From: a virus
Reading direction: 5' to 3' (one strand)
DNA: 64,000 nt
Virus record (IMG/VR): IMGVR_UViG_3300044620_001904
Coordinates: 31,262 to 95,261 of that record
Shown here: positions 1 through 64,000 of the stretch, piece by piece
Position numbering within the stretch: position 1 is the first letter of the stretch
How the letters are laid out: the number at the start of each line of letters is the position of its first letter
The notes under the pieces: generated by a model
Databases searched by the model: none
What the model was told of the DNA's origin: nothing
Seen by the model: only the letters and a program-made list of their open reading frames with translations
Program-made: the position numbers and the translations under genes

Positions 1-855
1 GAAAACACCTTTAACTAATTCGTGTAGTAAAATTGGAAAAGAAATACCTCTAGCTATAACAGTCGGTGGATCAGTTTCTGTGTCTATTTCAGATTGTCCC
101 GCTTGTCCTGAACCACCTGCGGCCATCATAGATGACATATCTTCGGGATAAATCCAATATAGGTGGTCTAAAATTGATTGAGACATACCGTATAATCTAA
201 TTAGCTCAGGGTGAATTCTATTTAATTCATCCGCTACTAATTGATACATATAGTGACCCTTTTTTGATGCTCCACCAATTAAAGCGTTAATAAACCTTCT
301 TTTTGCTTTTTGTTGGTCAAATTGTTCCATAGCATCCATAAAGGCCTCTAATTCGTCAGCGTTTTCGTTAGCACTTGCAAAAGCGTCCTTAATTTCTTCA
401 GGTGAAGGTTCTTCAGGTGACCCTTGCATGCCTTCAGACGCTCCCATCATCCCTGAAACTAATTGTGCGTCAAATTGTAAAGATCCTTCAGGTATTGCTA
501 ATTCCTTTTTAACAAGTTCTACCGCCAAATTTTCCAAAAATTCTTTATTATTGGATTCAATTTGAGATATTTTTGGAAATAATCTCATTGCAGATTGCAT
601 CAATCCCATGAGAACTCTTTGTGGAGGTCCTTGTATTGATGATGTATCACCCATAAATCTTCTTACATTTTCTACAGATTGTTTAAACCTCTGAGAGGAA
701 ATTAACTCAACAACATCTCTGTCTAATTTAGGAAGTCCAGGGTGACCTGCGTAAGGAGTAGTTTTAGATGTAATTTTTCTTTCTATACTTGGATCCATTC
801 TCTCTGGACCTTCGTAATCAATTGGTGCTTCTTTGATTGTTCTATATTTTGCCAT
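1..855 (-). CDS. hypothetical phage protein, 3' end runs off the window (MAKYRTIKEAPIDYEGPERMDPSIERK...)
   Basis: ATG at 855-853 just after the stop of the 865..1671 ORF; minus-strand frame appears open toward position 1. Confidence 0.7.
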   Translation of the reverse strand, partial: MAKYRTIKEAPIDYEGPERMDPSIERKITSKTTPYAGHPGLPKLDRDVVELISSQRFKQSVENVRRFMGDTSSIQGPPQRVLMGLMQSAMRLFPKISQIESNNKEFLENLAVELVKKELAIPEGSLQFDAQLVSGMMGASEGMQGSPEEPSPEEIKDAFASANENADELEAFMDAMEQFDQQKAKRRFINALIGGASKKGHYMYQLVADELNRIHPELIRLYGMSQSILDHLYWIYPEDMSSMMAAGGSGQAGQSEIDTETDPPTVIARGISFPILLHELVKGVF

Positions 856-864
856 AACTATTAA

Positions 865-1671
865 TTAAAAATTAAGACCAAGATTATCCCACTTTAACCA
901 TGTCGGTACTGATTTTTTTCCCGCTTTAGGTCTTGGGTTCACACCTGGTTTTGGACTAAATGGTGTTTTAGGTTTAGTAGTTGGTGTTTTTGGTTTTACT
1001 ATCGGCTCTGCAGTTTCTTGCTCATTTGTTTCCTTTTTTGACTTAGCTTTTGGATTTGGTTTAACTCCAGGTTTAGGACTAAATGGCGTTTTTGGTTTAA
1101 CCTTTTCCTTTTCTTTTTCCTTTGGTTTTGCTGGTGCGGTTTCCGTTTCAGAAATCATTTGTAAAAATTCTCCTTTTGTTATTTTTGGTTGAATGTGTTT
1201 TTCAAGCAAAGATATGATTTTTTCTTCTAAAAACAAATTTACGGGATCTTTTCCCTCTTTAATTGATTTTTTAACATCCATAACACATCTCTCATACTTT
1301 TTCTTATCTTTTCTACCAACAGATGCGGTGCAGATAGCCCAAGGATTATATTTTTTTGATTTCTTTTTACCTTCTTTCATTTCACCCTCATTTGGCGTTG
1401 CTGACATAGTACCATCAGTATTTTTTGTCATCGAATACCCTTTAGGTGATGAAGGTAAATTTCCACCTTTAGGTCCTATTTTATAGGAAGGTTTAGACGG
1501 TTCAGTGATTTGAGTGACCTGCTCTTTAGGTTCTTTCTTTCCTTCGTTTAGTTTGTTATATAACAATCTTAATTGAGATTCAGTTAAATTTGCTAATGTT
1601 TCTGCTTTAAGTCCCATGTCAATTAATTTAAATGCTAATTTATTCTTTTTCATAAACAACTTGTTTATCAA
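865..1671 (-). CDS. Lys/Pro-rich hypothetical protein with duplicated KPKTPFSPKPGV motif; probable virion protein
   Basis: 268-aa ORF in a co-directional run; the real start is probably MKKNK at 1653. Confidence 0.65.
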   Translation of the reverse strand: MINKLFMKKNKLAFKLIDMGLKAETLANLTESQLRLLYNKLNEGKKEPKEQVTQITEPSKPSYKIGPKGGNLPSSPKGYSMTKNTDGTMSATPNEGEMKEGKKKSKKYNPWAICTASVGRKDKKKYERCVMDVKKSIKEGKDPVNLFLEEKIISLLEKHIQPKITKGEFLQMISETETAPAKPKEKEKEKVKPKTPFSPKPGVKPNPKAKSKKETNEQETAEPIVKPKTPTTKPKTPFSPKPGVNPRPKAGKKSVPTWLKWDNLGLNF

Positions 1672-2053
1672 ATTCTAATACTATATCTCTTTCATATAGT
1701 TTATTTTTTATTGTTTTTTCATCCTCACCAAACCTGAATACTAATCTTTTTTCAATGTCAAAATTAACATCGGAATCTTCACTTTCCCAAGCCAATGCGA
1801 TCACGTCATCTAACGCATCGGTCATAGAAAAAAAATCGGAGTCCTGAATTAACGACAATTTAACTTCGTCATTTTTTAGAACTCCAACCTTTCTAATAAG
1901 TTCTATGTCAGGTGGTAAAGGGTTTCCGTTTGATGGTTTTGATTCCCAACTTTCATCCCAAACATCATCTTTAACATCAGAGAAAATAAATTCATAGATG
2001 TTGTCACCCTTATAATTCGGACCTAAACCATTAACATAAATTAGATAACTCAT
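1640..2053 (-). CDS. hypothetical phage protein
   Basis: 137-aa ORF overlapping both neighbours. Confidence 0.65.
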   Translation of the reverse strand: MSYLIYVNGLGPNYKGDNIYEFIFSDVKDDVWDESWESKPSNGNPLPPDIELIRKVGVLKNDEVKLSLIQDSDFFSMTDALDDVIALAWESEDSDVNFDIEKRLVFRFGEDEKTIKNKLYERDIVLEFDKQVVYEKE

Positions 2054-3474
2054 AGAATCGCTCCGTCAGGTGTTATTTTATATTGTTTTCCATTAACTTC
2101 AAAAACCAAATTTTTCTTATTTGTTTTTCCGACAAATGAAGCTTTTGAATATCTATCTAAAAATTTGGATGATGTTGATTCTTGAATATAAGTTTCTGAA
2201 AGATTTTTAACTTCTCTCATCGTTTTAATTTTTTTTGCTTTTTCGGTTAAAAATTTTCTTTTATTTTGTTCTTGCAAATATTTTTTTTCCGATTCAGTTT
2301 CAACAAAATAAGATTTTATAATACTATCAACTTTTGATTCTGAAAAAATGTCATCAAATACACCACCTAATCCTTCAATCTCATCTTCTTCCATCATTTC
2401 ACCCATCTTATTTTTGATTTCATTTGAAAACCTTCTTTTAACATAGTTGTTGAAATTCATCTCTTTTGTTTCTGATTTTGGTTTATCACTAAATCCTAAA
2501 TCATATTTACCACCAATTAAACCTTCGTATTGCTCTTCAGTGTCATCTTCATACATTTCCATTTCAGGTAATTGTTCCTCAGACCCTTCCAATCCATCTT
2601 CAGGTTGGTCAATTTCCATATCATCTGATGGTTCTTCCATTTCAGGTTCTTCATCAGATTGCATTTCAGAATCTTCTAATCTACCGATAATTTCTTCCAT
2701 ATCTTCATCAGATAGAACAGACAAATCAAGCGCTGATAAAATAGAATTAATAACATATTTTGTATCATCGGCAGAAATTGGCTCATCACCTTGATTTAAT
2801 TTCCTTAATTTTTGACCCAATTTACCTGTTAATTTTTGAATTGTTTTAAACGTAACAGTTCCTTCTCCATCAGTTTCGTCTTCAGATTTAGAACCCATAT
2901 CGGGTTCATCCATTGATAACTCGTCGTCCGGCATTTCTTCATCTGACGGTTCTTGCATTTGATCGTCCATCGGTGGAACTTCTGATTCAGCACCAGGAGC
3001 TGGTGGTAAATCTTCAGGTACCGGGGCAGAAGGTGTTTCAGCCGGAGCTGGTGATGGTTCAGGCATAGGAGCTGGAATATCAGGCATTTCGGGTTTTGGA
3101 GTTTTTAAAACAAACTTTTTTTGTTCTCCAAACAAAGAAACCCCACCGTCATTTCCTGTTGCGGTATTTATTTCTTTTGCAATTAAATTCAATCGTTTAA
3201 ATGCTTGAGAATATGATGAATAATATTTCCTATTTTTCATAGGCTCTAAATATTCAGTAACACCTTCACTAAGGGTTCTTTTTATTACGTATCCATTTTT
3301 TTCCTTATCAATACGATATACATTACCATCAGTTAATTGAATTGAATACTCGTTTGAAGTGTTTTCATTAACAGAATTTGGTTCAGCAAATCTATATTTG
3401 GATATTTCCAAAATTCGTGCGATTTTATCCTGACCTTCCAATTTTTCACTTCCTATCGGTTTTAATTTTCCCAT
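2050..3474 (-). CDS. acidic Pro/Glu/Asp-rich protein, possible head scaffold/core protein
   Basis: 474 aa with a long acidic low-complexity centre; TATTTATA motif upstream (~3521-3528). Confidence 0.55.
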   Translation of the reverse strand: MGKLKPIGSEKLEGQDKIARILEISKYRFAEPNSVNENTSNEYSIQLTDGNVYRIDKEKNGYVIKRTLSEGVTEYLEPMKNRKYYSSYSQAFKRLNLIAKEINTATGNDGGVSLFGEQKKFVLKTPKPEMPDIPAPMPEPSPAPAETPSAPVPEDLPPAPGAESEVPPMDDQMQEPSDEEMPDDELSMDEPDMGSKSEDETDGEGTVTFKTIQKLTGKLGQKLRKLNQGDEPISADDTKYVINSILSALDLSVLSDEDMEEIIGRLEDSEMQSDEEPEMEEPSDDMEIDQPEDGLEGSEEQLPEMEMYEDDTEEQYEGLIGGKYDLGFSDKPKSETKEMNFNNYVKRRFSNEIKNKMGEMMEEDEIEGLGGVFDDIFSESKVDSIIKSYFVETESEKKYLQEQNKRKFLTEKAKKIKTMREVKNLSETYIQESTSSKFLDRYSKASFVGKTNKKNLVFEVNGKQYKITPDGAIL

Positions 3475-3547
3475 TTTGTTTTTTTTAAAAAAAAGTTGAT
3501 AATCCTTTTAGATTTTTTAATATAAATATATCGTTGTTATCAATTAT

Positions 3548-5512
3548 TTAGTTTGACCTATCATATTGATCTAAAAATTGTTTCGCATACCTTATTCTTT
3601 TTGACATATTAGCTTCAAATATACCCATACGTTCATATTTTCTCGCAAATGTTTTAACCATATCTTTAAGATTATCTTGATTTATAAAATCATTATATGC
3701 ACTTTTTTCTGTAGTTTGTAATTCCTCCCAAATAAATTCCAATTGACCAATTGGATTTGATAATTCATACCCTTTTGATTGCATAAATTGTTTCAAACTA
3801 TCAAAACGTGTTTTATACCATTGAGCGAGTCCGAAAGCTTTTGACCTTTTATTTACCGCTGATGGATTTAGATTTGATTCCTGAAACAAATTTCCAGCAA
3901 TTGCCGCAGAATGTTCTTTAGTTAATCCTTTTTTAACGAAAAAGGAAATGACTTGATTAGAATTTATAGGGCCTGTTTGAGGTATTTCATTATAATCAAT
4001 TTCCTCTTCATATTCTATTTGAGATAGATCACTTTGCTCAAAACCTTTCAAAAGTAACAAGACATACAATTTTTTTAAGTCATCAGGCGCCGCAACGCCA
4101 GTTGCCGAAATATTGTTATTTTCTTGAAATACTTTAACAGCTCTTTGCGTTTCTGGCCCGAACAATCCGTCAACACCCCATCTAGGTAATGAATATCCCA
4201 AAAATTGCAAAGCTATCTGTAATTTTTCAACCTCAGGTTGATAAGGAATTTTTTTTCCTTGTAATTTTTCGTATTTAAATTGTTTTGCTGAGTTTGCAAT
4301 ATCTTTGAATTCATTCATAAATTTGGATCTTTCCGCTTGATCCATTAATTTTTGTAACTTGTCTGATTGAATTCCTTGACTTGAACTAACTGGACTTTTT
4401 TTACCTATTTGTAAATGGAAGTGTGGCGCGGTGGCGTGTTTTGAAGGTCTTGAATATTCGTCTATATAAGTAAATTCTGAATTTTTTTTCTTGTATTCAT
4501 CCATCACTTTAATAAATTTATTTCTTTCTGATGGGGGATCCACAGTTAAGTCAATTGCCAATCCTTTAGGATGTTTGCTATTCATTCCTTGGTGGTATTT
4601 ATCATTACCACCAGTTACTCTAACCTTGGCATTTGGACTTACTTGTTTAAAAGCGGTCAATATCTCAGAAACAGCTGTTGATATTTCCTTACTTATTTCA
4701 CCACCACTGGTTATTTCAGATCCTTTTTCTTCATACCCTAAATTATCTAGTGTTGATCTTAATTGTGATGAGCTTTCTGATAATGATAATTCTTTATCAA
4801 CCTTTTTTGTTTTGAAATCGAACAATTTCTCGATATGCCCACTTCTTCTCAAGTATTTGAATACAAGATTTTCATATGACATCTCACCTTTTTTTTCTAA
4901 ACCTGATTTGCGATATTGCTTTAATTTATCTTTTAATTTATCAATAATTTTCTTTGATTTTTGAAGGTCTTCTTCTTCGTTTGCATCATTTAAAACAGTA
5001 TCTATTTTTGATGCCCATTGGTCAATTTTAGTTTTCAAAATTGATTTATTAACTTCAAATTTTTCTTTTTTTGGTTTTTCCAACCATTCGTTTTTTATTA
5101 ACGAATAAACTCCAGTTGATGTGTGCTCTTCATTTTCATCTTGAACATATAATTCAACGTCATATCCATATATTTTTATGTTTTGGTCAGAATTAAATAT
5201 TGTTTTTTTTAATGTGAAAAGTTCCTTATATAAATCAATTTGTTTTTTTGAAAATTGATTAAAATCAGCAATGATGTGTAAGTCAAAATCCGAATACTGT
5301 GACCAATTATAATTCGCTAAAGATCCGGTAAGATGAACATCAGAAACAATAATATCAACCTTTAAAAATTGAATAAATTCATATGCAATCTCCAAAAGTT
5401 TTTCTCTAACCTTTGCGGATAAAACATAACTATTTTCAGCCGTTTTTTTCCAAATCTTTGAATTTAAATTATCTTGTAACTCAAAACTTTTAAGAATATT
5501 ACTAGTTTCCAT
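3548..5512 (-). CDS. multidomain protein: Pol-beta-type nucleotidyltransferase + peptidase M15-like + peptidoglycan-binding + phage tail lysozyme
   Basis: LTGSLANYNWSQYSDFDLH (GS..DxD); H..GLAIDL..HFH; GVDGLFGPETQRAVKVFQ; AAIAGNLFQESNLNP..GLAQW. Confidence 0.7.
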   Translation of the reverse strand: METSNILKSFELQDNLNSKIWKKTAENSYVLSAKVREKLLEIAYEFIQFLKVDIIVSDVHLTGSLANYNWSQYSDFDLHIIADFNQFSKKQIDLYKELFTLKKTIFNSDQNIKIYGYDVELYVQDENEEHTSTGVYSLIKNEWLEKPKKEKFEVNKSILKTKIDQWASKIDTVLNDANEEEDLQKSKKIIDKLKDKLKQYRKSGLEKKGEMSYENLVFKYLRRSGHIEKLFDFKTKKVDKELSLSESSSQLRSTLDNLGYEEKGSEITSGGEISKEISTAVSEILTAFKQVSPNAKVRVTGGNDKYHQGMNSKHPKGLAIDLTVDPPSERNKFIKVMDEYKKKNSEFTYIDEYSRPSKHATAPHFHLQIGKKSPVSSSQGIQSDKLQKLMDQAERSKFMNEFKDIANSAKQFKYEKLQGKKIPYQPEVEKLQIALQFLGYSLPRWGVDGLFGPETQRAVKVFQENNNISATGVAAPDDLKKLYVLLLLKGFEQSDLSQIEYEEEIDYNEIPQTGPINSNQVISFFVKKGLTKEHSAAIAGNLFQESNLNPSAVNKRSKAFGLAQWYKTRFDSLKQFMQSKGYELSNPIGQLEFIWEELQTTEKSAYNDFINQDNLKDMVKTFARKYERMGIFEANMSKRIRYAKQFLDQYDRSN

Positions 5513-5532
5513 TAATAGTAAATATCCTTTAT

Positions 5533-5775
5533 TTATGATTTTTTATAAGGATATGATTTTGCTATTTTTGAACTAAAGAATTTTCCTTGAGATTCAGACA
5601 TTCTAAACTGAGTATATATTTGATGTGGTACATTTTCATAGATATATTTTAAATCATTATTGAATGTAACCTCTAACAATTTGGTTTCAGTGTCATATTC
5701 AGTGTGTTTGATATTAGATGACTGAATGTCATTTATAATTTTTGTTCCTTTAATTTCTTCTTTTATAATTGCCAT
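5533..5775 (-). CDS. KTSC-domain protein
   Basis: SSNIKHTEYD..LEVTF..Y.Y.NVP..S.GKFF pattern. Confidence 0.85.
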   Translation of the reverse strand: MAIIKEEIKGTKIINDIQSSNIKHTEYDTETKLLEVTFNNDLKYIYENVPHQIYTQFRMSESQGKFFSSKIAKSYPYKKS

Positions 5776-5811
5776 AATTTTTTTGCAATAAAAATAAATA
5801 TGACATAAAAA

Positions 5812-5847
5812 AAGAAAACCCCTCTTTTTGGGGAGGGGTCTTGTTTT
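5812..5847. terminator. intrinsic terminator hairpin
   Basis: ACCCCTC-TTTTTGG-GAGGGGT flanked by A and T tracts. Confidence 0.6.
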
Positions 5848-5853
5848 AAAGTT

Positions 5854-6237
5854 TTAAAGTAAAGAAATTTTCTTTCGGACTTCCTTTTCACTTGGAGTCG
5901 GTATAAAAATGGCTAAAATACCGTCCTCAATTGTTGCTTCAAGTTTAGAAGTATCAACTTTATTTCCTAAATCATAAATTTTATGGAAAACCTTAGTTTT
6001 TTCACCATTTGATGTTTTATAAACCCTTTTTCCGTCAATGGTTAGTTTAGAACCCTCAACCTCTACTTTAAGATTTGATTTGTTAAAACCTGGCACTTCA
6101 AAAATTTGATAAAAACCATCCTCTGTTTTATAAAATTCATAATCCGTAGAAAAATAATTTTTACGTGTCGATTCAAAAAATTCTTTTGATAAGTCCTCAA
6201 AAGTTGTTGGTGTGAATAAAGAAATTGTGTTAAACAT
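5854..6237 (-). CDS. Hsp20/alpha-crystallin small heat shock protein
   Basis: EVPGFNKSNLKVEV..LTIDG..A.IEDGIL.I.IP. Confidence 0.85.
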   Translation of the reverse strand: MFNTISLFTPTTFEDLSKEFFESTRKNYFSTDYEFYKTEDGFYQIFEVPGFNKSNLKVEVEGSKLTIDGKRVYKTSNGEKTKVFHKIYDLGNKVDTSKLEATIEDGILAIFIPTPSEKEVRKKISLL

Positions 6238-6388
6238 ATTTTATAATAATTTAAAAGTTTATTTTGATAAACCGATTAGCAATATCTGTACCAAAATTAA
6301 AAACTGACAAAATGTCATATATGACCTGACAAATTGACACTGTTGAATTTATAAATCATATTACTATATTTTATAAAAAATTGTAATT

Positions 6389-8428
6389 ATGAACGAGACA
6401 ATGGATGACGGACCGTCACAAAGAAAAAAATCTGAAAACGATCACGGTACTCCTGTACTAGATAACTTTTCAAAAGATTTAATAAAATACGCAGAAGAAG
6501 GTAAATTAGACCCTGTTATTGGTAGAGATAAAGAAATTTTGAGAATCGCTCAAATTTTATCCCGAAGAAAAAAAAATAACCCCATTATAATTGGTGAGCC
6601 TGGTTGCGGAAAGACCGCAATTGTAGAGGGTTTAGCCATGAAAATTCAACAAGGTGAATGTCCGAGAAATTTATTAGATAAAAGGATTGTTCTTTTGGAC
6701 ATGACATCAATTGTTGCCGGAACAAAATATCGTGGTCAATTTGAAGAAAGGATGAAAGTTATAATCGAAGAACTTCAATCGCATCCAAATATTATTGTTT
6801 TTATTGATGAAATACATACAATAGTCGGCGCGGGTAATTCGTCAGGATCAATGGACGCATCAAACATATTTAAACCGGCATTGGCAAGAGGTGAAATACA
6901 GTGCATAGGTGCTACCACACTAGATGAATATCGCAAAAACTTTGAGAAAGATGGAGCTTTGGAAAGAAGGTTTCAAAAAGTCATAGTAGATCCATCAACA
7001 AAAGAAGAAACATTACAAATTCTACGAAATTCAAAATCAAAATACGAAGAATATCACAAAGTGATTTTTTCTGACGAAGTTTTAACATTATGTGTTGATT
7101 TGGCAGATAGATATATAACTGACAGAGAATTTCCTGACAAAGCGTTTGATATTATTGATGAAGTAGGGGCAAGAAGTCAAGTTGATGTAAAGATGCCAGA
7201 ATCAATAGAAAAGTTAAAACAAGAGGCTGCAGATATCAAACAATTAAAAATAGATGTTGTCAAAAGACAAAATTACGAACAAGCTGCAGAATTGAGAGAT
7301 AAAGAAAAAAAGGTTTTAAATAGACTAACCATTGAGAAACAAAAATTTGAGGAGGAAATGAACATAAATAAAAAAAATGTTCAAATTGAGTTGGTTTATG
7401 AGGTGGTTTCCAATATGACAAAAATTCCTGTTGGAAAATTAAACATTGATGACACCAAATCACTTATTAATTTGGAATCAATGATTGAAAGTAAAGTTAT
7501 TGGTCAAACTGAAGCGGTGAGCAAAATCTCAAAAGCTATTAGAAGAAATAGATTAGGAATTAAAGATCCAAATAGACCAATAGGGTCTTTTATCTTCCTA
7601 GGTAGTACTGGGGTGGGTAAAACACATTTGGCAAAACAATTGGCAAGAGAAATTTTCGGAAGCGAAGATTCATTAATTAGGGTTGATATGTCCGAGTTTC
7701 AGGAAAAACATTCAATATCAAGACTAATAGGGTCACCTCCCGGTTATGTTGGTTATGATGAAGGTGGTCAATTAACAGAACAAGTTAAAAACAAACCATA
7801 TTCTGTTGTTTTATTTGATGAAATTGAGAAGGCAAATAAAGACGTATTCTCAACTTTACTTCAAGTTTTAGACGATGGACATTTGACTGATGGACTCGGT
7901 CGTAAAATCAACTTTAAAAATTGTTTGATAATTATGACATCCAATCTTGGTGTAAAAAAAATACAAGATTTTGGAACAGGTATAGGTTTTCAAAAAAAGG
8001 ATTATATTGTTGAAGAACAAAAAAGGGATACACTAAAAAAAGAATTACAGAAATTTTTTGCACCTGAATTTTTAAACCGTATTGATGACATTATCGTATT
8101 TAACACGTTAAAAGAAGAACACGTTAAAGAAATTGTCAAAATTGAAATAGAAAAATTAAAAAGTAGATTATCCAAGATAAAATACAACCTATCATTTGAT
8201 GATACAATTATTGATATGATATCAAAAGTTGGTTTTGATGAAATGTATGGCGCTCGGCCTCTAAAAAGAGCAATACAAGATAAAATTGAGGATCATATTT
8301 CAGAAGAGGTTTTAAAAGGAAATATTTTAACAGATATCCAATATCTTGTTAAATCTGAAGATGATGAAATAAAAATTATTGAAGAAAAAAAACCAAAAAG
8401 GGGTAAATCAAAAAAGGAGGGTGAATAA
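6389..8428 (+). CDS. clpC: ClpC-like AAA+ Clp protease ATPase subunit lacking the N-terminal Clp-repeat domain
   Basis: two Walker A motifs (GEPGCGKT, GSTGVGKT), UVR-type M domain (QNYEQAAELRD), ClpP-docking IGF loop. Confidence 0.85.
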   Translation: MNETMDDGPSQRKKSENDHGTPVLDNFSKDLIKYAEEGKLDPVIGRDKEILRIAQILSRRKKNNPIIIGEPGCGKTAIVEGLAMKIQQGECPRNLLDKRIVLLDMTSIVAGTKYRGQFEERMKVIIEELQSHPNIIVFIDEIHTIVGAGNSSGSMDASNIFKPALARGEIQCIGATTLDEYRKNFEKDGALERRFQKVIVDPSTKEETLQILRNSKSKYEEYHKVIFSDEVLTLCVDLADRYITDREFPDKAFDIIDEVGARSQVDVKMPESIEKLKQEAADIKQLKIDVVKRQNYEQAAELRDKEKKVLNRLTIEKQKFEEEMNINKKNVQIELVYEVVSNMTKIPVGKLNIDDTKSLINLESMIESKVIGQTEAVSKISKAIRRNRLGIKDPNRPIGSFIFLGSTGVGKTHLAKQLAREIFGSEDSLIRVDMSEFQEKHSISRLIGSPPGYVGYDEGGQLTEQVKNKPYSVVLFDEIEKANKDVFSTLLQVLDDGHLTDGLGRKINFKNCLIIMTSNLGVKKIQDFGTGIGFQKKDYIVEEQKRDTLKKELQKFFAPEFLNRIDDIIVFNTLKEEHVKEIVKIEIEKLKSRLSKIKYNLSFDDTIIDMISKVGFDEMYGARPLKRAIQDKIEDHISEEVLKGNILTDIQYLVKSEDDEIKIIEEKKPKRGKSKKEGE

Positions 8429-8441
8429 CCCTCCTTTTTTT
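8410..8441. terminator. bidirectional terminator between convergent genes
   Basis: AAAAAAGGAGGGT-GAATA-ACCCTCCTTTTTT. Confidence 0.75.
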
Positions 8442-8446
8442 AAAAT

Positions 8447-9280
8447 TTAAAATGGACTATAAAACCTATCAGGTTTTTCCATTTTGAACCTGTATTTTTG
8501 ATTTCCAAGTCTTTCTATCATTTTCTTGCCGACCTCAATACCGTTATATACATCCTCTACAACAACATATTCATTTTTAGTATGATAATCATAATATCCT
8601 ATAGAAATATTTATGCAAGAAAAATCAAATAATTCCTTCAGTGCGTATACATCAGTATATGGGTGTGAAAAATAAGTTAACTTAGATGGAAATGATTCAA
8701 CCAAAACTTTATTACATTTTGAAAAAAAATCTGAATCTCTTTCAAAAAGGACTGTACCAAAACATCTTTCGGTTATCATCCAATTTTCAGGGGCATCAAA
8801 CTGAATAGCATACCCTACATTACTAAAAAAAGACACATCGGCTTTCCTTGAGCCGTGACATCCAGTTTCTTCTGAAACAAAAAACGCAGCCTTTAAAAAG
8901 GGTAGTTCTTTTAATAGTTCTAAACACGCATACACGCCACATTTATCATCTCCACCTATCCCTGTCGGATTTCCACTGTTATTGTAAGCTTTTAGTGATA
9001 ATTTATATTCACCTTGAGCATTTAGTTTTTGTTCTTCAACAACATTAATTGTGTCTATGTCATGAACAGTGTCTGTGTGTGATACAACGCAAGGGAAATA
9101 AAAATCATCATCAATATGTCCGCTTGTTTTTGTTGCATAAACATTCATATGATTATCAACCACATAATCAATTTTATTTTCGGCAAGCCAATTTACAATA
9201 AATTGAACCATCCTCTCTTCATTATAGGTTTTTGATGGTACCGATAATACGTCCTTTAATAATTGATAGTTTCTTTCCAT
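8447..9280 (-). CDS. M20/M28-family zinc metallohydrolase
   Basis: SHTDTV, GGDDKCG, SEETG and late HT motifs. Confidence 0.8.
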   Translation of the reverse strand: MERNYQLLKDVLSVPSKTYNEERMVQFIVNWLAENKIDYVVDNHMNVYATKTSGHIDDDFYFPCVVSHTDTVHDIDTINVVEEQKLNAQGEYKLSLKAYNNSGNPTGIGGDDKCGVYACLELLKELPFLKAAFFVSEETGCHGSRKADVSFFSNVGYAIQFDAPENWMITERCFGTVLFERDSDFFSKCNKVLVESFPSKLTYFSHPYTDVYALKELFDFSCINISIGYYDYHTKNEYVVVEDVYNGIEVGKKMIERLGNQKYRFKMEKPDRFYSPF

Positions 9281-9320
9281 TTCACAAATTTAGTAAATAT
9301 TTGTGACAAAAAAAAGTTTT

Positions 9321-10496
9321 TTATGATGGTGATATAGCTTTTGCCAATTTAGAAGTTTTATCAAAAACTTTTACCGCAGTGCCTAATCCAGGTGTTACAT
9401 TGTTTGCCAAATTCGTAGATTTTTTTTCTATTGCTTTAGAAACTTCTTTAGTCGAATACTTTTCTACACCTTTTTCAGCCGCTTTAACAGCAGTTTTACC
9501 ACTAAGAACCTCCAAATAGCTTATCGCCTTTAAGTAAAAATTCTTTAATCCAATTATCAATTCTCCAAAAATTGGAAGCTTTTCTAAAAAAGAAACAACT
9601 TTTCCAATAGTGTTTTTTAAAACCGATTCGAAATTAAATTTGGAAAAATATTTCATAACCTCAGGATTTCTCTTAACCCACAAAGATAGTTCTTGCAAAG
9701 TAGCAGTTTTTGAAATAGGAATTCGTTCGAATAACCCCCAAATATATTTACCTCCAGGCCCGAAAGTTATTACACCTGCAAGATCTGTCAATATATTGAT
9801 TATATCAAAATTACCTTTGCTTGCTTGATAAACATCCCATGATAACAATATACCCCAAACAATTTCAACGGCGATACCACCACCAAATAAATCAATAATC
9901 ACCTGTGAGGCCGCTCCAACACCTGATGTCATCGCCTCTCTGATTGATCTAAATACATAATCCCAACCTTCCTTTTTAATTGTTTCAACAAATCTATCAA
10001 TTTCATCCTTAGCTTTTGGGGTGGTCTTAACTAAATTATACATTTTGGTATAATCGACCGTATTATAGTCTCTAGCCATTACTGAGTAAAAACTATACCC
10101 TTGAGGACATTTCCAAGTTTTGGCTAGTAAGTTACTATTTAAACATATTTTATTATTTTTAATATCTTTACTTAATGACCCTGAAATTGTAGTACTACAA
10201 GCGTTACAAGGTTGTGACCCCCAACCCTTTTGGGATTTAATTAACTCTAATTGATACCCTAAATAAATTGCCGCTTTCTCAATCCAATCTCGTCTATCTT
10301 TTGCTTTCAGATTTGGAAACCCTTGAGGGTAATTAAAAATTTTTAAATCCTGTTGGGTTGGTTTATATCCGCTATATTTACCTAAGTTAGTTGGTATAAT
10401 TTTTTGATCAGGATTATTTTGAATCGCTTGTTGCTCTAACAGCCCATAAAGACCCAAAATATGGTTTTTTTCAGATTCAGAAATAACTAATTTCAT
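9321..10496 (-). CDS. hypothetical protein
   Basis: 391-aa ORF with MKLVISESEK N-terminus. Confidence 0.6.
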   Translation of the reverse strand: MKLVISESEKNHILGLYGLLEQQAIQNNPDQKIIPTNLGKYSGYKPTQQDLKIFNYPQGFPNLKAKDRRDWIEKAAIYLGYQLELIKSQKGWGSQPCNACSTTISGSLSKDIKNNKICLNSNLLAKTWKCPQGYSFYSVMARDYNTVDYTKMYNLVKTTPKAKDEIDRFVETIKKEGWDYVFRSIREAMTSGVGAASQVIIDLFGGGIAVEIVWGILLSWDVYQASKGNFDIINILTDLAGVITFGPGGKYIWGLFERIPISKTATLQELSLWVKRNPEVMKYFSKFNFESVLKNTIGKVVSFLEKLPIFGELIIGLKNFYLKAISYLEVLSGKTAVKAAEKGVEKYSTKEVSKAIEKKSTNLANNVTPGLGTAVKVFDKTSKLAKAISPS

Positions 10497-20700: not shown

Positions 20701-21453
20701 TTAATCCGTTATTTTTACAACTTCATCACCTAAAAGTTCTTTAACTTCTCTATAACAATTAAGTTCTGGTAACCAAATTCTATGGTTACCTGTTAGTTTA
20801 AGAATTTTACCTGAAATTAATTCAATTTCATACCAATCATTATTATTTTTTTGTACTGAGTGAGAATTTATGGTGTTCATTTCGTTTTTGTTTTCAAAAA
20901 CATTAAAACTCAAAACTTTACCAATATATTTAGTTTCACAAATTTCTTTGATTGTTTTAATACCATCTTCAGTTATTAATTCGGTTTCTTCAGATAAACA
21001 TCTCACCTCGTCGGTTTTAGATATAAATGATGGAAACAAACCTTTTACCTTACCAGCAAGTTCTGCCGGAATTGGAGGCTCGTATTTATTAATCCCCAAC
21101 ATCATAGTTACATCCATACCAACCTTAAAATCTAAGTTAGTGTAATTAATTAACGATAAAGGTAAAATCAAACCTTGACTAACCTGTCCGCGAAGTTTTA
21201 CGGTTCTCAAACGAAAACCTTCAGAACCGTCGGCCATCTTTTTATATGATGATTTTCGCAAAAATTCGAATTCAGGTTTAATAGGTAAAAATGAGTCAAT
21301 TTCGCAATAAACTACTTTGTCACCAACTTTGTGACCTACATCTTTTGCAACAACTACTTTCCATCCATCAACGATGGCCAATTCTATTTTATCAGCACCC
21401 TCAATTGGGCGCAAATCAGATATAATTCTAATACTTGCTAATTTTCTTTCCAT
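20701..21453 (-). CDS. N-terminal half of DRB0094-type RNA ligase fused to an N-intein (99 aa)
   Basis: RKLASIR..PIEGADKIE..LRGQVSQGL..KTDEVR|CLSEET..LTGNHRIW (intein blocks A and B). Confidence 0.9.
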   Translation of the reverse strand: MERKLASIRIISDLRPIEGADKIELAIVDGWKVVVAKDVGHKVGDKVVYCEIDSFLPIKPEFEFLRKSSYKKMADGSEGFRLRTVKLRGQVSQGLILPLSLINYTNLDFKVGMDVTMMLGINKYEPPIPAELAGKVKGLFPSFISKTDEVRCLSEETELITEDGIKTIKEICETKYIGKVLSFNVFENKNEMNTINSHSVQKNNNDWYEIELISGKILKLTGNHRIWLPELNCYREVKELLGDEVVKITD

Positions 21454-21458
21454 TTTTT

Positions 21459-21833
21459 TTAAATTTTTTCAGTAAATAAACCATCTTTTATTGCCAAATC
21501 AAACATCTCTAAGATATCTTTATAAAATAGTTCATATTTCAAAATTTCAAGCTCACCTTCTTTTTCAATATCAATGTCATCAAACCATTCGGGTTTTAAG
21601 TCATATAGATTAATATTATCTTTTACCGCATGTTTTAAAACAGGATAAAACTCATTCAACAACCATTTAGTATTATCCCAAATAAATTCATATGAAAAAC
21701 CACCATTAGAGTTCTTACGATTGACGCAATTAAAAGAACGATTATAAAAATTACCATCATTATCAACCAATGCCGATAATTCAAATTGAATATATTCAAT
21801 TTGTTCTGAGCAATATTTAACTACTTTAAACAT
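21459..21833 (-). CDS. hypothetical protein
   Basis: 124-aa ORF in operon. Confidence 0.55.
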   Translation of the reverse strand: MFKVVKYCSEQIEYIQFELSALVDNDGNFYNRSFNCVNRKNSNGGFSYEFIWDNTKWLLNEFYPVLKHAVKDNINLYDLKPEWFDDIDIEKEGELEILKYELFYKDILEMFDLAIKDGLFTEKI

Positions 21834-21915
21834 TTTATAAAAAATCGATTTTCATCCCACAAACTAAATATTTGTCGGTTTTTCGGTGGGGTTATATAAA
21901 ATTAATTGATAATTT

Positions 21916-22053
21916 CTAATTATCAAAATCATCTGAACGGAATTTTCCTTTTTTGTCCTGATTTTTTTTGTTTGACTTGTTTTTGTTGTGATTACCGTTT
22001 GAACTCTTAGATTTCGGCATATCACCTTTCTGATTACGATACGTTTTACCCAT
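21916..22053 (-). CDS. small basic peptide MGKTYRNQKGD...DDFDN (45 aa; not in ORF track)
   Basis: ATG abuts the stop of the upstream gene; translated by hand. Confidence 0.5.
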   Translation of the reverse strand: MGKTYRNQKGDMPKSKSSNGNHNKNKSNKKNQDKKGKFRSDDFDN

Positions 22054-22298
22054 TAGTATTTTGTAACTGAATAATTTCCACAAACAATTTGTTCATTATC
22101 AAATATATCATTAAAGAAAATACAACCACTTTCTTGTTTGATAATGTTTTTTGCCTGATAACACCTTCCTATTTCGTTTGAAGTTATTTCATAATAAGTC
22201 TTGTTTGAACTTATATTTGTATTAAAAATAAAATTCATCGCAAATATTAGAACAATTGAAACTATAACAAATATTGAGTTTTTTTTCAAACCGAGCAT
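22053..22298 (-). CDS. small membrane-anchored protein
   Basis: N-terminal hydrophobic helix. Confidence 0.5.
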   Translation of the reverse strand: MLGLKKNSIFVIVSIVLIFAMNFIFNTNISSNKTYYEITSNEIGRCYQAKNIIKQESGCIFFNDIFDNEQIVCGNYSVTKY

Positions 22299-22312
22299 TT
22301 TTTTACAAAAAT

Positions 22313-22549
22313 CTAAAACTTTACCAAAAAGTCAATATGTGCAAAACCTTTATTTGTATGAACTGTAATTTCATTTTCATCAATTCTAGGCTCAAAACTC
22401 AAAATTGTTGCAAAACCAGCTTCTTTATCTTCATGTCTTACAACTTCTCCTACGGTAAAAATATTACCATATGAATTTATAGCTGTGTTATTATCAACAG
22501 ATATGAAATTTTGTCTTTTTGATATATTTTCCATGTTAACCAACAACAT
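22313..22549 (-). CDS. hypothetical protein
   Basis: ORF in operon. Confidence 0.5.
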   Translation of the reverse strand: MLLVNMENISKRQNFISVDNNTAINSYGNIFTVGEVVRHEDKEAGFATILSFEPRIDENEITVHTNKGFAHIDFLVKF

Positions 22550-23204
22550 TTTTTAATTCATCAGTATGGTGATCAAACTCCATATCTGAAATGATATTAC
22601 GTTTAATCATAATCGGAATAATCTCTTCAATTAAATTATAAGGTCTAAATTCTGTGGAACCATCAATACCAACATCCATTTTGCGACCTTTACCAAATTT
22701 TTTGTGGTTTGGTAAATGAACATGCCCGTGAAGATGGATCACACCTTTATTTAAACCATTCCAAGATGAGAGGGGGTAGTGCATTAAAACAAATTTTTTA
22801 CCACCAACAGATAATTCAACATAATCATTTACGCTTTTAAATAATCCTTTACACCCACCTCTATTTCTTTCAATGTTATGATCGTGATTACCTAAAATCA
22901 AATGTATGTTTTTACAAACAATTCTATCCCAAAAATTACGAATGTTCTCAAAACCTCCAAAAGACCAATCACCAAGATGAAATAAAATATCATCTTGATT
23001 AACAAATTCATTAATATTATTGACAATAGATGCATTCATACTATCTATGGATTCAAAATCTCTAGTCTGATCAATAGGAATTGATCCATCGTTTAACCTC
23101 CAATCTGTAACTCCACGACAAATATTTTTGTGCCCATAATGAGTATCTGAGGTGATCCAAATATTTTGAGATGAACTTGATAGTTCTATTTTAATACTAC
23201 TCAT
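22536..23204 (-). CDS. calcineurin-like metallophosphoesterase
   Basis: SDTHYGH, HLGD, GNHD, HGHVH. Confidence 0.9.
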   Translation of the reverse strand: MSSIKIELSSSSQNIWITSDTHYGHKNICRGVTDWRLNDGSIPIDQTRDFESIDSMNASIVNNINEFVNQDDILFHLGDWSFGGFENIRNFWDRIVCKNIHLILGNHDHNIERNRGGCKGLFKSVNDYVELSVGGKKFVLMHYPLSSWNGLNKGVIHLHGHVHLPNHKKFGKGRKMDVGIDGSTEFRPYNLIEEIIPIMIKRNIISDMEFDHHTDELKNVVG

Positions 23205-23242
23205 AGATTACAAAGGTATAAAAAAATTTTAAAAAAACAAAA

Positions 23243-23650
23243 TCAAAATTGAAATTGTTCAAATGCTTTTAAGTATGATGAAATATTTTCAGCCCCTACC
23301 GGATTCATTGAATGGACGACAAATTTTGGTAATTTTAAACTATTATCTAAGCAATAATCAACCAACCATTTGGCACAATCTAAACCTGTTTTTTCTTTAA
23401 AAGATTTTGACATGTCATCATAATTTGTCAAATACAATGATTGATCATAATGTTCGTCAGCAAGATCGTGATCAAATGAAATTAAATAAGGTAATCCATT
23501 TGTTGATATGTAGTTAACAAATTCATCGTAGTTTTTAACCACAATCCATTCTTCTCGGGTATACATTGCAGAATCCTCGGTTCTTAACCTCATATATGAA
23601 ACGCAATGATCAGGATTTCTGAAATCGTCTAAAAATAAGTAAGTTTTCAT
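23243..23650 (-). CDS. cyclic-phosphate-processing receiver-like domain protein
   Basis: LFLDDFR..ISFDHDL..TGLDCAKWL..VHSMNPVG. Confidence 0.7.
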   Translation of the reverse strand: MKTYLFLDDFRNPDHCVSYMRLRTEDSAMYTREEWIVVKNYDEFVNYISTNGLPYLISFDHDLADEHYDQSLYLTNYDDMSKSFKEKTGLDCAKWLVDYCLDNSLKLPKFVVHSMNPVGAENISSYLKAFEQFQF

Positions 23651-23676
23651 ATTACAAAGATAGTAAAAAAATGATG

Positions 23677-23761
23677 CGGAGAACAGAGGAATCGAACCTC
23701 ACACAAAATTTGTGCGTCATTCTTAGCAGGAAGGCCCCATCGCCATCAGGGATTATTCTCC
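23677..23761 (-). tRNA. tRNA-Ser(GCT)
   Basis: cloverleaf with long variable arm, CT-GCT-AA loop. Confidence 0.85.
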
Positions 23762-23767
23762 GTATTG

Positions 23768-23840
23768 TTGTTTAGGAGGGAATCGAACCCCCACCTTAGC
23801 GTCCGTTGCGCTAAATTCTAATCCATTAAACTACTAAACA
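23768..23840 (-). tRNA. tRNA-Arg(ACG)
   Basis: TAGCG-CAACGGA-CGCTA arm (A at position 33). Confidence 0.75.
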
Positions 23841-24130
23841 ATAAATCCAACAATTTGGTTTTTTTCACTTTTATATTGTGTTAAAAGCATAAGTTCGGTA
23901 ACTTCATCTTTAGTGCAGTATCCTTGAACATCTTCTTGCCAACTTGTCCAAACTTCAAAAGTGGTTTCACCATCACCATAAAGACCAGTTCCTCCTCCAA
24001 CGACAGATATTGCATGGCCATTTGGAAATTCCATAACCGCATGAATGGCTCCCACATTAAAATAGTTACGATGCGGTTTGAAAACCAAATCATCAAATGT
24101 TTTTACTTTATATTTTTCAAAAAAATCCAT
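23834..24130 (-). CDS. hypothetical protein inside the tRNA array
   Basis: 98-aa ORF between tRNAs. Confidence 0.6.
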   Translation of the reverse strand: MDFFEKYKVKTFDDLVFKPHRNYFNVGAIHAVMEFPNGHAISVVGGGTGLYGDGETTFEVWTSWQEDVQGYCTKDEVTELMLLTQYKSEKNQIVGFIV

Positions 24131-24163
24131 AATATATTTTTTTAAATTGTTGGTATAATTTTG

Positions 24164-24246
24164 TGAGTAAGGTAGGATTCGAACCTACACGAATTTCTCC
24201 ACCGGCTTCTAAGGACGGCGCGTTCTACCAGTTTCGCCACTTACTC
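24164..24246 (-). tRNA. tRNA-Leu(TAG)
   Basis: CT-TAG-AA loop, variable arm, A73. Confidence 0.8.
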
Positions 24247-24254
24247 AATTTTTG

Positions 24255-24329
24255 GGTGTTGTATGGGATTTGAGCCCATGACCTTCTGAACCACAATCAG
24301 ACGTTCTCACCAACTGAACTAACAACACC
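24255..24329 (-). tRNA. tRNA-His(GTG)
   Basis: TT-GTG-GT loop; G-1 and C73. Confidence 0.85.
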
Positions 24330-24334
24330 ATATT

Positions 24335-24422
24335 TGGCGGAAAAGAGAGGTGTCGATCCCCACACCACGAAGGTGCCACTAGTTTTCAAGACTAGGTTTA
24401 GCGCCGGCTAAATTTCTCTTCC
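24335..24422 (-). tRNA. tRNA-Ser(TGA)
   Basis: CT-TGA-AA loop, long variable arm, encoded CCA. Confidence 0.85.
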
Positions 24423-24430
24423 ATTTGTTG

Positions 24431-24503
24431 TGGAACAGAAAAGAATCGAACTTTTATTGCTCGCTCTTCATGCGAGTGCCTTGACCAACTAGGCTACTGT
24501 TCC
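24431..24503 (-). tRNA. tRNA-Phe(GAA)
   Basis: CTCGC-ATGAAGA-GCGAG. Confidence 0.8.
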
Positions 24504-24535
24504 ATATATTTTACAAATATACAAAAAATATTTCG

Positions 24536-24608
24536 TACCGCCAACAAGAATCGAACTTGTAATTAAACCTTATGAGAGTTCCGTGATAAACCGTTTCACT
24601 ATGGCGGC
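24536..24608 (-). tRNA. tRNA(CAT), Met or Ile2
   Basis: CT-CAT-AA loop. Confidence 0.8.
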
Positions 24609-24614
24609 ATTTAG

Positions 24615-24686
24615 AGCACCATGAGAATTTTGAAATCTCGACTTCTAGTTTGGAAGACTAGCGCTCTGCCTCTGAGCTAATGATGC
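24615..24686 (-). tRNA. tRNA-Gly(TCC)
   Basis: CT-TCC-AA loop, U73. Confidence 0.85.
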
Positions 24687-24693
24687 TTTTATG

Positions 24694-24777
24694 TTACCGG
24701 GGTAGGGTTCGAACCTACACAGGGATTTCTCCCAACAGATCCAAAATCTGCTCGCTTGCCAATTTGCATACCCGGCA
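24694..24777 (-). tRNA. tRNA-Gln(TTG) with long variable arm
   Basis: GCAGA-TTTTGGA-TCTGT; extra arm GGGA-GAAA-TCCC. Confidence 0.7.
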
Positions 24778-24920
24778 ATTTTGATGAGTCACGGACTTGT
24801 GTACCGTATGTCCCCCTTTAAATTATTCACTAACCCAGGGTGTGGGGAAACTCATCATAATAACCCCCTTGATCGGATTAACGGACCGACTGCCATATCG
24901 GAAGTGGGGGTTAGACTCCG

Positions 24921-25007
24921 TAGTCCTGGTCGGATTCGAACCGACACGGGCTTCTCAGCCCAACAGATTTTAAGTCTGTCGCGTCCTACCAATTTCGCCA
25001 CAGGACC
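24921..25007 (-). tRNA. tRNA-Leu(TAA)
   Basis: CT-TAA-AA loop, long variable arm. Confidence 0.9.
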
Positions 25008-25209
25008 ATATAAAACACCCTAATTTATCCAACTTACAGGTGTTGCGGTTGTCCTCATTTCTGAGTTAGGAATAGTCATTTGTCCTTACGAGGTCGAGTT
25101 GACTTGCTCTGAAGTTATCCCCCTCCACTCCAATGTAGGTTCCCATACGGCGATCAAACCGTTTTTCATCGTATTGGGCGTACTATCCGTTGTCGTGTTT
25201 CGGAACGTG

Positions 25210-25760
25210 TAGTCAGGACAGGATTCGAACCTGTATGGGTTTTTGAGACATCACTTCCTCTCGGTGTTCCACCCAGTTTATTTCAACTTGCGTCTACCAA
25301 TTCCGCCACCTGACTATTCGTTATTTCATTTTTTGTACTTCTTCAATTAACTCAATAAACATTGATTTTGTTATATGTTCCTGCTTTACCCACATATAAA
25401 TTACCCCCATTCTTTCGTGGTAATCTTTTTTAACTTGTAATTTTTCAATCAAATCTTTTATCATAACCTCGTATTTTATTTTGTAGTCAGGACAGGATTC
25501 GAACCTGTAATGATATGCCCCGCACATATCTGGATGGTCTAGAATTAGTTGTATAATTCGGAATTCACCACAATGTTACCAATTACACCACCTGACTATT
25601 TGAGGATGAGAAGTCCTCTGTGTTGTAAGTTTTAGAACCAAAGGAACCGCACTCATCCATCCTTTCTCAAGGGAACAACAAATTAGTAGTCAGGATTGGA
25701 CTCGAACCTGTTTTTCCTCCTTCCCTTTGTCGGAAGTTGTGCTCCTTACACCACCTGACT
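25210..25760 (-). repeat. three tRNA-like shells (25210-25315, 25484-25597, 25687-25760) with identical AGTCAGG acceptor stems and unrelated central inserts
   Basis: AGTCAGGTGG..(variable)..ACAGGTTCGA.TCC..TCCTGACTA occurs three times. Confidence 0.75.
25321..25464 (-). CDS. small hypothetical protein MIKDLIEKLQ... (47 aa) between tRNA-like shells
   Basis: 3' part of the track ORF; the 5' extension overlaps a tRNA-like element. Confidence 0.5.
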   Translation of the reverse strand: MIKDLIEKLQVKKDYHERMGVIYMWVKQEHITKSMFIELIEEVQKMK

Positions 25761-25975
25761 ATTCACCCCACCTTGAGATTTGAGGTGAGTAGTTATTTCG
25801 GTTTTCTATTTCTTAAAAACCTGCGGGGCGTCCCCCATTAAAACAGCCAACACTACTGGGAGAGATTGTGTCAGTCCCTTTATCCCACGATGTCCCACTC
25901 TAGCCGTAGACATTCTGCTAGTCCATTGTTAAATGAGTCTTGGACAAAAGACTGCTGAGTATCTCTTACTCATTG

Positions 25976-26063
25976 TGGGTAGGGAGGGACTCGAACCCCC
26001 GATGTTGTGTCTAAAGACCTTTGATTTACAGTCAAAGCCGTTCGCCGCTACGGTAACCTACCC
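25976..26063 (-). tRNA. tRNA-Tyr(GTA)
   Basis: CT-GTA-AA loop, variable arm. Confidence 0.9.
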
Positions 26064-26169
26064 GACGATAAAATAGGAAAATAGAAGATGGGCGCGTGGA
26101 CATCTATTTTTATGATTAGCATTACTATAAACACCTCCACCAAAATGGTATTCCCTAATCAACCTATTG

Positions 26170-26243
26170 TACCCCCTCTAAGAATCGAACTTAGGACATA
26201 TTGCTTGTAAAACAATCACTCTTAACCACTGAGTTAAGGGGGT
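26170..26243 (-). tRNA. tRNA-Val(TAC)
   Basis: TT-TAC-AA loop. Confidence 0.85.
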
Positions 26244-26249
26244 GTATTG

Positions 26250-26322
26250 CGTACCTCCAAGGATTCGAACCCTGAACAAACGGGTTGGAACCGTTTATGA
26301 TAAACCATTTCACCAGAGATAC
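26250..26322 (-). tRNA. tRNA-Trp(CCA)
   Basis: AACGG-TTCCAAC-CCGTT, G73. Confidence 0.8.
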
Positions 26323-26328
26323 GTATTG

Positions 26329-26401
26329 AGAGCAGTGAGGGATTCAAACCCCCGTGTTTCTCCTTTGCAGGGAGTTGCCTAATCGCTCGAGCCAACTGCT
26401 C
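26329..26401 (-). tRNA. tRNA-Cys(GCA)
   Basis: CT-GCA-AA loop, U73. Confidence 0.85.
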
Positions 26402-26406
26402 TTATG

Positions 26407-26481
26407 TCTTCAGGGGCGGGCTCGAACCGCCGACCTCTTGGATATCAGCCAAGGATTCTAAACCAACTGAACTACCTGAAG
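26407..26481 (-). tRNA. tRNA-Ile(GAT)
   Basis: CT-GAT-AT loop. Confidence 0.85.
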
Positions 26482-26487
26482 ATTATG

Positions 26488-26561
26488 TAGTGAGGATGGG
26501 ACTTGAACCCATGACTGCATGTGTATAAGACATGTATTCTAACCAACTGAATTACCTCACT
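26488..26561 (-). tRNA. tRNA-Ile(TAT)
   Basis: CATGT-CTTATAC-ACATG. Confidence 0.8.
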
Positions 26562-26570
26562 ATAATTAAG

Positions 26571-26644
26571 TGATTCCGGTGGGATTCAAACCCACGTTTA
26601 CCATTTTAAAAGAATGGTGCCTACAATCACTCGGCCACGAAATC
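26571..26644 (-). tRNA. tRNA-Lys(TTT)
   Basis: CT-TTT-AA loop. Confidence 0.85.
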
Positions 26645-26742
26645 ATTTTTTATACCAACAATGTCAAAGAACCTTGTTCTAATCTTTCACAAAGGTAAAT
26701 CAAATTTTTTAATCCAACAAATCTATGTGAAAGATTTTTTTG

Positions 26743-26824
26743 AGGAAAGGGTGGGAATCGAACCCACGTTGAGAATTAACTCGCAGATTAACAGTCTGCT
26801 GCCTGGCCTCTAGGCTACCAATCC
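26743..26824 (-). tRNA. tRNA-Asn(GTT) with long variable arm
   Basis: GCAGA-CTGTTAA-TCTGC; two acceptor mismatches. Confidence 0.75.
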
Positions 26825-26840
26825 ATTTTATATTGTATTA

Positions 26841-27389
26841 CTAAGTGTTTTTTTTCAAAAAATTGTCCCTAAACATATCAACAATTCCAATAATTTCATT
26901 TTTGAATTTTGAATGTATATATAGATGATGTGTTGGACACAAAGGAATCAAATTTTCCGGTGAGTTATTTTTTTTATTACAATCATAATGGTGGATTGCC
27001 ACTATTTTAGATTCACCACATACCACGCATCGTTTTTGGTGATGTTCAAAACCTATTCTACGGTATCCATTTCTTTCTCTATTTTCAACAGAACCGACCC
27101 AATTAGGGTTATTAGGACCACTTCTGAAAAAACTATTTGAGCAAGAATAAGAACAAGTTGTTTTTTCATGTTTATGATTTGTAATAGTAACGAACACATT
27201 ACCACAAATTGGACATTTTTTTTCCAAGTAATCGTATTTAGTTTTTTTCTTTTTCAAATGTGAAATATCTACACTATGAAGTTCTATAAACTCAAAAAAT
27301 TTTTTTCTAGTTTTACCATTATCATAACCATAAATTGATTTTATTGCGTCAGTAATAGTTTGAGAATTTTTTATTATTTCTGTTTCCAT
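26841..27389 (-). CDS. HNH homing endonuclease inserted in the tRNA array
   Basis: CVVCG..IHHYD.N..NNSPENLIPLCPTHH; CPICG zinc motif. Confidence 0.85.
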   Translation of the reverse strand: METEIIKNSQTITDAIKSIYGYDNGKTRKKFFEFIELHSVDISHLKKKKTKYDYLEKKCPICGNVFVTITNHKHEKTTCSYSCSNSFFRSGPNNPNWVGSVENRERNGYRRIGFEHHQKRCVVCGESKIVAIHHYDCNKKNNSPENLIPLCPTHHLYIHSKFKNEIIGIVDMFRDNFLKKNT

Positions 27390-27451
27390 ACATATAAATA
27401 TGTTAGAAATCGTAAAAAACTAATTTGGTCAAACTTTTTCAATACGACAAG

Positions 27452-27524
27452 TAGAGTAGACAGGACTCGAACCTGCACGCACTTGCTCCCAAAGCAAGGG
27501 ACCTTCCAATTGGTCAACTACTCT
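27452..27524 (-). tRNA. tRNA-Pro(TGG)
   Basis: TT-TGG-GA loop. Confidence 0.85.
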
Positions 27525-27580
27525 ATATGAAAAACATAATTTTGTAATTACAACACTTAATAACCAATATTTCAAAGAAC

Positions 27581-27618
27581 AAAAAAAAACCCCGAACTTT
27601 TTACGGTTCAGGGTTTTT
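27581..27618 (-). terminator. attenuator terminator 1, followed by boxA-like GTTCTTTGA
   Basis: ACCCTGAAC-CGTAAAAA-GTTCGGGGT plus U-tract; the 5' arm (CTGAACC) can instead pair with GGTTCAG in the leader ORF. Confidence 0.8.
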
Positions 27619-27638
27619 ATATGATAATTTTAACTATA

Positions 27639-27743
27639 TCAACTTTTAACTACTGAACCAATGAATGTACGAAACATCCCAGGATACCAACAATTACCTT
27701 GTGGTTTCGAACTAATGACGTTATGTAAATTTATTGTTTTCAT
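27639..27743 (-). CDS. putative attenuator leader peptide 1, MKTINLHNVISSKPQGNCWYPGMFRTFIGSVVKS (34 aa)
   Basis: sits between promoter TTTG-N20-TACTTTTG (27795-27764) and the terminator; contains codons for every amino acid served by the downstream tRNA cluster. Confidence 0.75.
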   Translation of the reverse strand: MKTINLHNVISSKPQGNCWYPGMFRTFIGSVVKS

Positions 27744-28158
27744 AGTTTGTTATATAAGTATTACAAAAGTAGTAAAAATATCAATACAAGTCAAATATTT
27801 TTTTCACCACCTAAAATAAATTGTTGCTATTCCTATCGCAAATGTTAAGACTCTACGTTTTTCAGGATGATAAGGAGTTTTTTGATATGAAATACCAATA
27901 TCAAACCACCATTCGCCATCAAAATTGTTCCAAACAAATTCTGTTTTCATGTCTTATCGTTTAATTTTAAAACATTAAAGTTCTAACCAAGTATCCAATT
28001 AATTCATTAAGTAATGCAAAAAAACCAACTATGGATCCAATTCCAAATACCGACATCAATATAAATTGTGTCATAATTGCAAAAGTTGATGGTTCCCTTT
28101 TGAATTGGTTTTTCTTGTAAAATTTTGAAAAAAAAGATGTTTGCATATGGTTTTATTT

Positions 28159-28371
28159 TTAGATTTCGCTCAAATATGATTTCAGGTTAGCAAGTTCAAT
28201 TTTTAATCTTACGATTTCATCGTTTTGCAATTTTATATCTTCCAGTCTTTCCTTTAAAACCTCAAAAGAATAATCGATAATTTGTTGTTCAATTTCGGTC
28301 AAATCTTCTTTTTTTACAAGAATTTTCTCCAAAATAAACTCACAATATTTGTCTTTTTGAGATTTAAACAT
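28159..28371 (-). CDS. hypothetical protein
   Basis: 70-aa ORF with TATCTTTG promoter upstream. Confidence 0.5.
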   Translation of the reverse strand: MFKSQKDKYCEFILEKILVKKEDLTEIEQQIIDYSFEVLKERLEDIKLQNDEIVRLKIELANLKSYLSEI

Positions 28372-28424
28372 TTTGTTTTTTGTTGGGCAAAGATATAACT
28401 TTTATCTATCTCTGCCAAATTTTT

Positions 28425-28658
28425 TTAAAAAATCGTGTGATCCCCAAAGTTATCGTCCCAAGGACAAGGGATGGACTTTCTATCATCATCACGAGTTGGT
28501 TGGATGATATCAGAAATTTCAGATAATATCTGTAAAGCATCCGTTTGAGCATTATCAGATTGGAAGATAGTTTCAGCATAAGGATATTTTTTGAAATAAT
28601 CATCAAGAACATTGATAACTTCAGATTTTTTTTCGGGTGTCCAATTTATTTTATACAT
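28425..28658 (-). CDS. hypothetical protein
   Basis: 77-aa ORF. Confidence 0.5.
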   Translation of the reverse strand: MYKINWTPEKKSEVINVLDDYFKKYPYAETIFQSDNAQTDALQILSEISDIIQPTRDDDRKSIPCPWDDNFGDHTIF

Positions 28659-28672
28659 ATTCTATTTTTGTG

Positions 28673-28758
28673 AGCCAAGGGCCGGATTCGAACCGGCGTG
28701 TGAGTAAACTCATCCTCATTACAAGTGAGGTGCAATCGACCATCTATGCGACCTAGGC
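28673..28758 (-). tRNA. tRNA-Thr(TGT) with long variable arm
   Basis: CT-TGT-AA loop; extra arm TGAGT-TT-ACTCA. Confidence 0.85.
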
Positions 28759-28765
28759 AAATTGT

Positions 28766-28841
28766 TGGTGACCCTGGCACGATTCGAACGTGCGACTGAT
28801 TGCTTAGAAGGCAATTACTCTATCCTCTGAGTTACAGGGCC
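28766..28841 (-). tRNA. tRNA-Arg(TCT)
   Basis: CT-TCT-AA loop, encoded CCA. Confidence 0.9.
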
Positions 28842-28847
28842 TTATAA

Positions 28848-29024
28848 TTATATTTTCTTCACTTCATATCTATGACCACTGTCAGAATTTATCTCCATTA
28901 ATTTTCTTGTGTTTTCTGCGTCTTCAAAAGTTTCAAACTCTAATACTTCCTCATGAGTGTCCAATATAATTACCGGCATCTCTACATTTCTGTCATTTTT
29001 TACAAATTTTACAATTACATACAT
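28848..29024 (-). CDS. small hypothetical protein MYVIVKFVKND... (58 aa; not in ORF track)
   Basis: fills the gap between tRNA-Asp and tRNA-Arg. Confidence 0.55.
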   Translation of the reverse strand: MYVIVKFVKNDRNVEMPVIILDTHEEVLEFETFEDAENTRKLMEINSDSGHRYEVKKI

Positions 29025-29041
29025 AATAATTAGTTTTTTTT

Positions 29042-29116
29042 TGGCGGTCTATAAGGGAATCGAACCCTTACCATATCATAGACAGTGATATATCCTTGCC
29101 GTTAGACGAATAGACC
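29042..29116 (-). tRNA. tRNA-Asp(GTC)
   Basis: CT-GTC-TA loop, G73, encoded CCA. Confidence 0.9.
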
Positions 29117-29176
29117 AATTTTGTTTTACAAAGGTAGTATAAACTTTTCAATTATACAACACATTTATTTTTTTTG

Positions 29177-29252
29177 TGGAGAAGATGGGAATCGAACCCA
29201 CCACAAAAACATTGCAAGTGTTTCTCGCCAAAGCCTTGGTACATGCTCCCCC
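29177..29252 (-). tRNA. tRNA-Ala(TGC)
   Basis: CT-TGC-AA loop, G3.U70. Confidence 0.85.
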
Positions 29253-29263
29253 AAATTATTTTG

Positions 29264-29349
29264 TAGTGCCGATGGGATTCGAACCCACGATTATCCTTTC
29301 GGATTCCAGATTGAAAGTCTGGTAGCCTAAACCACTAGCCGACGGCACC
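29264..29349 (-). tRNA. tRNA-Glu(TTC) with long variable arm
   Basis: CT-TTC-AA loop; extra arm ATCC-GAAA-GGAT. Confidence 0.85.
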
Positions 29350-29388
29350 ATTTATGATACAAAATTACAAAATATATTTCAAAGAACC

Positions 29389-29422
29389 AAAAATAAAAAA
29401 CCCACCTTTTTGGGGTGGGTTT
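29389..29422 (-). terminator. attenuator terminator 2, followed by boxA-like GTTCTTTGA
   Basis: AAACCCACC-CCAAAAA-GGTGGGTTT plus U-tract; CACCCC can instead pair with GGGGTG in the leader ORF. Confidence 0.8.
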
Positions 29423-29445
29423 CAATATTTTAGAAAACTACAATA

Positions 29446-29523
29446 TTATACCACACCCCGTAGAGTAAGTTCTGCTTCCGTTCTATCGGCAGTGGTGATA
29501 TATATGTAGTTCAAATTTTTCAT
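29446..29523 (-). CDS. putative attenuator leader peptide 2, MKNLNYIYITTADRTEAELTLRGVV (25 aa)
   Basis: follows promoter TATCTTTG (29535-29528); core TTADRTEAE matches the downstream Glu/Ala/Asp/Arg/Thr tRNAs. Confidence 0.8.
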   Translation of the reverse strand: MKNLNYIYITTADRTEAELTLRGVV

Positions 29524-29569
29524 AACACAAAGATACAAAGAATTTTTATAAAATCAATACCCTTATCCT

Positions 29570-30091
29570 TTATTTTCTTAATTTAGGTTTAGATTTCATT
29601 TTATCATATATCCTAACGAAATAATAAGGATCTTCCATCACATAACAAAATTCATTCCTTGTTGTCGCGTTAAGGATTTTAACTTCTTTGATCGGATATT
29701 TTGACAATAAATCCATATCTTTGTCGTTATATCTAAACCACATATCAATTCTACATGAAATACCAGGTCTAATATTCCACAAAGCAACGGAATCATTTTC
29801 TAAATAGAATGTAACACGACTTATTCTACTGCAAAAATGATCGTCTTTGTAGGTTAACCTAAATTCGTGTAAATATTGATATTTTTTATCCATATCAACA
29901 TTTGTTATTACCGGTTGGATTTCAAATAACGAATCCGAATGGATATACGGCTTTGGTTGAAGAGGATCGGTCTCGGATCTTTCTTCGTACTTAGCGATGT
30001 GCTCACAGTGAGGACATGGTTTGTCTGTTTCAAATGGTGTGAAAGCCATAAACACCAATAAACAGATTGCGATAATTATAGAAGTTTTCAT
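29570..30091 (-). CDS. secreted hypothetical protein
   Basis: signal peptide; CPHC motif. Confidence 0.55.
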   Translation of the reverse strand: MKTSIIIAICLLVFMAFTPFETDKPCPHCEHIAKYEERSETDPLQPKPYIHSDSLFEIQPVITNVDMDKKYQYLHEFRLTYKDDHFCSRISRVTFYLENDSVALWNIRPGISCRIDMWFRYNDKDMDLLSKYPIKEVKILNATTRNEFCYVMEDPYYFVRIYDKMKSKPKLRK

Positions 30092-30276
30092 ATCTATAAA
30101 TATTTGATTATTTTTAATATTTACATTTTTAAAAAAATATTTATTCTTCTAAATTTTTAATTTCTTTACATTAAAATTACATTAATTTAAAACTAAAAAA
30201 AAGTTATTTGATATTTATTATAGTGACTTTAATTTTTTTTTATTGAAAATTTTATTATATTTGTATCTAATTTGTA

Positions 30277-30789
30277 ATGATTATTAACATGGAAAGAGTT
30301 TTAGTTTTAAATTCTGATTATAGTCCTTTGAACGTAACGACTGTCATTCGTGGTTTTAACTTAGTTAATAAAGGAAAGGCCGAGATATTAAAATCGGGCG
30401 AAAAACCGATAAGTGCTGGTTCATTATCATTTGCTCGCCCTTTGATAATAAGACTATTGGTTTATGTTAAATACAGGGTTAAAAACTTAAAAGTTAATAG
30501 GGCTAGAATTTATAAACGTGATGGTCATAAATGTGTATATTGTGGGGCGAATAAAAATCTTACAATAGACCACGTTTTACCAAAATCTCGTGGTGGAACA
30601 AATAGATGGACTAATTTGGTTACATGCTGCGGTACTTGTAATAGAAAAAAAGGTGATAGAACTCCATATGAAGCAAATATGACTTTAAGTGTAAAACCTT
30701 ATGAACCATCATTGTTTTCTGATGTATTTCATAATCACATAAGTGATCTGTGGGATGAATTCAAACAAACGATGGGGTTGAATTATTGA
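30277..30789 (+). CDS. HNH endonuclease family protein
   Basis: VLVLN.DY.PL..RDGHKCVYCG..TIDHVLPKSRGG..WTNLVTCC..CNRKK. Confidence 0.9.
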   Translation: MIINMERVLVLNSDYSPLNVTTVIRGFNLVNKGKAEILKSGEKPISAGSLSFARPLIIRLLVYVKYRVKNLKVNRARIYKRDGHKCVYCGANKNLTIDHVLPKSRGGTNRWTNLVTCCGTCNRKKGDRTPYEANMTLSVKPYEPSLFSDVFHNHISDLWDEFKQTMGLNY

Positions 30790-30904
30790 TTCACAAATAT
30801 ACCAAAAACAAAAGAGAGTCCGAAAACTCTCTTTTGTTAGATTTGGAACACCCCCTTTTTTTAGATGTTTATACTAAACAGGACTCTCGTCCCGAAAAGT
30901 CAAT

Positions 30905-32545
30905 TTACTTACTTAAAGCCTTTGATTTCATTTCTTTAGCTTTATTTTCCATTTTATCTTTAATACCTCCTAATATTGAACATACACTTCCTGATATTGA
31001 TGATTGTATGCTTTTCATAAATGATTGCTCATAAAGTAAATCTGTTAAAGAGTTTCTAACAGCATCAGGAACGATACCACTTGCAACATACTTATCACCT
31101 AAAGAACCAATAATCGATTCTACGATGCTTTTTGAAAGTAACTCGCTTACATAATTGCAATCTGTAAATAGTTTTGGTATATCAGAAAAAGATTGAATGT
31201 TACCTAAAGATGTAATGAATAATCTTCCAATAGCGCTTTTTGGATTTAAACCTAGTTTCGATAATAGAGTTTTAACCGCAAATTCAACCAAAGTACCTCT
31301 TAAAGTACCCATTAGATTTTTTTTAACACCTGATCCACCAAATATACCACTCAATAAATTAACAAAAGACTCCATCTCACTTAATATTACCTTATTATCA
31401 AAACCAACTTCACGTAACTTTATTGTCTCTACTAAAAAATCTAAAAATGAAATTTCAATATTATTATGTAATTTTGAAGATTCTATAATTAAATTAAAAC
31501 GGTTTTTAATTATTGATTGCTCAACCAAAAATGATTTTTTATTTTCTTTCATTTCCAAAAGATTTTTCTTCACGGTTTTTGATAAATTTGATTCTTGCAA
31601 TGAATATTTTTTATTTGAATCTTTACTCAAATTATTTATAATTTCTAAATTTTTTAATGTACCAAAAGAAAATTTGTGAATTTTATCGCATCTTTGAATC
31701 AATTGTTTGGCCGTCAATAACATTGCAGAATTTCCAACCGGATAATCGTTACTAATCGCATTTGCATAATTATTAATTAATTTGCGACAATATGATTTCT
31801 GTGGATTTGCCAGATTTTTCCGAAAATTATCCTTCTCAGTATTAAGATAATCATTCCATTGATTAGAATTTCCTGATTCACTGAAATCTATTTTTTGTAC
31901 TAAACAAAAATCTGTAGTAAATACTGATGGATATTTTTGTTTTAGATTAACAATAGGACCCGCAAAATCATCAGTGTCTTGAGTTTTACAATCTATTACA
32001 GTATAACCGGCACCTGTAAATTTGGCGATAATAGGATCTTGTTCAGAAGAAATTGGTGTCAATTCTGTTTTTTTTAAATAAAGAAAATCTTTTCCTGGTT
32101 GTGGAAATGCGTCAGGGTTTCCATATTCAGGATGTGAATTAAGGTCTATTTTTTCATATTTTCCTGCTCTGATATCCACCTCTGACACATTTTCAGGACT
32201 TACGATACCCTGATTTCTTTTCATCACCGCGGCAATATGTTGGTTTTGTTTTTCTTTTAAAGGTGTTATTTTATTTTGATCGGTAACATCAGGAGTGGTT
32301 AAAGCTTCGCAAGACCATCTTTTTTTTACTTTTGTTACTGCGTTTATAACTATTCCATCATCAAAAAACAATATACTTTCGTTTTTTCCATTCTTACCCG
32401 ATATAACCAATTTACCTGATTTAGTTTTTTTTGGTTGTCTTCCAGTATCTTTGGTAAACCATTTGTAGTTATCGAAACATTTTTTTTGGTCGGCAACCAC
32501 TAAATCTATTTCTTTTTGTGACTGCTCATTAATATTTTTTTTCAT
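30905..32545 (-). CDS. hypothetical protein
   Basis: 546-aa ORF. Confidence 0.6.
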   Translation of the reverse strand: MKKNINEQSQKEIDLVVADQKKCFDNYKWFTKDTGRQPKKTKSGKLVISGKNGKNESILFFDDGIVINAVTKVKKRWSCEALTTPDVTDQNKITPLKEKQNQHIAAVMKRNQGIVSPENVSEVDIRAGKYEKIDLNSHPEYGNPDAFPQPGKDFLYLKKTELTPISSEQDPIIAKFTGAGYTVIDCKTQDTDDFAGPIVNLKQKYPSVFTTDFCLVQKIDFSESGNSNQWNDYLNTEKDNFRKNLANPQKSYCRKLINNYANAISNDYPVGNSAMLLTAKQLIQRCDKIHKFSFGTLKNLEIINNLSKDSNKKYSLQESNLSKTVKKNLLEMKENKKSFLVEQSIIKNRFNLIIESSKLHNNIEISFLDFLVETIKLREVGFDNKVILSEMESFVNLLSGIFGGSGVKKNLMGTLRGTLVEFAVKTLLSKLGLNPKSAIGRLFITSLGNIQSFSDIPKLFTDCNYVSELLSKSIVESIIGSLGDKYVASGIVPDAVRNSLTDLLYEQSFMKSIQSSISGSVCSILGGIKDKMENKAKEMKSKALSK

Positions 32546-32560
32546 TTTATAAGAAAATTT

Positions 32561-33886
32561 TTAAAGTCCGTTATCAGTATTAACTTCAGGATCTAACTCA
32601 AGATCAGGGTCTTTAGTTGACAACCCTTGACTCAAATATTCATTTTTATGAGATTTCCATGCTTTTTGTGTTCTAGGTCCGAACCTACCATAACCTTTAC
32701 CTCTCTCGACTTTACCTGTAGGATAAATTGAACCATAGGCCCAACCCGCATGGTTACTATCTAACCAATCTTGGAATTTCATAACACCAGTTGCATCTTT
32801 TAATTCTGGCGGTATCGGAACTTTTATTCTAACAGGTTTCGATCTGTCAGATCCACCACCTGATGATGAGTCACCACCATCAGATACTCGCTCAGTATTA
32901 AAACTTTTACTAAGATTAATACCTCCAATCGTCATCTCACATAAAATGTCTTTAGAATATAGTTTATTTTCATTTATATAAGTTTTATATTTTTTAATAG
33001 ACAATTTACCACCAGAACAAGAATATTCACCAGCACCTTGAGGTTTTTTATCATTAGTCATACACCAAATTTTACCACTATCAAATGTTTGGGTTCCCGG
33101 ATTGCGGTCAAAATAACAATATCCACCACCGTCTTCGCTAGGCGCTACCGCCCTTGTATTACCAGACCCCTTAATACCAGTTAATTTCGAGAGGCATAAA
33201 AATTTATTATTTGTCTCCGATTTAGCCTTTTCCGATTTAGCCTTTTCAATTTGACTGGAATACTGTTGTAATAATGATTCGGTCTTATCTAGAATTTCGG
33301 ACCACTCATTTGTCTCAAGCTCGTATTGTAAAGCGTCAGATAATCTAACACCAGGTTTTAATTTTTCCCTGAAATATTTATCAACCAAATACAAATCGAC
33401 TAAACTATTTATACTATCCATTGCGGTCCTAATTGCCGATTCGTCAGTCCCAAAACCCGTCCCAAAAAAATTTTCATACATTGCGTCATAAAGTGTTCTA
33501 GCCACAATTTTAGGGTCGAATCCGGGTGTTTGTTCAAATTTAAGTCCTTTTATACCTGATGTTAAGCTAGAACCCATGTTTACGGCTCCTTGGAATTTTT
33601 TTGATGGTTCATCAGTCCTTAATGAACTAACTAATAAATCTTGGAGATGAGCGTATACTGCGGCGCATCCTACGGCCGCTGGAACTGCGGCGAGACCCCA
33701 ACTAGCGATACCTGCGGCCGTTCCACAGACAGCTCCAATAATTGTTGCTCCTACCGTTCCTTCAGAAGACTGACTCTCTTTTAATATATTATCCTTATTT
33801 TCACTTAAAGTTTTTCTTGAGTCGTAACCCATCATAAGTTTAATTCTTTGTAAATCCTCTAATGGATTATAATTTTGTATTTTCAT
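32561..33886 (-). CDS. hypothetical protein with annexin-like GxGTDE segment
   Basis: DAMYEN..GFGTDESAI; Gly/Ala-rich hydrophobic segment. Confidence 0.55.
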   Translation of the reverse strand: MKIQNYNPLEDLQRIKLMMGYDSRKTLSENKDNILKESQSSEGTVGATIIGAVCGTAAGIASWGLAAVPAAVGCAAVYAHLQDLLVSSLRTDEPSKKFQGAVNMGSSLTSGIKGLKFEQTPGFDPKIVARTLYDAMYENFFGTGFGTDESAIRTAMDSINSLVDLYLVDKYFREKLKPGVRLSDALQYELETNEWSEILDKTESLLQQYSSQIEKAKSEKAKSETNNKFLCLSKLTGIKGSGNTRAVAPSEDGGGYCYFDRNPGTQTFDSGKIWCMTNDKKPQGAGEYSCSGGKLSIKKYKTYINENKLYSKDILCEMTIGGINLSKSFNTERVSDGGDSSSGGGSDRSKPVRIKVPIPPELKDATGVMKFQDWLDSNHAGWAYGSIYPTGKVERGKGYGRFGPRTQKAWKSHKNEYLSQGLSTKDPDLELDPEVNTDNGL

Positions 33887-33907
33887 ATCACATATAAATA
33901 TATTGGT

Positions 33908-34153
33908 TTATAGTAAAGTATTCGCTTTACCACGATTTAATTTTACAATATCTGACCATTTTGTATTACCAATTTGGTTGGCAGGTCCTCTTGTTAATCC
34001 TGTCTCCCACTTTGTTATTGTAGGGTAAGGTGGTTTTGCCCCACCACCACCTGTTGAAGCCCCACCACCGGCAGCGTCCTGCTCGCCAAGTTCAGAATCA
34101 ACCGAATTTGACCCTTTCATAATAGAAATTAACTTATCAATATCAAAATTCAT
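33908..34153 (-). CDS. small hypothetical protein
   Basis: 81 aa; TRGPAN/NRGKAN repeat. Confidence 0.55.
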   Translation of the reverse strand: MNFDIDKLISIMKGSNSVDSELGEQDAAGGGASTGGGGAKPPYPTITKWETGLTRGPANQIGNTKWSDIVKLNRGKANTLL

Positions 34154-34199
34154 TTCAATAAATATTTGTATTTGTCAAATTATTTCGTAACTTTGTGAT

Positions 34200-34463
34200 A
34201 TGGAAACAATGGAACTTTATCAAAGTCCAAATTTTGACAAAAATGGAGATCTTTCAAAGAAAGGACACACGGAAAGATGTGTTTGTTGTAATAAACCAAT
34301 GAAACCTGAACAGGTTAAATTTATGGTTCATATGACAACAGATTGGCTCATGACAGACGCCATAGATGAAAATCTTATAGATAACTCCCAAGGACTTTTT
34401 CCCGTTGGTTCAGAATGTAAGAAATTTTTACCCAAACAGTTTGTATTCACAACTAAACAATAA
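34200..34463 (+). CDS. hypothetical protein with Cys motifs
   Basis: TAACTTTG promoter immediately upstream. Confidence 0.55.
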   Translation: METMELYQSPNFDKNGDLSKKGHTERCVCCNKPMKPEQVKFMVHMTTDWLMTDAIDENLIDNSQGLFPVGSECKKFLPKQFVFTTKQ

Positions 34464-34468
34464 TCATA

Positions 34469-34702
34469 ATGAAAAATTATCCAGTTCTTTACAAAAAAAA
34501 TGAAATCGTAAAAAAAGAAGAAAGTTCTAATCTTAGAACTATGAAAAATAATAAGTATAAAACTTTGAAATTTTTGATTTTCATATTTTTATGGTTTTCT
34601 ACTCTTTTAACTGTATCAGGTATTTATAATTGGTATAAGTCCAGATTAGATTATGAACAAATTAAAAAAGAACTTAATCTAAAATATCACAATGATAATT
34701 AA
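34469..34702 (+). CDS. small membrane protein
   Basis: one hydrophobic helix. Confidence 0.45.
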   Translation: MKNYPVLYKKNEIVKKEESSNLRTMKNNKYKTLKFLIFIFLWFSTLLTVSGIYNWYKSRLDYEQIKKELNLKYHNDN

Positions 34703-35204
34703 TATGAAACATATATTTTTTATTTTTCTGGTTTTATTTTTCACGGGATGCGAAAAATTTGAAACCCCCAACGCAGAAAACCTTAGAGGTGAATATATTA
34801 TTGATATTATTACCTTCAAAAAAGTGGATAATACGGTAAATTCTGAGGATACCACATATTATCCCGGATCAGTTTATATTAACCCATATGATGTTTTCCC
34901 AATGGATAGCATTAATTTAGGTTCAACAACTTGGAGATTTGACTATAATATTATTTCTATGGAACCTGTATTGGATGGTTCAGGAGGTAAAATTTGGACA
35001 AAACAATATTATATTGATGTTACAAGTTATTCAGGTTGGGAGAATGGTTATTTAACTTTTAACTGTGAGGGGACTAAAAGGGTTTTTAGAGTTATTGATA
35101 GACAACTTGAAAGTTTAACTTTGAGGTCTTCAGGTCAATGGCCATTTGGAAACGCTGGTTCAAAAAGTGAGATTACATTACAGTTATCTCGTGTTGGTCC
35201 TTGA
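34692..35204 (+). CDS. putative lipoprotein
   Basis: MKHIFFIFLVLFFTGC lipobox. Confidence 0.6.
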   Translation: MIINMKHIFFIFLVLFFTGCEKFETPNAENLRGEYIIDIITFKKVDNTVNSEDTTYYPGSVYINPYDVFPMDSINLGSTTWRFDYNIISMEPVLDGSGGKIWTKQYYIDVTSYSGWENGYLTFNCEGTKRVFRVIDRQLESLTLRSSGQWPFGNAGSKSEITLQLSRVGP

Positions 35205-35226
35205 ATGAAAATATATTTTTAAAATA

Positions 35227-35760
35227 ATGAAAACAATCTTTTTTATCGTATTTTCACTGATTGTAAGTTCAGTTTTTTCTCAAGATACTAAATTGATTGA
35301 ATATGAAGTGTATAAATTATATGATCAGTACTCTAAAAAGAGGAAACACATAATTAAACCGAGAACTGAACTTGATAGTCTCGCCTTTTGTCAATTAAGA
35401 TATTTAAAAACTTTGGATCACGTTAATAGTATTACTCATGAAAACCCTGATCCTAAATTAAAAACTTTTTCTATGAGAGTTAATAATTATTTTATTAACA
35501 CTATGGATGAAAGATTTTCCGAAGTTATTTCAGGTTATTGGATAGGTAGCGGTAAGTATATAGATGAAAAAAATGTATCTCGAATCTTATTTCAATCATT
35601 ACTCGAATCTCCTCCACATAAAAAAATATTAGATAACAGACGATTCGTAAACTGTTCATTTAAAGTATGTAGAATCGATAATGGTGGTTTTATTTTAATT
35701 GGAGTTTTCTCAACTAATGAGGTATTTTTCTTCTTCAGTTATAATAAATTTTCTCATTAA
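35227..35760 (+). CDS. secreted CAP/SCP-like domain protein
   Basis: signal peptide; ITH..FSEVI..SPPHKKIL. Confidence 0.55.
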   Translation: MKTIFFIVFSLIVSSVFSQDTKLIEYEVYKLYDQYSKKRKHIIKPRTELDSLAFCQLRYLKTLDHVNSITHENPDPKLKTFSMRVNNYFINTMDERFSEVISGYWIGSGKYIDEKNVSRILFQSLLESPPHKKILDNRRFVNCSFKVCRIDNGGFILIGVFSTNEVFFFFSYNKFSH

Positions 35761-36077
35761 AATAACTCCTTTCCAGGTAATTGATCAGGATAAACCAAAT
35801 AATATTCGTTTAAAAACTGTGTCAATTCATAAAGATCGATTGATTCGTCAGATGAATCTAATTTACCAAAAATATCATCATCAGAGTCATCATCATCAAA
35901 CATTTCTAAAATCTGAGAATCCCCTTTCGCAAAATCATAACCAAAAGCGGTAATTTCAACCATCGGAATTTCTGCCGACCTTAATTCATTTTCATCATCA
36001 TCTATTGTCCTAAAACTTACCTCTAAAGATTCATTTGAATGATTCAAATAGTGAGATACAATTTCCTTAATTTCCAT
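35757..36077 (-). CDS. acidic hypothetical protein
   Basis: ORF in operon. Confidence 0.6.
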   Translation of the reverse strand: MEIKEIVSHYLNHSNESLEVSFRTIDDDENELRSAEIPMVEITAFGYDFAKGDSQILEMFDDDDSDDDIFGKLDSSDESIDLYELTQFLNEYYLVYPDQLPGKELF

Positions 36078-36079
36078 AG

Positions 36080-36532
36080 TTAGTTATAATTTGATAATCT
36101 TTTAAACCAAGATAAACTTTCATTAACTTGAGATTTAACACTTTCATTAACATCTTGGTCGCTATCTAATTCATCGTAAAAATCAACATCAATCTCAAAA
36201 GAAGGTTTTTCATTTTCTTGATCATCTATTTGAATTTCATCTTCTGAAATTTCTTCGTCAAAAACACCTGCTTCTAAATCCATAGGACCGTCACCGATAT
36301 TGTCCAATTGCATTTCGTCAATTTCTTCGTTAATATTCAAATTTGTATATTTTTTTACCTCACCTTTATTATTCACGGTGACACCTTCTTTATCATTAGC
36401 AAAATCTTGAACATATAAAGGTTGTTCTGATGGTTTTGCATAATTTGTTGTATAACCATCATAAACGTGTTTATGTTGGTTTAGTATGTTTTCTTTTTCC
36501 TCGTTTGGAATGTTTAAAAAGTAAGCTTTCAT
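36080..36532 (-). CDS. acidic hypothetical protein
   Basis: ORF; TATTTATA motif upstream. Confidence 0.6.
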   Translation of the reverse strand: MKAYFLNIPNEEKENILNQHKHVYDGYTTNYAKPSEQPLYVQDFANDKEGVTVNNKGEVKKYTNLNINEEIDEMQLDNIGDGPMDLEAGVFDEEISEDEIQIDDQENEKPSFEIDVDFYDELDSDQDVNESVKSQVNESLSWFKRLSNYN

Positions 36533-36563
36533 AATTTTGTTTTTTATATAAATATGCGACCTA

Positions 36564-37175
36564 TTAATAAACTTCCATTATGAATTTAACTATTTGAGAA
36601 GCTTTGTTTTTCATCATCCTTTGAACGTTCTCTAATGATATTTCCTTGTTATCATCTTCTAAAGTTTTTATTGACCCTTGAATTAATAAATCCCTAATAT
36701 GATCTGCACTGTCTAAAACCTTTTCAAACTCTTCAGCCCTTTGGTCATTCATCTCTTCATAAAAATGTTGGTGAGAAATTCTATCTTTACCCATATAAAA
36801 ATATGGAGCCGCTCCAAACATATTTGTAACCCCACTACCTCTTAGCGCATTATAAAATTTATGCATCTCATTCATTTTAAAATCTCTAACCAAATTTCTA
36901 TTTTTTCTTGCAAAATCAGGGTCAATAGATTCATCAACTTTTTTTCTTCTTGATTTTAATCTTAACCAATCCTCCTCTTTCATCCATTTATCTACATCTG
37001 ATAATAACTGTAAATTAGATCCGTTTTCCCAATTAACCTCATACTGCTTTATACCAAATACAACAGCAATTCTTTTTACCTCTCCTGCAATACCAGGTTT
37101 AATTCCTGTTTCACCGCTCATGTCCATTAAAACGACGCGATCACCAACTTTTAATTCGGGATTTAATAATGACAT
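36564..37175 (-). CDS. hypothetical protein (DUF4314-like N-terminus; LRGSGVTNMF segment)
   Basis: GDRVVL..M..PG..GEV..V.WENGS.L.L. Confidence 0.55.
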   Translation of the reverse strand: MSLLNPELKVGDRVVLMDMSGETGIKPGIAGEVKRIAVVFGIKQYEVNWENGSNLQLLSDVDKWMKEEDWLRLKSRRKKVDESIDPDFARKNRNLVRDFKMNEMHKFYNALRGSGVTNMFGAAPYFYMGKDRISHQHFYEEMNDQRAEEFEKVLDSADHIRDLLIQGSIKTLEDDNKEISLENVQRMMKNKASQIVKFIMEVY

Positions 37176-37218
37176 ATTTTTTTTTTAACAATAAATATAT
37201 TGGAAGTATTTATTAGTT

Positions 37219-37848
37219 ATGAAAATGAACATTTTAATAAACGAAAACCAAAAAAGATTTCTAATCGTGGAAGGTATTAGTGATAATTTTGCAAAAGACA
37301 CCAAAAAATTATTTGATATCACCAAAAAGGTTTTGTCAGATTCCTCAAAACAACTTAAAATGAATTTGGAGTTTTTATTAACTTGGGGAGCATCCATTGG
37401 TGGTTTTATGGGACCACTTAATCAGTTTTTGGAAGGAAAATATCCCGAATTATCTTCAACAGATGTTTCACTTATTCTTACAGGTGTTATTTCAATTTTA
37501 TACTACGACAATAAAGATACCATAAAAAAAATATTAGAACTGATAAAAGATAAAAATCTATCAAAACAGTTTAAATCAACATTACAAAAGGGTAATGAAC
37601 TTAAAAATGTATTTTTTGATTTTGTTAGTTCTCTAAATATGAGTGTTCATAAAATATCAAACATAATGTCTTATACATTTATTGTTCCGTTATTACCGAT
37701 GATATATCAAATGGCACAATCTGGTGCGATATCGCCTGATGATACTATAAAAATTGTAAATAGATTGTTGGGATTTGGTTTTCTTACAGTTTCAGGGGTT
37801 ACTTTAAAGGAACTTATTGAAAGAATTATCAAAAAATTTTCAAATTAG
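37219..37848 (+). CDS. membrane protein
   Basis: several hydrophobic helices. Confidence 0.6.
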   Translation: MKMNILINENQKRFLIVEGISDNFAKDTKKLFDITKKVLSDSSKQLKMNLEFLLTWGASIGGFMGPLNQFLEGKYPELSSTDVSLILTGVISILYYDNKDTIKKILELIKDKNLSKQFKSTLQKGNELKNVFFDFVSSLNMSVHKISNIMSYTFIVPLLPMIYQMAQSGAISPDDTIKIVNRLLGFGFLTVSGVTLKELIERIIKKFSN

Positions 37849-38297
37849 AGATCTCCAGCACCCTCTACAGCAATTGTTTCATAATCAATATAAAGATCAA
37901 TTTCTAAAAGATTATTTGACCATTCAACCTTTGAAAGCATTGGCAAATGACTATGATCTAAACGATTTGGGTCTTTGATAATATCTAAAAATTGATCAAT
38001 ACCTATTTTTGCAAAAATTTTGTCATAAGATTTTTGTAGTGTTTTTATAAAATATGATAATTCGTCTAATATAGGATCAACTTCAACTTTAATATTAATA
38101 TAAATTTCTAAATCCCAAACATCCACAAATTTTTCTGATTTTTTTGATTTATGAAATCTTGGTACTATATCAATACTAATACCATCTTTTGGGATGGAAA
38201 GATAATCATACATCAAATATTTTATCTGATTTAATCTTCTTTTCACAAAAGTTTCATTATTGATGTTATTGATTTTTTCTTCAAAATTCATTTTCAA
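37845..38297 (-). CDS. hypothetical protein
   Basis: ORF in operon. Confidence 0.55.
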   Translation of the reverse strand: MKMNFEEKINNINNETFVKRRLNQIKYLMYDYLSIPKDGISIDIVPRFHKSKKSEKFVDVWDLEIYINIKVEVDPILDELSYFIKTLQKSYDKIFAKIGIDQFLDIIKDPNRLDHSHLPMLSKVEWSNNLLEIDLYIDYETIAVEGAGDL

Positions 38298-38649
38298 CTA
38301 AATGTATATTGTTTATATCAACGTAAAATTCGCCAAGTAATCCCATCTTTGAGAATAATTCGTTTAATTTATTTTTCATCAAAAATTTAAATGAATCTGA
38401 ATTATATAATCTATCGAATAAGGTTGCAAAAACACCTTCATAATTTTTTATATAAACATCTAAAAATAGATAGTCTGTTGGTTCTCCGATTCTAATCATT
38501 TTTTTTTGATCTACAATTCTTATGGTATAATCAAATTCAATTGCGGGTTCAGGTGAATGTTCGCTAAACGCGAGAACAGCTCCGCTATATCTGAAAGTCT
38601 TTCTTTCAAAAACCCTATTTAAAGATTTTATTAAAGATTGTTCAATCAT
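38281..38649 (-). CDS. hypothetical protein
   Basis: ORF in operon. Confidence 0.55.
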   Translation of the reverse strand: MIEQSLIKSLNRVFERKTFRYSGAVLAFSEHSPEPAIEFDYTIRIVDQKKMIRIGEPTDYLFLDVYIKNYEGVFATLFDRLYNSDSFKFLMKNKLNELFSKMGLLGEFYVDINNIHLVENEF

Positions 38650-39074
38650 TTTTTAACCCTTCTTATGGAAATAATCTCAACATCTTTCCCTTTATTTTTT
38701 AATGTTATTTCGTTCTCATTTGGATATAATATGTTATTTTCTAATGTTTGCATCTTATCAACTTGTGATTTTTTTGCTTTTACGGTAACCAAAAAATAAT
38801 TTTCATTTCCAGAATCAACAAAATAATGTGATGACATTAAATCCTTTTTTTTATCAGAAAAGTGAGAACCTAACTCATCTGTATTAATATCTTTTTTATC
38901 ATCAACATTCAATATCCTATATAACGTTAATTCTGGTGGTAAATTTTTAATTTTTTCCAAATGATATTCCAATTCCTTTTGAGCGTCTTGATCACTAAAA
39001 CCCATATCGATTTTTAGTAACTTTAACAACCTTTTTTTGTTAATTTGTTCAGATAAAACGCTGATTAATTTCAT
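38646..39074 (-). CDS. possible ADP-ribosyltransferase-fold protein
   Basis: LYR..HFS..ENEI resembles the R-S-ExE triad. Confidence 0.35.
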   Translation of the reverse strand: MKLISVLSEQINKKRLLKLLKIDMGFSDQDAQKELEYHLEKIKNLPPELTLYRILNVDDKKDINTDELGSHFSDKKKDLMSSHYFVDSGNENYFLVTVKAKKSQVDKMQTLENNILYPNENEITLKNKGKDVEIISIRRVKK

Positions 39075-39273
39075 AAATAATAAATATTATGAATTATTTT
39101 TTTGTTTTCACGTTGTTATCATATAACTCAAAATAAAATTCTTCCATTGAGAAATACAATCTTTTAGCCTTTTTATCTCTAACAAGATAACTTAACTCAA
39201 CTAACTTGTCATGGTTAGTCAGTGGAACCGAAATAATTTTAGATTTTCCCATATTAGGCAAAGATACGAAAAA

Positions 39274-39405
39274 TTATCTTCCTTGTCCCCTATATTTTTT
39301 TGGTTTTTCCGCTTTTGGTCCGTATTTTTTTTTGAATTTCCCTGTTCTTTTGGAACCGAACGACACTTTTCCTACGTTAGCGTTTGTTTTTGTTTTAGTT
39401 GCCAT
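39274..39405 (-). CDS. small basic peptide MATKTKTN...KKYRGQGR (43 aa; not in ORF track)
   Basis: translated by hand; TATTTATA motif upstream. Confidence 0.6.
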   Translation of the reverse strand: MATKTKTNANVGKVSFGSKRTGKFKKKYGPKAEKPKKYRGQGR

Positions 39406-39522
39406 AATCTTTTTATTTTATAAATATGCAACAAATAAAAAAAGGGACAGTAGCGAATTGTCCCTTTTAAATAGCCGTCCTTCAAAACGGTCCTAAGACC
39501 CCTATACAAAAAAAGGGGAATA

Positions 39523-40050
39523 TTATTTTCCTTTAATCAACATAAGACACCTTTTAAGGTATTCTTTTGTTCTTGGGGAAGGAGTTATTTCATCGTTTCT
39601 TGATTGTAAAGTTAATACCTTTTCAATGTCTTTAACCAATTCATCACCGTGTTCATTTTCCTTATAAAGTTCAATGATTTTTTCTATCGCCGGCTGACAG
39701 ATACTAGAAGTTTCATCATAATAATTTTTATTACGAAATTTATTTAGGTGATTAAGCAAGTCAAAAGACAAATGTTCTCCACCATCTTTGATGTGTTTGT
39801 TTAATCTTATTGTTTTAAGAAGGTCTAATGTATCAATAATACCAGTTACACCACCATTTCTTTTGGTTATTGAATCTGAATATGGTCTGAAACTATCAGA
39901 ATCACCATTAATTTCGTCTAATGAATATGTATTTGTCGTAAGACATCTTTGTTTTACCTCATTTCTTTCAGCTTCAGATTTTTCTTCTTCAGAAATAACT
40001 CTTTGGACAATACGTCTTAAATCGCTTTCTTTTAGTTTAATTACTTTCAT
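39523..40050 (-). CDS. hypothetical protein
   Basis: MKVIKLKESDLRRIV N-terminus. Confidence 0.6.
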   Translation of the reverse strand: MKVIKLKESDLRRIVQRVISEEEKSEAERNEVKQRCLTTNTYSLDEINGDSDSFRPYSDSITKRNGGVTGIIDTLDLLKTIRLNKHIKDGGEHLSFDLLNHLNKFRNKNYYDETSSICQPAIEKIIELYKENEHGDELVKDIEKVLTLQSRNDEITPSPRTKEYLKRCLMLIKGK

Positions 40051-40097
40051 AAAAATGCACTTTGACTATAAATATTCAGATAAGTGCAAATTTCAAA

Positions 40098-40322
40098 TTA
40101 ATTTTCATCTTCTGAATTTTCAGAATTTGAGGTAAACTTGTTAAACTTGAAATCTAACCATATTTCCCAAATGAAAAAATAAACAAACCATTGTAATTTT
40201 TCTAACGGATATCCCTGAGGGTTTTTTAGATTTGCTATTAAATATATTATAAAGTATCCTGCGATTAATATATTTACGAGTATTATTACTAATCCAACGA
40301 TAAAATTTAAGGTTTTGTTCAT
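40098..40322 (-). CDS. small membrane protein
   Basis: hydrophobic helices. Confidence 0.5.
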   Translation of the reverse strand: MNKTLNFIVGLVIILVNILIAGYFIIYLIANLKNPQGYPLEKLQWFVYFFIWEIWLDFKFNKFTSNSENSEDEN

Positions 40323-40705
40323 AATTTGATATTAAATCTGTTTTTCATTCTGTTTAGTGATTCCTGTGGTACGTTATGGATATCTTTTCCATCGTGTCTA
40401 TTTTCTACGATCAAAGATATGACCATATATCCATATTTTTCAGCTAATTTATAATAATGTTCCATTTCCCACTCTTCTGTGAACGTGTTAGCCACCGCTA
40501 ATTTGGTTATCCCTTGTTCCATAACAAATTTAACCCTATCTTGACAAGACTTATGAGCGTCTTTTAATTTTGAAGGATCAAACTTATATTCACCATCAAC
40601 GATAAAATAATCGTCCGCTTCAAATGTCGGTAGACCTAATTTTTTAGCTACTGTTGATTTACCTGAGCCAGGGCATCCTCTTAAAAGCACCAATGTTTTA
40701 TTCAT
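40319..40705 (-). CDS. P-loop kinase (AAA_33 / polynucleotide kinase-like)
   Basis: LRGCPGSGKST..EADDYF..VANTF..HNVP. Confidence 0.85.
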   Translation of the reverse strand: MNKTLVLLRGCPGSGKSTVAKKLGLPTFEADDYFIVDGEYKFDPSKLKDAHKSCQDRVKFVMEQGITKLAVANTFTEEWEMEHYYKLAEKYGYMVISLIVENRHDGKDIHNVPQESLNRMKNRFNIKL

Positions 40706-40747
40706 AATACAAATTTACATTATTTATTTTTAATAAACAAATCAAAG

Positions 40748-41155
40748 TTGATGAATATTTATAATAAAATTAAAATTATGAATGATTATCTGAGCCAACT
40801 TATTAAAAGAATTATTATTGAAGAATTTGAGAATGATAATACTAAAATGCCGATTTTGGAGGGTAAATTAATTCACGAAGACGAATATGGTTCTGTAGAG
40901 TTAATTAACGAAGCCAAATACAAAGGTAAAAAAGTTACCCTTAACAAACCATTCTATACACCAGGTGGTCCTAAAAAAAGATCGGTATATGTTAAGAATG
41001 AAAAGGGTAACGTGGTTAAAGTAAATTTTGGCGATCCGAATATGAAAATCAAAAAAAGTGATCCTAAAAGAAGAAAATCTTTTAGAGCTAGACACAATTG
41101 TGATAATCCAGGCCCCAAGACTTCTGCGAAATACTGGAGCTGTCGTGCGTGGTAA
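40748..41155 (+). CDS. conserved phage protein (RRKSFRARHNC..YWSCRAW family)
   Basis: motif recognisable from large-phage proteins. Confidence 0.65.
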   Translation: MMNIYNKIKIMNDYLSQLIKRIIIEEFENDNTKMPILEGKLIHEDEYGSVELINEAKYKGKKVTLNKPFYTPGGPKKRSVYVKNEKGNVVKVNFGDPNMKIKKSDPKRRKSFRARHNCDNPGPKTSAKYWSCRAW

Positions 41156-42136
41156 TTAAGATCGATTCATAATCCAGTCAGGAAAAATATCATTCATAGT
41201 TAAACTTATTTCTCTATTTTGAACTACTTCTTCAGCAACATCCTCATAATTTTGAGGTATAGCTTCATTAATTATCCCTATCGCCGCATTAGGTCTATCT
41301 ACCATAGGTAACTCTAAAGTAACTAACTCATTTTCATATCGATATTCGTTTTCTAGACTTTTCAAGTCATCGGGTACCAGGTCATAATTTGATTTACCGA
41401 GTATAATTTCTCTTTTGATTACATCAATACATTCTTCATCCAAACCTGAAAATATGGAGTCAATCCTAATATCTTCACTATTCCAAAAACTTACTTCCAT
41501 GCCATCTAAATGACAATGCATTGCGACTTTTTTACCGCTTTTTCTGTTTATACAATAAATTAAAACTCCTCTATAATATTTGTAAAAATACTCGGGATTA
41601 TTTTTATTTGTGGTACACCATTTTGTTGTTGATCCATATTTCTTTGATGCTTCATAAGTTAAAGGTTTTATCAAAAACCAACCTGTTTGATTATTATCAA
41701 GTAAAACAATTGATTGAGATTCAAGTTCTTTGCTCCAAGATTTAATTTCAACTAATGAAACTATATTATTAAGTTGCTCAAATGATTTAATTTTTGTTAT
41801 ATCATTTTCTTCAATTAAATTTCTTTCATTATATTGTGCAAACTCTCTAATCAATTTGTAATCATCTCTTTCAATGAAGCCCCCAACAAATCTAGTAAAA
41901 AATAATAATTCTTGATCTGACATCTTTTCTATAATATCTAAAGGGACGCCATATGAAATTAATTCATTTTTAAATTCTTCATAAATAAATCTTTGATTAG
42001 ATATTTTGTTTTTAATCAAATTTAGAAATAACTCGTAATACTTTGGTTTAAAATCACAAAGCATAATTTGAATATAATCTAAAACACTTTTATCAAATGC
42101 TGGATTTTGTTTTTTGAGTTCGTTAATTCTTGACAT
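41156..42136 (-). CDS. hypothetical protein
   Basis: 326 aa; PLTYEASKKYGSTTKWCT motif. Confidence 0.6.
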   Translation of the reverse strand: MSRINELKKQNPAFDKSVLDYIQIMLCDFKPKYYELFLNLIKNKISNQRFIYEEFKNELISYGVPLDIIEKMSDQELLFFTRFVGGFIERDDYKLIREFAQYNERNLIEENDITKIKSFEQLNNIVSLVEIKSWSKELESQSIVLLDNNQTGWFLIKPLTYEASKKYGSTTKWCTTNKNNPEYFYKYYRGVLIYCINRKSGKKVAMHCHLDGMEVSFWNSEDIRIDSIFSGLDEECIDVIKREIILGKSNYDLVPDDLKSLENEYRYENELVTLELPMVDRPNAAIGIINEAIPQNYEDVAEEVVQNREISLTMNDIFPDWIMNRS

Positions 42137-42140
42137 ATCT

Positions 42141-43181
42141 TTATTTATTAAATCTTTTAAGTGCGTTTTCGGTTATTTTAACGTAGTTTGAATTTTTGAA
42201 GGTTTCTAAGGTAGATGAATTTGTGTATGACATTGCGGATGATAAATAATCGTTAAAATTTGCAACCCACTGTGATACCGTGTATTCAACTTTATTAAAT
42301 TTAACAATTCCTTCTGAGGTTTTCAATACCTGCCGACCCCATTTTTTTTGAACCTGTTTGGTTGACATACCTCTAAATGATTTATAAAGATTTTTTCTCA
42401 AAAATGGAATGTTGTTCCAAATATATTCTGATATATTCTGCGATAACCTAAAAAATTTGAATAGATAATTTTTACCGCACGATTCCAAGGACTTGTTTAA
42501 AATTCCGCCTAACATTACATAATCAGCACCTAATGCCAAGGCTTTAATAATATCATCATAATTTTTGAATCCTCCATCTGCAACTATTTTGGTGGTATAT
42601 CCTTCGTCTTTTTTATGTTGATAACATTCATTAATCAATGACGCCATCGGATAATGAACTCCTGTGTTTGCCGATGTTAAACATCCTGATCCCCCACCAA
42701 TTCCTACTCTAATATAATCAACCCCTAATTTGGCGTAAGCTTTAAATGCTGCCGGGTTTGCAATATTTCCAATCATAATTGTGTGACCTAAATCCTTTCT
42801 TTGAAATGACACAAATCTTTCAACCAAATCATATAATCTTCGCATATGACCGTTCGCGATATCAATTAAGATATTTGGTTGATATTTCGGATAAATTCCA
42901 ATTGAATAATCTTCTAAAAAACTTTCAAACTCATCTAGTGACAATGATGTAAATATTTTTCCTTTTTTTGAATTTACTTTTACACCTCTTGGTAGACAAA
43001 CAATCGTCGCATTGTCTTCAAATATCTTATAATTGTCTTTATCAACTACGGTATCCATTGGTGATACCATAATGGGTAGATAATGTTCCTCGGTAAAAAT
43101 ATCTACTTCTTTTCTTGAGGAAATTTCTGTTAAAGGTTCAGGCACAAGGACTATATCCTTGAAATCAAACTTGTTTGTCAT
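42141..43181 (-). CDS. guaC: GMP reductase / IMPDH-family protein
   Basis: SPMDTV, IDIANGH, VGIGGGSGCLT, ADGG, GADYVMLG, FRGMS, SEG; no CBS domains. Confidence 0.8.
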   Translation of the reverse strand: MTNKFDFKDIVLVPEPLTEISSRKEVDIFTEEHYLPIMVSPMDTVVDKDNYKIFEDNATIVCLPRGVKVNSKKGKIFTSLSLDEFESFLEDYSIGIYPKYQPNILIDIANGHMRRLYDLVERFVSFQRKDLGHTIMIGNIANPAAFKAYAKLGVDYIRVGIGGGSGCLTSANTGVHYPMASLINECYQHKKDEGYTTKIVADGGFKNYDDIIKALALGADYVMLGGILNKSLESCGKNYLFKFFRLSQNISEYIWNNIPFLRKNLYKSFRGMSTKQVQKKWGRQVLKTSEGIVKFNKVEYTVSQWVANFNDYLSSAMSYTNSSTLETFKNSNYVKITENALKRFNK

Positions 43182-43182
43182 T

Positions 43183-43635
43183 TTAAGATTTTTTTGAAAG
43201 GGTTTCTAACTCTTCAAAAGATAATAAACCTCTTCCAAATTGTCCAATTCTTTGACTATATCTTATTTTAACTCTTTCTGAAATTGGTAATGATTGTCCA
43301 TCATCATCAATTCTAACAAATTTTATTTCTGTTTTTGTTACAACTTCCTGTTCTCCTGTATAAACATTATGTTTTCTAACTTCAATATTTAAAGTAACAG
43401 AAGTTCTTCCGAAATCTTTTACTTCTCCATAAATCTTTATAAGATTTCCAACTTTTATTGGTCTTTTGAAAATCAATTCATTGATTTTAACTGTCACCAT
43501 TCTTGGCGTATCGCAAATTTGACAAGCGTAAGCGGCGGCGGCTTCATCTATCCATCCCATCATTTTTCCACCAAATAAATTACCGTGAACTCCAATATCA
43601 GGTGACATACATATTTTTGTTGTAATCAATTCCAT
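43183..43635 (-). CDS. acyl-CoA thioesterase (hotdog fold)
   Basis: HGNLFGGKMMGWIDEAAA..MVT..F..PI..G..GRTS. Confidence 0.9.
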   Translation of the reverse strand: MELITTKICMSPDIGVHGNLFGGKMMGWIDEAAAAYACQICDTPRMVTVKINELIFKRPIKVGNLIKIYGEVKDFGRTSVTLNIEVRKHNVYTGEQEVVTKTEIKFVRIDDDGQSLPISERVKIRYSQRIGQFGRGLLSFEELETLSKKS

Positions 43636-43724
43636 AATTATTAATTAATACGAACCACTTATATTTGTTTAATTTTTTCTGTGGTATTGTGGTAAATATA
43701 TGTAGTTTTTTTGATTTATTCAAT

Positions 43725-43957
43725 CACTAATAATTACTAAATTTGTAAGCGTCTTCCAACTGTAGCAGGTAATCCTTGTGCACCGGTAAGGTGTAACACC
43801 CTTCAATTTGTAAGCTTCTTCCAACAAAATATGTGATGTATCCGACGAATCCTATGGTGTAACACCCTTCAATTTGTAAGCTTCTTCCAACCATTTGGTC
43901 AACCATATCCCGAAGCTTGTTGGTGTAACACCCTTCAATTTGTAAGCTTCTTCCAAC
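43725..43957. CRISPR. mini CRISPR array with type VI-B-like 36-nt repeats; no cas gene recognised in the window
   Basis: GGTGTAACACCCTTCAATTTGTAAGCTTCTTCCAAC at 43790, 43856 and 43922, a partial copy ending at 43760, and unique spacers of 29/30/30 nt. Confidence 0.8.
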
Positions 43958-44214
43958 CAATCCTTTATAATTAACTGAATATCATCATAATTAAGGTAAA
44001 AATACCGTTCCAATTTTGACCAAATATCTTTATGACTTACCCGAACCCTCTCATTTTTCTTATCGTATTCCATAAATATATGATTTTCGGAATCAGCATA
44101 AAATAATGAATTTGGATATTCTGAACTAATTTTTGGTGTTAAATTTCCAAATGATTTTGTTAAATATAATTTAACGACTCTAACTAATTTTGGTCTATCG
44201 ATTATTATGTTCAT
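43852..44214 (-). CDS. hypothetical protein whose C-terminus (WLEEAYKLKGVTP twice) is encoded by the array repeats
   Basis: 120-aa ORF reading through repeat-spacer-repeat in frame. Confidence 0.65.
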   Translation of the reverse strand: MNIIIDRPKLVRVVKLYLTKSFGNLTPKISSEYPNSLFYADSENHIFMEYDKKNERVRVSHKDIWSKLERYFYLNYDDIQLIIKDWLEEAYKLKGVTPTSFGIWLTKWLEEAYKLKGVTP

Positions 44215-44690
44215 TTTTTATTTAACAACTTCTTTAACAAATCTTCTTTCGTTAAATAATCAGAATTTTGTCTACTATTCTTAACAATTTTTTTAGTTTC
44301 TTGTAGTTTTGGTTTGTCCTCAACTTTTACCAAAGAAATTTCATTCATAACAATTTTTGGTTTGTCATTTTCTTTTTGTTCTTGAACCACAACATTAACT
44401 TTCTTATCGGCACCAACAACAAACTCAGAATTCCAAGGTTCGAAATGAACATCATCTGCAATTATTTCAAGTTTCAATAACCCTTTATCCCCTTCATTTA
44501 ATATACCCTTCAATTTAGGTAATTCAAATTCGCAAACTCCGTTATCAAAGATTTTACCCTTAAAAAGATAGGCCATTTCATCGTTTATTTCCAATATTAC
44601 CCTAGCTTGAGATTTTTCTAAAGATGTTCCTTCTACTTGTATAGAACACTGAAACTTATTGATTTTATCTGTAAATAATTTGTAACTCAT
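44211..44690 (-). CDS. hypothetical phage protein
   Basis: 159-aa ORF. Confidence 0.6.
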   Translation of the reverse strand: MSYKLFTDKINKFQCSIQVEGTSLEKSQARVILEINDEMAYLFKGKIFDNGVCEFELPKLKGILNEGDKGLLKLEIIADDVHFEPWNSEFVVGADKKVNVVVQEQKENDKPKIVMNEISLVKVEDKPKLQETKKIVKNSRQNSDYLTKEDLLKKLLNKK

Positions 44691-44691
44691 A

Positions 44692-45006
44692 TTATAATAT
44701 AACTTTAACGTTTATTTTTTGAACTTCTTTAATAAATAGTTCCATTTCTTTTATTGTCACTTTTGTTTTTTTATTTTTTACTTTATTTGATTTTACTTCA
44801 ACTTCATAACCATTTTGTTTTTTTAACTTAACAATTAGACTTATCAGAATTTTTTTTTCGTCTTCTGTTAATTTTTTTAAAACTTTTGACGGTCTAACCG
44901 CGCCCCCTTCTTGTATTTTTTGAATTAAACAACCTTCAATCCAAGTAATAGGAGCGGTATCCCAACTAAAATCAGCATCATCCCATGCGTAACAAATTGT
45001 TGCCAT
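44692..45006 (-). CDS. hypothetical protein
   Basis: 104-aa ORF. Confidence 0.55.
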   Translation of the reverse strand: MATICYAWDDADFSWDTAPITWIEGCLIQKIQEGGAVRPSKVLKKLTEDEKKILISLIVKLKKQNGYEVEVKSNKVKNKKTKVTIKEMELFIKEVQKINVKVIL

Positions 45007-45059
45007 AAACTATATTATAAGTATTTATAAACATAACAAAACAATTATCATTTTTTTGA

Positions 45060-46451
45060 ATGTCAAATATTTCGGGACAATTAATAAAAGATTCATTTAA
45101 CTATGTCCTACAATCTGATTTAGTATCAGGTGTGGTATTTAGAATCGGGGGATCTGTTCCTGTAAATCCAAAATTCACATCAGGTCTAACAGTAAATGCA
45201 AATTTTACATATTCTGATGGTTCTGAATTTCCTGGATATGTTTTGACATGCGATGCTTTGGGAAATGCTGTTTGGGCTCCTGTTTCGGGAGCAACATCAG
45301 GTGTTGTGATCACAGGTGGAACTTTCGATTATTCGGTTGGAACCTTACAATTAAGAAATTCTAATGGAACAAGTGTAACAATAACAGGTTTAACTGACAC
45401 TTATGTTACAGGTGGCACAGTTTCAGGAACATCTATTATTTTTAGTTATAACGATACAAATACTTTTCAGGTTACGGGTATTACTCCTTATAATTTATTT
45501 TCATCTTATACCGCATCTACTCAAGTTACAATTAATAATAAATTAGATGTAAGCGGATTTACCGCATATACAGCTACCACGCAACCATTAATATTAAATT
45601 CTGTAACGGGCGGAACTTATTCAGGTGGAACACTTTTATTAATCAATAACTCAGGTACAACGATACCGATTACAGGTTTCACAACAGGAGGAACATCAAC
45701 AACAGACACATTTGTGACGGGGTTTAGTTATAATAACAATCAAATTATACTAAGTCAAAATAGGACTGATACTTTTTCATCATTCACAGTCACACTTTCA
45801 GGTCTAGTACAGAATGATGTATTCTCATCTTATACCGCATCCACTCAAGTTACAATTAATAATAAATTAGATGTAAGCGGATTTACCGCATATACAGCTA
45901 CCACGCAACCATTAATATTAAATGCAGTTACAGGTGGAACATATTCGGGTGGAACACTTTATCTAATTAACAATTCTGGAATAACAATCTCCATCACAGG
46001 ATTTTCAAATTTGCAATATTTTATTTCAGCAACAACACCAACACAAATTGTAAATTCGGGGGATAGATGGTTTAACACAACAACAGGTATTGAATTAGTT
46101 TATATTGATGATGGTGATTCAAAACAGTGGATACAACCATTTTCTGTACCAGGACCCGAAGGGCAAAACATTCACTCAACAACAGGGATCACGTCATCAC
46201 AAACAATAACTTGGGACAAAACATATTGGGGAATAAGTGCAAATACTCAAGTCAATTTAACATTACCTACAACTTCATCAAAGGATGGTTATTATTTAAT
46301 TATCAAAGACGAATCCGGTTTTTGCGGTAATTATAGAATAAGATTGACACCTTCAGTGGGATTAATAGATGGTAATAATTACGTTGATATGAACATAAAC
46401 TATATGTCTCTGACTTGTATGGTTAGAAACGGAAATTGGTATTTAATATGA
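45060..46451 (+). CDS. Thr/Gly-rich fibre-like virion protein
   Basis: VTGGTYSGGTL repeats; internal duplication. Confidence 0.6.
   Translation: MSNISGQLIKDSFNYVLQSDLVSGVVFRIGGSVPVNPKFTSGLTVNANFTYSDGSEFPGYVLTCDALGNAVWAPVSGATSGVVITGGTFDYSVGTLQLRNSNGTSVTITGLTDTYVTGGTVSGTSIIFSYNDTNTFQVTGITPYNLFSSYTASTQVTINNKLDVSGFTAYTATTQPLILNSVTGGTYSGGTLLLINNSGTTIPITGFTTGGTSTTDTFVTGFSYNNNQIILSQNRTDTFSSFTVTLSGLVQNDVFSSYTASTQVTINNKLDVSGFTAYTATTQPLILNAVTGGTYSGGTLYLINNSGITISITGFSNLQYFISATTPTQIVNSGDRWFNTTTGIELVYIDDGDSKQWIQPFSVPGPEGQNIHSTTGITSSQTITWDKTYWGISANTQVNLTLPTTSSKDGYYLIIKDESGFCGNYRIRLTPSVGLIDGNNYVDMNINYMSLTCMVRNGNWYLI
45501..45975 (+). repeat. intragenic direct repeat (~100 bp near-identical, extending to ~150 bp) at 45501 and 45825
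   Basis: TCATCTTATACCGCATC..CAACCATTAATATTAAAT occurs twice; related copy near 47820-47900. Confidence 0.85.
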
Positions 46452-47671
46452 GTTTTATATATAACAATGAGGTAAAATATTCTGATAGTTCGAATTTAGA
46501 TGCTTTCGGTAGATTAAGAACAAGTAATGTAACTTCACTTCTTGAGTATAAACACGTATATGATAAATTACCAATTGTTATCAATGAGGTAACGGCAGGA
46601 ACTGCAACTTCAATATTTGATAAACCAAACTCTCAAGTTGTAATGAGCGTTTCAACCACAAATGACTATGTGATAAGACAAGGAGTTGCAAGGGGTATTT
46701 ACCAACCAGGTAAAGGACAAATTTTTGAAGCGAGTTTTAGTAGTTTTCAACTACAAACTAATGTTATAAAACGAGTTGGGTATTTTACGACTAGTAGCAC
46801 AGCTCCTTATAATTCAGTAATAGATGGTTTTTTGTTGGAATCAAATGGTCAAACAAATATAATATCATTTCAAATATGGCAAAGTGGAACAACGACATTT
46901 AGCGCCGCAACTTCATCTTGGTCAACAACAGATTACGATGTTACAAATATAAATTGGTCTAAAACTCAACTTATGTTTGTCGATTTTCAATGGCTAGGTG
47001 TTGGTAGGGTCAGATTTGGACTCGTTATAGACGGTCAATTTAAATTATTTACTGCCGCTACTGGCACAAATAATTTAAATAATGTTTATATGAAATCTCC
47101 TAACCAACCGATCAGGTATGAAATAAGAAGCGTCTCTGGTGGAGCGGCGGGAACATTTAATATGATATGTTCTCAAATATCATTGGAGGGGTCTATAAAC
47201 TCGCTTCAAAAATCATCGTCAGTTACCGCATTTACGGCACAAACTAAATCTACGGCATATGTTACATATCCTATTTTAGGTTATAGATTAAATAGTAATT
47301 ATGAAGGCGCTAATATAACATTAAGTGATATTCAAAGTTTGAATATCACTAACCCATCAAAGGCTGACTATCTAATAACGGTTCAATACAATCCTACGTT
47401 AAGTTCATCGTCTTCTTGGACGGATATTTCTAATACGCCTATTCAGTATGCGTTATCGACAGGTCAAACAATTACCACTGAAGGACATATAATAACCTCT
47501 TTTTTAGGTTCAGGTTCAGGAACACAAGTAGATAATTTCGAGTTCAAAGATAATATGATTAAACCAGGTATTAAAGTTAACGGTACTGCCGACGAAATTT
47601 GGATTTGTGTAAAATCTACACTTGCCAGTCAAGATTTCAGAACATCAATAAATTTAAGTTATTTTGACTAA
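46436..47671 (+). CDS. phage structural/tail-associated protein
   Basis: DAFGRLRTS..YQPGK..DFQWLGVGRVRFG motifs; located among fibre-like genes. Confidence 0.6.
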   Translation: MVFNMSFIYNNEVKYSDSSNLDAFGRLRTSNVTSLLEYKHVYDKLPIVINEVTAGTATSIFDKPNSQVVMSVSTTNDYVIRQGVARGIYQPGKGQIFEASFSSFQLQTNVIKRVGYFTTSSTAPYNSVIDGFLLESNGQTNIISFQIWQSGTTTFSAATSSWSTTDYDVTNINWSKTQLMFVDFQWLGVGRVRFGLVIDGQFKLFTAATGTNNLNNVYMKSPNQPIRYEIRSVSGGAAGTFNMICSQISLEGSINSLQKSSSVTAFTAQTKSTAYVTYPILGYRLNSNYEGANITLSDIQSLNITNPSKADYLITVQYNPTLSSSSSWTDISNTPIQYALSTGQTITTEGHIITSFLGSGSGTQVDNFEFKDNMIKPGIKVNGTADEIWICVKSTLASQDFRTSINLSYFD

Positions 47672-49779
47672 TGCCAATTAATTTTCCAAATAATCCGTCA
47701 TTAAATCAATTATACGACTACGATAATAAAACGTGGGAATGGAATGGTGTATATTGGGAAGTTTATTCGGCACTTACAAGTTATGTTTCAACTTCAACAT
47801 TTAATAATTATACAGGTGTAACTCAACCTTTAATTTATAATTCAATTACAGGTGGAACATATTCAGGTGGAACACTTTATCTAATAAATAATTCGGGAGC
47901 AACAATCCAAATAACAGGGTTTACCGCAGGTGGATTATCAGGAGATTATTTACCTTTAAGTGGTGGTACAGTTTCAGGCGGAACTAGATTTACAAGTGGA
48001 TTGAGTGCAAACACAATATCGGCAACAACTTACCTTAATTTACCTGTTGATGTTTTTGTAACGGGTGGAACTTATACAAGTGGTGAAATAACATTTAGGA
48101 ATATAACTGGCGGAACTTTTACCGTAACAGGAATACCAAGTGGTAATGGTGGTGGAGGTGGTATTGTTTACTATTTGAATTTATCTAATTCACAAACTCC
48201 TTATAGGGAATTTAGCCCAATACCAACAACCGCCGCACAACAATCAAGTGGTGTTAGTATTTCAAATGGATCTACCGCAACTATATCAGAATTTTTAACT
48301 CCGGTTGGATATCCGAACGCTTTAATATTACCCGGTGGTATTTGGTCTTTTTATTTACATTCTAATAAGTCAAACTCAAACGCAATTTTTCAAATATTTG
48401 CAGAAGTTTATATAAGAACTAGTGGAGGAACTGAAACTTTCTTATTCCAAACTGACTCTGAAAGTGTTTTATCAACTAGTCCGGCAATTGAGATGCAAAT
48501 TTGTGACGCATATTTTAGTGGGACTCCACTAAATGTGAGTGATAGGTTATTAGTAAAAGTAAGAGCAACAAACACATCTAATCAAACACATACGATTACC
48601 CTATTTACCGAAGGATCACAACAGTATTCATATGCAACGACAACCTTTTCAATATTAGGATTAACTTGTGATACTTTAAGTGGTTGTAGTATAATTCAAA
48701 CAATACAGAGTGATATTTCAAACAAATACGATAAAAGTGGTGGAACAATTAATGGGAATGCGTTTATAGATGGGGGATTAACTGCAAATACTATAAGTGC
48801 AACGACATATCAGAATTTACCTACAGATATAAGAGTGACAGGAGCTACATATTCTGACAATACATTTACTTTTATTAACAACACTGGTAGTACCTTTGAT
48901 GTTTCATTTAATACCGTTACAGGATTAACTGCAAACACAATATCGGCAACGACATATCAGAATTTACCTACAGATATAAGAGTGACAGGAGCTACATATT
49001 CTGACAATACATTTACTTTTATTAACAACACTGGTGGTACATTTGATGTTTCATTTAATACCGTTACAGGATTAACTGCAAATACTATAAGTGCAACGAC
49101 ATATCAGAATTTACCAGTAAGTGCCGTCACATCAGGTTCAGGTATATCAGCAGTAACAAGTAATGGTGTAGTAACTGTTACAAATTTATCACCAGACCAA
49201 ACTGTTACAATTACAGGTGGAACAAACATACAAATAGAAGGAACCTATCCGAATTTTGGTGTTAATTTTACGGGAACTACCGGTGGTGGAAGTTTTACAG
49301 GTGGAACTGTTAGTGGGGCAACAAATTTTACAGGTGGATTGAGTGCAAATACTATATCGGCAACAACTATCAGTGGCAATACATTATTCGGTGATGGTGC
49401 TAATCTAACGGGAATACCAAGAACAGGACAAATAACATCAATATTTGATGGTCTTGGCGGTGTGGTTCAAACAGGCATAGGAAGAAATTATATCACAATT
49501 CCATATACCGGAACTTTAACAGGCTGGACAATCTTCTCAAGTGTTGTGGGAACAATAGATATTGATTTTTATGATGATAATTATGCAAATTTTCCTCCAA
49601 CAAGTGCCGATACTATTTTCACTTCGATAAATAGACCTAAACTCACCAATACAAATAAAAATCAGGCAACTGGTTTGAATATTCCTTTAACATCTGGTGA
49701 TATATTAATACCTGAAGTTTTAAGTGTTACAGGATGCACAAACGTTGTTGTTAATTTACAAATTATTAGAACGACATGA
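47671..49779 (+). CDS. tail-fibre-like protein with GLTANTISATTY repeats
   Basis: INFPNNPSLNQ..W.WNG N-terminus; repeats. Confidence 0.6.
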   Translation: MPINFPNNPSLNQLYDYDNKTWEWNGVYWEVYSALTSYVSTSTFNNYTGVTQPLIYNSITGGTYSGGTLYLINNSGATIQITGFTAGGLSGDYLPLSGGTVSGGTRFTSGLSANTISATTYLNLPVDVFVTGGTYTSGEITFRNITGGTFTVTGIPSGNGGGGGIVYYLNLSNSQTPYREFSPIPTTAAQQSSGVSISNGSTATISEFLTPVGYPNALILPGGIWSFYLHSNKSNSNAIFQIFAEVYIRTSGGTETFLFQTDSESVLSTSPAIEMQICDAYFSGTPLNVSDRLLVKVRATNTSNQTHTITLFTEGSQQYSYATTTFSILGLTCDTLSGCSIIQTIQSDISNKYDKSGGTINGNAFIDGGLTANTISATTYQNLPTDIRVTGATYSDNTFTFINNTGSTFDVSFNTVTGLTANTISATTYQNLPTDIRVTGATYSDNTFTFINNTGGTFDVSFNTVTGLTANTISATTYQNLPVSAVTSGSGISAVTSNGVVTVTNLSPDQTVTITGGTNIQIEGTYPNFGVNFTGTTGGGSFTGGTVSGATNFTGGLSANTISATTISGNTLFGDGANLTGIPRTGQITSIFDGLGGVVQTGIGRNYITIPYTGTLTGWTIFSSVVGTIDIDFYDDNYANFPPTSADTIFTSINRPKLTNTNKNQATGLNIPLTSGDILIPEVLSVTGCTNVVVNLQIIRTT
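48775..49115 (+). repeat. 147-bp (49-aa) tandem repeat, ~2.3 copies
   Basis: GGATTAACTGCAAA starts at 48775, 48922 and 49069. Confidence 0.9.
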
Positions 49780-49952
49780 TTAAATTTGCTGAAATAATTA
49801 ATTACGGAAACTCAATAAGAATAGTTACTCAGGATAGTGATTCTAGTGAATATAACGAACCTATAAAGTTTGAACACACTGAAGAAATTGAAACTATTGA
49901 GCAATTAATTGAGGTTATACAGAATCATTTTAATAGTGGTTCACAATTATAG
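49776..49952 (+). CDS. small acidic protein (58 aa; not in ORF track)
   Basis: ATGA overlap with the upstream stop. Confidence 0.55.
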   Translation: MIKFAEIINYGNSIRIVTQDSDSSEYNEPIKFEHTEEIETIEQLIEVIQNHFNSGSQL

Positions 49953-49971
49953 TATAATAGAATAGACTAAT

Positions 49972-52023
49972 ATGGCAACATATACAGCAGTAGCAGGTGG
50001 TGGTAATTGGAACTCAGCGGCAACATGGGGTGGAGCTGGATTTCCTATTGCAGGAGATACTGCCATACTCAACGCTACTTCAGGTCAAGTTACAGTAACC
50101 GCAAATGCTACTTGTTTAATATTAGATTGTACAGGGTATGCCAATACACTCACAATCAATAATGGTATTACATTAACAGTTAATGGTGTTGGAGCCACTA
50201 TTTCTCTTGGTGGAACTATTGCCACAGGCACCACTGGCGTAATATCAACAGTCGGAACAAACACGGCTGTAACTATAAATTTCAATGGAATTACAATACC
50301 AAGATTAACGGTTGGATATAATAATGGGGTTACAACTCCGGTTCAAACAATGACAATTAACGGAACAAATCCAACAGTTCAAAATTTTACTTTTGGGAGT
50401 ATTGGACGTGTAGTATTATCTGGCACTGAATTAACTATAACAAGTTCATTTACCTCTAATGCGAGTGGGGTTCCACATCTTTTAAGTGGGACAACATTGA
50501 AATTTTCCGGAACGGTTAGTTATCAAGCAAACGCAGGTCAAAGACTTGCAATTAATATGACTGTAACAAGTGGTAGTACTTTAATATTAAATAGTAATTT
50601 TTTAACAGAATCAAGTGTAATTACTTTTCAAACGGGCAGTTTCTTAACTCATAATAATTTTACGCTCACTCCAAGAGCGACAGTCACATTAGACACATCA
50701 CCAATTGAATGGTATAATATAACACTTGTTGTTGATTTTACTACTCTTAATTTAACAAGTGATTTAAACATTGCTAATAAAGTAGAAGTCAATACAAGCG
50801 CCTTTGGTACTATATTTAGAATACAATCATCTGGTGGAACAAGAAATGTAAATATAAAAGGTAGTTTAATATCAACAGCTGCAGCTACATCAGCTGATGG
50901 GCTATTCTCTAATTCCACCACAAATTTTAATTTAATAGGTACTGGAACTTTAAGAGGTAGGTTTAATAATGTTTTGATTAATATTAACACCACAAATCCA
51001 TTGGGTTATACAATAGGTGATAATACTTTAAATAACTTATTGTTATTTGTCAATAGTGTTTTAACTTTAGTAGGTACTAGCGTCGCTCAAGTATTTAACT
51101 CGTCAAGTTTATTAAGAATCGGTGGTAATCCAGTTACTTTAGATACCAATAGGACATCAACTGGCGGAAACCAAATATTTTGGGCTAATGTAGATCAATT
51201 CATTGTTACTTCTGTATTAGTTTTAAACACAGAAACAACCTTTATAGGAAACGCCACATTTAGTAATACCTTCACATTAAATGGGTCTAAGTGTTTAATT
51301 GAGGGTAGTTTTTCAGCACCAAATAGTAGTATTGGTGGAACAAGTATAATAGAATTAGCCGGGTCAAATAATTCAAATTGGAATAGTGGAACAACTACCA
51401 CCGCAACTTATCAAAATAATATCATCGTTAATAAATCTGGAGGTGCGACCGTATCAATATTAAATTCATTAACTTGGGGATTAGCAGGTAGAACTCTACA
51501 AAGAACAGCGGGAAATATTAATCCAGGATCATCAACTGTAACAATACCAAATGCGGCGGTGACAATTAATAATATGGTGTTTAATAACCTAACAATAACT
51601 GCAGGTCCTACAATAACTCAAAATAGTGGAAATACAGTTAATGGAAATTTAACTTGTAATGGTACAACAACATTCTCAGGTACTGCAGGATTTACAACAG
51701 GGGGATTTATTTGTACAACAGCAGCATCAACATTAACCTTACAATCAGGTGTAACCTACAGTGTAACCTCCAATTTAGATTTATTTGCAACTTTAGCATC
51801 TCCTATAATACTAACAAGTAGTTCGGCAGCGGCTAATACCAAATTAACTTTATCAAATAACGCAACTCAAAGAGTTTATTTTGTAAGAGCGACAAGAATT
51901 GACTCAGGAGATGGACAGACAATTTGGAATAGTTACTCTACTTTATCAACTCCTCTTACAAATACGATAAATTGGAATCCAGGTGTAAAGCCTGCACCAT
52001 ATAATTTAATATTTATAAGCTGA
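49972..52023 (+). CDS. beta-helix-like adhesin / receptor-binding protein, paralogue 1
   Basis: GNWNSAATW N-terminus, Thr/Gly/Asn-rich, C-terminal FVRATRIDS..GQTIWN..NWNPG. Confidence 0.55.
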   Translation: MATYTAVAGGGNWNSAATWGGAGFPIAGDTAILNATSGQVTVTANATCLILDCTGYANTLTINNGITLTVNGVGATISLGGTIATGTTGVISTVGTNTAVTINFNGITIPRLTVGYNNGVTTPVQTMTINGTNPTVQNFTFGSIGRVVLSGTELTITSSFTSNASGVPHLLSGTTLKFSGTVSYQANAGQRLAINMTVTSGSTLILNSNFLTESSVITFQTGSFLTHNNFTLTPRATVTLDTSPIEWYNITLVVDFTTLNLTSDLNIANKVEVNTSAFGTIFRIQSSGGTRNVNIKGSLISTAAATSADGLFSNSTTNFNLIGTGTLRGRFNNVLININTTNPLGYTIGDNTLNNLLLFVNSVLTLVGTSVAQVFNSSSLLRIGGNPVTLDTNRTSTGGNQIFWANVDQFIVTSVLVLNTETTFIGNATFSNTFTLNGSKCLIEGSFSAPNSSIGGTSIIELAGSNNSNWNSGTTTTATYQNNIIVNKSGGATVSILNSLTWGLAGRTLQRTAGNINPGSSTVTIPNAAVTINNMVFNNLTITAGPTITQNSGNTVNGNLTCNGTTTFSGTAGFTTGGFICTTAASTLTLQSGVTYSVTSNLDLFATLASPIILTSSSAAANTKLTLSNNATQRVYFVRATRIDSGDGQTIWNSYSTLSTPLTNTINWNPGVKPAPYNLIFIS

Positions 52024-53639
52024 TGCCGATCTGGAGAGGAACAACAAATACTGATTGGAATACCGCATCTAACTGGGTTATAGATGGTTCTGGGAATAGT
52101 GGTGTACCAACCGCTACAACTGATGCTATTTTTGATTCAGGTTCTACCAATCCCTGTGTTATGGGTGCGAATAGAAGTTGTAGGGATTTAATTTTTTCGT
52201 CATTTACAAGCACACTCACAGTTGCAACATTTACGCTGCAAGTAAACAGAAATGTAACCCTTCAGTCAGATATTTCAAGTAGAATATCAGGCACAACTGG
52301 TACCCTAAGAATGGCATCAACAACAGGTGGGCCTGCTTTAAGTGGTACTTTAACATCAAACGGTGGTACTTGGCCTCTTAATTTCTCAGCAGGAGCGGCC
52401 TCGATAACAATTACCCTTGCAGATGCTTTTACTTGTACGGGCAACGCATCAATAGCCACGGGGCCAACATACAGCGGCAGTACATTCAGTGTTAATGGCA
52501 ATTTCACATCAGCAGGAGGCGGCTCATTAGTTGCAAGCAGTACAAACTTTATAATGACAGGAACAGGCACTCTGTCATTGGCGGCAGCTTGCAACATGGA
52601 ATTGAATACTACTGGAACAATTACAATTTCAGGAAATATAACCGCTGGTAGAAGATTCATAATTACAGCAGTTGGCAGTTTGGTTGGATTGTCAACTGCA
52701 AATTTAACATTTATCAGCGGTTCATCAGAAGGTATAATTGATTTGGGCGGCAGAACAGTTCAGGATTTTAACACAAGCACATCAGTCAACACTTATACAA
52801 TTCGTTCATCTTTTACTTGTCGTAATATATCTTTACTTGCTGCTACTTACAACGGACCTATTGCACCATCAACGGCAACTATAACAGTTGAGGGTAATTA
52901 CAATTTTGCCTCAGTAACTACTACAAATGGAAGACTTGATATTGTTATGAACGGTGCTACTGGCACTGCTACGATTGTTAACGGTGCTATGTTTTCAGGC
53001 ATACGAGTCACAATAAATGCAGGGTCTAACACAATAACTTATGCTGGAACTATAAATTTTAGAGAGGGATGTTCTGTTACCCGAACATCAGGGCTAATCA
53101 ATGCAGGCTTAACGACATCATCAATTATAAATCCTGCAACAGTAGTAACTATTAGTGGAATGATATTTAATAATTTAACGATAGGCCCGACATCAATTAC
53201 CATTACGCAAAATGCCCAAAATACCATTAATGGTGTGCTTTCTATGGGCGGAACAGTAACATTTGCAGGCACTCACGGATTTGATACTCGTGACTTTGTT
53301 TGCACCACAGCAGGTTCAACAATTACATTACAATCAGGTGTAAATTATACCGTAACTTCAAATTTAAGGTTATTAGGAACAAATGCGTCACCTATCCTAT
53401 TATCAAGTTCATCACCTACAACAAGAGCTTTCCTTACTTTAAATTATGGAGCTTCGATGTTGTCAGGTGATGGTTTAGTGTCACACGCCGTATATTTCGT
53501 AAGAGCAACTAGAATTGATAGTAGTTTAGGTCAGACAATATGGAACACATTTGGTTCAATTTCCACACCACTTGTAGATACAGTAAATTGGAATCCAGGT
53601 TCAAGACCAAATCCAACTTCTTATACGTATATCACTTGA
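52023..53639 (+). CDS. beta-helix-like adhesin / receptor-binding protein, paralogue 2
   Basis: WRGTTNTDWNTASNW N-terminus; same C-terminal module as paralogue 1. Confidence 0.55.
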   Translation: MPIWRGTTNTDWNTASNWVIDGSGNSGVPTATTDAIFDSGSTNPCVMGANRSCRDLIFSSFTSTLTVATFTLQVNRNVTLQSDISSRISGTTGTLRMASTTGGPALSGTLTSNGGTWPLNFSAGAASITITLADAFTCTGNASIATGPTYSGSTFSVNGNFTSAGGGSLVASSTNFIMTGTGTLSLAAACNMELNTTGTITISGNITAGRRFIITAVGSLVGLSTANLTFISGSSEGIIDLGGRTVQDFNTSTSVNTYTIRSSFTCRNISLLAATYNGPIAPSTATITVEGNYNFASVTTTNGRLDIVMNGATGTATIVNGAMFSGIRVTINAGSNTITYAGTINFREGCSVTRTSGLINAGLTTSSIINPATVVTISGMIFNNLTIGPTSITITQNAQNTINGVLSMGGTVTFAGTHGFDTRDFVCTTAGSTITLQSGVNYTVTSNLRLLGTNASPILLSSSSPTTRAFLTLNYGASMLSGDGLVSHAVYFVRATRIDSSLGQTIWNTFGSISTPLVDTVNWNPGSRPNPTSYTYIT

Positions 53640-54273
53640 AAACATTCTCATCATAATAATCATTATCTGTGTGGTAATATAGGTCAATAAGACTACTATT
53701 CAAAATTTTTATTGATTTTTGCGATAATTCCAAAGTAAGACCTTCTTTAGTATTTGTCTTAACAAAATGTTCTTTTTGATTTAATAACATATCGCTATCA
53801 TCATCTAATATAACGTAGTTTTTAATATTACTACTCTCTAAGTATTCTAACTGTCTTTCTTTTGACCAATTGATTCTTCGGAAACCATTTTCTTTCAAAA
53901 AATATTCTATTTCACATCCCCTCGGAATTGTGTAACTATTTTTTATTCCTTGTGCAGAATGTATACTTGGAGTTTTACCAATTACTTCACCTGAAATACC
54001 AACAGAATCAAATAATTCTTGCAATCCTTTGATATCATATCCCCTTCTCCAAGTGGATGAAACAACTATTTTAGCTCCAGTATTTTCAATAATTAAATTA
54101 AGATTAGAAACTAAGGTGGGAGAAAACTCCCACCTTTTATAGTCCTCCTTAGTCATATTATTAGGATCCCAATTAGGATCCTCTGATCTTTGCAAATACC
54201 AATCCTGAGAGTTTAAAACACCATCTATGTCCAAAAAAATTATTTTCATGTTCAATGAGTTATTATGTCCCAA
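53632..54273 (-). CDS. HAD phosphatase (Swiss Army Knife RNA-repair type)
   Basis: IIFLDIDGVLN..IVVSSTWR..RGCEI..YVILDDDSDM. Confidence 0.8.
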   Translation of the reverse strand: MGHNNSLNMKIIFLDIDGVLNSQDWYLQRSEDPNWDPNNMTKEDYKRWEFSPTLVSNLNLIIENTGAKIVVSSTWRRGYDIKGLQELFDSVGISGEVIGKTPSIHSAQGIKNSYTIPRGCEIEYFLKENGFRRINWSKERQLEYLESSNIKNYVILDDDSDMLLNQKEHFVKTNTKEGLTLELSQKSIKILNSSLIDLYYHTDNDYYDENVFK

Positions 54274-54932
54274 TTTTTAGTTTCAAAATCATATTCAATT
54301 GTTATCGGAGCATTTTGATATTTATAATCCTCACCCAAGCAGCATGCATTTACAAAAACAGTCTCATCTACTTGTTTTATGTGCCTTGCGTAATGTATGT
54401 GACCACAAGCGTGAATTTTTGGTTTAACATCCATAACCTTTTTGTAAAGTTCTTCACAACCAGCCCTTTGTCCGGTGTATGTTTGATCTAAAATACCAAA
54501 AACAGGTCCGTGAGTCAATAATATATCAGTATCATCAGGTATTGTTTTCCATTTTTCGGCAATCGCCTCACCCCTTTCAACATTAAATGCCCAATCATAA
54601 AACCGAGGTTGCCAAGGAGTGCCATAAATCTTTATACCATCAATGATGTACGCCATATCTTGCAAATAAGTTACCGTAGGATAATTTTCCAACATAACAG
54701 CACATTCTTGCGGATTATCTTGAAATCCGAAATCGTGATTCCCTGCAATAAACACTTTGTGTTCGTACCCTTTAATACCATCAAACCAATCAAGAAATTG
54801 TTTGATTTCATTCATATACCCCTGATTACTGATATCACCACAATGAATCAGAATATCACCACCAGGTAAATAATCTGTAACTTGTTTATGTTTTGTGTGA
54901 GTATCGCTTATAAATGTTATTGTCTTTTTCAT
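54252..54932 (-). CDS. metallophosphoesterase
   Basis: SDTH, HCGD, AGNHD, THGP, GHIH. Confidence 0.9.
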   Translation of the reverse strand: MKKTITFISDTHTKHKQVTDYLPGGDILIHCGDISNQGYMNEIKQFLDWFDGIKGYEHKVFIAGNHDFGFQDNPQECAVMLENYPTVTYLQDMAYIIDGIKIYGTPWQPRFYDWAFNVERGEAIAEKWKTIPDDTDILLTHGPVFGILDQTYTGQRAGCEELYKKVMDVKPKIHACGHIHYARHIKQVDETVFVNACCLGEDYKYQNAPITIEYDFETKNWDIITH

Positions 54933-54950
54933 AGTTGCAAATATACAAAA

Positions 54951-55616
54951 TTAATCCCACCAGTATTCAATTTTTCTTTCTAAAATCATAAAAATAAGTT
55001 TTTTTGCTTGCTCGTGTTTAGCTTGACCTATTTCTCTTGCTTTATCTTCATCATCCATGTTTTTAAATTCAGGATTACTTTTTGAAAGTAACCTTGCTTT
55101 TGAAGGATTTAATTTTACGTACTTATAGGTTTTATCATATACCACCCTTGAGTTAAGTTCATAAAGATTCCCACCATTTTCATCTTTTTCATCTACAAGG
55201 TCAAAGTTGTGATGTTTTTTGATGTATTTGAAGTATTCTACCGAATATTCTTCATTTTTAACTGCGTCAATCAAATTAAGAACAACTGTCATCCAATAAT
55301 TTGAAGCTTCAACTCCTGTGTGACGATTGTTTTTAACTATATGATCACGAGTAAATTGAATTTTTCTTTGGAGCATTTCGTAAATGAAATTATAGTCCCA
55401 ATCTCTATCTTTATAGGTGTAAGGCATCCATTTTATTATGGTTTTTACACCTTTGATGAAGTTTTCAATCGAACTGAATGCTCGATAAACGTAATGCCCG
55501 ATATATGCGTTTCTATATTTGTAGATCCAATTTAATAAAAGGGTAAAAGGATTATAAATCTTTCTATCCCATTTGATGTCCGCAGGTATTTGAACTTTTT
55601 TATAATTTGATTTCAT
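54951..55616 (-). CDS. hypothetical phage protein
   Basis: DRDWD..WWD ending. Confidence 0.6.
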   Translation of the reverse strand: MKSNYKKVQIPADIKWDRKIYNPFTLLLNWIYKYRNAYIGHYVYRAFSSIENFIKGVKTIIKWMPYTYKDRDWDYNFIYEMLQRKIQFTRDHIVKNNRHTGVEASNYWMTVVLNLIDAVKNEEYSVEYFKYIKKHHNFDLVDEKDENGGNLYELNSRVVYDKTYKYVKLNPSKARLLSKSNPEFKNMDDEDKAREIGQAKHEQAKKLIFMILERKIEYWWD

Positions 55617-55752
55617 ATTACAAAGTTAAGAAAATTTTTTTGATAAAAAAAACCCAAGAATAAATTTCTTGGGTTTTGTATATATTGTGACAACCTATAA
55701 GGAGGTCGGAGATTAATAAATATATTATAAAATAAAAAAATAATCAAGAACC

Positions 55753-56169
55753 TCAAAAAAATTTGTCTGACACCCTTTGCAGCAAAGATTTTTTGAAATT
55801 GATATTGTGCCTATTTTCAAAATTATCCAATAAAATTTGAATTGAATTTGTAAAATTTGAATTTTTAAGTAAAATATATGCTCCTAAATCAGCATCCATT
55901 TCATCTTCGGGCACCCTTTCTGTGGTATGTCCTAAAATAATATGTGAAACCTCGTGAGCCTCTATAAATCTTAACACATCTTCATCTATTTGGTCTTGGT
56001 CAGAAAAAACCTCACCATCCAAAATAACCAAATTATCATTTGGTGATACAAAACCGTAACCGTATTCTTCAAATAAAGGTTCAAAATCTTTATATCTAGG
56101 GTTTTGCTCAAAAAGTATGATAACATCAACTTTTGGGCTAAAAATGCTTTTATAAGTAATAATATCCAT
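55753..56169 (-). CDS. HExxH zinc-peptidase-like protein
   Basis: AHEVSHI..EMDAD. Confidence 0.55.
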   Translation of the reverse strand: MDIITYKSIFSPKVDVIILFEQNPRYKDFEPLFEEYGYGFVSPNDNLVILDGEVFSDQDQIDEDVLRFIEAHEVSHIILGHTTERVPEDEMDADLGAYILLKNSNFTNSIQILLDNFENRHNINFKKSLLQRVSDKFF

Positions 56170-56171
56170 AA

Positions 56172-56576
56172 TTAAATAAGTTTTCTTCTCTGTAAATATC
56201 TAAGACAATTACGATAATGCTTTTTTTCTGAATTTACAGCATCAATTTCCATAGGATGTTGTTCATAACCGTATTTTTTGTAAAGTTTATGATACTTCCC
56301 CATGTCATAAAGTTTTGGCATTTGAAGAAAATGGGTATATTCGTGAATTACCGTTCTGATAATACCTGATACACTTTTGTGATATACGGTATTAATGGTA
56401 ATGATCCTTTCCCAATAAAGACCAAGGTCGTTTGAATACCTATTGGATACCAACTCAATTTGAGGTAACTCACCTGATTTAAGTGGGGAACCAAAAGTAT
56501 CACAACACCACTGATACGCCAATAAAGCTATACGTTTTTTATTTCTTACCCGTTTCATACCACAAAGATACTTCAA
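56172..56576 (-). CDS. HExxH zinc-peptidase-like protein
   Basis: IHEYTHFLQ..PMEIDA. Confidence 0.6.
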   Translation of the reverse strand: MKYLCGMKRVRNKKRIALLAYQWCCDTFGSPLKSGELPQIELVSNRYSNDLGLYWERIITINTVYHKSVSGIIRTVIHEYTHFLQMPKLYDMGKYHKLYKKYGYEQHPMEIDAVNSEKKHYRNCLRYLQRRKLI

Positions 56577-56623
56577 TAAAACGAGTAAAAAAAATCGTAT
56601 TTAATAACTAACTGATTGTTAGA

Positions 56624-56908
56624 CTATTTTTTTATAGGTTGGAAATTAATCGAACCTTCATCAAATACATGATGATATAACTCTTGTATTTTCAATAAGT
56701 TATCCCACCACTTATTGATTTTTGACGCATACGGTTCGTTATCAAAATAATATGTTGGTATTACAATATCAACTATAATATGTTTGTCATGAATAACATT
56801 AATTTCACCTACTTCATATTCTATAGGTTCATCAAACATTTTTGACAAATACTTTTTATCAACAATTTCAAACAATTTGTTTATTTTTTTGTAATCTACC
56901 ATTTTCAA
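56624..56908 (-). CDS. hypothetical protein
   Basis: ORF in operon. Confidence 0.5.
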   Translation of the reverse strand: MKMVDYKKINKLFEIVDKKYLSKMFDEPIEYEVGEINVIHDKHIIVDIVIPTYYFDNEPYASKINKWWDNLLKIQELYHHVFDEGSINFQPIKK

Positions 56909-57252
56909 AAATCAGTTAAATTGATCATATCAAGATATTTTTTGATTGTTCTCCTTTTAACCTCATCTGAGACATCCAAAAATAGATCTCCAATTTCAAT
57001 ATAAATTTTATTCACCAAATTTTTCTTATTTGATTCAACAAAAAAATTTTTTTCATCTATAATAATAAAAGGAATATTAACTATCTTATAAGAATCTGAC
57101 ATTTTGTCATACCTTTCAATTGGATATGATGTAACGGGGAAGTTACGTCGTAAATATACCAATAATTTATCTGACGTATTGTCAGAGTATTTTGATAAAA
57201 TATCCTCCTTTTCTGAATTTTCAATGATTAACCTCATATTGCTAAATATCAT
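56905..57252 (-). CDS. hypothetical protein
   Basis: ORF in operon. Confidence 0.55.
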   Translation of the reverse strand: MIFSNMRLIIENSEKEDILSKYSDNTSDKLLVYLRRNFPVTSYPIERYDKMSDSYKIVNIPFIIIDEKNFFVESNKKNLVNKIYIEIGDLFLDVSDEVKRRTIKKYLDMINLTDF

Positions 57253-58154
57253 TAATAATATTTTAAAACTGAACCATCTTCAAAAATCAATATTTTAAGA
57301 CCACCATAATTAACATCAACAATATTTCCCATAATATCAAAAATTTTAACAGGTTTTTTTTGAATTGTATTAACATATATTGGTTCATATATTTTAAACG
57401 ACCCATTAAGATCAACTTGAGTTAATCTATAATATGAAATACCATCAAAAGGAAATTTGTCAAAATATTTATATTCCTTTTTAGTTGTGCTATAAACAGA
57501 GGTTTTGATTTTCGTTAGATATGCAAAGGTAACTAAATCTTTTGATTTTTCCAAAATAAAATAATCGGAGTTTGTCTCACTCATTGTAACCCACTTAGTT
57601 ATAACTCCACCATATGTTGGTGTTGCTTCAAATGAGGATAATTCAACAGGTAATTGCGTTGACTCAACCCAATATGGACATATTGATGATATCCCCTGAC
57701 AAAAAAAACCTCCAGATGCACTTCCAGTAACACACCAAGAATATTGATGCCCTATAACTAAATTTGCAAAAAATTGACCATCTCCAACCGTATAATCATC
57801 CGTTTTATCACAAAGCGTTAATTGACTGAAAGATACATTATTGCAACCCAAAGATGTGAACGCAAAATTTAAATAAACACCATTACTTTGTGCCGTAAAA
57901 TCAAAACAAAATGTAAATGTTTTTTCAGGTTTTGGTAACAAATAACAATATCCCTTTTGTAACAAAAAATCATATGTTGGTATTGGATTTTCTATGAATT
58001 TTACAGAACCTATTAATGTATCACATATATTTGACTGCGAACCCGACGACAACATCTCAATGTCAAAAGTTTGCCCTTTTTGTGCTAAAATAGAATTAGA
58101 AAAAGTAAATAGTAATATAAGTAAAAATAGGAATTTCATATCAATAAATATCAA
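57252..58154 (-). CDS. secreted protein resembling Bacteroidota T9SS substrates
   Basis: signal peptide; LPVELSSF..W.T.SETNSDYF..YYRLTQVDLNG; C-terminal IFDIMG..K. Confidence 0.7.
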   Translation of the reverse strand: MIFIDMKFLFLLILLFTFSNSILAQKGQTFDIEMLSSGSQSNICDTLIGSVKFIENPIPTYDFLLQKGYCYLLPKPEKTFTFCFDFTAQSNGVYLNFAFTSLGCNNVSFSQLTLCDKTDDYTVGDGQFFANLVIGHQYSWCVTGSASGGFFCQGISSICPYWVESTQLPVELSSFEATPTYGGVITKWVTMSETNSDYFILEKSKDLVTFAYLTKIKTSVYSTTKKEYKYFDKFPFDGISYYRLTQVDLNGSFKIYEPIYVNTIQKKPVKIFDIMGNIVDVNYGGLKILIFEDGSVLKYY

Positions 58155-58203
58155 AATTTAATGTAATTTATGTAACCTAACAAAATATTATTATCTTTGC
58201 AAC

Positions 58204-58662
58204 ATGAATATTTTCGTATTAGATACCGACATCGAGAAGTGTGCTAAGGATCACTGCGACAAACATTGTGTTAAAATGATTTTGGAGTCCTGCCAAATTT
58301 TATGTGGTGTGCATTGGTCAACCGGTGGTGACGCTCCTTATAGATTGAGTCATAAAAACCATCCTTGCTCTATTTGGGCTCGTACTTCTTATTCAAATTA
58401 TGTTTGGTTAACTGATTTAGGACTTGAACTGTGTAAAGAATACGAGAGAAGATACGGCAAAATACACAAAACTAAATCAGTATTAGAATGGTGTTTAACA
58501 AATAAACCTAACATACCTGATTTAGGATTAACTCCTCATGCAAAAGCGATGCCTGACGAATATAAGGTTGATGATGTTGTGCAGTCATATAGAAATTATT
58601 ATAAAGAAGGTAAGAAAGATATTTTGAAATGGAAAGATGGTTATAAACCTGAGTGGCTGTAA
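58204..58662 (+). CDS. pyrimidine-dimer DNA glycosylase / DenV-like protein
   Basis: MNIFVLD..HCDKHCVKMILESCQIL..HKNHPCSIW..AMPDEYK..YRNYY. Confidence 0.75.
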   Translation: MNIFVLDTDIEKCAKDHCDKHCVKMILESCQILCGVHWSTGGDAPYRLSHKNHPCSIWARTSYSNYVWLTDLGLELCKEYERRYGKIHKTKSVLEWCLTNKPNIPDLGLTPHAKAMPDEYKVDDVVQSYRNYYKEGKKDILKWKDGYKPEWL

Positions 58663-59526
58663 TTAAGCACAACCCCCTTCTTTACAGAACATTTGTTTTT
58701 CCTTTTCTCTTCTTGTTTTTAGACCAGAAAATCCCGGCTTATCACTTTTAAATGATAATATTTTATTTGCAGCACTTTTAAAATCACCCTTTTTAACATA
58801 ATCAATTACTTCATTTTCAGAACTACCACCTCTTAATGAACCGCAACCGGCATTAAATGCTAATGATGTTAAAGTGTCAAACATACTTTGGGTTATTGGT
58901 CTATTAATATTCTTAGATTGCCAATCTGAGAATATTCTTTTAACACAATCAGATGCCGATTGAGCATCTTTTCTTAATATTTTTTCAGCCGTTGATTGGT
59001 TTATTTTATTTTTGGGTTTCGCGTATTCACCCGTATGACCCCACCCTATTGTCCAAACATCACCCGGAACTTTATATGATTGTAAAACAGGTTGGCATTT
59101 TGATCCGGCTTTACCTTCTTCACATTTTAAAAAATTAATTAATTGTTCTGACGGTGATAAATTTGTTGGATTTTGTAAATTCAAACTTGGTTTGCTATAT
59201 TGAATATCACCTTCTTGATTAATTGTATGAGGAATATTTTTTTGATTTAATAGTTTTACGATCTCATTTTTTTCTGACTCAGTAAATTCCATAAAAGAAT
59301 TAACAATATCATAAAAATTTTCCTTATATTTTGTTTCTAATTTCTTATTTAACAATAAAAACATGTTTTTATTAGCAATTTTGTTAATTGCATCATAAAC
59401 TTTTTCTTCATCAGTTCCAACACCCGAAGTTGCGGTATATATTTGGTCGGCTAATGACTCAATTTTATCTGTCTTTACTTGCTCAATTAATCTTTGTAAT
59501 TGATTTTCTTTGATGATTAATTCCAT
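58663..59526 (-). CDS. GH24 lysozyme with annexin-like N-terminal segment
   Basis: EEG..Y..DVWTIGWGHT..FDTLTSLAFNAG..GLKTRREKE. Confidence 0.8.
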   Translation of the reverse strand: MELIIKENQLQRLIEQVKTDKIESLADQIYTATSGVGTDEEKVYDAINKIANKNMFLLLNKKLETKYKENFYDIVNSFMEFTESEKNEIVKLLNQKNIPHTINQEGDIQYSKPSLNLQNPTNLSPSEQLINFLKCEEGKAGSKCQPVLQSYKVPGDVWTIGWGHTGEYAKPKNKINQSTAEKILRKDAQSASDCVKRIFSDWQSKNINRPITQSMFDTLTSLAFNAGCGSLRGGSSENEVIDYVKKGDFKSAANKILSFKSDKPGFSGLKTRREKEKQMFCKEGGCA

Positions 59527-59597
59527 ACGATTTTATATATTATAAATATGTGTTGATATTAACTTATTTTATTCATATATTTTTGAAAAATTAAATT

Positions 59598-60023
59598 ATG
59601 AAAAAAATTCAAGACGGAGATACCGTAAAAGTTAATTACACAGGTAAATTTGAAGATGGTTCAGTTTTTGATTCATCATTGGTTGAAGGAAGACAACCAC
59701 TTACAGTAACATTGGGTCAAGGACAACTTATCCCTGGATTTGAGAAGGGTCTGATTGATATGGCGGTCGGAGAAACCAAAACTATTGAGATCCAACCAAA
59801 CGAAGCTTATGGTGAAGTGAATGAAGATATGTATCAAGAAGTTGAAAAATCGGTTTTACCCGAGGATTTACAAGTTGGTATGATGTTGCAAGCTAGCGGT
59901 CCGCAAGGTGTTTTTAATGTCTTAGTTAAAGAAATTAAAGAAACAACTGCTGTTTTAGACGCTAATCATCCATTGGCTGGTAAAAAACTATTTTTTGATT
60001 TAGAAGTAGTAGAGGTAGCTTAA
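59598..60023 (+). CDS. FKBP-type peptidyl-prolyl isomerase (SlyD/SlpA-like)
   Basis: YTGKFEDGSVFDSS..GQLIPGFE..AYG..DANHPLAGKKL. Confidence 0.9.
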   Translation: MKKIQDGDTVKVNYTGKFEDGSVFDSSLVEGRQPLTVTLGQGQLIPGFEKGLIDMAVGETKTIEIQPNEAYGEVNEDMYQEVEKSVLPEDLQVGMMLQASGPQGVFNVLVKEIKETTAVLDANHPLAGKKLFFDLEVVEVA

Positions 60024-60025
60024 AT

Positions 60026-60056
60026 CAAAAACCCCGATTTTGGTCGGGGTTTTTTT
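60026..60056 (+). terminator. intrinsic terminator
   Basis: AAAACCCCGA-TTTTGG-TCGGGGTTTTTTT. Confidence 0.75.
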
Positions 60057-60221
60057 AAAAATATAAAACATGAAAGTTACAGTTTTAGAAAAATTAGGAG
60101 AAGATCTCTATCTTGTTATGTCCGATGATGGACAAACTGCAATTGCCACTCAAACAGATATTGATAATCTTAAAAAAATAGGTAATCTACATACACCACA
60201 AAACGAACAAATATCAAATGA

Positions 60222-61397
60222 TTGATATTTATCATCATATATTATATGATGAAATTACAAAAAAAATTTATAAATGAGGTATTAGGAGTTCCTTCTAATA
60301 TTGAAAATGTCTCAAAAAGATTATTTAATTTCTTTTCTAAAAAAATAGAAGAAGAAGGTCAGAATATTATAGACCCCAATGAAAATTACCAATTTGAACT
60401 TCAGGGGAGATTTAAAATTGCTGATTTTAATTTTAATACTATTGATTTAAAATTGGGATTTATAGAGACTGAAAATGTTGATGAAATTACCATAATTAAT
60501 ATGGCGTTAGGTATTCAGGCAAGAATGGATCCCACATCTTTAAAGTTAATATCAAGAAAAACTAAAGGAATTAATTTAAGTGTCCGTTTTGCACTACCTA
60601 AATCAAAACAAACCAAATTCTCAGAACTACTTGATTTTGTTCAAATAGAAGAGTTAGAACTTCAATCTTCGTTCTCACATGAATTAATGCACGCATTTGA
60701 AGATTACAAAAAACCTTATGAAACTCCTGAAGGGAGGGCAAAATACTCTGCGTTACAAAATGTAAGTTTTGGCATTCCACCTTTAAATGAATTTATTTAT
60801 TATCTTTATTTTGCATCAGCAACCGAAAATGCTGTTAGACCTTCTGAAGTTAATTCAATAATGAAAAAAGGAGATGTCAGAAAAGATATGTTTGTTAATT
60901 TTTTATTGTCAAACAGAGTGTATAAAATGTATAAAGAGATAAGTAATTTTTCATTAAATAATTTAAGAAATGAAATGTTAAATCTTATGCCAAGAATTAA
61001 TGAAATATTAAGTATGTTCAATGAGCAAGATAATTTTGAAAATGATATTGATAAAGTGGATAGAATATTAGAATTATATTACATTAATTTAAGTAATGAG
61101 ATGATTGAACAATATAAAAATTTACTAACTACTGATTTTAATGAAATGTTTATTGGTTTTTCTGGTGATAAACGAAAATTGTATAACGATTTTATAAATG
61201 AAACTCAAAGATTTAAAAATAACCCTTTAAAATTTTTTGAATATCAGGAGAAAAAAATAAGAAACGTTTCAAATTATATGTTAAAAAAATTATCTAAGTT
61301 GTACGCCCTTATTGAAGATAAAAAATCAATTAAGAATTGGGATCTTCATACTAAAATAAATAAAAAAACTCAGATTGAATCAAAATACAGGTATTAA
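60222..61397 (+). CDS. hypothetical protein with HExxH motif
   Basis: SHELMHAF..TENAVR. Confidence 0.55.
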   Translation: MIFIIIYYMMKLQKKFINEVLGVPSNIENVSKRLFNFFSKKIEEEGQNIIDPNENYQFELQGRFKIADFNFNTIDLKLGFIETENVDEITIINMALGIQARMDPTSLKLISRKTKGINLSVRFALPKSKQTKFSELLDFVQIEELELQSSFSHELMHAFEDYKKPYETPEGRAKYSALQNVSFGIPPLNEFIYYLYFASATENAVRPSEVNSIMKKGDVRKDMFVNFLLSNRVYKMYKEISNFSLNNLRNEMLNLMPRINEILSMFNEQDNFENDIDKVDRILELYYINLSNEMIEQYKNLLTTDFNEMFIGFSGDKRKLYNDFINETQRFKNNPLKFFEYQEKKIRNVSNYMLKKLSKLYALIEDKKSIKNWDLHTKINKKTQIESKYRY

Positions 61398-61715
61398 ATG
61401 AAAAGGTTGGAACCGTTAATTGAAAAAATAATTTATTATTCGTATAAAGATAACATATTTAACGTAGAATTTAGAAATAAAGAAGTTTATTTGGGATCAT
61501 CTCCTGAACTGCCTGAAGAGGAAAGAACAATAAACCAAACGGTGATTATCATAACTCTTAATAATTTGGATTCCAAATTCCAAAATTATGAATTGAAAAA
61601 TATGCGTAGAGAGATTATAAATAAAATAGATAGTATTTTTAGTCTTAATTATATGTATTATGGTTCAAAGTGGGACTTTGAATTTAAAGTCGCTGAAATA
61701 AATAATTTACTATGA
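61398..61715 (+). CDS. hypothetical protein
   Basis: ORF in operon. Confidence 0.55.
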   Translation: MKRLEPLIEKIIYYSYKDNIFNVEFRNKEVYLGSSPELPEEERTINQTVIIITLNNLDSKFQNYELKNMRREIINKIDSIFSLNYMYYGSKWDFEFKVAEINNLL

Positions 61716-63340
61716 AAAAATTAGATTCAAATATAGTCAAAATACAAAAGATAATGAGGGTCTCTAATTTGATTACTGAAGCATCCAAAAAGGATGTATT
61801 GGTTAATAAAATTGGATTATCAGAAGAACTCGCCAATTATTTTGATGAAAAATGTGGAGGTTTAGCGGTTATAATGTTTAAAAAAATGATGTCATATCTA
61901 AAAGATAGATTTAGAGATTTTAATACCAATTACAACGATAAGGATATAATTGACATTATGAATAAAAATAAGGGTCCTGGTTATACAGAAAAAGAAAGAT
62001 TGCAATCTATCATGGATTGGGTTAGAGTTGGTCTTAATGGAAGATTAAATCAATATCAAGATTTAGGTTTTTATGAATTATATGAAAAATCAAAAGAATG
62101 GCATGATTCATTAAATTTAGGACAAGGAGATATTAATTACAAAGAAGAAAATGATATTATAAAAGATTTCAGAGATGAAAAAGGTAATGGATTTTATTGG
62201 GCTGACTTAAATACAAATTCTTCAGATGAAGAATGTAAAAGAATGGGTCATTGCGGAAGGACAGGTTCAAATAACAATTTATATTCATTAAGAGAGCAAA
62301 GGCAATTACCTGGTGGTAAATTTTCATTGAATAAAAGTCATTTAACCGCATCTATAGGTAATGATGGAACATTATATCAATTAAAAGGACCTAAAAACAG
62401 TAAGCCTCAAGAAGAATATCATAAATACATTTTACCTTTATTTTTTGTTTTGGGTGGAGGTGGAGAACAAGAAGACTATTTAATACAAGGGTTTGGTTCA
62501 GAATACGCCTCAAATTTGGATTTCAAAATAACCGACTTACCTGACGATACAATAAAGGAACTTTATACTCAAAGACCCGAACTTTTTAGTGGTTACTCTT
62601 TAAGAAAAAAACTTAGAGATATGGGTCTTATAGAGATGCCTTCTTTTGGTGAATTTATACTTGAAATTCCAACCAAATATATAGACAACTATGTTGACGG
62701 AGATTTTGTGACACATACAAGAAGATGGACGGATGAAAATGGAAATAAAAGAGAAAAACGTACATATTTTTTTGAGGCGTTATTAACTGACCCTTGGGAT
62801 TTTTGGGATAATTGGGACAATCAAGATTGGAAATCCGCATTGGAATATTATGTAGATAAAGAAAATGAAAAAAAGATTAGAGATTATCTTATGAGCTTAG
62901 CAGAAAATCCTTCGGAATATGAAGACATATCATTGGAGGAAATGGTAGATGAATTAGATGATGATAACCAAGTTCAGAATGCTTTAATGTCAGCTGCGAA
63001 TGATTGCGAACGCGATGATTATGTCAATGCTTTACAAGAACATATGAAAGAACTTTTAGAACTGTATGGCGATGTAATAAAATTAGATGATCAAGGTGCT
63101 GAAATCAAAGTTGATTTAGAAAACTTTATTGATAACAACGTAGAAAATGATGAATGGTTATTTGAAGTTATTGATAATTGTGGTGAAAAAAGTTCAGAAT
63201 GTATATTTTCAGAGATAATTTCAGATTATGGTTTTGATAAACCAAAATGGAATTTTGATGATAGGTTCATTCCAGATGTAGATGAAAGATTGTTTAATGA
63301 GGTTTTGTCAGATAGATTGAGCGATTTCATTAAAAATTAG
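61712..63340 (+). CDS. hypothetical protein
   Basis: 542 aa; MGHCG..QLKGPKNSKP motif. Confidence 0.6.
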   Translation: MKKLDSNIVKIQKIMRVSNLITEASKKDVLVNKIGLSEELANYFDEKCGGLAVIMFKKMMSYLKDRFRDFNTNYNDKDIIDIMNKNKGPGYTEKERLQSIMDWVRVGLNGRLNQYQDLGFYELYEKSKEWHDSLNLGQGDINYKEENDIIKDFRDEKGNGFYWADLNTNSSDEECKRMGHCGRTGSNNNLYSLREQRQLPGGKFSLNKSHLTASIGNDGTLYQLKGPKNSKPQEEYHKYILPLFFVLGGGGEQEDYLIQGFGSEYASNLDFKITDLPDDTIKELYTQRPELFSGYSLRKKLRDMGLIEMPSFGEFILEIPTKYIDNYVDGDFVTHTRRWTDENGNKREKRTYFFEALLTDPWDFWDNWDNQDWKSALEYYVDKENEKKIRDYLMSLAENPSEYEDISLEEMVDELDDDNQVQNALMSAANDCERDDYVNALQEHMKELLELYGDVIKLDDQGAEIKVDLENFIDNNVENDEWLFEVIDNCGEKSSECIFSEIISDYGFDKPKWNFDDRFIPDVDERLFNEVLSDRLSDFIKN

Positions 63341-64000
63341 TCGGTTTCCTTTGAAGCGTATTTAACACCCATTATTGTTCCTATAATACTAAAAGCATTT
63401 GTAAGTAATATACCAAACATATTAGACCAAGTAGAACCGATTATTTGAGTGTCTTTATTATTATATAAAGCGATACCATACATTATTGTGGTCACCAATC
63501 CAACTGTTATAATAACACCTAAAGAAACCTTAACTATTCTTTCAATCAATCTAGTTTGTGTCTTTTTTTGAAGAACATCTAAATCACTTTCAACTATTTT
63601 TTTTGCATTTTCAGCTTCAATTCTAGCCTGTTCAGATTTTAACATTTCCTGCTGTAATTCCAAACTTATTTTTTCATTTTCATCTCTCCATAAAATTAAT
63701 TCTCTGTTTTGATGCTCAAGTTGTAATTTTGTGTCCTCAACAGATGATAAACTTAATTTAAGTTCGTCCAAAATTCTTTGATTTTCTAAATTTAAAGATA
63801 CTAACTCCTCGTTTTTAAATTGGATCTGTTTTGTAATATCTAATCTTTTTCTTCTATGTTCTTTATCCTTTTCTAAACAAGTTTTAATATACTCCTCAAA
63901 TTGTGTGTCACCAGAATAATCAATAACTCTAATAATATTTCCCTCAAGACATATGTTTTTTGTCTCACAGAGATTTATTAGTTGTTGCCTTACTTGTTTG
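63337..64000 (-). CDS. coiled-coil membrane protein, 5' end outside the window
   Basis: frame appears open upstream of 63771; two C-terminal TM helices. Confidence 0.55.
   Translation of the reverse strand, partial: KQVRQQLINLCETKNICLEGNIIRVIDYSGDTQFEEYIKTCLEKDKEHRRKRLDITKQIQFKNEELVSLNLENQRILDELKLSLSSVEDTKLQLEHQNRELILWRDENEKISLELQQEMLKSEQARIEAENAKKIVESDLDVLQKKTQTRLIERIVKVSLGVIITVGLVTTIMYGIALYNNKDTQIIGSTWSNMFGILLTNAFSIIGTIMGVKYASKETD

Follow-up and report, generated by a model that had tools for sequence, protein, structure and literature searches.

The window analysed here is a 64,000-nucleotide stretch of DNA from a 95-kb lake phage with a Bacteroidota-type host. On its minus strand we observed, in this order, a Bacteroidota-type promoter, a 34-codon open reading frame, a strong intrinsic terminator, a boxA-like element (GTTCTTTGAAATA), the tRNA-Pro gene and the remainder of a tRNA cluster, in which ARAGORN places 19 tRNA genes from 27524 to 23676 (Table 1). 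Small reading frames lie between some of the tRNA genes of the 23676..26824 segment. The tRNA list of a preliminary description of this DNA is broadly correct, except that a weak Leu(CAA)-like gene called by ARAGORN (25760-25686) was missing from it. The Ser(TGA) gene was not called by ARAGORN; it scores 44 bits under the tRNA-Sec model of Rfam, and its anticodon loop reads CT-TGA-AA.

Table 1. Positions of the features at the tRNA locus, in window coordinates
Feature	Position	Strand	Details
Companion attenuator	29375..29535	-	-7 box TATCTTTG 29535-29528; leader 29523-29446; terminator 29423-29397; boxA 29387-29375
Bacteroidota-type promoter	27764..27795	-	-33 TTTG, 20-nt spacer, -7 TACTTTTG; pattern scan
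Leader ORF, 34 codons + TGA	27639..27743	-	17 different amino acids
Region 2, antiterminator 5' strand (putative)	27647..27661	-	within leader codons 28-33; core GGTTCAG 27659-27653
Intrinsic terminator	27581..27618	-	13-bp stem, 8-nt loop, U9; hairpin about -18 kcal/mol
boxA-like GTTCTTTGAAATATTGG, adjoining U-run	27564..27580	-	GTTCTTTGAAATA at 27580-27568
tRNA-Pro(TGG), first gene past the switch	27451..27524	-	ARAGORN, Rfam
HNH endonuclease ORF, between tRNA-Pro and tRNA-Asn	26841..27389	-	phrog_1271, 3.9e-13
Cluster remainder, part 1	23676..26824	-	Asn, Lys, Ile(TAT), Ile(GAT), Cys, Trp, Val, Tyr, Leu(CAA)-like, Leu(TAA)
Cluster remainder, part 2	23676..26824	-	Gln, Gly, Met, Phe, Ser(TGA)-like (24422-24339), His, Leu(TAG), Arg(ACG), Ser(GCT)
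Internal promoter pattern + boxA-like GTTCTTTGACATT, upstream of tRNA-Lys	26660..26721	-	promoter 26721-26690; boxA-like 26672-26660; pattern scan

Promoters, boxA elements and the companion leader

The pattern TTTG-N20-TACTTTTG is present where the preliminary description had placed the promoter, with 20 nt between its -7 box and the leader ATG, and a pattern scan found it more often in the window than expected (20 sites, with 6.75 expected). Past the terminator, GTTCTTTGA had been taken for a spacer; this was wrong, as it is a boxA of the host type, found in Bacteroidota rRNA operons, where the 17-mer GTTCTTTGAAATATTGG occurs identically. The phage carries two exact and three near copies of boxA, each preceding stable-RNA genes; every stable-RNA unit of the phage has one upstream, and the genes so preceded are those for tRNA, tmRNA and GOLLD. 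Because it is placed directly downstream of the leader terminator, boxA cannot act on that terminator.

A second group of tRNA genes, Glu, Ala, Asp, Arg(TCT) and Thr (29349-28672), lies downstream of a companion attenuator. Its 25-codon leader, which is probably leaderless in the sense that it starts at the first base of the transcript, contains nine consecutive codons T-T-A-D-R-T-E-A-E, an in-set run with P of about 1e-4. The companion antiterminator is predicted to pair CGGGGTGTGGTA with AACCCACCCCA (dG -17.1, z -4.5). A promoter-like match at 29391-29360, with the full pattern, overlaps the companion boxA and could bypass the companion switch. Two internal promoters had been noted in the main cluster: the one at 26721-26690 has the full pattern, whereas at 24521-24514 there is only a -7 box. 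The former is associated with neither a leader nor a terminator and is therefore probably a constitutive entry point, predicted to be able to feed tRNA-Lys onward and so bypass the switch. The -7 box at 24521-24514 and the reading frames within the cluster are further points against strict gating.

These features bear on one alternative, in which the frame is a small phage gene of the usual kind, or arose by chance, and is followed by an ordinary terminator that only insulates the units, while the tRNAs are transcribed from promoters of their own downstream. AT-rich phage DNA commonly holds small ORFs, the T-run together with GTTCTTTG includes TTTG, the -33 element of Bacteroidota promoters, and both the internal promoter and the pattern overlapping the companion boxA would suit such an arrangement. 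The pattern scan, however, found no full promoter between 27581 and tRNA-Pro, and in three of the comparable elements described below (L037, L058, L060) the tRNA starts 2-5 nt past boxA, too close for a promoter to fit between them, so that these tRNAs must be transcribed through the terminator. No protein relatives of the leader peptide were detected, and its core octapeptide had zero degenerate matches in IMG/VR. The agreement of leaders with tRNA sets also argues against this alternative, as does the conserved complementarity of ORF end and terminator, with its compensatory changes, and we consider an ordinary gene or chance ORF highly improbable.

Composition of the leaders and their tRNA sets

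As originally described, the leader holds 17 different amino acids and lacks only Ala, Asp and Glu. Residue diversity by itself is weak evidence, because 6.6% of the ATG ORFs of 30-38 codons in the phage genome reach at least 17 different residues. The leader covers 16 of the 16 amino acids of the cluster (P=0.0017), with 31 of its 33 residues in the set, and the absence of Ala, Asp and Glu has P=0.002; the two properties jointly have P=2.75e-5 under a null of the phage's proteome composition, and only one of the 134 short ORFs of the genome, the leader itself, shows both. This composition is thus not frequent among random ORFs, as the preliminary description had allowed it might be. Codons 1-25 already contain all 17 residue kinds, and the last 8 codons add nothing new. 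The suggestion that C-W-Y and G-M-F follow gene order did not reach significance (4 dipeptides matched, where 2.1 would be expected; P=0.16). Two imperfections that had been pointed out stand and count against the attenuator reading: the leader has two Thr codons (ACA), although tRNA-Thr belongs to the other cluster, and no CTN codon for Leu(TAG). Each amino acid occurs one to four times, without tandem runs, and low sensitivity toward any single tRNA is therefore expected.

A search anchored solely on hairpin, T-run and boxA, with the ORF chosen solely by a stop 40-80 nt upstream, found 16 non-redundant elements of the same layout. Independent phages share the order of promoter, short ORF, terminator, boxA and tRNA, and their leaders fit their own tRNA sets and not those of others. 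The whole downstream tRNA set was covered by its own leader in 14 of the 16 elements, compared with 4.25 (maximum 11) when tRNA sets were permuted among leaders, and the summed Z was 38 compared with 1.8 +/- 5.0 (maximum 22.4); none of 20,000 permutations reached the observed value of either (P<5e-5). The match persists without related leaders and without the window itself. All 16 elements have 52-79 nt between stop codon and boxA, and a TAnnTTTG box lies at most 80 nt upstream of the leader ATG in 11 of them. Of 28 informative codons for Leu, Arg and Ser, 23 belong to the codon box of the available anticodon, and in-set residues make up 65% of the leader body as against 40% of the last six codons. 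In another phage, L058, two leaders likewise divide the tRNAs: HIQPQPQQHPQ stands ahead of Pro, His, Pro, His, Gln, Gln and Gln tRNAs, and AVALNAVLLWDAVEDAL ahead of Asp, Glu, Val, Leu, Ala and Trp tRNAs. In L077, a run of 17 residues stays entirely within H, S, L, R, Q, P and T, exactly its tRNA set. We also observed a natural variant contig of the 34-codon leader, in which an insertion is offset by a deletion, so that the ORF remains open. The two complementary heptamers (see below) are unchanged in it and the stop-to-terminator spacer has six changes, which favours the attenuator reading; counting against it, the variant has 6 non-synonymous and 2 synonymous changes, with its sole Arg codon gone (R25C).

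The leader might instead be a general sensor of translation speed, reporting how much ribosome or ternary-complex capacity there is in total, for instance once the host is shut off, with only a loose match to the cluster. A cluster of 16 amino acids puts 77% of any peptide in the set by chance, single codons yield little sensitivity per tRNA, and the Thr codons and the loss of Arg in the variant would fit such a sensor. We nevertheless find it unlikely, given that the leader avoids exactly Ala, Asp and Glu, that sharply specific leaders for small sets occur in other phages (QPQPQQHPQ, TTADRTEAE, LRQTSQLSLHTPSLSRP), and that the match does not survive permutation of the tRNA sets among leaders.

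Alternative pairing and the proposed switch

The terminator was confirmed where it had been reported, with its 5' arm at 27618-27606, its 3' arm at 27597-27585 and a run of nine U at 27589-27581. The claimed pairing also holds: GGTTCAG (27659-27653) is complementary to CTGAACC (27611-27605) in the terminator 5' arm. Taken alone, the antiterminator duplex of this element is only marginal (RNAduplex, region 2 against the 5' arm: dG -11.5, z -1.7, p 0.066), and the terminator, at about -18 kcal/mol, is much the stronger of the two helices. With the 3' arm unmade, GGUUCAG:CUGAACC forms in the minimum-energy fold when the ribosome is absent or at codons 8-24, and with a ribosome placed on the stop codon the 5' arm stays unpaired, both under an assumed ribosome footprint. 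Neither an anti-antiterminator nor a pause hairpin is an established part of the element.

Over the 16 elements, the best duplexes between leader and terminator 5' arm have a mean z of -2.9, with p<0.05 in nine, and the leader strand of the duplex ends at most 15 nt from the stop codon. The homologous MKNLHI subfamily has 92.9% of its cells paired, compared with 46-68% in slid controls; three pairs have changes on both sides, and one 5'-arm column covaries with its region-2 partner and also with its 3'-arm partner, the structures being derived from those same few related sequences. The covariation that the preliminary description suggested seeking across homologues is therefore present at the family level, with compensatory changes in this subfamily.

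From these observations, we hypothesize that the element is a ribosome-mediated (leader-peptide) transcription attenuator controlling the phage tRNA genes, a reading to which, on sequence evidence, we assign a probability of about 0.78. The central proposal of the preliminary description, namely a codon-mirroring leader, a switchable terminator and a code split with a second leader, is supported by the match of leaders to their own tRNAs in independent phages, by the two leaders of L058, by the family-level covariation and by the rarity of such a composition among random ORFs. Transcription would start at the promoter, and we infer that the 34-codon leader is translated while RNA polymerase advances. 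Quick reading would bring the ribosome to the last codons or the stop and cover region 2, upon which the terminator hairpin (27618-27585) would form and transcription would stop at the U-run. A ribosome stalled at the sensor codons (2 to about 24), which would sample all 16 amino acids of the downstream tRNAs, would leave region 2 free to pair with the terminator 5' arm upon its emergence, and the polymerase would read on. The read-through RNA would carry the host-type boxA and probably recruit Nus factors, which would keep transcription of the long untranslated tRNA region from ending early. The net effect would be negative feedback, the tRNA set being made when the matching charged tRNAs are scarce and stopped when they are plentiful, and the phage probably makes the cluster tRNAs mainly under slow reading of the leader codons. 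The second leader (29523-29446) would play the equivalent role for Glu, Ala, Asp, Arg(TCT) and Thr, and the two may form a full tRNA-pool surveillance circuit.

The switch could conceivably work by another route or in the opposite direction, with a close-following ribosome suppressing Rho or pushing the polymerase, so that fast translation gives more tRNA; alternatively, the leader transcript released at the terminator could serve as a small RNA. The direction proposed above follows solely from the assumed footprint, boxA shows that Rho/Nus biology matters at the locus, and trans-acting terminated attenuator RNAs are known in Sinorhizobium, as outlined in PMC6614838. Such a route appears very doubtful to us: with the stop codon 20 nt ahead of the hairpin, the stem is out of reach of a terminating ribosome, the conserved pairing of last codons and 5' arm is of the type masked by an arriving ribosome in trp-type attenuators, and no obvious benefit would come from positive feedback on tRNA supply.

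Comparison with known systems

Enterobacterial leaders can be multivalent, the thr leader sensing Thr and Ile and the ilvGMEDA leader Ile, Val and Leu; others are trp, his, leu and pheA. Attenuators of enterobacterial amino-acid operons have been modelled (PMC1183508). Like them, the phage element has a short ORF in the 5' leader (translated there, and by inference in the phage) with codons tied to the supply that the operon provides, a terminator 5' arm that alternatively pairs with the 3' end segment of the ORF, more than one amino acid sensed, and helix energies of the same order (antiterminator about -11, terminator about -18 to -20 kcal/mol). Unlike them, it would control tRNAs rather than biosynthetic enzymes, has a leader in which up to 16 amino acids are represented, most of them by one or two codons and without tandem runs, has a boxA after the terminator, is phage-borne with Bacteroidota-type promoters, and has no established 1:2 pause hairpin.

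T-box riboswitches resemble the element in being leaders whose choice between terminator and antiterminator reports a specific state of the tRNA pool. They bind uncharged tRNA directly, through specifier codon and T-box sequence and without translation, and their targets are synthetase, transport or biosynthesis genes; the phage element is proposed to work through leader translation and to control tRNA genes. No T-box was found at the locus by Rfam, even at E up to 1.

As in Nus antitermination at E. coli rrn leaders and spacers and at lambda nut (PMC5725501, PMC3177189), boxA lies in the leader of untranslated RNA operons. GTTCTTTGAAATA fits the consensus GYTCTTTAANA (PMC5725501) save at position 8, that consensus being gamma-proteobacterial and the phage host Bacteroidota-type. 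Unlike rrn-type boxA, the phage copies are phage-carried and stand upstream of tRNA, tmRNA and GOLLD genes, and this one sits directly past a regulated terminator; its binding of NusB/S10 is putative.

In mycobacteria, polycysteine leaderless short ORFs attenuate operons, as outlined in bioRxiv 10.1101/834739. The likeness is a short sensor ORF that stands at the extreme 5' end of the transcript, as the companion leader (29523) probably does, and reports amino-acid supply; the system as outlined there differs in sensing a single amino acid, in mechanism and targets, and in having no control of tRNA genes. We found no published account of tRNA genes controlled by leader-peptide attenuation, and the phage element is best read as a variant form of ribosome-mediated attenuation.

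Organization of the tRNA locus

The window belongs to a single virus record of 95,261 bp with 31% G+C, and near-identical DNA is present in lake-water metagenomes from several years. Its phage genes include those for an HNH endonuclease, a tail/lysis protein, a phosphoesterase and an FtsH-like protease, and its stable RNAs comprise 24 tRNAs (called by ARAGORN), one tmRNA and one GOLLD RNA. The FtsH-like ATP-dependent protease (679 aa; 6389-8428, plus strand; phrog_4871, E = 8e-242) is an unusual gene for a phage. Scanning the window for the Bacteroidota promoter pattern TTTG-N17-22-TAnnTTTG returned 20 sites where 6.75 are expected.

The preliminary description had listed a promoter, a short ORF, a terminator, the sequence after it, tRNA-Pro and a long tRNA cluster, and each of these was recovered on the minus strand (see the table). 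Its roster of tRNA genes omitted a weak Leu(CAA)-like gene, and the Ser(TGA) gene that it named was detected by Rfam only. The anticodon loop of this Ser gene reads CT-TGA-AA; the same gene type directly follows boxA in loci L052 and L077 of other phages. Three tRNA-like genes on the minus strand (25210-25315, 25484-25597 and 25687-25760) have a common acceptor stem and T arm, AGUCAGG...CCUGACUA, with unrelated middle parts; long inserts bring two of them to 106 and 114 nt overall, and ARAGORN detects only the shortest, as Leu(CAA).

Features of the tRNA locus and of the other stable-RNA and RNA-repair-like genes in the window
Feature	Position	Strand	Evidence or remark
Promoter	27795-27764	-	Pattern scan
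Leader ORF, 34 codons	27743-27639	-	17 residue types, without A, D and E
Intrinsic terminator	27618-27581	-	13-bp stem, 8-nt loop, nine U
boxA-like GTTCTTTGAAATA	27580-27568	-	
tRNA-Pro	27524-27451	-	ARAGORN; remaining cluster extends to 23676
HNH endonuclease gene	26841-27389	-	Between tRNA-Pro and tRNA-Asn, within the putative attenuator-controlled unit
Full promoter pattern and boxA	26721-26660	-	Upstream of tRNA-Lys
Weak Leu(CAA)-like tRNA gene	25760-25686	-	ARAGORN
Probable tRNA-Ser(UGA)	24422-24339	-	Encoded CCA end, unusual T arm; Rfam, 44 bits; missed by ARAGORN
cREC_REC cyclic-phosphate-processing receiver domain protein	23650-23243	-	
Metallophosphoesterase	23204-22536	-	
RNA ligase in two pieces, split by an intein	21453-20701 and 19689-19021	-	Intein-splicing matches on both pieces
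T4 Rnl1-type RNA ligase	18389-17328	-	
Phage tmRNA	13488-13880	+	Rfam, 96.8 bits; missed by ARAGORN
Region upstream of tmRNA	Promoter pattern 13429-13459; boxA-like GTTCTTTAAAATA 13473-13485	+	No leader ORF, no terminator
GOLLD RNA	15097-14698	-	Rfam, 330 bits
boxA-like GTTCTTTAAAATA	15583-15571	-	About 470 nt upstream of GOLLD RNA

The arrangement has its complications: the HNH gene and small ORFs interrupt the tRNA cluster, and a promoter pattern at 29391-29360 overlaps the boxA of the companion element, which precedes the Glu, Ala, Asp, Arg(TCT) and Thr tRNAs. Judging from the sequence, the promoter pattern and boxA ahead of tRNA-Lys could also feed that gene and all those beyond it without passing the switch. 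Directly downstream of the cluster, on the same strand, lies a tRNA-repair-like gene set (17328-23650, minus strand), which, speculatively, would fit a phage that copes with attacks on its tRNA pool.

Leader composition and the downstream tRNA sets

Residue diversity by itself is weak evidence for a leader, at least 17 residue types being found in 6.6% of the ATG ORFs of 30-38 codons in this genome. The preliminary description had gone further and claimed a partition, in which the leader includes the amino acids of its own cluster and lacks Ala, Asp and Glu, whose tRNAs belong to the other. We compared this with a 33-residue peptide drawn with the phage's own amino-acid frequencies. Under this model, coverage of all 16 cluster amino acids (16/16 in the leader) has P = 0.0017, the absence of A, D and E has P = 0.002 and the two jointly have P = 2.75e-5. 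When the six frames were searched for ATG ORFs of 28-40 codons, the leader alone of 134 satisfied both, so the partition is indeed rare among random ORFs. For each amino acid that it samples, the leader has only one to four codons. The companion leader (29523-29446, minus strand) contains nine consecutive codons, T-T-A-D-R-T-E-A-E, all within the amino acids of its five tRNAs (P about 1e-4). The proposed colinearity of C-W-Y and G-M-F with gene order is not significant: four matching dipeptides were observed against 2.1 expected (P = 0.16).

The core CWYPGMFR, searched as a degenerate pattern, has no match in IMG/VR, and relatives of the neighbouring 77-aa ORF are likewise absent from that database; a relative of 97% identity (L001) is fragmentary, breaking off within the tRNA cluster, and does not include the leader. 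Since the leader has no detectable homologue at the level of this core, we turned for comparison to elements that are analogous or in part homologous. In many IMG/VR phages, as BLAST and pattern searches showed, a hairpin, a T-run and GTTCTTTRAMAT stand directly before tRNAs. We took every such site in the collected loci, using the motif after the terminator as anchor, and defined the leader at each site as the longest ATG ORF with its stop 40-80 nt upstream of the motif, ignoring tRNA identity; the tRNA set of an element was made up of the same-strand ARAGORN tRNAs until either another such element or a gap of 1.2 kb intervened. This yielded 20 elements, 16 of them non-redundant, which have a common layout with a stop-to-boxA distance of 52-79 nt.

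In 14 of the 16 elements no amino acid of the tRNA set is missing from the element's leader (3/3, 6/6, 7/7, 6/6, 7/7, 14/14, 4/4, 10/10, 15/15, 3/3, 4/4, 4/4, 5/5 and 16/16, the 15/15 being that of L163). When tRNA sets were permuted among the leaders of the same sample (20,000 permutations), full coverage averaged 4.25 elements and never exceeded 11, and the summed Z, observed at 38.0, was 1.8 +/- 5.0 with a maximum of 22.4. The leader-to-tRNA-set match is therefore significant family-wide (P < 5e-5), and the result survives removal of related leaders and of the window's own two elements. In L058, HIQPQPQQHPQ precedes Pro, His, Pro, His, Gln, Gln and Gln tRNAs and a second leader, which carries AVALNAVLLWDAVEDAL, precedes Asp, Glu, Val, Leu, Ala and Trp tRNAs, so that two codon-matched leaders (7854-8007 and 13412-13599) split its tRNA genes as in the window phage, and in L077 a run of 17 consecutive residues contains nothing but H, S, L, R, Q, P and T, the exact tRNA set. 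The in-set fraction is 65% in leader bodies and 40% in the last six codons, where the structural strand lies. Of 28 informative codons for Leu, Arg and Ser, 23 use the codon box that fits the anticodon present, a soft test because of AT-rich codon bias.

The loci show further peculiarities. L058 has many duplicated tRNAs and a tmRNA, and L037 (12500-12560) combines two kinds of unit, one that lacks a leader (promoter-boxA-tRNA) and one of the order leader-terminator-boxA-tRNA. Four-base anticodons, ttaa and cgaa, are called by ARAGORN in related phage tRNA clusters (L084, 6193-6268; L037, 8659-8732); these may be frameshift-suppressor-like tRNAs or miscalls.

Alternative pairings and the boxA motif

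The preliminary description had paired GGTTCAG, near the end of the leader, with CTGAACC in the 5' arm of the terminator. We scored the best pairing of each leader with the terminator 5' arm plus loop against shuffles and obtained a mean z of -2.9, with p < 0.05 in 9 of 16 elements; in every element the leader strand of the duplex ends no more than 15 nt from the stop codon. The paired sequences vary by phage, being GGTTCAG/CTGAACC in the window, GGAGAGGG/CCCTCTCC in L082 and GGAAGTTGCCCGCTT/AAGCGGGAACTTC in L134. The window's own duplex is marginal (dG -11.5, z -1.7, p = 0.066). In an alignment of seven homologous MKNL-type leaders, a small sample from which the structure itself was derived, 92.9% of the cells of the antiterminator helix are paired, compared with 46-68% in slid controls, and three pairs have changes on both sides. 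The terminator helix has a like pattern, which bears out compensatory change in both helices within this small sample, and a single column of the 5' arm covaries both with its partner in region 2 (the leader strand of the antiterminator) and with its partner in the 3' arm, as a two-state switch predicts.

Predicted folds depend on how far the transcript extends. Up to the terminator loop, GGUUCAG (27659-27653) pairs with CUGAACC (27611-27605) when no ribosome is present and also with a ribosome masked at codon 8, 14, 19 or 24, while a ribosome placed at the stop codon leaves the terminator 5' arm free. At equilibrium the full transcript adopts the terminator fold, and region 2 is then paired with the transcript's 5' end; in the truncated transcript the antiterminator prevails even without a ribosome. 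Codons 1-25, in which all 17 residue types are represented, are upstream of the point at which region 2 would still be left exposed by a stalled ribosome. A ribosome held there would keep the antiterminator strand available, and one at the stop codon would mask it.

A natural variant is provided by a lake-metagenome contig spanning 27574-27765, which has 21 differences from the window. Its ORF is open, an insertion and a deletion 2 nt apart preserving the frame, and both complementary heptamers are unchanged, with six changes concentrated between the stop codon and the terminator. The peptide differs by G16V, R25C, F27S, I28H, V32G and K33I (two changes are synonymous), and such free change fits a leader whose product is unimportant; R25C removes the leader's only Arg codon. 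A contig joint that omits boxA (27528 to 27581) was disregarded, as it has only 20 nt on one side. The kept frame, the ATG starts of all leaders in the family and the frequent second Lys (11 of 16) are indirect hints that the leader may be translated.

The motif after the terminator, GTTCTTTGAAATA, fits the gamma-proteobacterial boxA consensus GYTCTTTAANA (PMC5725501) except for G at position 8. The 17-mer GTTCTTTGAMATATTGG is shared with genomes of Bacteroidota, among them Pedobacter, Mucilaginibacter, Chitinophagaceae and Flavihumibacter, where 61 of 122 matches lie 250-860 nt past the 16S 3' end, that is, in the 16S-23S spacer, and 2 of 122 lie 89-179 nt before 16S. All five boxA copies in the phage genome are on the sense strand before stable RNAs, namely the two tRNA clusters, the tRNA-Lys sub-unit, the tmRNA and GOLLD, and the copy at 15583-15571 is probably near the 5' end of full-length GOLLD RNA. 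The motif accordingly has the properties of an rrn-type boxA, in consensus, in its match to Bacteroidota rRNA operons and in its position in the transcribed leader of stable-RNA operons. An alternative takes the hairpin, T-run and GTTCTTTG for a terminator with an extended -33 promoter element behind it; this was dropped as a general account, since in several phages the first base of the tRNA is only 2-5 nt past the motif. From the rRNA-operon 17-mer and the placement before stable RNAs, we read the motif as a boxA borrowed from the host, which would guard long untranslated transcripts from premature termination. As it lies downstream of the regulated terminator, the motif cannot itself be responsible for read-through there.

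The attenuator reading and known systems

From these observations, we hypothesize that the element is a translation-sensing attenuator that gates phage tRNA genes, with a probability of about 0.78; in its core this is the interpretation of the preliminary description, which our analysis supports. Its layout is that of an attenuator, with a promoter and a short ORF just upstream of an intrinsic terminator, its leader codons are cognate to the supplied tRNAs and, at the level of the family, the helices are mutually exclusive and the antiterminator strand can be masked at the end of the ORF. Extending this, we think it rather probable that many tRNA-rich Bacteroidota phages carry demand-driven tRNA arrays whose leader is a codon-by-codon probe of charged tRNA, which would be the first case of ribosome-mediated attenuation of tRNA genes. 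Searches of the open literature (open-access papers and bioRxiv) turned up no report of a leader peptide that controls tRNA genes.

The purpose and regulation of phage tRNA genes are debated, and the reasons proposed for carrying them include compensation for codon usage, the loss of host tRNAs in the course of infection and evasion of anticodon nucleases. If our reading is true, the phage gauges decoding speed at exactly those codons for which it supplies tRNAs and tunes tRNA output to match. Its tRNAs would then be induced where the host supplies too few tRNAs or where tRNA-cleaving defences are destroying them; demand-driven feedback of this kind would perhaps apply to phages of other hosts too. 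Classical attenuation would reach a new class of target, and host-type boxA antitermination signals would have been borrowed for phage stable RNAs. The order short ORF, terminator, boxA and tRNAs would serve as a rule for annotating hundreds of small ORFs that now stand unannotated in the tRNA regions of phages, and the mirroring of the tRNA set by the leader makes the question of regulation testable by simple reporter constructs.

The element is not a T-box: no Rfam match to a T-box riboswitch was obtained at E up to 1 in 20000-32000. Sub-threshold Rfam matches on 27580-27650, to ohsC (36 bits) and Thr_leader (26 bits), reflect terminator shape only. Classical leader-peptide attenuators control genes for amino-acid biosynthesis, transport or synthetases, whereas the genes downstream here are tRNAs, which places the element outside the described attenuator families. 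Its logic is like that of the multivalent leader-peptide attenuators of thr and ilvGMEDA; unlike these, the phage element samples up to 16 amino acids and carries a boxA after its terminator, and the genes that it would control are tRNAs.

Follow-up and report, generated by a model that had tools for sequence, protein, structure and literature searches.

The window analysed here, the whole 64-kb stretch of viral DNA, is part of a 95-kb record with a CheckV completeness of 32%, from which a phage genome of roughly 300 kb can be estimated. ARAGORN finds a cluster of 24 tRNAs on the minus strand between 23.6 and 29.4 kb of the 64-kb window, with decoding tRNAs for both Leu(UAA) and Leu(UAG) present in the window, and Rfam adds a GOLLD RNA and a phage tmRNA. 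Within the cluster lie three tRNA-like elements, to which we refer as shell copies A, B and C; read along the minus strand, the order is tRNA-Tyr, then copies C, B and A, then tRNA-Leu(UAA). Directly downstream of the shells and on the same strand, Pfam identifies four RNA-repair genes, encoding a cyclic-phosphate receiver domain, a metallophosphoesterase, an RNA ligase split by an intein and a T4 Rnl1-type RNA ligase. This set suggests that tRNA damage matters to the phage; its tie to the shells is one of position only.

All three shells that the initial annotation had described were recovered, though on the minus strand: copy A (its copy 1, positions 25210 to 25315, 106 nt with an insert of 55 nt), copy B (copy 2, 25484 to 25597, 114 nt with an insert of 64 nt) and copy C (copy 3, 25687 to 25760, 74 nt), a degenerate or minimal member. 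The acceptor AGTCAGG/CCTGACT with the discriminator A is common to A, B and C, each of them preceded by ..AAT upstream of AGTCAGG and ending in ..ACT-A-C. A 23-nt consensus of the 3' end (3' part of the T arm, CCTGACT and A) has exactly three matches in the 64 kb, compared with 0.00 expected from 100 shuffles, and no further shell copy was found in the rest of the 95-kb record. The T arms had been called near-identical, which is true of A and B, where T arm and acceptor end do not differ at all (ACAGG-TTCGAAT-CCTGT-CCTGACT-A), but not of C, whose T arm deviates from theirs at three positions, so that only three of the five T-stem pairs can form. The middles had been described correctly, as judged by folding. 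Insert A consists of three small hairpins, one of them with a 4-bp stem and a 6-nt loop, without an anticodon arm; insert B has two arms, a long interrupted one (36 nt) and a 7-bp hairpin (GATATGT-GCGGG-GCATATC); and copy C combines a reduced D arm with a 5-bp stem and the 7-nt loop GACAAAG. The middles of A and B are unrelated to each other, and the D arm is Leu-type in both, matching the consensus tRNA-Leu type in A (GGCGGAATTGGTAGACGC) and reading GTGT-AATTGGTA-ACAT in B. Copy A also contains a 12-codon ORF that ends at the TGA within CCTGACT.

None of the three copies passes a test for decoding tRNAs that asks for a 5-bp stem, a 7-nt loop, U33 and a purine at position 37. U33 is universal in elongator tRNAs; in the loop of copy C, A33 stands in its place. 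Of the features of class II tRNA-Leu, copy A shows the Leu D arm and A73, and copy B shows them in part; the layout of a long variable arm beside a normal anticodon arm does not occur in the shells. When scored with the Rfam tRNA model (RF00005, gathering score 29 bits), B (40.9 bits) and A (38.4 bits) lie above the threshold because the model skips the whole middle as an insertion, and C (27.0 bits) lies below it; no Rfam match other than tRNA was obtained for A, B or C. ARAGORN, whose use had been proposed in the initial annotation, calls only C among the three, as tRNA-Leu(CAA).

The sequences between these elements differ in character. The leader that separates tRNA-Tyr from copy C (25761 to 25974, minus strand, 214 nt) is 92% identical in a related locus, L255, and ends with a CAAAUCUCA-loop hairpin just before C. 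The structured C-B spacer (25598 to 25686, minus strand, 89 nt) has a folding z of -2.2, calculated for 88 of its 89 nt (25598 to 25685), and ends in the hairpin GAGGA-CUUCUCA-UCCUC (about 25602 to 25618), 4 nt before B; other phages, too, have the CUUCUCA loop of this hairpin ahead of shells. ORF47, a micro-gene of 47 codons (25321 to 25464, minus strand), occupies the interval from B to A; its ATG is found 19 nt past the 3' end of B with GAGG upstream, and its stop ends 5 nt before A. Its homologues in other metagenome contigs have a constant length of 47 aa at identities of 78-98%; all come from the protein database, none having been found in the 3.2 Mb of collected loci, and ORF47 belongs to no Pfam family. 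The spacer from copy A to tRNA-Leu(UAA) (25008 to 25209, minus strand, 202 nt) shows no excess folding (z = +0.3), and its first ~25 nt (CACGTTCCGAAAC...) also trail a differently filled shell in a second related locus, L342.

We defined the wider family by the acceptor AGTCAGG/CCTGACT or a covarying variant, a Leu-type D arm, the T arm ACAGG-TTCGAAT-CCTGT and a non-canonical middle, and built a model (R1) from 43 members other than the copies in the window. Both A and B show these features and score 78.3 bits, the best value in the window, and 58.2 bits under R1, compared with 51-54 bits for the window's real tRNA-Leu genes. Copy C reaches 28.5 bits, lower than several ordinary tRNAs, which makes it a marginal member; it may be decaying or minimal. 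The position within a phage tRNA array on one strand, with U at -1 and C74, is common to all three. A search for the shell across phage genomes, as the initial annotation had advised, gave both the copy number and the insert diversity: the 3' end of the shell occurs in at least 120 IMG/VR contigs with 1-6 copies each, many of them with 2-6, and complete jumbo genomes contain 2-5 shells each. Among the collected loci we counted 227 different non-canonical AGTCAGG elements with lengths of 66-219 nt, and 234 inserts fell into 199 clusters. The middles of the family are 20-130 nt long and unrelated in length and sequence, and even a lenient anticodon-arm test is passed by only 6 of 233 AGTCAGG elements.

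The G+C content of the shell-carrying contigs ranges from 26 to 53%, and their ordinary tRNAs vary in the acceptor (33 tRNA-Met with 29 acceptors). In prokaryotes the shell pattern was found in only 20 of 185,579 species genomes, in every case on MAG contigs from lakes, many of them binned as Bacteroidota (Chitinophagia, Flavobacterium, Saprospirales); thus the shell is not a tRNA of the host. Summed over contigs, the depth in three lake DNA runs is 685-1447 exactly over A and B and about 8-76 beside them, which indicates that many other phages in those lakes carry the shell. No description of the AGTCAGG shell family was found in the literature searched, and a 2023 catalogue of 10,006 viral structured RNAs includes five tRNA-overlapping candidates and nothing that resembles the family. 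Judged by sequence, shells A and B, with C as a marginal case, are members of a very large RNA family restricted to phages.

The shell itself bears signs of selection at the RNA level. In a rescan with a free acceptor, anchored solely on the Leu D arm and the T loop, AGTCAGG was present in about half of the non-canonical elements, and the remaining elements had other acceptors with matching 3' strands (e.g. AGTCCTG/CAGGACT, AGCAAGG/CCTTGCT and TACCGGG/CCCGGTA). Within an alignment of 43 members, seven of seven acceptor pairs change on both sides, and 97.7% of all cells are paired compared with 30-41% when the partner is slid, values that have to be read in the light of a search descriptor that already demanded at least six of seven pairs. 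The covariation of the acceptor helix means that selection acts on the RNA. The first acceptor pair of the shell is A1-U72; canonical tRNA-Leu genes with the same D arm have proper anticodon arms and begin with G1 in six of eight cases, with one C and one T. Since U8, A14, A15, G18G19, U48 and the T loop are kept in the family, the tRNA elbow should form. The discriminator is mostly A, with about 11% G and 4% U in the unbiased, acceptor-free set, and this departure from a strict A weakens any role that depends on leucylation. The near-invariance of the shell at the level of the nucleotide sequence exceeds what the needs of processing alone explain.

The elements had initially been interpreted as tRNA scaffolds that display variable RNA, and at the level of the family this interpretation gains support from the constant shell, the covarying acceptor and the hundreds of unrelated inserts. 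The inserts fold better than shuffled sequences (mean z -0.88, n=226), and several insert classes contain compensatory changes, e.g. GTTGAA/TTCAAC versus GAGCAA/TTGCTC and GCAGTAAC/GTTACTGC versus GCAGTATC/GATACTGC. In one class of 14 members the closing pair of the hairpin is UA in seven, AU in four and GC in three, and the loop UCGUAAS and the linker AAAUAGA are kept across different D arms and acceptors. Such retention of loop and linker in recurring classes points to a sequence-specific function of at least some inserts. For inserts A and B no relatives were found among the collected elements, so selection on these two is extrapolated from the other classes. No motif is common to all inserts, apart from G-run and C-run words typical of stems, and a search of 16 multi-shell loci (140 kb) with Rfam at the gathering threshold returned nothing but tRNA.

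Several further ideas about the inserts were rejected. Complementarity of inserts A, B and C to the genome of the phage itself, which an antisense role would call for, is at chance level over the 95 kb: the longest antisense match is 11 nt for B and C, with none of 10 nt or more for A, and the longest match of any kind, 13 nt in insert A, is same-sense. An origin of the inserts from other genomic sequence was tested by BLAST against all collected loci, and the matches were mostly other shells. The word TTGAAATAAAC, common to insert A and a candidate element of Flavobacterium phage FL-1 (at about KY421186 19626-19797), is not a family module; with the looser pattern TGAAATAAA / GAAATAAAC / TTGAAATA a related word appears in 3 of 406 elements, the full word only in copy A. 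A comparison of the rates of change of insert and flank proved uninformative, as the pairs alignable on both flanks nearly all come from the same phage population and pairs picked by insert similarity are biased for this purpose. Coding of a peptide tail through the 3' shell was likewise discarded (an ATG ORF in 42, 27 and 22 of 194 shells for the three frames).

How quickly such regions change can be seen in the two related loci. L255 has a neighbouring gene 97% identical to that of the window, and its array follows that of the window at 92% identity until ~10 nt inside copy C, at which point homology ends; the stretch from C through B, ORF47 and A to tRNA-Leu(UAA) has given way there to one shell of 119 nt filled with a different insert. 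In L342 four shells have between them groups of one to three micro-ORFs; one of these shells combines the 3' flank of copy A with another insert, and the ORF47 homologue (87% identical) is located downstream of that shell, not before it as in the window. These replacements indicate a fast turnover of shell regions. The shells had also been proposed as recombination units for the cassettes between them. Relatives do break homology inside or at the shells, in line with that proposal, but a special status as recombination joints is not borne out by the comparison with ordinary tRNAs: homology on one flank only was found for 129 shell pairs versus 133 with both flanks, and for 207 pairs of ordinary tRNAs versus 165. 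As such one-sided homology is no rarer around ordinary tRNAs, we assign no special recombination role to the shells.

With respect to their ends, the shells look like the real tRNAs around them. The -1 position is T in 80%, C74 is found in 98% and A76 in 81% of the shells, and the corresponding values for canonical tRNAs of the same loci are 69%, 98% and 77%. Any other tRNA in a locus is always on the same strand as the shell, at a median distance of 363 nt. From these flanks we infer processing of the RNase P/Z type, and it is reasonable to assume that the shells are excised by the tRNA-processing machinery. In the metatranscriptome run X24 a few contigs lie at positions 25731 to 25961, over part of the leader of copy C, one of them (record 11) with three differences, and DNA carry-over is a possible source of them; elsewhere this run contains only an 18-nt piece of the shell, with no bearing on the expression of A or B. 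As for the intervening sequences, sense micro-ORFs fill at least 60% of the spacer in 37% of shell-shell spacers; on the antisense strand the share is 9%, and between two tRNAs it is 20%. The median distance from the stop codon to the next element is 8.5 nt (56 ORF-filled spacers, all types pooled). Hairpins that end just upstream of shells are found in 24% of cases versus 8% in shuffles. Going by this arrangement, the shells probably also punctuate the transcripts of micro-genes such as ORF47.

The explanation we favour, with a probability of about one half, is that the shells are non-decoding carrier RNAs derived from tRNA-Leu and excised by the tRNA machinery, with the shell providing processing and stability and the insert being the working part. 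Copies A and B, and probably a weakened C, would then be RNAs descended from class II tRNA-Leu that no longer decode. The gene arrangement suggests that they would be transcribed on the same strand within the phage tRNA operon. The tRNA machinery would recognise the acceptor, the T arm and the elbow of D and T arms, cut both ends and complete the CCA, as the identical flank signals imply. The product would be a stable L-shaped RNA without an anticodon arm and, to judge from its sequence, unable to read codons. In place of the anticodon and variable arms it would display the folded insert, the part that does the work, most probably by binding a protein or a second RNA; the compensatory changes and conserved loops are consistent with this role. 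Each shell may in addition be a cutting site that trims the small mRNAs or RNAs in between, here ORF47, as the spacing statistics suggest. Finally, the constant arms might allow inserts or cassettes to be exchanged between phages by recombination, a step for which the evidence is weak.

This last but one role, taken alone, forms the main rival explanation. According to it the shells are dummy tRNAs that merely offer cutting sites for RNase P and the 3' enzyme and so free micro-mRNAs and small RNAs; the insert need only fold harmlessly, and the parallel would be the tRNA punctuation of mitochondria and the t-elements of plant mitochondria. Conservation indeed falls on exactly the parts by which the processing enzymes recognise a tRNA (acceptor, T arm and elbow), and the extreme diversity of the inserts would be expected of a harmless filling. 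The tight placement of micro-ORFs between shells (37% versus 20% between ordinary tRNAs, 8.5 nt from stop to next element at the median), the fit of ORF47 19 nt past B and 5 nt before A, the four shells of L342 with their one to three micro-ORFs in between, and the excess of hairpins just upstream of shells (24% versus 8% in shuffles) all agree with it. However, a cutting site would hardly justify the expense of inserts of 50-130 nt, real tRNAs could do the same job, and some insert classes keep loops and linkers, beyond their helices, across different shells. Processing also needs no single nucleotide sequence, yet the shell is nearly invariant, and RNA1 and RNA2 of phage T5 are annotated as stable RNAs, i.e. 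the tRNA-like piece itself accumulates. We thus regard punctuation as the sole role of the shells as unlikely; as one role next to that of a carrier it may well hold, and both may be true.

The remaining alternatives place the weight on the shell alone or deny it a role. The shell could itself be the working part, CCA-tailed and perhaps leucylated, with the insert merely blocking decoding; it would serve as a leucine carrier or as an acceptor-end decoy that soaks up factors directed at the ends or bodies of tRNAs (e.g. tRNA-targeting defence toxins) or occupies the synthetase. LeuRS needs neither the anticodon nor the variable arm, and the identity of E. coli tRNA-Leu resides in the Leu D arm with A14, A15 and G18G19, in U48, the T loop and A73, a set that agrees with what the shells conserve (A73 mostly). 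An RNA-repair set directly downstream on the same strand, with its hint that tRNA damage matters, would suit such a decoy, and several copies per genome would raise the dose. Still, we consider this quite unlikely: with 2-5 per complete jumbo genome the copies are few, about 15% of the discriminators are G or U, nothing links the shells to a particular toxin, and neither the long inserts nor the selection on their structure and loops would be explained. Very improbable, in our view, are decaying duplicates of tRNA-Leu and tRNA genes that would yield normal tRNAs once their inserts are spliced out, the two outcomes that the initial annotation had set against its own proposal. Copy C, with its broken T stem, A33 and sub-threshold score, has the appearance of decay, ARAGORN assigns an anticodon to some family members, and insert B could leave a 5-bp stem with a 7-nt loop after one deletion. 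Under a permissive model, however, a single deletion restores an anticodon arm in 35 of 214 inserts (16%), compared with 23.2 +/- 5.9 (11%) of shuffled inserts, with A failing and B passing at chance level, so splicing to normal tRNAs is not supported. A splicing system that would act on inserts so short and unconserved is, to our knowledge, not known from bacteria or phages either, and Leu(UAA) and Leu(UAG) are already served by decoding tRNAs in the window. Hundreds of perfect shells with wholly different middles are the opposite of neutral decay, and the acceptor covaries; the family is too conserved and widespread to consist of decaying duplicates, with the possible exception of copy C, which alone may decay.

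The carrier reading can be taken one step further, albeit tentatively. Lake phages might possess a natural form of RNA display, in which a nearly invariant tRNA-Leu chassis secures processing and stability and presents folded modules that turn over fast and bind proteins of the host or of rival phages, e.g. defence nucleases, and in which these modules are swapped by recombination in the arms of the chassis; we see the two parts jointly as a possibility with the odds against it. If true, such a display would be the RNA counterpart of a variable-domain protein family. If the shells are processed and stable as supposed, phages would long have used the 'tRNA scaffold' design of engineers, and on a very large scale. 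The shell frame ranks with the most frequently repeated sequences of lake viromes and comes with hundreds of different folded inserts; under the same condition these would form a large and so far unexploited source of natural structured RNAs, with factors of host defence or translation among their conceivable targets. A possible answer would also emerge to the question of what the long-unexplained stable RNAs in the tRNA clusters of T4 and T5 exemplify. For genome annotation the consequence is that genes of this kind are now missed or miscalled as tRNAs with arbitrary anticodons, as is copy C with its Leu(CAA).

The closest known things are RNA1 and RNA2 of phage T5 and rnaC of phage T4. The T5 record (NC_005859) annotates RNA1 (30501-30644, 144 nt) and RNA2 (32959-33083, 125 nt) as 'tRNA-like stable RNA with unknown functions'. 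Like the shells, both lie inside a phage tRNA cluster, with small ORFs and an HNH endonuclease around them, and both fold with an acceptor, a D arm, a T arm and a long middle that replaces the anticodon arm. RNA1 has a Leu-type D arm (GGAAUUGGUAGAC), and the T arm of RNA2 (GCAGG-UUCGAAU-CCUGU) is as in the shell. The acceptors of the two differ from that of the shells, however, and T5 has just these two genes; a large family with a constant shell and exchangeable inserts has not been described for them in the literature searched, which also yielded no paper on their function. Under R1, RNA1 scores 32 bits over its full length and RNA2 20 bits over a part, with ordinary tRNAs equal or higher; we therefore regard the architecture as shared and do not claim close kinship. 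In T4, the small stable RNAs rnaC (species 1 RNA) and rnaD (species 2 RNA) are found at the end of the tRNA cluster. The former resembles the shells in its T arm (CCGGG-UUCGAAU-CCCGG), an acceptor-like helix and a long folded middle, but is without a recognisable D arm and matches R1 only partially (30 bits); rnaD is not tRNA-like in its fold, and neither of them has a Leu-type shell.

Other tRNA-like RNAs share single aspects with the shells. In the tRNA punctuation of mitochondrial transcripts and in the t-elements of plant mitochondria, tRNA-like structures are the cutting sites that set mRNA ends (PMC1920247). Micro-ORFs abut the shells within a few nt in a similar way, here an observation on sequence alone; the t-elements belong to organelle systems and are without a constant shell and varying inserts. 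The bacterial YrlA (Y RNA-like) tRNA mimics are non-coding RNAs with a tRNA-like elbow (PMC4201824). Their two ends make up the stem to which Ro binds, with the tRNA-like part lying inside. Some YrlA RNAs are encoded by phages beside tRNAs. With bacterial class II tRNA-Leu the shells share the D arm, identical to that of canonical tRNA-Leu genes in other phages, and they keep the T loop, U8, A14, G18G19 and U48, with A73 in most; they differ from it in the A1-U72 start and in being without the 5-bp/7-nt anticodon arm with U33. In the engineered 'tRNA scaffold' for recombinant RNA in E. coli, a structured RNA reportedly replaces the anticodon arm and is processed and stabilised in a tRNA-like manner. 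That scaffold is man-made and has a single insert closed by the anticodon stem, whereas in the natural shells the anticodon and variable arms are replaced together, often by several hairpins.

On the minus strand, small hairpins end a few nucleotides 5' of two of the tRNA-like shells: one with the loop CUUCUCA at about 25602-25618, next to shell B, and one with the loop CAAAUCUCA at about 25764-25790, next to shell C. Family-wide, such a leader hairpin lies directly upstream of 24% of the shells, compared with 8% in shuffled sequences, and several of its loops recur across the family, namely GAAAGA (19 cases), CUUCUCA (5) and xxAAUCUCA (4). The 214 nt reaching from tRNA-Tyr to shell C (25761-25974, minus strand) are non-coding, have a higher G+C content than their surroundings and share 92% identity with the related phage locus L255. 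Part of this stretch is covered, with 3 differences, by a 231-nt metatranscriptome contig, for which DNA carry-over is possible. This non-coding stretch may represent an additional small RNA, or else a leader.

In one shell of a related phage locus (L342, 2064-2195) the acceptor is AGTCAGG and the T arm is the usual one, but the D arm, GTAGCTCAGTTGGTTAGAGC, is of class I type rather than Leu type; hence the acceptor/T half can be combined with another D arm. The cultured Flavobacterium phage FL-1 contains, between two genes, an element that bears no annotation (L316 1496-1667, corresponding to KY421186.2 at about 19626-19797). Its D arm, GGCGGAACTGGTAGACGC, is of Leu type and its T arm is GGGGG-TTCGAAC-CCCCT; it also has an acceptor-like helix of 6 bp and a middle part of about 118 nt. 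Our family model scored this element at 27 bits, in its 5' part only, and a search of it against Rfam returned no match. The FL-1 element is a possible culturable relative of the shells.

Immediately downstream of the tRNA array we observed a set of RNA-repair genes on the minus strand (17328-23650). One RNA ligase, at 17328-18389, is of T4 Rnl1 type. Another is divided between two genes that carry intein halves, at 19021-19689 and 20701-21453, with a Vsr/DUF7487 gene lying between them. The set also includes a metallophosphoesterase at 22536-23204 and, at 23243-23650, a cyclic-phosphate receiver domain. A phage-encoded tmRNA (13488-13880, plus strand; 96.8 bits) and a GOLLD RNA (14698-15097, minus strand; 330.5 bits) lie about 10 kb away from the array.

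Among the decoding tRNAs on the minus strand, four that belong to class I isotypes form, as judged by folding, an additional variable-region hairpin such as GGGA-GAAA-UCCC: tRNA-Gln(UUG) (24693-24777), tRNA-Asn(GUU) (26742-26824), tRNA-Thr(UGU) (28672-28758) and tRNA-Glu(UUC) (29263-29349), with lengths of 83-87 nt. It seems that in this phage lineage arms have been added to working tRNAs as well; in bacteria, a variable-region arm of such a kind is normally known only from Leu, Ser and Tyr tRNAs.

Follow-up and report, generated by a model that had tools for sequence, protein, structure and literature searches.

A probable leader-peptide attenuator ahead of phage tRNA genes, with codons that match the tRNAs it precedes

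T-box riboswitches bind uncharged tRNA via a specifier codon and the T-box sequence. They have no open reading frame (ORF), and they control synthetase or amino-acid genes. For the leader peptides of ermC and cat, a drug-stalled ribosome on a short upstream ORF remodels the RNA downstream, mostly by freeing a ribosome-binding site. T4-type phages have PeSL cassettes, in which a conserved stem-loop and a promoter lie between small gene cassettes and mark recombination breakpoints. In enterobacteria, amino-acid operons have leader-peptide attenuators; these include trpL, hisL, pheL, and leuL, as well as the multivalent thrL and ilvL (PMC1183508 and PMC3082878). A literature search found no description of leader-peptide attenuation of tRNA genes. 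Nor did it turn up any multi-tRNA sensor that controls phage tRNA genes, in agreement with the first-pass annotation of the DNA studied here.

Bacterial tRNA genes are regulated at promoters, and the reasons for phage tRNA genes, as well as their control, have been debated for decades. We know of no description of feedback in which the speed of decoding is gauged at the codons that a block of tRNAs serves. The main proposals for phage tRNAs are codon compensation and the evasion of tRNA-targeting defenses (for example PMC10264068, PMC11464382, and PMC11555353).

We analyzed a 64,000-nt stretch of DNA from a lake phage ("the window"), in which the first-pass annotation had proposed a leader-peptide attenuator ahead of five tRNA genes. 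All of the features that it described are present on the minus strand where it placed them, as read from the sequence. These include a TAnnTTTG promoter ahead of the leader ORF (TTG-N19-TATCTTTG), an ORF with the translation that it gave, and an intrinsic terminator before the tRNAs (a 10-pair stem at 29423-29397 whose loop is 7 nt, with a T-run that extends to 29389). The parts of this first unit are:

29528-29557, minus strand: promoter P1 of leader 1 (TTG at 29557-29555, a 19-nt spacer, TATCTTTG at 29535-29528, 4 nt, then ATG)
29446-29523, minus strand: leader ORF 1, 25 codons and TAA
29487-29512, minus strand: region 1, the 5' arm of the long leader hairpin (1:2), from MFE folds
29470-29496, minus strand: codons 10-18, the sensor codons, which encode T T A D R T E A E, only block-1 amino acids
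29436-29460, minus strand: region 2, the 3' arm of the leader hairpin, comprising the last codons and the stop
29412-29423, minus strand: region 3, the 5' arm of the terminator, which can partner with region 2 or region 4
29389-29406, minus strand: region 4, the 3' arm of the terminator and the T-run
29374-29387, minus strand: the 14-mer GTTCTTTGAAATAT, after the leader 1 terminator
29360-29391, minus strand: promoter P2, TTTG (the end of the T-run)-N20-TAATTTTG, 3' of the terminator and ending 10 nt before tRNA-Glu
28672-29349, minus strand: tRNA block 1 (Glu, Ala, Asp, Arg(TCT), Thr)
29349-29263, minus strand: tRNA-Glu(TTC)
29249-29176, minus strand: tRNA-Ala(TGC)
29151-29129, minus strand: promoter between tRNA-Ala and tRNA-Asp
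29116-29042, minus strand: tRNA-Asp(GTC)
29024-28848, minus strand: conserved 58-aa ORF between tRNA-Asp and tRNA-Arg(TCT)
28841-28766, minus strand: tRNA-Arg(TCT)
28758-28672, minus strand: tRNA-Thr(TGT)

The ATG of ORF 1 lies just 4 nt past the TAnnTTTG box, and its mRNA is probably leaderless. (The same arrangement, TAnnTTTG-N4-ATG, starts six long ORFs in this same phage.) The terminator stem starts 22 nt past the stop codon. Lake-metagenome contigs that aligned to the region had zero variation within leader 1; the spacer of P1 has one SNP in a related contig (L002) and in lake contigs. Separately, one lake-metagenome contig joins 29391 to 27582, with just 33 letters on the shorter side.

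The five tRNAs are present as annotated, but they are only the first block of an array of 24 tRNAs. A second unit, built to the same plan and lying 1.8 kb on, marks the downstream limit of block 1:

27764-27795, minus strand: unit 2 promoter, TTTG-N20-TACTTTTG, 20 nt before the ATG
27639-27743, minus strand: leader ORF 2, 34 codons
27567-27618, minus strand: terminator 2 (27618-27585) with its T-run, followed by the other copy of the 14-mer (27580-27567)
23676-27524, minus strand: tRNA block 2, with 19 tRNAs (Pro to Ser), tRNA-like elements, and small ORFs

No TAnnTTTG box was found between terminator 2 and tRNA-Pro. The window contains just two perfect matches to the 14-mer, each directly after a leader terminator; in many viral contigs, the 14-mer is conserved ahead of tRNAs. 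(We considered whether it might be a genome-wide promoter motif and rejected this, given that perfect matches are so few and that imperfect ones occur only at chance level.)

The leader codons match the tRNAs downstream. As the first-pass annotation noticed, codons 10-18 of leader 1 are ACC ACT GCC GAT AGA ACG GAA GCA GAA, and AGA, GAA, and GCA are the exact complements of anticodons encoded in block 1. Given the phage's own protein composition, the probability of a run of at least 9 residues from {T,A,D,R,E} within 24 residues is P = 7.8e-5. If the residues of the leader 1 peptide are shuffled, a run of 9 arises in only 0.05% of cases. Leader 2 contains all 16 of the amino acids that block 2 serves and lacks Ala, Asp, and Glu (P = 6.5e-6). 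Counting block-specific amino acids, leader 1 differs from leader 2 with Fisher p = 0.0028. Arginine is encoded by AGA in leader 1, whose block includes tRNA-Arg(TCT), and by CGT in leader 2, whose block includes tRNA-Arg(ACG). The match is not perfect at the level of codons: 3 of the 9 sensor codons (ACC, ACT, and GCC) are neither strict Watson-Crick nor G:U partners of the encoded U34 anticodons. Across units, four-codon boxes served by U34 tRNAs had no preference for A or G at the third base (p = 0.67).

We then considered the alternative pairings. The first-pass annotation had pointed out that GGGGTG in the last codons is complementary to CACCCC in the terminator. This complementarity is real, and it can be extended to a 9-bp duplex that has a single bulge (GGGGUG(U)GGU:ACCCACCCC), so bases 29459-29450 of region 2 have an alternative pairing with the 5' arm of the terminator (an antiterminator). 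The duplex has an energy of -17.1 kcal/mol, versus -7.7 in shuffles (z -4.3), and the fold of leader 1 with its terminator has z = -3.97 versus shuffles. Folding the leader with and without a ribosome had been suggested as a check. We computed equilibrium folds with the ribosome-covered bases masked and moved the A site along the codons. The terminator's probability is 1.0 in free RNA, below 0.3 with the A site at codons 6-17, and above 0.7 at codons 18-26. With the ribosome at the stop codon, the model predicts that the terminator forms, and 8 of the 9 sensor codons fall where a stalled ribosome would abolish it. In these folds, leader 1 has the mutually exclusive 1:2, 2:3, and 3:4 geometry, with stalling favoring 2:3.

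We conclude that leader 1 is quite probably a ribosome-mediated transcription attenuator, through which transcription of block 1 depends on how fast its codons are decoded. P1 would start the transcript, which is probably leaderless. A ribosome that moves quickly through codons 10-18 to the stop would cover region 2, the 3:4 stem would form, and transcription would end at about 29389. If no ribosome is loaded, region 1 would pair with region 2 and the terminator would form too. If charged tRNAs are scarce, the ribosome would linger on the Thr, Ala, Asp, Arg, or Glu codons and cover region 1; then region 2 would pair with region 3, no terminator would form, and RNA polymerase would continue into the tRNA genes. 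The predicted outcome is negative feedback on tRNA supply: the lake phage probably makes more of the five tRNAs when ribosomes read their codons slowly. Leader 2 would do likewise for the remaining 19 tRNAs, and the amino-acid alphabet would thus be split between the two leaders. Translation of the ORF, switching of the RNA by stalling, and the condition that is sensed are inferences; there are no expression or ribosome data, and no RNA run was found to contain this DNA.

A caveat that the first-pass annotation raised is that promoter-like motifs lie past the terminator, at 29360-67 and 29129-36. The first is the end of P2 (29391-29360), which can also be read as TTGAAA-N9-TAnnTTTG. It is probably real, as it belongs to a class (family D6) that occurs four times in the region and also precedes tRNA-Asp, tRNA-Lys, and a phosphoesterase gene. 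The second is the promoter at 29151-29129 before tRNA-Asp. (A scan for sigma-70-type promoters was uninformative, with as many sites as in shuffles.) Because of these two promoters, read-through may not be required for these tRNAs. P2 probably adds expression that is independent of the attenuator in unit 1, so here the attenuator would add to the expression of tRNA-Glu and tRNA-Ala rather than gate it.

The well-formed P2 raises the possibility that the stem at 29423-29397 is an ordinary insulating terminator, that P2 drives the tRNAs, and that nothing should be read into the short ORF or its composition. The closest relatives (L004-L006) are compatible with this. Their syntenic site has neither leader nor terminator, and a promoter directly after the upstream gene serves tRNA-Glu. 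The element is thus lineage-specific at this position. (The contexts of the upstream-gene homologs come from a single metagenome scan. Searches of viral contigs with the upstream 173-aa protein or with a 44-mer of tRNA-Glu gave no matches.) However, a mere insulator leaves it unexplained why a dedicated promoter, P1, would drive only about 135 nt. We consider this explanation very unlikely.

The 14-mer that is common to both units led us to about 24 leader units in unrelated viral contigs. Among 24 distinct strong terminators that lie at most 100 nt before a tRNA, 22 are preceded by an ATG ORF of 15-50 codons that ends 10-60 nt before the stem. In shuffled sequence, such an ORF is found in 14% of cases. 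The other two simply terminate a gene and have a promoter behind them, which fits the insulator explanation; that explanation does not account for the ORFs of the 22. Also, in about half of the units, the first tRNA begins 8-31 nt after the terminator stem. This leaves no room for a promoter, so the first tRNA is reachable by read-through alone, which an insulator does not explain. In L002 and in lake-metagenome variants, the spacing behind the unit 2 terminator is likewise too tight for a promoter. In cultured phages, we found no similar leader (blastn against a collection of 50,697 phage records); there were only tRNA or short terminator matches.

A survey of leader codons against tRNA content had been proposed, and it turned out that leaders co-vary with their own blocks. 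The tRNA sets differ widely among units (Leu/Arg; Tyr/Ser/His/Leu; Pro/Asn/Asp/Gly/Thr; Cys/Gln/Pro; Pro/Asn/Ile). Nevertheless, 397 leader residues match the unit's own downstream tRNA set, versus 243±16 when leaders and blocks are re-paired, and none of 200,000 re-pairings reached 397. Against the pooled composition of the leaders, the match has z = 11.9. The codon family (AGR or CGN, TTR or CTN) follows the isoacceptor that is encoded downstream (p = 4.4e-5). Matched residues peak in the middle of the ORF (60%, versus 34% near its start and 30% near its end). These permutation p-values overstate independence, because the compared units are partly related by descent. Swapping leaders within a phage is free of this weakness, and it gave p from 0.014 to 6e-6 (0.0028 in this window). 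The unit-specific match is another result that an insulating terminator leaves unexplained, as is the enrichment of antiterminator pairing: across the 24 units, complementarity to the terminator has a mean z of -2.0, reaches p < 0.05 in 11, and lies within the last 10 or so codons.

Overall, the DNA itself shows which parts are present, how they can pair in alternative ways, and that leaders match tRNAs, a match that recurs and co-varies across phages. Anatomy, folds, and co-variation support the trp/his-type attenuation that the first-pass annotation called established, but that word was too strong for a mechanism that is inferred from sequence alone.

Could the product instead be the RNA or the peptide itself? 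A small RNA of about 135 nt, or the 25-aa peptide, might be what is made, with codons that match the tRNAs its translation needs (a timer or reporter) and without any control of the tRNA genes. The leader is a stable hairpin plus a terminator, like many sRNAs; type A leaders are conserved at the nucleotide level; and attenuator RNAs, once released, are able to act in trans, as with rnTrpL (PMC6614838). But apart from the matched composition, the peptide sequence is not conserved between units. The nucleotides of region 2 are conserved yet are read in different frames, with the ORF staying open. And complementarity to the 5' arm of the terminator, along with tRNAs that abut it, calls for regulated read-through. 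As a substitute for attenuation this seems unlikely to us, although a functional sRNA or small protein is compatible with an attenuator and the two can coexist.

Returning to attenuation, the direction of control needs more care. Homologs of leader 1 are found among the type B leaders (those of L012, L013, L014, and L028), with indels of 3, 6, and 3 nt within the ORF and of 1 and 2 nt outside it. As far as the nucleotides tell, the multiples of three are coding constraint. The equilibrium folds with a masked ribosome gave a clean switch in leader 1 and a few others, and most units retain the terminator at every ribosome position. In those units, the switch, if real, must be kinetic, and we do not use these folds as support at the level of the family. 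(When ten type A leaders were aligned with MAFFT, RNAalifold recovered the terminator alone; it missed the leader hairpin because the alignment is too gappy.) Since we have only sequence, from which the direction of control is inferred, and most folds do not switch, it is conceivable that translation to the end causes read-through (positive feedback), or that a tRNA or protein binds the leader without a ribosome, as in a T-box. We give this hardly any credence. The stop codon precedes the stem by 19-37 nt, so a terminating ribosome would cover region 2 and not the terminator, and the model for leader 1 has termination at the stop and antitermination during stalls. A direct binder needs no open frame, no indels in multiples of three, and no match at the level of amino acids. 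Also, no T-box or other Rfam family matched: the T-box covariance model had no match at E <= 1 in 22000-31000, the Rfam leader models found nothing on leader 1, and the best-scoring Rfam match, Thr_leader on unit 2 (25.9 bits, versus a gathering threshold of 55), is essentially to its terminator.

For the attenuator, the condition that is sensed might be codon demand late in infection, loss of host tRNAs, or a tRNA-cleaving defense. That anticodon nucleases are the trigger is speculation. We also assume that transcription and translation are coupled on leaderless mRNAs in the presumed Bacteroidota host. Across phages of Bacteroidota-type hosts, we lean slightly towards a broader view, in which the leaders are modular "checklist" attenuators: self-adjusting blocks and sensors of tRNA loss, with leaders and blocks exchanged and then re-matched by selection. 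Each block's leader would list the codons that the block decodes. Replacement tRNAs would be switched on only when needed, such as under tRNA-cleaving host defenses or host shut-off, and exchange between phages would occur at the conserved junction of terminator and 14-mer. If attenuation is confirmed, the leaders would give a direct, testable readout of which tRNAs limit a phage during infection. They would be compact, reprogrammable sensors of tRNA availability, and their composition could annotate tRNA expression units in uncultured phages.

How do these units compare to known systems? As with PeSL cassettes, a breakpoint falls where terminator and 14-mer meet, both in L002 and in lake variants. 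PeSL cassettes have no leader ORF and no codon match, and they explain cassette shuffling but not sensing. As with ermC and cat, a stalled ribosome on a short upstream ORF would remodel the RNA downstream, but the phage unit contains an intrinsic terminator, and what would stall the ribosome is a shortage of cognate tRNA. As with T-boxes, the state of specific tRNAs would decide whether a 5' leader forms a terminator or an antiterminator, but the signal in the phage unit is an open reading frame. There is also a likeness to the enterobacterial attenuators. Both have a short ORF that is rich in regulatory codons and is followed by an intrinsic terminator, a region 2 able to pair with region 1 or 3, and a stop codon that is placed so that the terminating ribosome would cover region 2. 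Like thrL and ilvL, a phage leader would sense several amino acids, but up to 16 of them are found in one phage leader. Also unlike the enterobacterial attenuators, leader 1 is probably leaderless and has a Bacteroidota-type promoter, and we found no similarity to them in sequence. Finally, the targets are phage tRNA genes instead of an operon for amino-acid biosynthesis or transport, so the loop would act on the decoder itself and not on the amino acid. If true, this would be the first attenuation of that kind.

The first-pass annotation described a promoter, a short ORF, and a terminator ahead of five of the phage's tRNA genes. Inspection of the sequence, the tRNAs, and the terminator located every feature that it listed:

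29557-29528, minus strand: promoter P1, TTG-N19-TATCTTTG
29523-29446, minus strand: leader 1, an ATG ORF of 25 codons, beginning 4 bases after the promoter
29423-29397, minus strand: stem of an intrinsic terminator, 22 nt past the stop codon, with a T-run to 29389
After the terminator, minus strand: GTTCTTTGAAATAT, then tRNA-Glu, Ala, Asp, Arg(TCT), and Thr (block 1)

Codons 10-18 of leader 1 encode T T A D R T E A E. In a 24-residue peptide with the phage's own protein composition, such a run from those five amino acids has P = 7.8e-5. (ACC, ACT, and GCC in leader 1 do not pair strictly with the encoded anticodons, whose first base is U34.)

The spacing from P1 to the ATG is apparently too short for a leadered mRNA. 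TAnnTTTG-N4-ATG occurs exactly in six long ORFs of the same phage, so this arrangement is the phage's way of starting leaderless genes. (In the whole record, two further ORFs start 5-6 nt after a TAnnTTTG box; gene starts preceded by such a box include those at 23650 and 23204.) These arrangements point to frequent leaderless mRNAs and to Bacteroidota-type transcription machinery in the putative host; the host type is inferred from promoter motifs only.

The remaining 19 tRNAs (block 2) are preceded by a second unit with the same architecture:

Minus strand: promoter, TTTG-N20-TACTTTTG
27743-27639, minus strand: leader 2, an ORF of 34 codons within a long hairpin
27618-27585, minus strand: terminator 2, then a 14-mer identical to that of unit 1

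Leader 2 includes all 16 amino acids of block 2 and lacks Ala, Asp, and Glu (joint P = 6.5e-6). If only the block-specific amino acids are considered, the two leaders differ (Fisher p = 0.0028). The arginine codons differ as well: leader 2 has a single CGT, which is cognate to tRNA-Arg(ACG) of block 2, and the run in leader 1 has AGA, which is cognate to tRNA-Arg(TCT) of block 1.

We also found matching leaders in other viral contigs, as in these examples.

Leader fragments and the tRNAs encoded downstream
LLHTLLLDRQGLLRRL: Leu, Arg, Leu
LSLHSSLSYLLSYH: Tyr, Ser, Tyr, His, His, Ser, Leu, Leu, Leu
NTNTLPTTPNGDGG: Pro, Asn, Asp, Gly, Thr
QPQPQRCESPLC: Cys, Gln, Gln, Pro
IINNKPNNI: Pro, Asn, Ile
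AASWAPSYEPSSAYES: Tyr, Pro, Ser, Trp, Glu, Glu, Ala

If the leaders sense these tRNAs, then leader codons should co-vary with tRNA content, and they do. Across 28 non-redundant units (including four that are probably false but were deliberately retained), 397 leader residues belong to the leader's own downstream tRNA set, versus 243±16 when leaders and tRNA sets are re-paired (maximum 318 in 200,000 permutations). Against the pooled leader composition, the same test gives z = 11.9. Because the units are partly related, both figures overstate independence. A comparison within phages is free of this problem: in all four phages with two leaders, each leader is enriched for amino acids that only its own block serves (p = 0.0028, 0.014, 7e-6, and 6e-6). 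Where an amino acid has two codon families (Leu, Arg, and Ser), the leader's choice between them also tracks the family of the downstream isoacceptor (pooled 2x2, 26/9 vs 7/23, p = 4.4e-5). Matched residues make up 60% of the middle of the ORF, versus 34% of the first four codons and 30% of the last eight. This fits a head that is constrained by initiation and a tail that is constrained by region 2 (the 3' arm of the leader hairpin).

Within four-codon boxes, the leader units show no preference for codons ending in A or G. In 24 units from AT-rich phages, codons in these boxes end in G or C in 39/84 served versus 20/86 unserved cases (p = 0.002); sensing may favour rare codons that are read slowly. 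Neighbouring residues also tend to follow tRNA gene order (53 forward vs 30 reverse pairs in 24 units; 30.6±4.9 in shuffles), and leader 1 has the ordered pairs E-A, A-D, D-R, and R-T (29470-29496). The forward count is partly inflated by a conserved C-W-Y in one leader type, and no mechanism is apparent.

The proposed trp/his-type logic was examined by folding leader 1 with and without the part that a ribosome would cover. In the predicted fold of the free RNA (-42 kcal/mol, z = -4), regions 1 and 2 pair as a long hairpin around the ORF, and regions 3 and 4 form the terminator downstream of it. Region 2 spans the last codons and the stop, and it can instead pair with the 5' arm of the terminator (9 base pairs, z = -4.3 vs shuffles). 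We modelled the ribosome by deleting all RNA up to 15 nt beyond the A site. Without a ribosome, the terminator stem forms with probability 1.0; the value is below 0.3 when the A site is placed at codons 6-17 and exceeds 0.7 for positions between codon 18 and the stop. Of the nine matched codons, eight fall in the antitermination window (codons 6-17). In the model, then, leader 1 behaves according to the classical logic of leader-peptide attenuation.

To survey related tRNA clusters for upstream short ORFs, we scanned viral contigs with the T-run plus the 14-mer, which gave 33 loci; scanning again with the 14-mer alone brought in further loci. In about 25 of the 33, the motif is preceded by a GC-rich hairpin and followed, 15-57 nt on, by a tRNA. 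We then applied a detector that does not depend on the 14-mer (a strong hairpin and T-run, then a same-strand tRNA within 1 kb) to all fetched loci. An ATG ORF of 15-50 codons that stops 10-60 nt short of the stem precedes 22 of the 24 distinct strong terminators that lie at most 100 nt upstream of a tRNA; the other two are ordinary terminators of protein genes. When the upstream sequence was shuffled by dinucleotides, such an ORF (20-50 codons) appeared in 14%. The first tRNA of 12 units starts only 8-31 nt past the stem, too close for a promoter to fit between them.

Several sequence types exist among these leaders. Four contigs (L012, L013, L014, and L028) carry homologues of leader 1, and their alignment shows conservation of the start, region 2, the spacer, and the terminator, with wholly different central codons. 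All indels in this alignment are 3 or 6 nt within the ORF, and 1 or 2 nt outside it. Complementarity to the terminator's 5' arm is enriched in the last ~10 codons (mean z -2.0 over 24 units; p < 0.05 in 11). In leaders of type B, both sides change together (GGGGUG/CACCCC, GGAGAGGG/CCCUCUCC, and GGAGGUGG/CCAUCUCC). In leaders of type A, the nucleotides of region 2 are conserved and the frames read differ, and the ORF stays open.

A caveat raised at the outset was that promoters after the terminator could give basal expression. There is indeed a canonical promoter, P2, between terminator 1 and tRNA-Glu (29391-29360; TTTG-N20-TAATTTTG, or alternatively TTGAAA-N9-TAnnTTTG), and the same class is found again ahead of tRNA-Asp, tRNA-Lys, and a phosphoesterase gene. 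P2 is probably a working promoter. If so, read-through from P1 would supplement, not replace, the expression of block 1. P1 and P2 may differ in timing, but this is a guess.

Close relatives illustrate how the units vary. L002 and L003 are nearly identical to the window and are uninformative for leader 1. In unit 2, L002 diverges directly after GTTCTTT, and a different tRNA-Pro begins 16 nt past the terminator stem; lake contigs have the same kind of variant. In these genomes, the tRNA-Pro can be reached only by read-through of the terminator. In L004-L006, the upstream 173-aa gene is syntenic and 52-55% identical, and only tRNA-Glu, Arg, and Met are present. At this site, these three have no leader and no terminator, and a promoter directly follows the upstream gene. 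So at this position, the leader is limited to the lineage with the expanded tRNA set.

The 14-mer GTTCTTTGAAATAT has only two exact copies in the window (27567-27580 and 29374-29387). Mostly followed by TGGT, it is conserved before tRNA genes in many unrelated viral contigs (L008-L039, L124, and others), both after leader terminators and between tRNAs (L103, L128, and L132). At many sites it serves as the spacer within a TTTG-N18-20-TAnnTTTG promoter. Even without a following -7 box it is retained, with the tRNA starting 1-43 nt on, and its role there is unexplained. It is also a recombination breakpoint (L002 and the lake contigs).

The window (GC ~30%) covers bases 31262-95261 of a 95-kb IMG/VR virus record, which CheckV estimates to be ~32% complete; it therefore represents only part of a large phage. 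ARAGORN identifies 24 tRNA genes in the record, all on the minus strand (23676-29349), with at least one per amino acid. Rfam adds three tRNA-like matches with no ARAGORN call, also on the minus strand (24339-24422, 25210-25315, and 25484-25597): one to the tRNA-Sec model (44 bits, under threshold) and two tRNA matches of 106 and 114 nt. These may be intron-bearing or otherwise unusual tRNAs. Four tRNAs of 83-87 nt have a long extra region (Glu, 29263-29349; Thr, 28672-28758; Gln, 24693-24777; Asn, 26742-26824). In bacterial tRNAs, a long extra region is normally found only in Leu, Ser, and Tyr. (tRNA-Glu of L004-L006 has a normal 73 nt.) An HNH endonuclease ORF (26841-27389, minus strand; PHROG 1271, E = 4e-13) lies between tRNA-Pro and tRNA-Asn, which are adjacent without it in the near-identical L002. 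A second HNH gene is at 30277-30789 (plus strand), and in L005 most of tRNA-Arg is replaced by an insertion. The tRNA block also contains a 58-60-aa ORF (28848-29024, minus strand; 10688-10870 in L004 and 10686-10868 in L005) that is 74% identical between the phage and these relatives, versus only ~52% for the flanking gene. This ORF apparently encodes a conserved small protein, of unknown role, that moves together with the tRNAs. DNA from the phage was detected in lake and freshwater metagenome runs from 24 studies, with no RNA run among them.

Overall, comparative sequence evidence supports the proposed codon-matched leader-peptide attenuator, and nothing experimental bears on it yet. The first-pass annotation knew of no multi-tRNA sensor over phage tRNA genes. 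Our search of the full-text literature returned classical attenuators and phage tRNAs as counter-defence, but no leader peptides or attenuators before phage tRNA genes, and Rfam has no family for the leader element. The mechanism is a variant of ribosome-mediated attenuation, which is a known type. What would be new is the target (phage tRNA genes), the logic (feedback on the decoder), and the listing of up to 16 amino acids in one leader.

Follow-up and report, generated by a model that had tools for sequence, protein, structure and literature searches.

Viruses reportedly carry small CRISPR arrays of their own. Medvedeva et al. 2019 are said to have described cas-less mini-CRISPR arrays borne by the Sulfolobales viruses SPV1 and SPV2, and Al-Shayeb et al. 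2020 reportedly found compact arrays in huge phages. The arrays analyzed here resemble such virus-borne mini-arrays in that they hold 1–6 spacers, lie in a viral genome without cas genes, and presumably depend on the CRISPR machinery of the host. The known virus-borne mini-arrays are, however, said to be intergenic, to use the host's own repeat, and to carry spacers matching related viruses, whereas in our case a protein family's conserved coding end serves as the first repeat, the repeats follow their own gene, many copies occur per genome, and neither a host repeat nor a spacer target was found. A second point of comparison is ectopic ("neo-CRISPR") spacer integration at repeat-like sites, as reportedly observed by Nivala et al. 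2018 and by McGinn and Marraffini 2016. In these events, Cas1-Cas2 is said to start an array at a pseudo-repeat by duplicating the sequence between its two cut sites, and the duplication of whatever lies between those sites would explain the locus-specific repeats seen here. The reported neo-CRISPR events are laboratory events in bacterial chromosomes or plasmids, whereas integration in the present case would be natural, recurrent, and family-wide, would take place in phage genes, and would show signs of selection.

In Flavobacterium columnare, the repeats of the II-C and VI-B loci are both 36 bp long, new spacers measure 28–32 bp and mostly 30 bp, and an array lacking cas1 is supplied in trans by the II-C Cas1 (Hoikkala et al. 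2021, PMC8092290). The VI-B array filled in this way is similar to ours in repeat length, spacer length, and polarized addition, and likewise has no cas1 or cas2 of its own, the integrase being encoded elsewhere, as we infer for the phages. It is chromosomal, lies beside cas13b, and has a non-coding leader and full terminal repeats; here, in contrast, a phage gene takes the place of the "leader," ~21 nt of the terminal repeat remain, and the resemblance to a real 36-nt repeat is weak. RNA anti-CRISPRs (Racr, solitary repeat units; Camara-Wilpert et al. 2023, PMC10651486) are phage-borne repeat mimics that occur alone or in mini-arrays and, like the viral crRNA-like regulators (bioRxiv 10.1101/2024.10.29.618823), engage host Cas proteins. 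Our repeat also stands alone at 43 of 124 gene ends, as solitary repeat units do. Both kinds of element are non-coding RNAs that match a known host repeat, whereas the mimic described here is overprinted on coding sequence, usually comes with full-length spacers, and has no known matching host system.

Phage-borne mini-arrays and repeat mimics are already known; what appears to be new is a repeat that is the conserved coding end of a protein, over many paralogues and two deeply diverged subfamilies. No description of such a gene-end array was found in the literature searched. The feature is real, reproducible, and unusual, and it is best filed among the virus-borne mini-CRISPR arrays.

The array, its gene, and their surroundings

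The window, that is, the whole stretch of 64,000 nucleotides analyzed, belongs to an IMG/VR virus contig of 95 kb (estimated 32% complete, 31% G+C) from an uncultured lake phage. Its array spans positions 43740–43957 and consists, read on the minus strand, of three full repeats, a truncated fourth, and spacers of 30, 30, and 29 nt. The first-pass annotation had described three identical 36-nt repeats and a partial copy with unique spacers of 29–30 nt, and both the coordinates and the sequences were confirmed. Each 36-nt repeat has the 5′ start GTTGGAAGAAGC and the 3′ finish GTTACACC, and the start-to-start distances are 66, 66, and 65 nt. Repeat 1 (43922–43957) forms the gene end and is the gene-proximal, "leader-side" copy, with G or C held at the wobble positions. 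It is followed by spacer 1 (43892–43921, 30 nt), the newest by position, whose in-frame translation is TSFGIWLTK and which has no match elsewhere. Repeat 2 (43856–43891) is identical to repeat 1. Spacer 2 (43826–43855, 30 nt) gives the final base of a Pro codon (CCA) begun in repeat 2, and the TAG stop of the ORF comes next. Repeat 3 (43790–43825) is identical to the other two and lies downstream of this stop codon; therefore, its identity cannot come from protein selection. Spacer 3 (43761–43789, 29 nt) is the oldest by position and has no match elsewhere, and the truncated terminal repeat (43740–43760) retains the first 21 nt with one mismatch, the other 15 nt being unrelated. The three spacers share no similarity among themselves or with the rest of the 95-kb record. 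A control pattern, in which the repeat was reversed, gave 0 matches, and three exact 36-mers at a constant period are far beyond chance.

The array is fused to a 120-aa ORF (43852–44214, minus strand), the last of three consecutive ORFs on that strand whose ends overlap or abut. Translation bore out the earlier reading that the minus-strand repeat encodes the C terminus of this ORF, which continues in frame through a 66-nt unit. Residues 86–98, encoded by repeat 1, are WLEEAYKLKGVTP; ten residues encoded by spacer 1 follow, the motif then recurs from repeat 2, and the frame stops at the first codon of spacer 2. The protein belongs to a virus-only, multicopy family of ~100-aa proteins with no function assigned. 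We found 51 close homologues and 1291 representative clusters at E ≤ 1e-3; all named family neighbors are viral, and the Atlas returned viral hypothetical clusters only. No Pfam or PHROG family was found for the protein. Its AF2 model has a pLDDT of 88.5, with residues 1–100 mostly above 90, and searches with this model gave no usable fold match (Foldseek on PDB, E ≥ 0.07; VIA wide, Z ≤ 4.4).

Homologues share the C-terminal motif, and their tails often hold the motif again or the repeat in another frame. Family members are often arranged in tandem, and one 261-kb phage has as many as five of them. Where copies are in tandem, the frame often closes at an ATGA overlap with the next paralogue. 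Three single ORFs, P0052 (760 aa), P0058 (346 aa), and P0169 (588 aa), contain 4–5 consecutive copies of the family domain, indicating that tandem paralogues read through their arrays as a single frame.

Lake metagenomes dating from 2016 to 2024 contain this array (spacers 3 and 2); among sequencing runs, none from RNA contained the stretch. In one metagenome run from a lake, position 43637 is joined directly to 44213 on a contig, so a close strain lacks or has replaced exactly the 120-aa gene and the array, from the thioesterase start to the end of the upstream gene. In this one strain, the gene-plus-array unit behaves as a dispensable cassette.

The thioesterase gene is of the 4HBT type (43183–43635, minus strand) and lies directly downstream of the array on the same strand; an IMPDH/GMP-reductase-like gene (42141–43181, minus strand) lies past it, also on the same strand. 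Both count as auxiliary metabolic genes, and nucleotide likeness to a cultured phage was confined to the thioesterase (68%, Flavobacterium phage vB_FspM_immuto). A 463-aa ORF (45060–46451, plus strand), on the strand opposite to the array gene, has a long internal duplication in which VFSSYTASTQVTINNKLDVSGFTAYTATTQPLILN occurs twice and probably encodes a tail-fiber-like protein. At a distance (6389–8428, plus strand), the window also encodes a 679-aa ClpB/ClpA-like double AAA+ ATPase (AAA_2, AAA_lid_9, ClpB_D2-small).

Repeats and spacers across the gene family

Loci were gathered from viral records (37), from metagenomes (52), and from a distant subfamily (29), and counts were taken over the 124 distinct gene ends with enough downstream sequence. 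An array is present at 81 of the 124, carrying 1–6 spacers each: 57 gene ends have one spacer and 24 have two to six, and the remaining 43 have none. Homologues had been proposed as the place to look for arrays with different spacers, and this is what they show, as spacers are not conserved from one gene end to another. There are 117 unique spacers, 91 in the first set and a further 26. Those of the first set are 29 nt (n = 52) or 30 nt (n = 30) long in 82 of 91 cases (other lengths, n = 9), and the second subfamily gives the same pattern. The first-pass annotation had noted that spacers homologous to each other, or conserved as protein across homologues, would indicate a plain coding repeat; instead, the 91 spacers fall into 87 sequence clusters, and no such conservation was found.

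The repeats follow the gene on which they sit. Of 42 internal repeats, 30 reproduce their own gene end without a change in the 36 nt, and the mean is 0.7 mismatch; between the 85 distinct gene-end repeats, in contrast, the average difference is 11.7 of 36 positions. This copying of the locus's own gene end persists where the 3′ third of the repeat is of another type. It also persists in the second, distant subfamily, which has the same architecture with a different repeat (repeat start GGTGGAGGAAC; encoded motif W-VEEHYKLxVTTT) and up to 5 spacers. Since internal repeats match their own gene and differ between loci, they were duplicated in place rather than imported. Fixed-length local duplication is the behavior of a CRISPR integrase, which argues for CRISPR-type insertion and not for a coding repeat.

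The arrays are also polarized. Over the family, mismatches in the terminal repeat number 1.5 over the first 21 nt and 8.9 over the last 15 nt, and the same truncation is seen in 73 of 81 arrays. In all three informative comparisons (3/3), which are independent of each other, the difference lies on the gene side. The pairs L046/L072 and L053/L076 have a common distal spacer and different proximal spacers; L014 has one extra proximal unit relative to L015/L016, with a 97% identical gene; and L134 and L139, whose genes are identical, have two distal spacers in common and differ in their proximal spacers, one in L134 and three in L139. In pairs sharing a distal spacer, that spacer and the repeats are 100% identical and the flanks 85% identical. 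Identical repeats of the 23–50-nt class, unique spacers of near-constant length, polarized turnover, and a degenerate terminal repeat are among the features by which CRISPR arrays are generally recognized, and these arrays show all four. Further such features are cas genes in the genome or a matching host array with cas genes, and spacers that match foreign DNA; the searches described below found none of these.

We compared codon usage in the repeat with that of the gene body in 64 genes of <90% identity. The gene body has A or T at nearly every third codon position, whereas the repeat holds these positions at G or C. The two Leu codons of the repeat are TTG in 58 of 61 and 54 of 63 genes (gene body, 11%), the Tyr codon is TAC in 57 of 64 (gene body, 32%), and the Thr codon is ACA in 43 of 44 (gene body, 44%). 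The one codon of the repeat that varies in amino acid is nevertheless NNT in 61–62 of the 64. G/C wobble bases within an AT-rich gene indicate a constraint on the repeat at the nucleic-acid level in addition to that on the protein. After the final CC of the repeat, the next base varies freely and thus marks the start of the spacer. Furthermore, the 21-nt core of the terminal copy is kept although this copy is either not translated or read now in one frame and now in another, while its other 15 nt have decayed; the core therefore matters as nucleic acid.

The inserts are under a constraint of another kind. Gene-proximal spacers are stop-free in the frame of the gene in 51 of 61 cases, compared with 33–38 of 61 in the other five frames, indicating that translation-level selection acts on the inserts too. 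Inserts are thus filtered for continued translation, perhaps for coupling or against polarity. Because 29-nt inserts shift the frame of the next repeat, stop avoidance does not rescue a purely protein-level explanation.

Searches for cas genes, a host, and spacer sources

Family searches revealed no Cas1 in five phage records, one of them 89% complete, and scans of the large ORFs of this 89%-complete relative with PADLOC, Pfam, and PHROGs revealed no Cas effector, cas13b included. The data support the earlier description of the locus as a mini-array of CRISPR type, lacking cas genes and joined to the 3′ end of a real protein gene: repeats and spacers were confirmed, and the searches of the phages gave no cas gene. 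On the opposite strand, nothing resembling the anti-repeat of a type II tracrRNA rose above the control in the phage records checked. A double-repeat pattern gave 0 matches in ~185,000 bacterial species genomes, revealing no host-type array with this repeat. The single-repeat pattern gave 6 matches in bacterial genomes, all in unrelated proteins containing LEExYKL, which we discarded. Among the 241 million records of a metagenome collection there was again no host-type array, all 52 matches being small arrays of the phage type. Since neither an array nor a gene with this repeat came to light in bacteria, the presumed host system is as yet unseen.

No source or target of the spacers was found in the phage's own genome, in the whole related 261-kb phage, or in all the loci. 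The spacers have no match in INPHARED, and five spacer cores matched only themselves in IMG/VR; the collection scans, including that of IMG/VR, report exact matches only. When the array of the window was compared with 251 Flavobacteriales genomes, the best per-genome E value was 3.8e-4, for a match lying across a spacer-repeat junction, and the matches of spacer 3 in these genomes fell within unrelated genes; both were treated as chance. The G+C content of the spacers is 0.39, compared with 0.32 for the phages (p = 9e-14), and spacers richer in G+C than the phages that carry them are likely of foreign origin.

A host among the Bacteroidota is likely, as two findings suggest. The first is an 858-aa protein (L099:8742–11318) of the 261-kb relative (IMGVR_UViG_3300042541_001760), a host-like surface protein that combines SprB repeats and PKD domains with a CHU_C domain for type IX secretion sorting. 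The second is that, among cultured phages, the nearest relative is a phage of Flavobacterium.

One Flavobacteriales genome (G084) carries an orphan array (L162:220–651), whose repeats measure 36 nt and whose spacers measure 30 nt; its 219-nt leader lies at a contig end. Another contig of the same genome (L163) holds a cas9-like ORF together with cas1 and cas2, and after these comes an array of 76-nt period. G084 thus has a second array, without cas1 and cas2, beside a II-C-like locus, as in F. columnare.

Origin of the units and competing readings

We consider it moderately probable that the units arise by in situ insertion of spacers at a dual-coded gene end by a CRISPR integrase, taken to be that of the host, and that the repeat is kept as nucleic acid. 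The first-pass annotation had offered three ideas, namely borrowing of host Cas13b against competitors, decoy RNAs acting as anti-CRISPRs, and spacer integration into a gene end that mimics a repeat. Of these, the data favor spacer integration, through the duplication of each locus's own repeat and the polarity of the arrays. The last 12 codons of the family (…W|LEExYKLxGVTP) would double as a 36-nt CRISPR-type repeat, and an integrase would repeatedly open the junction between gene body and repeat, each opening admitting a foreign piece of 29–30 nt and duplicating the 36 nt of the locus itself. The integrase is assigned to the host because the phages searched encode none; it may be a host Cas1-Cas2 of the class with 36-nt repeats and 30-nt spacers known from Flavobacteriales II-C/VI-B loci, and the in-trans adaptation of F. 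columnare II-C/VI-B is the closest known machinery. New units enter on the gene side, and the oldest repeat survives as its first ~21 nt; units may be lost through recombination between repeats. The array would be co-transcribed with the gene as the 3′ tail of its mRNA. Its repeat core (about GTTGGARGARNNTTACAAATT) would be kept because the integrase, and probably a host Cas effector as well, recognizes it as nucleic acid; the array RNAs would either guide this effector or occupy it. Selection would then purge inserts that stop translation just past the gene end.

Several observations stand against in situ insertion by a host integrase. The wide differences in repeat sequence between loci and subfamilies are awkward for a sequence-specific integrase or effector. 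No cas1, effector, anti-repeat, host array, or spacer source was found, and the repeat has no stable fold and no Rfam match. In addition, proximal spacers show translation-level selection, and the cassette is absent or replaced in a close strain.

If insertion by a CRISPR integrase is true, CRISPR adaptation machinery writes into phage genomes in nature and on a large scale, the overprinting of a repeat on a protein is under selection, and the arrays are a natural record of DNA met by a phage lineage. The 85 natural repeat variants would then offer a tractable way to study the leader and repeat needs of an integrase, and the host assignment of metagenomic CRISPR arrays would be affected.

The same insertion chemistry could leave nothing but neutral scars: a gene end that happens to resemble the leader-repeat junction of a host would suffer occasional off-target Cas1-Cas2 integration, and the functionless units would be tolerated. 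That no spacer target was found, that arrays are tiny (one spacer in 57 of 81), that 43 of 124 gene ends have no unit, and that a close strain dispenses with the cassette are all as this reading would have it. We nevertheless regard it as unlikely, since codons ending in G or C are kept in the repeat of an AT-rich gene, and a terminal copy that is untranslated or frame-shifted keeps its first 21 nt while the rest decays, which points to selection on a nucleic-acid element. The persistence of the architecture over two deeply diverged subfamilies is likewise poorly accommodated by neutrality.

At the other extreme, the phages could keep a gene-embedded CRISPR memory of their own, in which the dual-coded repeat recruits a spacer-insertion enzyme and the array RNAs reprogram or jam a host Cas effector; we hold this, too, to be improbable. 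In a bolder variant, insertion is carried out without canonical Cas1-Cas2 by an unrecognized phage factor, possibly the ~100-aa protein itself, which would account for arrays being found always on this family and for repeats that follow the gene they are attached to.

A reading that dispenses with CRISPR altogether takes the array as a hypervariable C-terminal tail, selected at the protein level, with homologous recombination at the two conserved 21-nt cores swapping it among paralogues or alleles. The avoidance of in-frame stops by gene-proximal inserts agrees with it, as does the AF2 model, in which the repeat-encoded residues sit inside the predicted fold. The multicopy, tandem nature of the family also agrees with it, and the shared distal spacers and repeats, which are fully identical between flanks that are not, show recombination. 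Insert lengths of 29 nt (52) and 30 nt (30), however, mostly shift the frame, so that the downstream repeat is read in different frames; lengths that are not multiples of three are a poor fit to a coding cassette. Repeats past a stop codon stay identical, as repeat 3 of the window does, and recombination can shuffle but cannot create 117 unrelated inserts of fixed length with exact 36-nt duplications. We therefore judge a hypervariable tail to be quite unlikely.

The first-pass annotation had assigned the array to type VI-B and placed its promoter in the partial repeat, with transcription running rightward on the plus strand from a Bacteroidota −7 box to give spacer-then-repeat crRNAs, antisense to mRNAs, for Cas13b. 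The element TAAATTTG is indeed present at 43738–43745, a Bacteroidota host is plausible given the SprB/CHU_C protein of the related phage, and a full repeat follows every spacer only when the plus strand is read. On the gene strand, 57 of 81 arrays read repeat-spacer-half repeat, and the spacer would lack the full 3′ repeat of a Cas13b crRNA. The geometry of 36-nt repeats and ~30-nt spacers fits VI-B, but it is also that of II-C in Flavobacterium (PMC8092290).

In sequence, the repeat bears some likeness, though a weak one, to a real Flavobacteriales repeat. The single Flavobacteriales 36-nt repeat fetched, whose own type is unproven, agrees with ours at 19 of 36 positions, and the likeness is not strand-specific (21 of 36 for the reverse complement); over the inner 28 nt there are 12 matches, a number reached by 6% of shuffles. 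The repeat of the second subfamily agrees with the same repeat of unproven type at 22 of 36 positions, and its inner 28 nt are equaled by 70 of 20,000 shuffles. An Rfam scan of the region gave noise only and no CRISPR-DR match. Our repeat forms no stable hairpin on either strand, with a minimum free energy of −1.1 kcal/mol that 198 of 200 shuffles equal or better. No cas gene, cas13b included, was found in the phages searched, and the type VI-B assignment could not be upheld.

Nor did the plus-strand promoter fare better. TAnnTTTG occurs in the partial repeat of some loci only and is absent from it in many, and terminators on the gene strand follow several arrays; in loci of the L025 type, a strong terminator with a 12-bp stem lies on the gene strand 28 nt past the array. 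In VI-B arrays, transcription starts at the variable end (PMC8092290), and as the variable end here is the gene side, this points to the minus strand. Taken together, these data make a plus-strand Cas13b array very improbable. The terminal repeat keeps the ~21-nt 5′ part, which is compatible with the type II crRNA layout of a spacer plus the 5′ part of the next repeat. This truncation appears to fit type II better than VI-B, and is only a lead.

Other sources of repeated or variable DNA were ruled out on simple grounds: a diversity-generating retroelement (DGR) because variation is confined to the stretches between identical repeats, integron attC sites because there are no inverted repeats, a shufflon because there are direct repeats only, a RiPP precursor because frames are not kept and stops lie inside the array, and tandem duplication with divergence because the spacers have no mutual similarity.

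At L025:563–627, the terminator is followed by a perfect TTGACA-16-TATAAT promoter before the next gene, an arrangement conserved in several loci. A consensus promoter of the sigma-70 type is unexpected in a phage thought to infect Bacteroidota.
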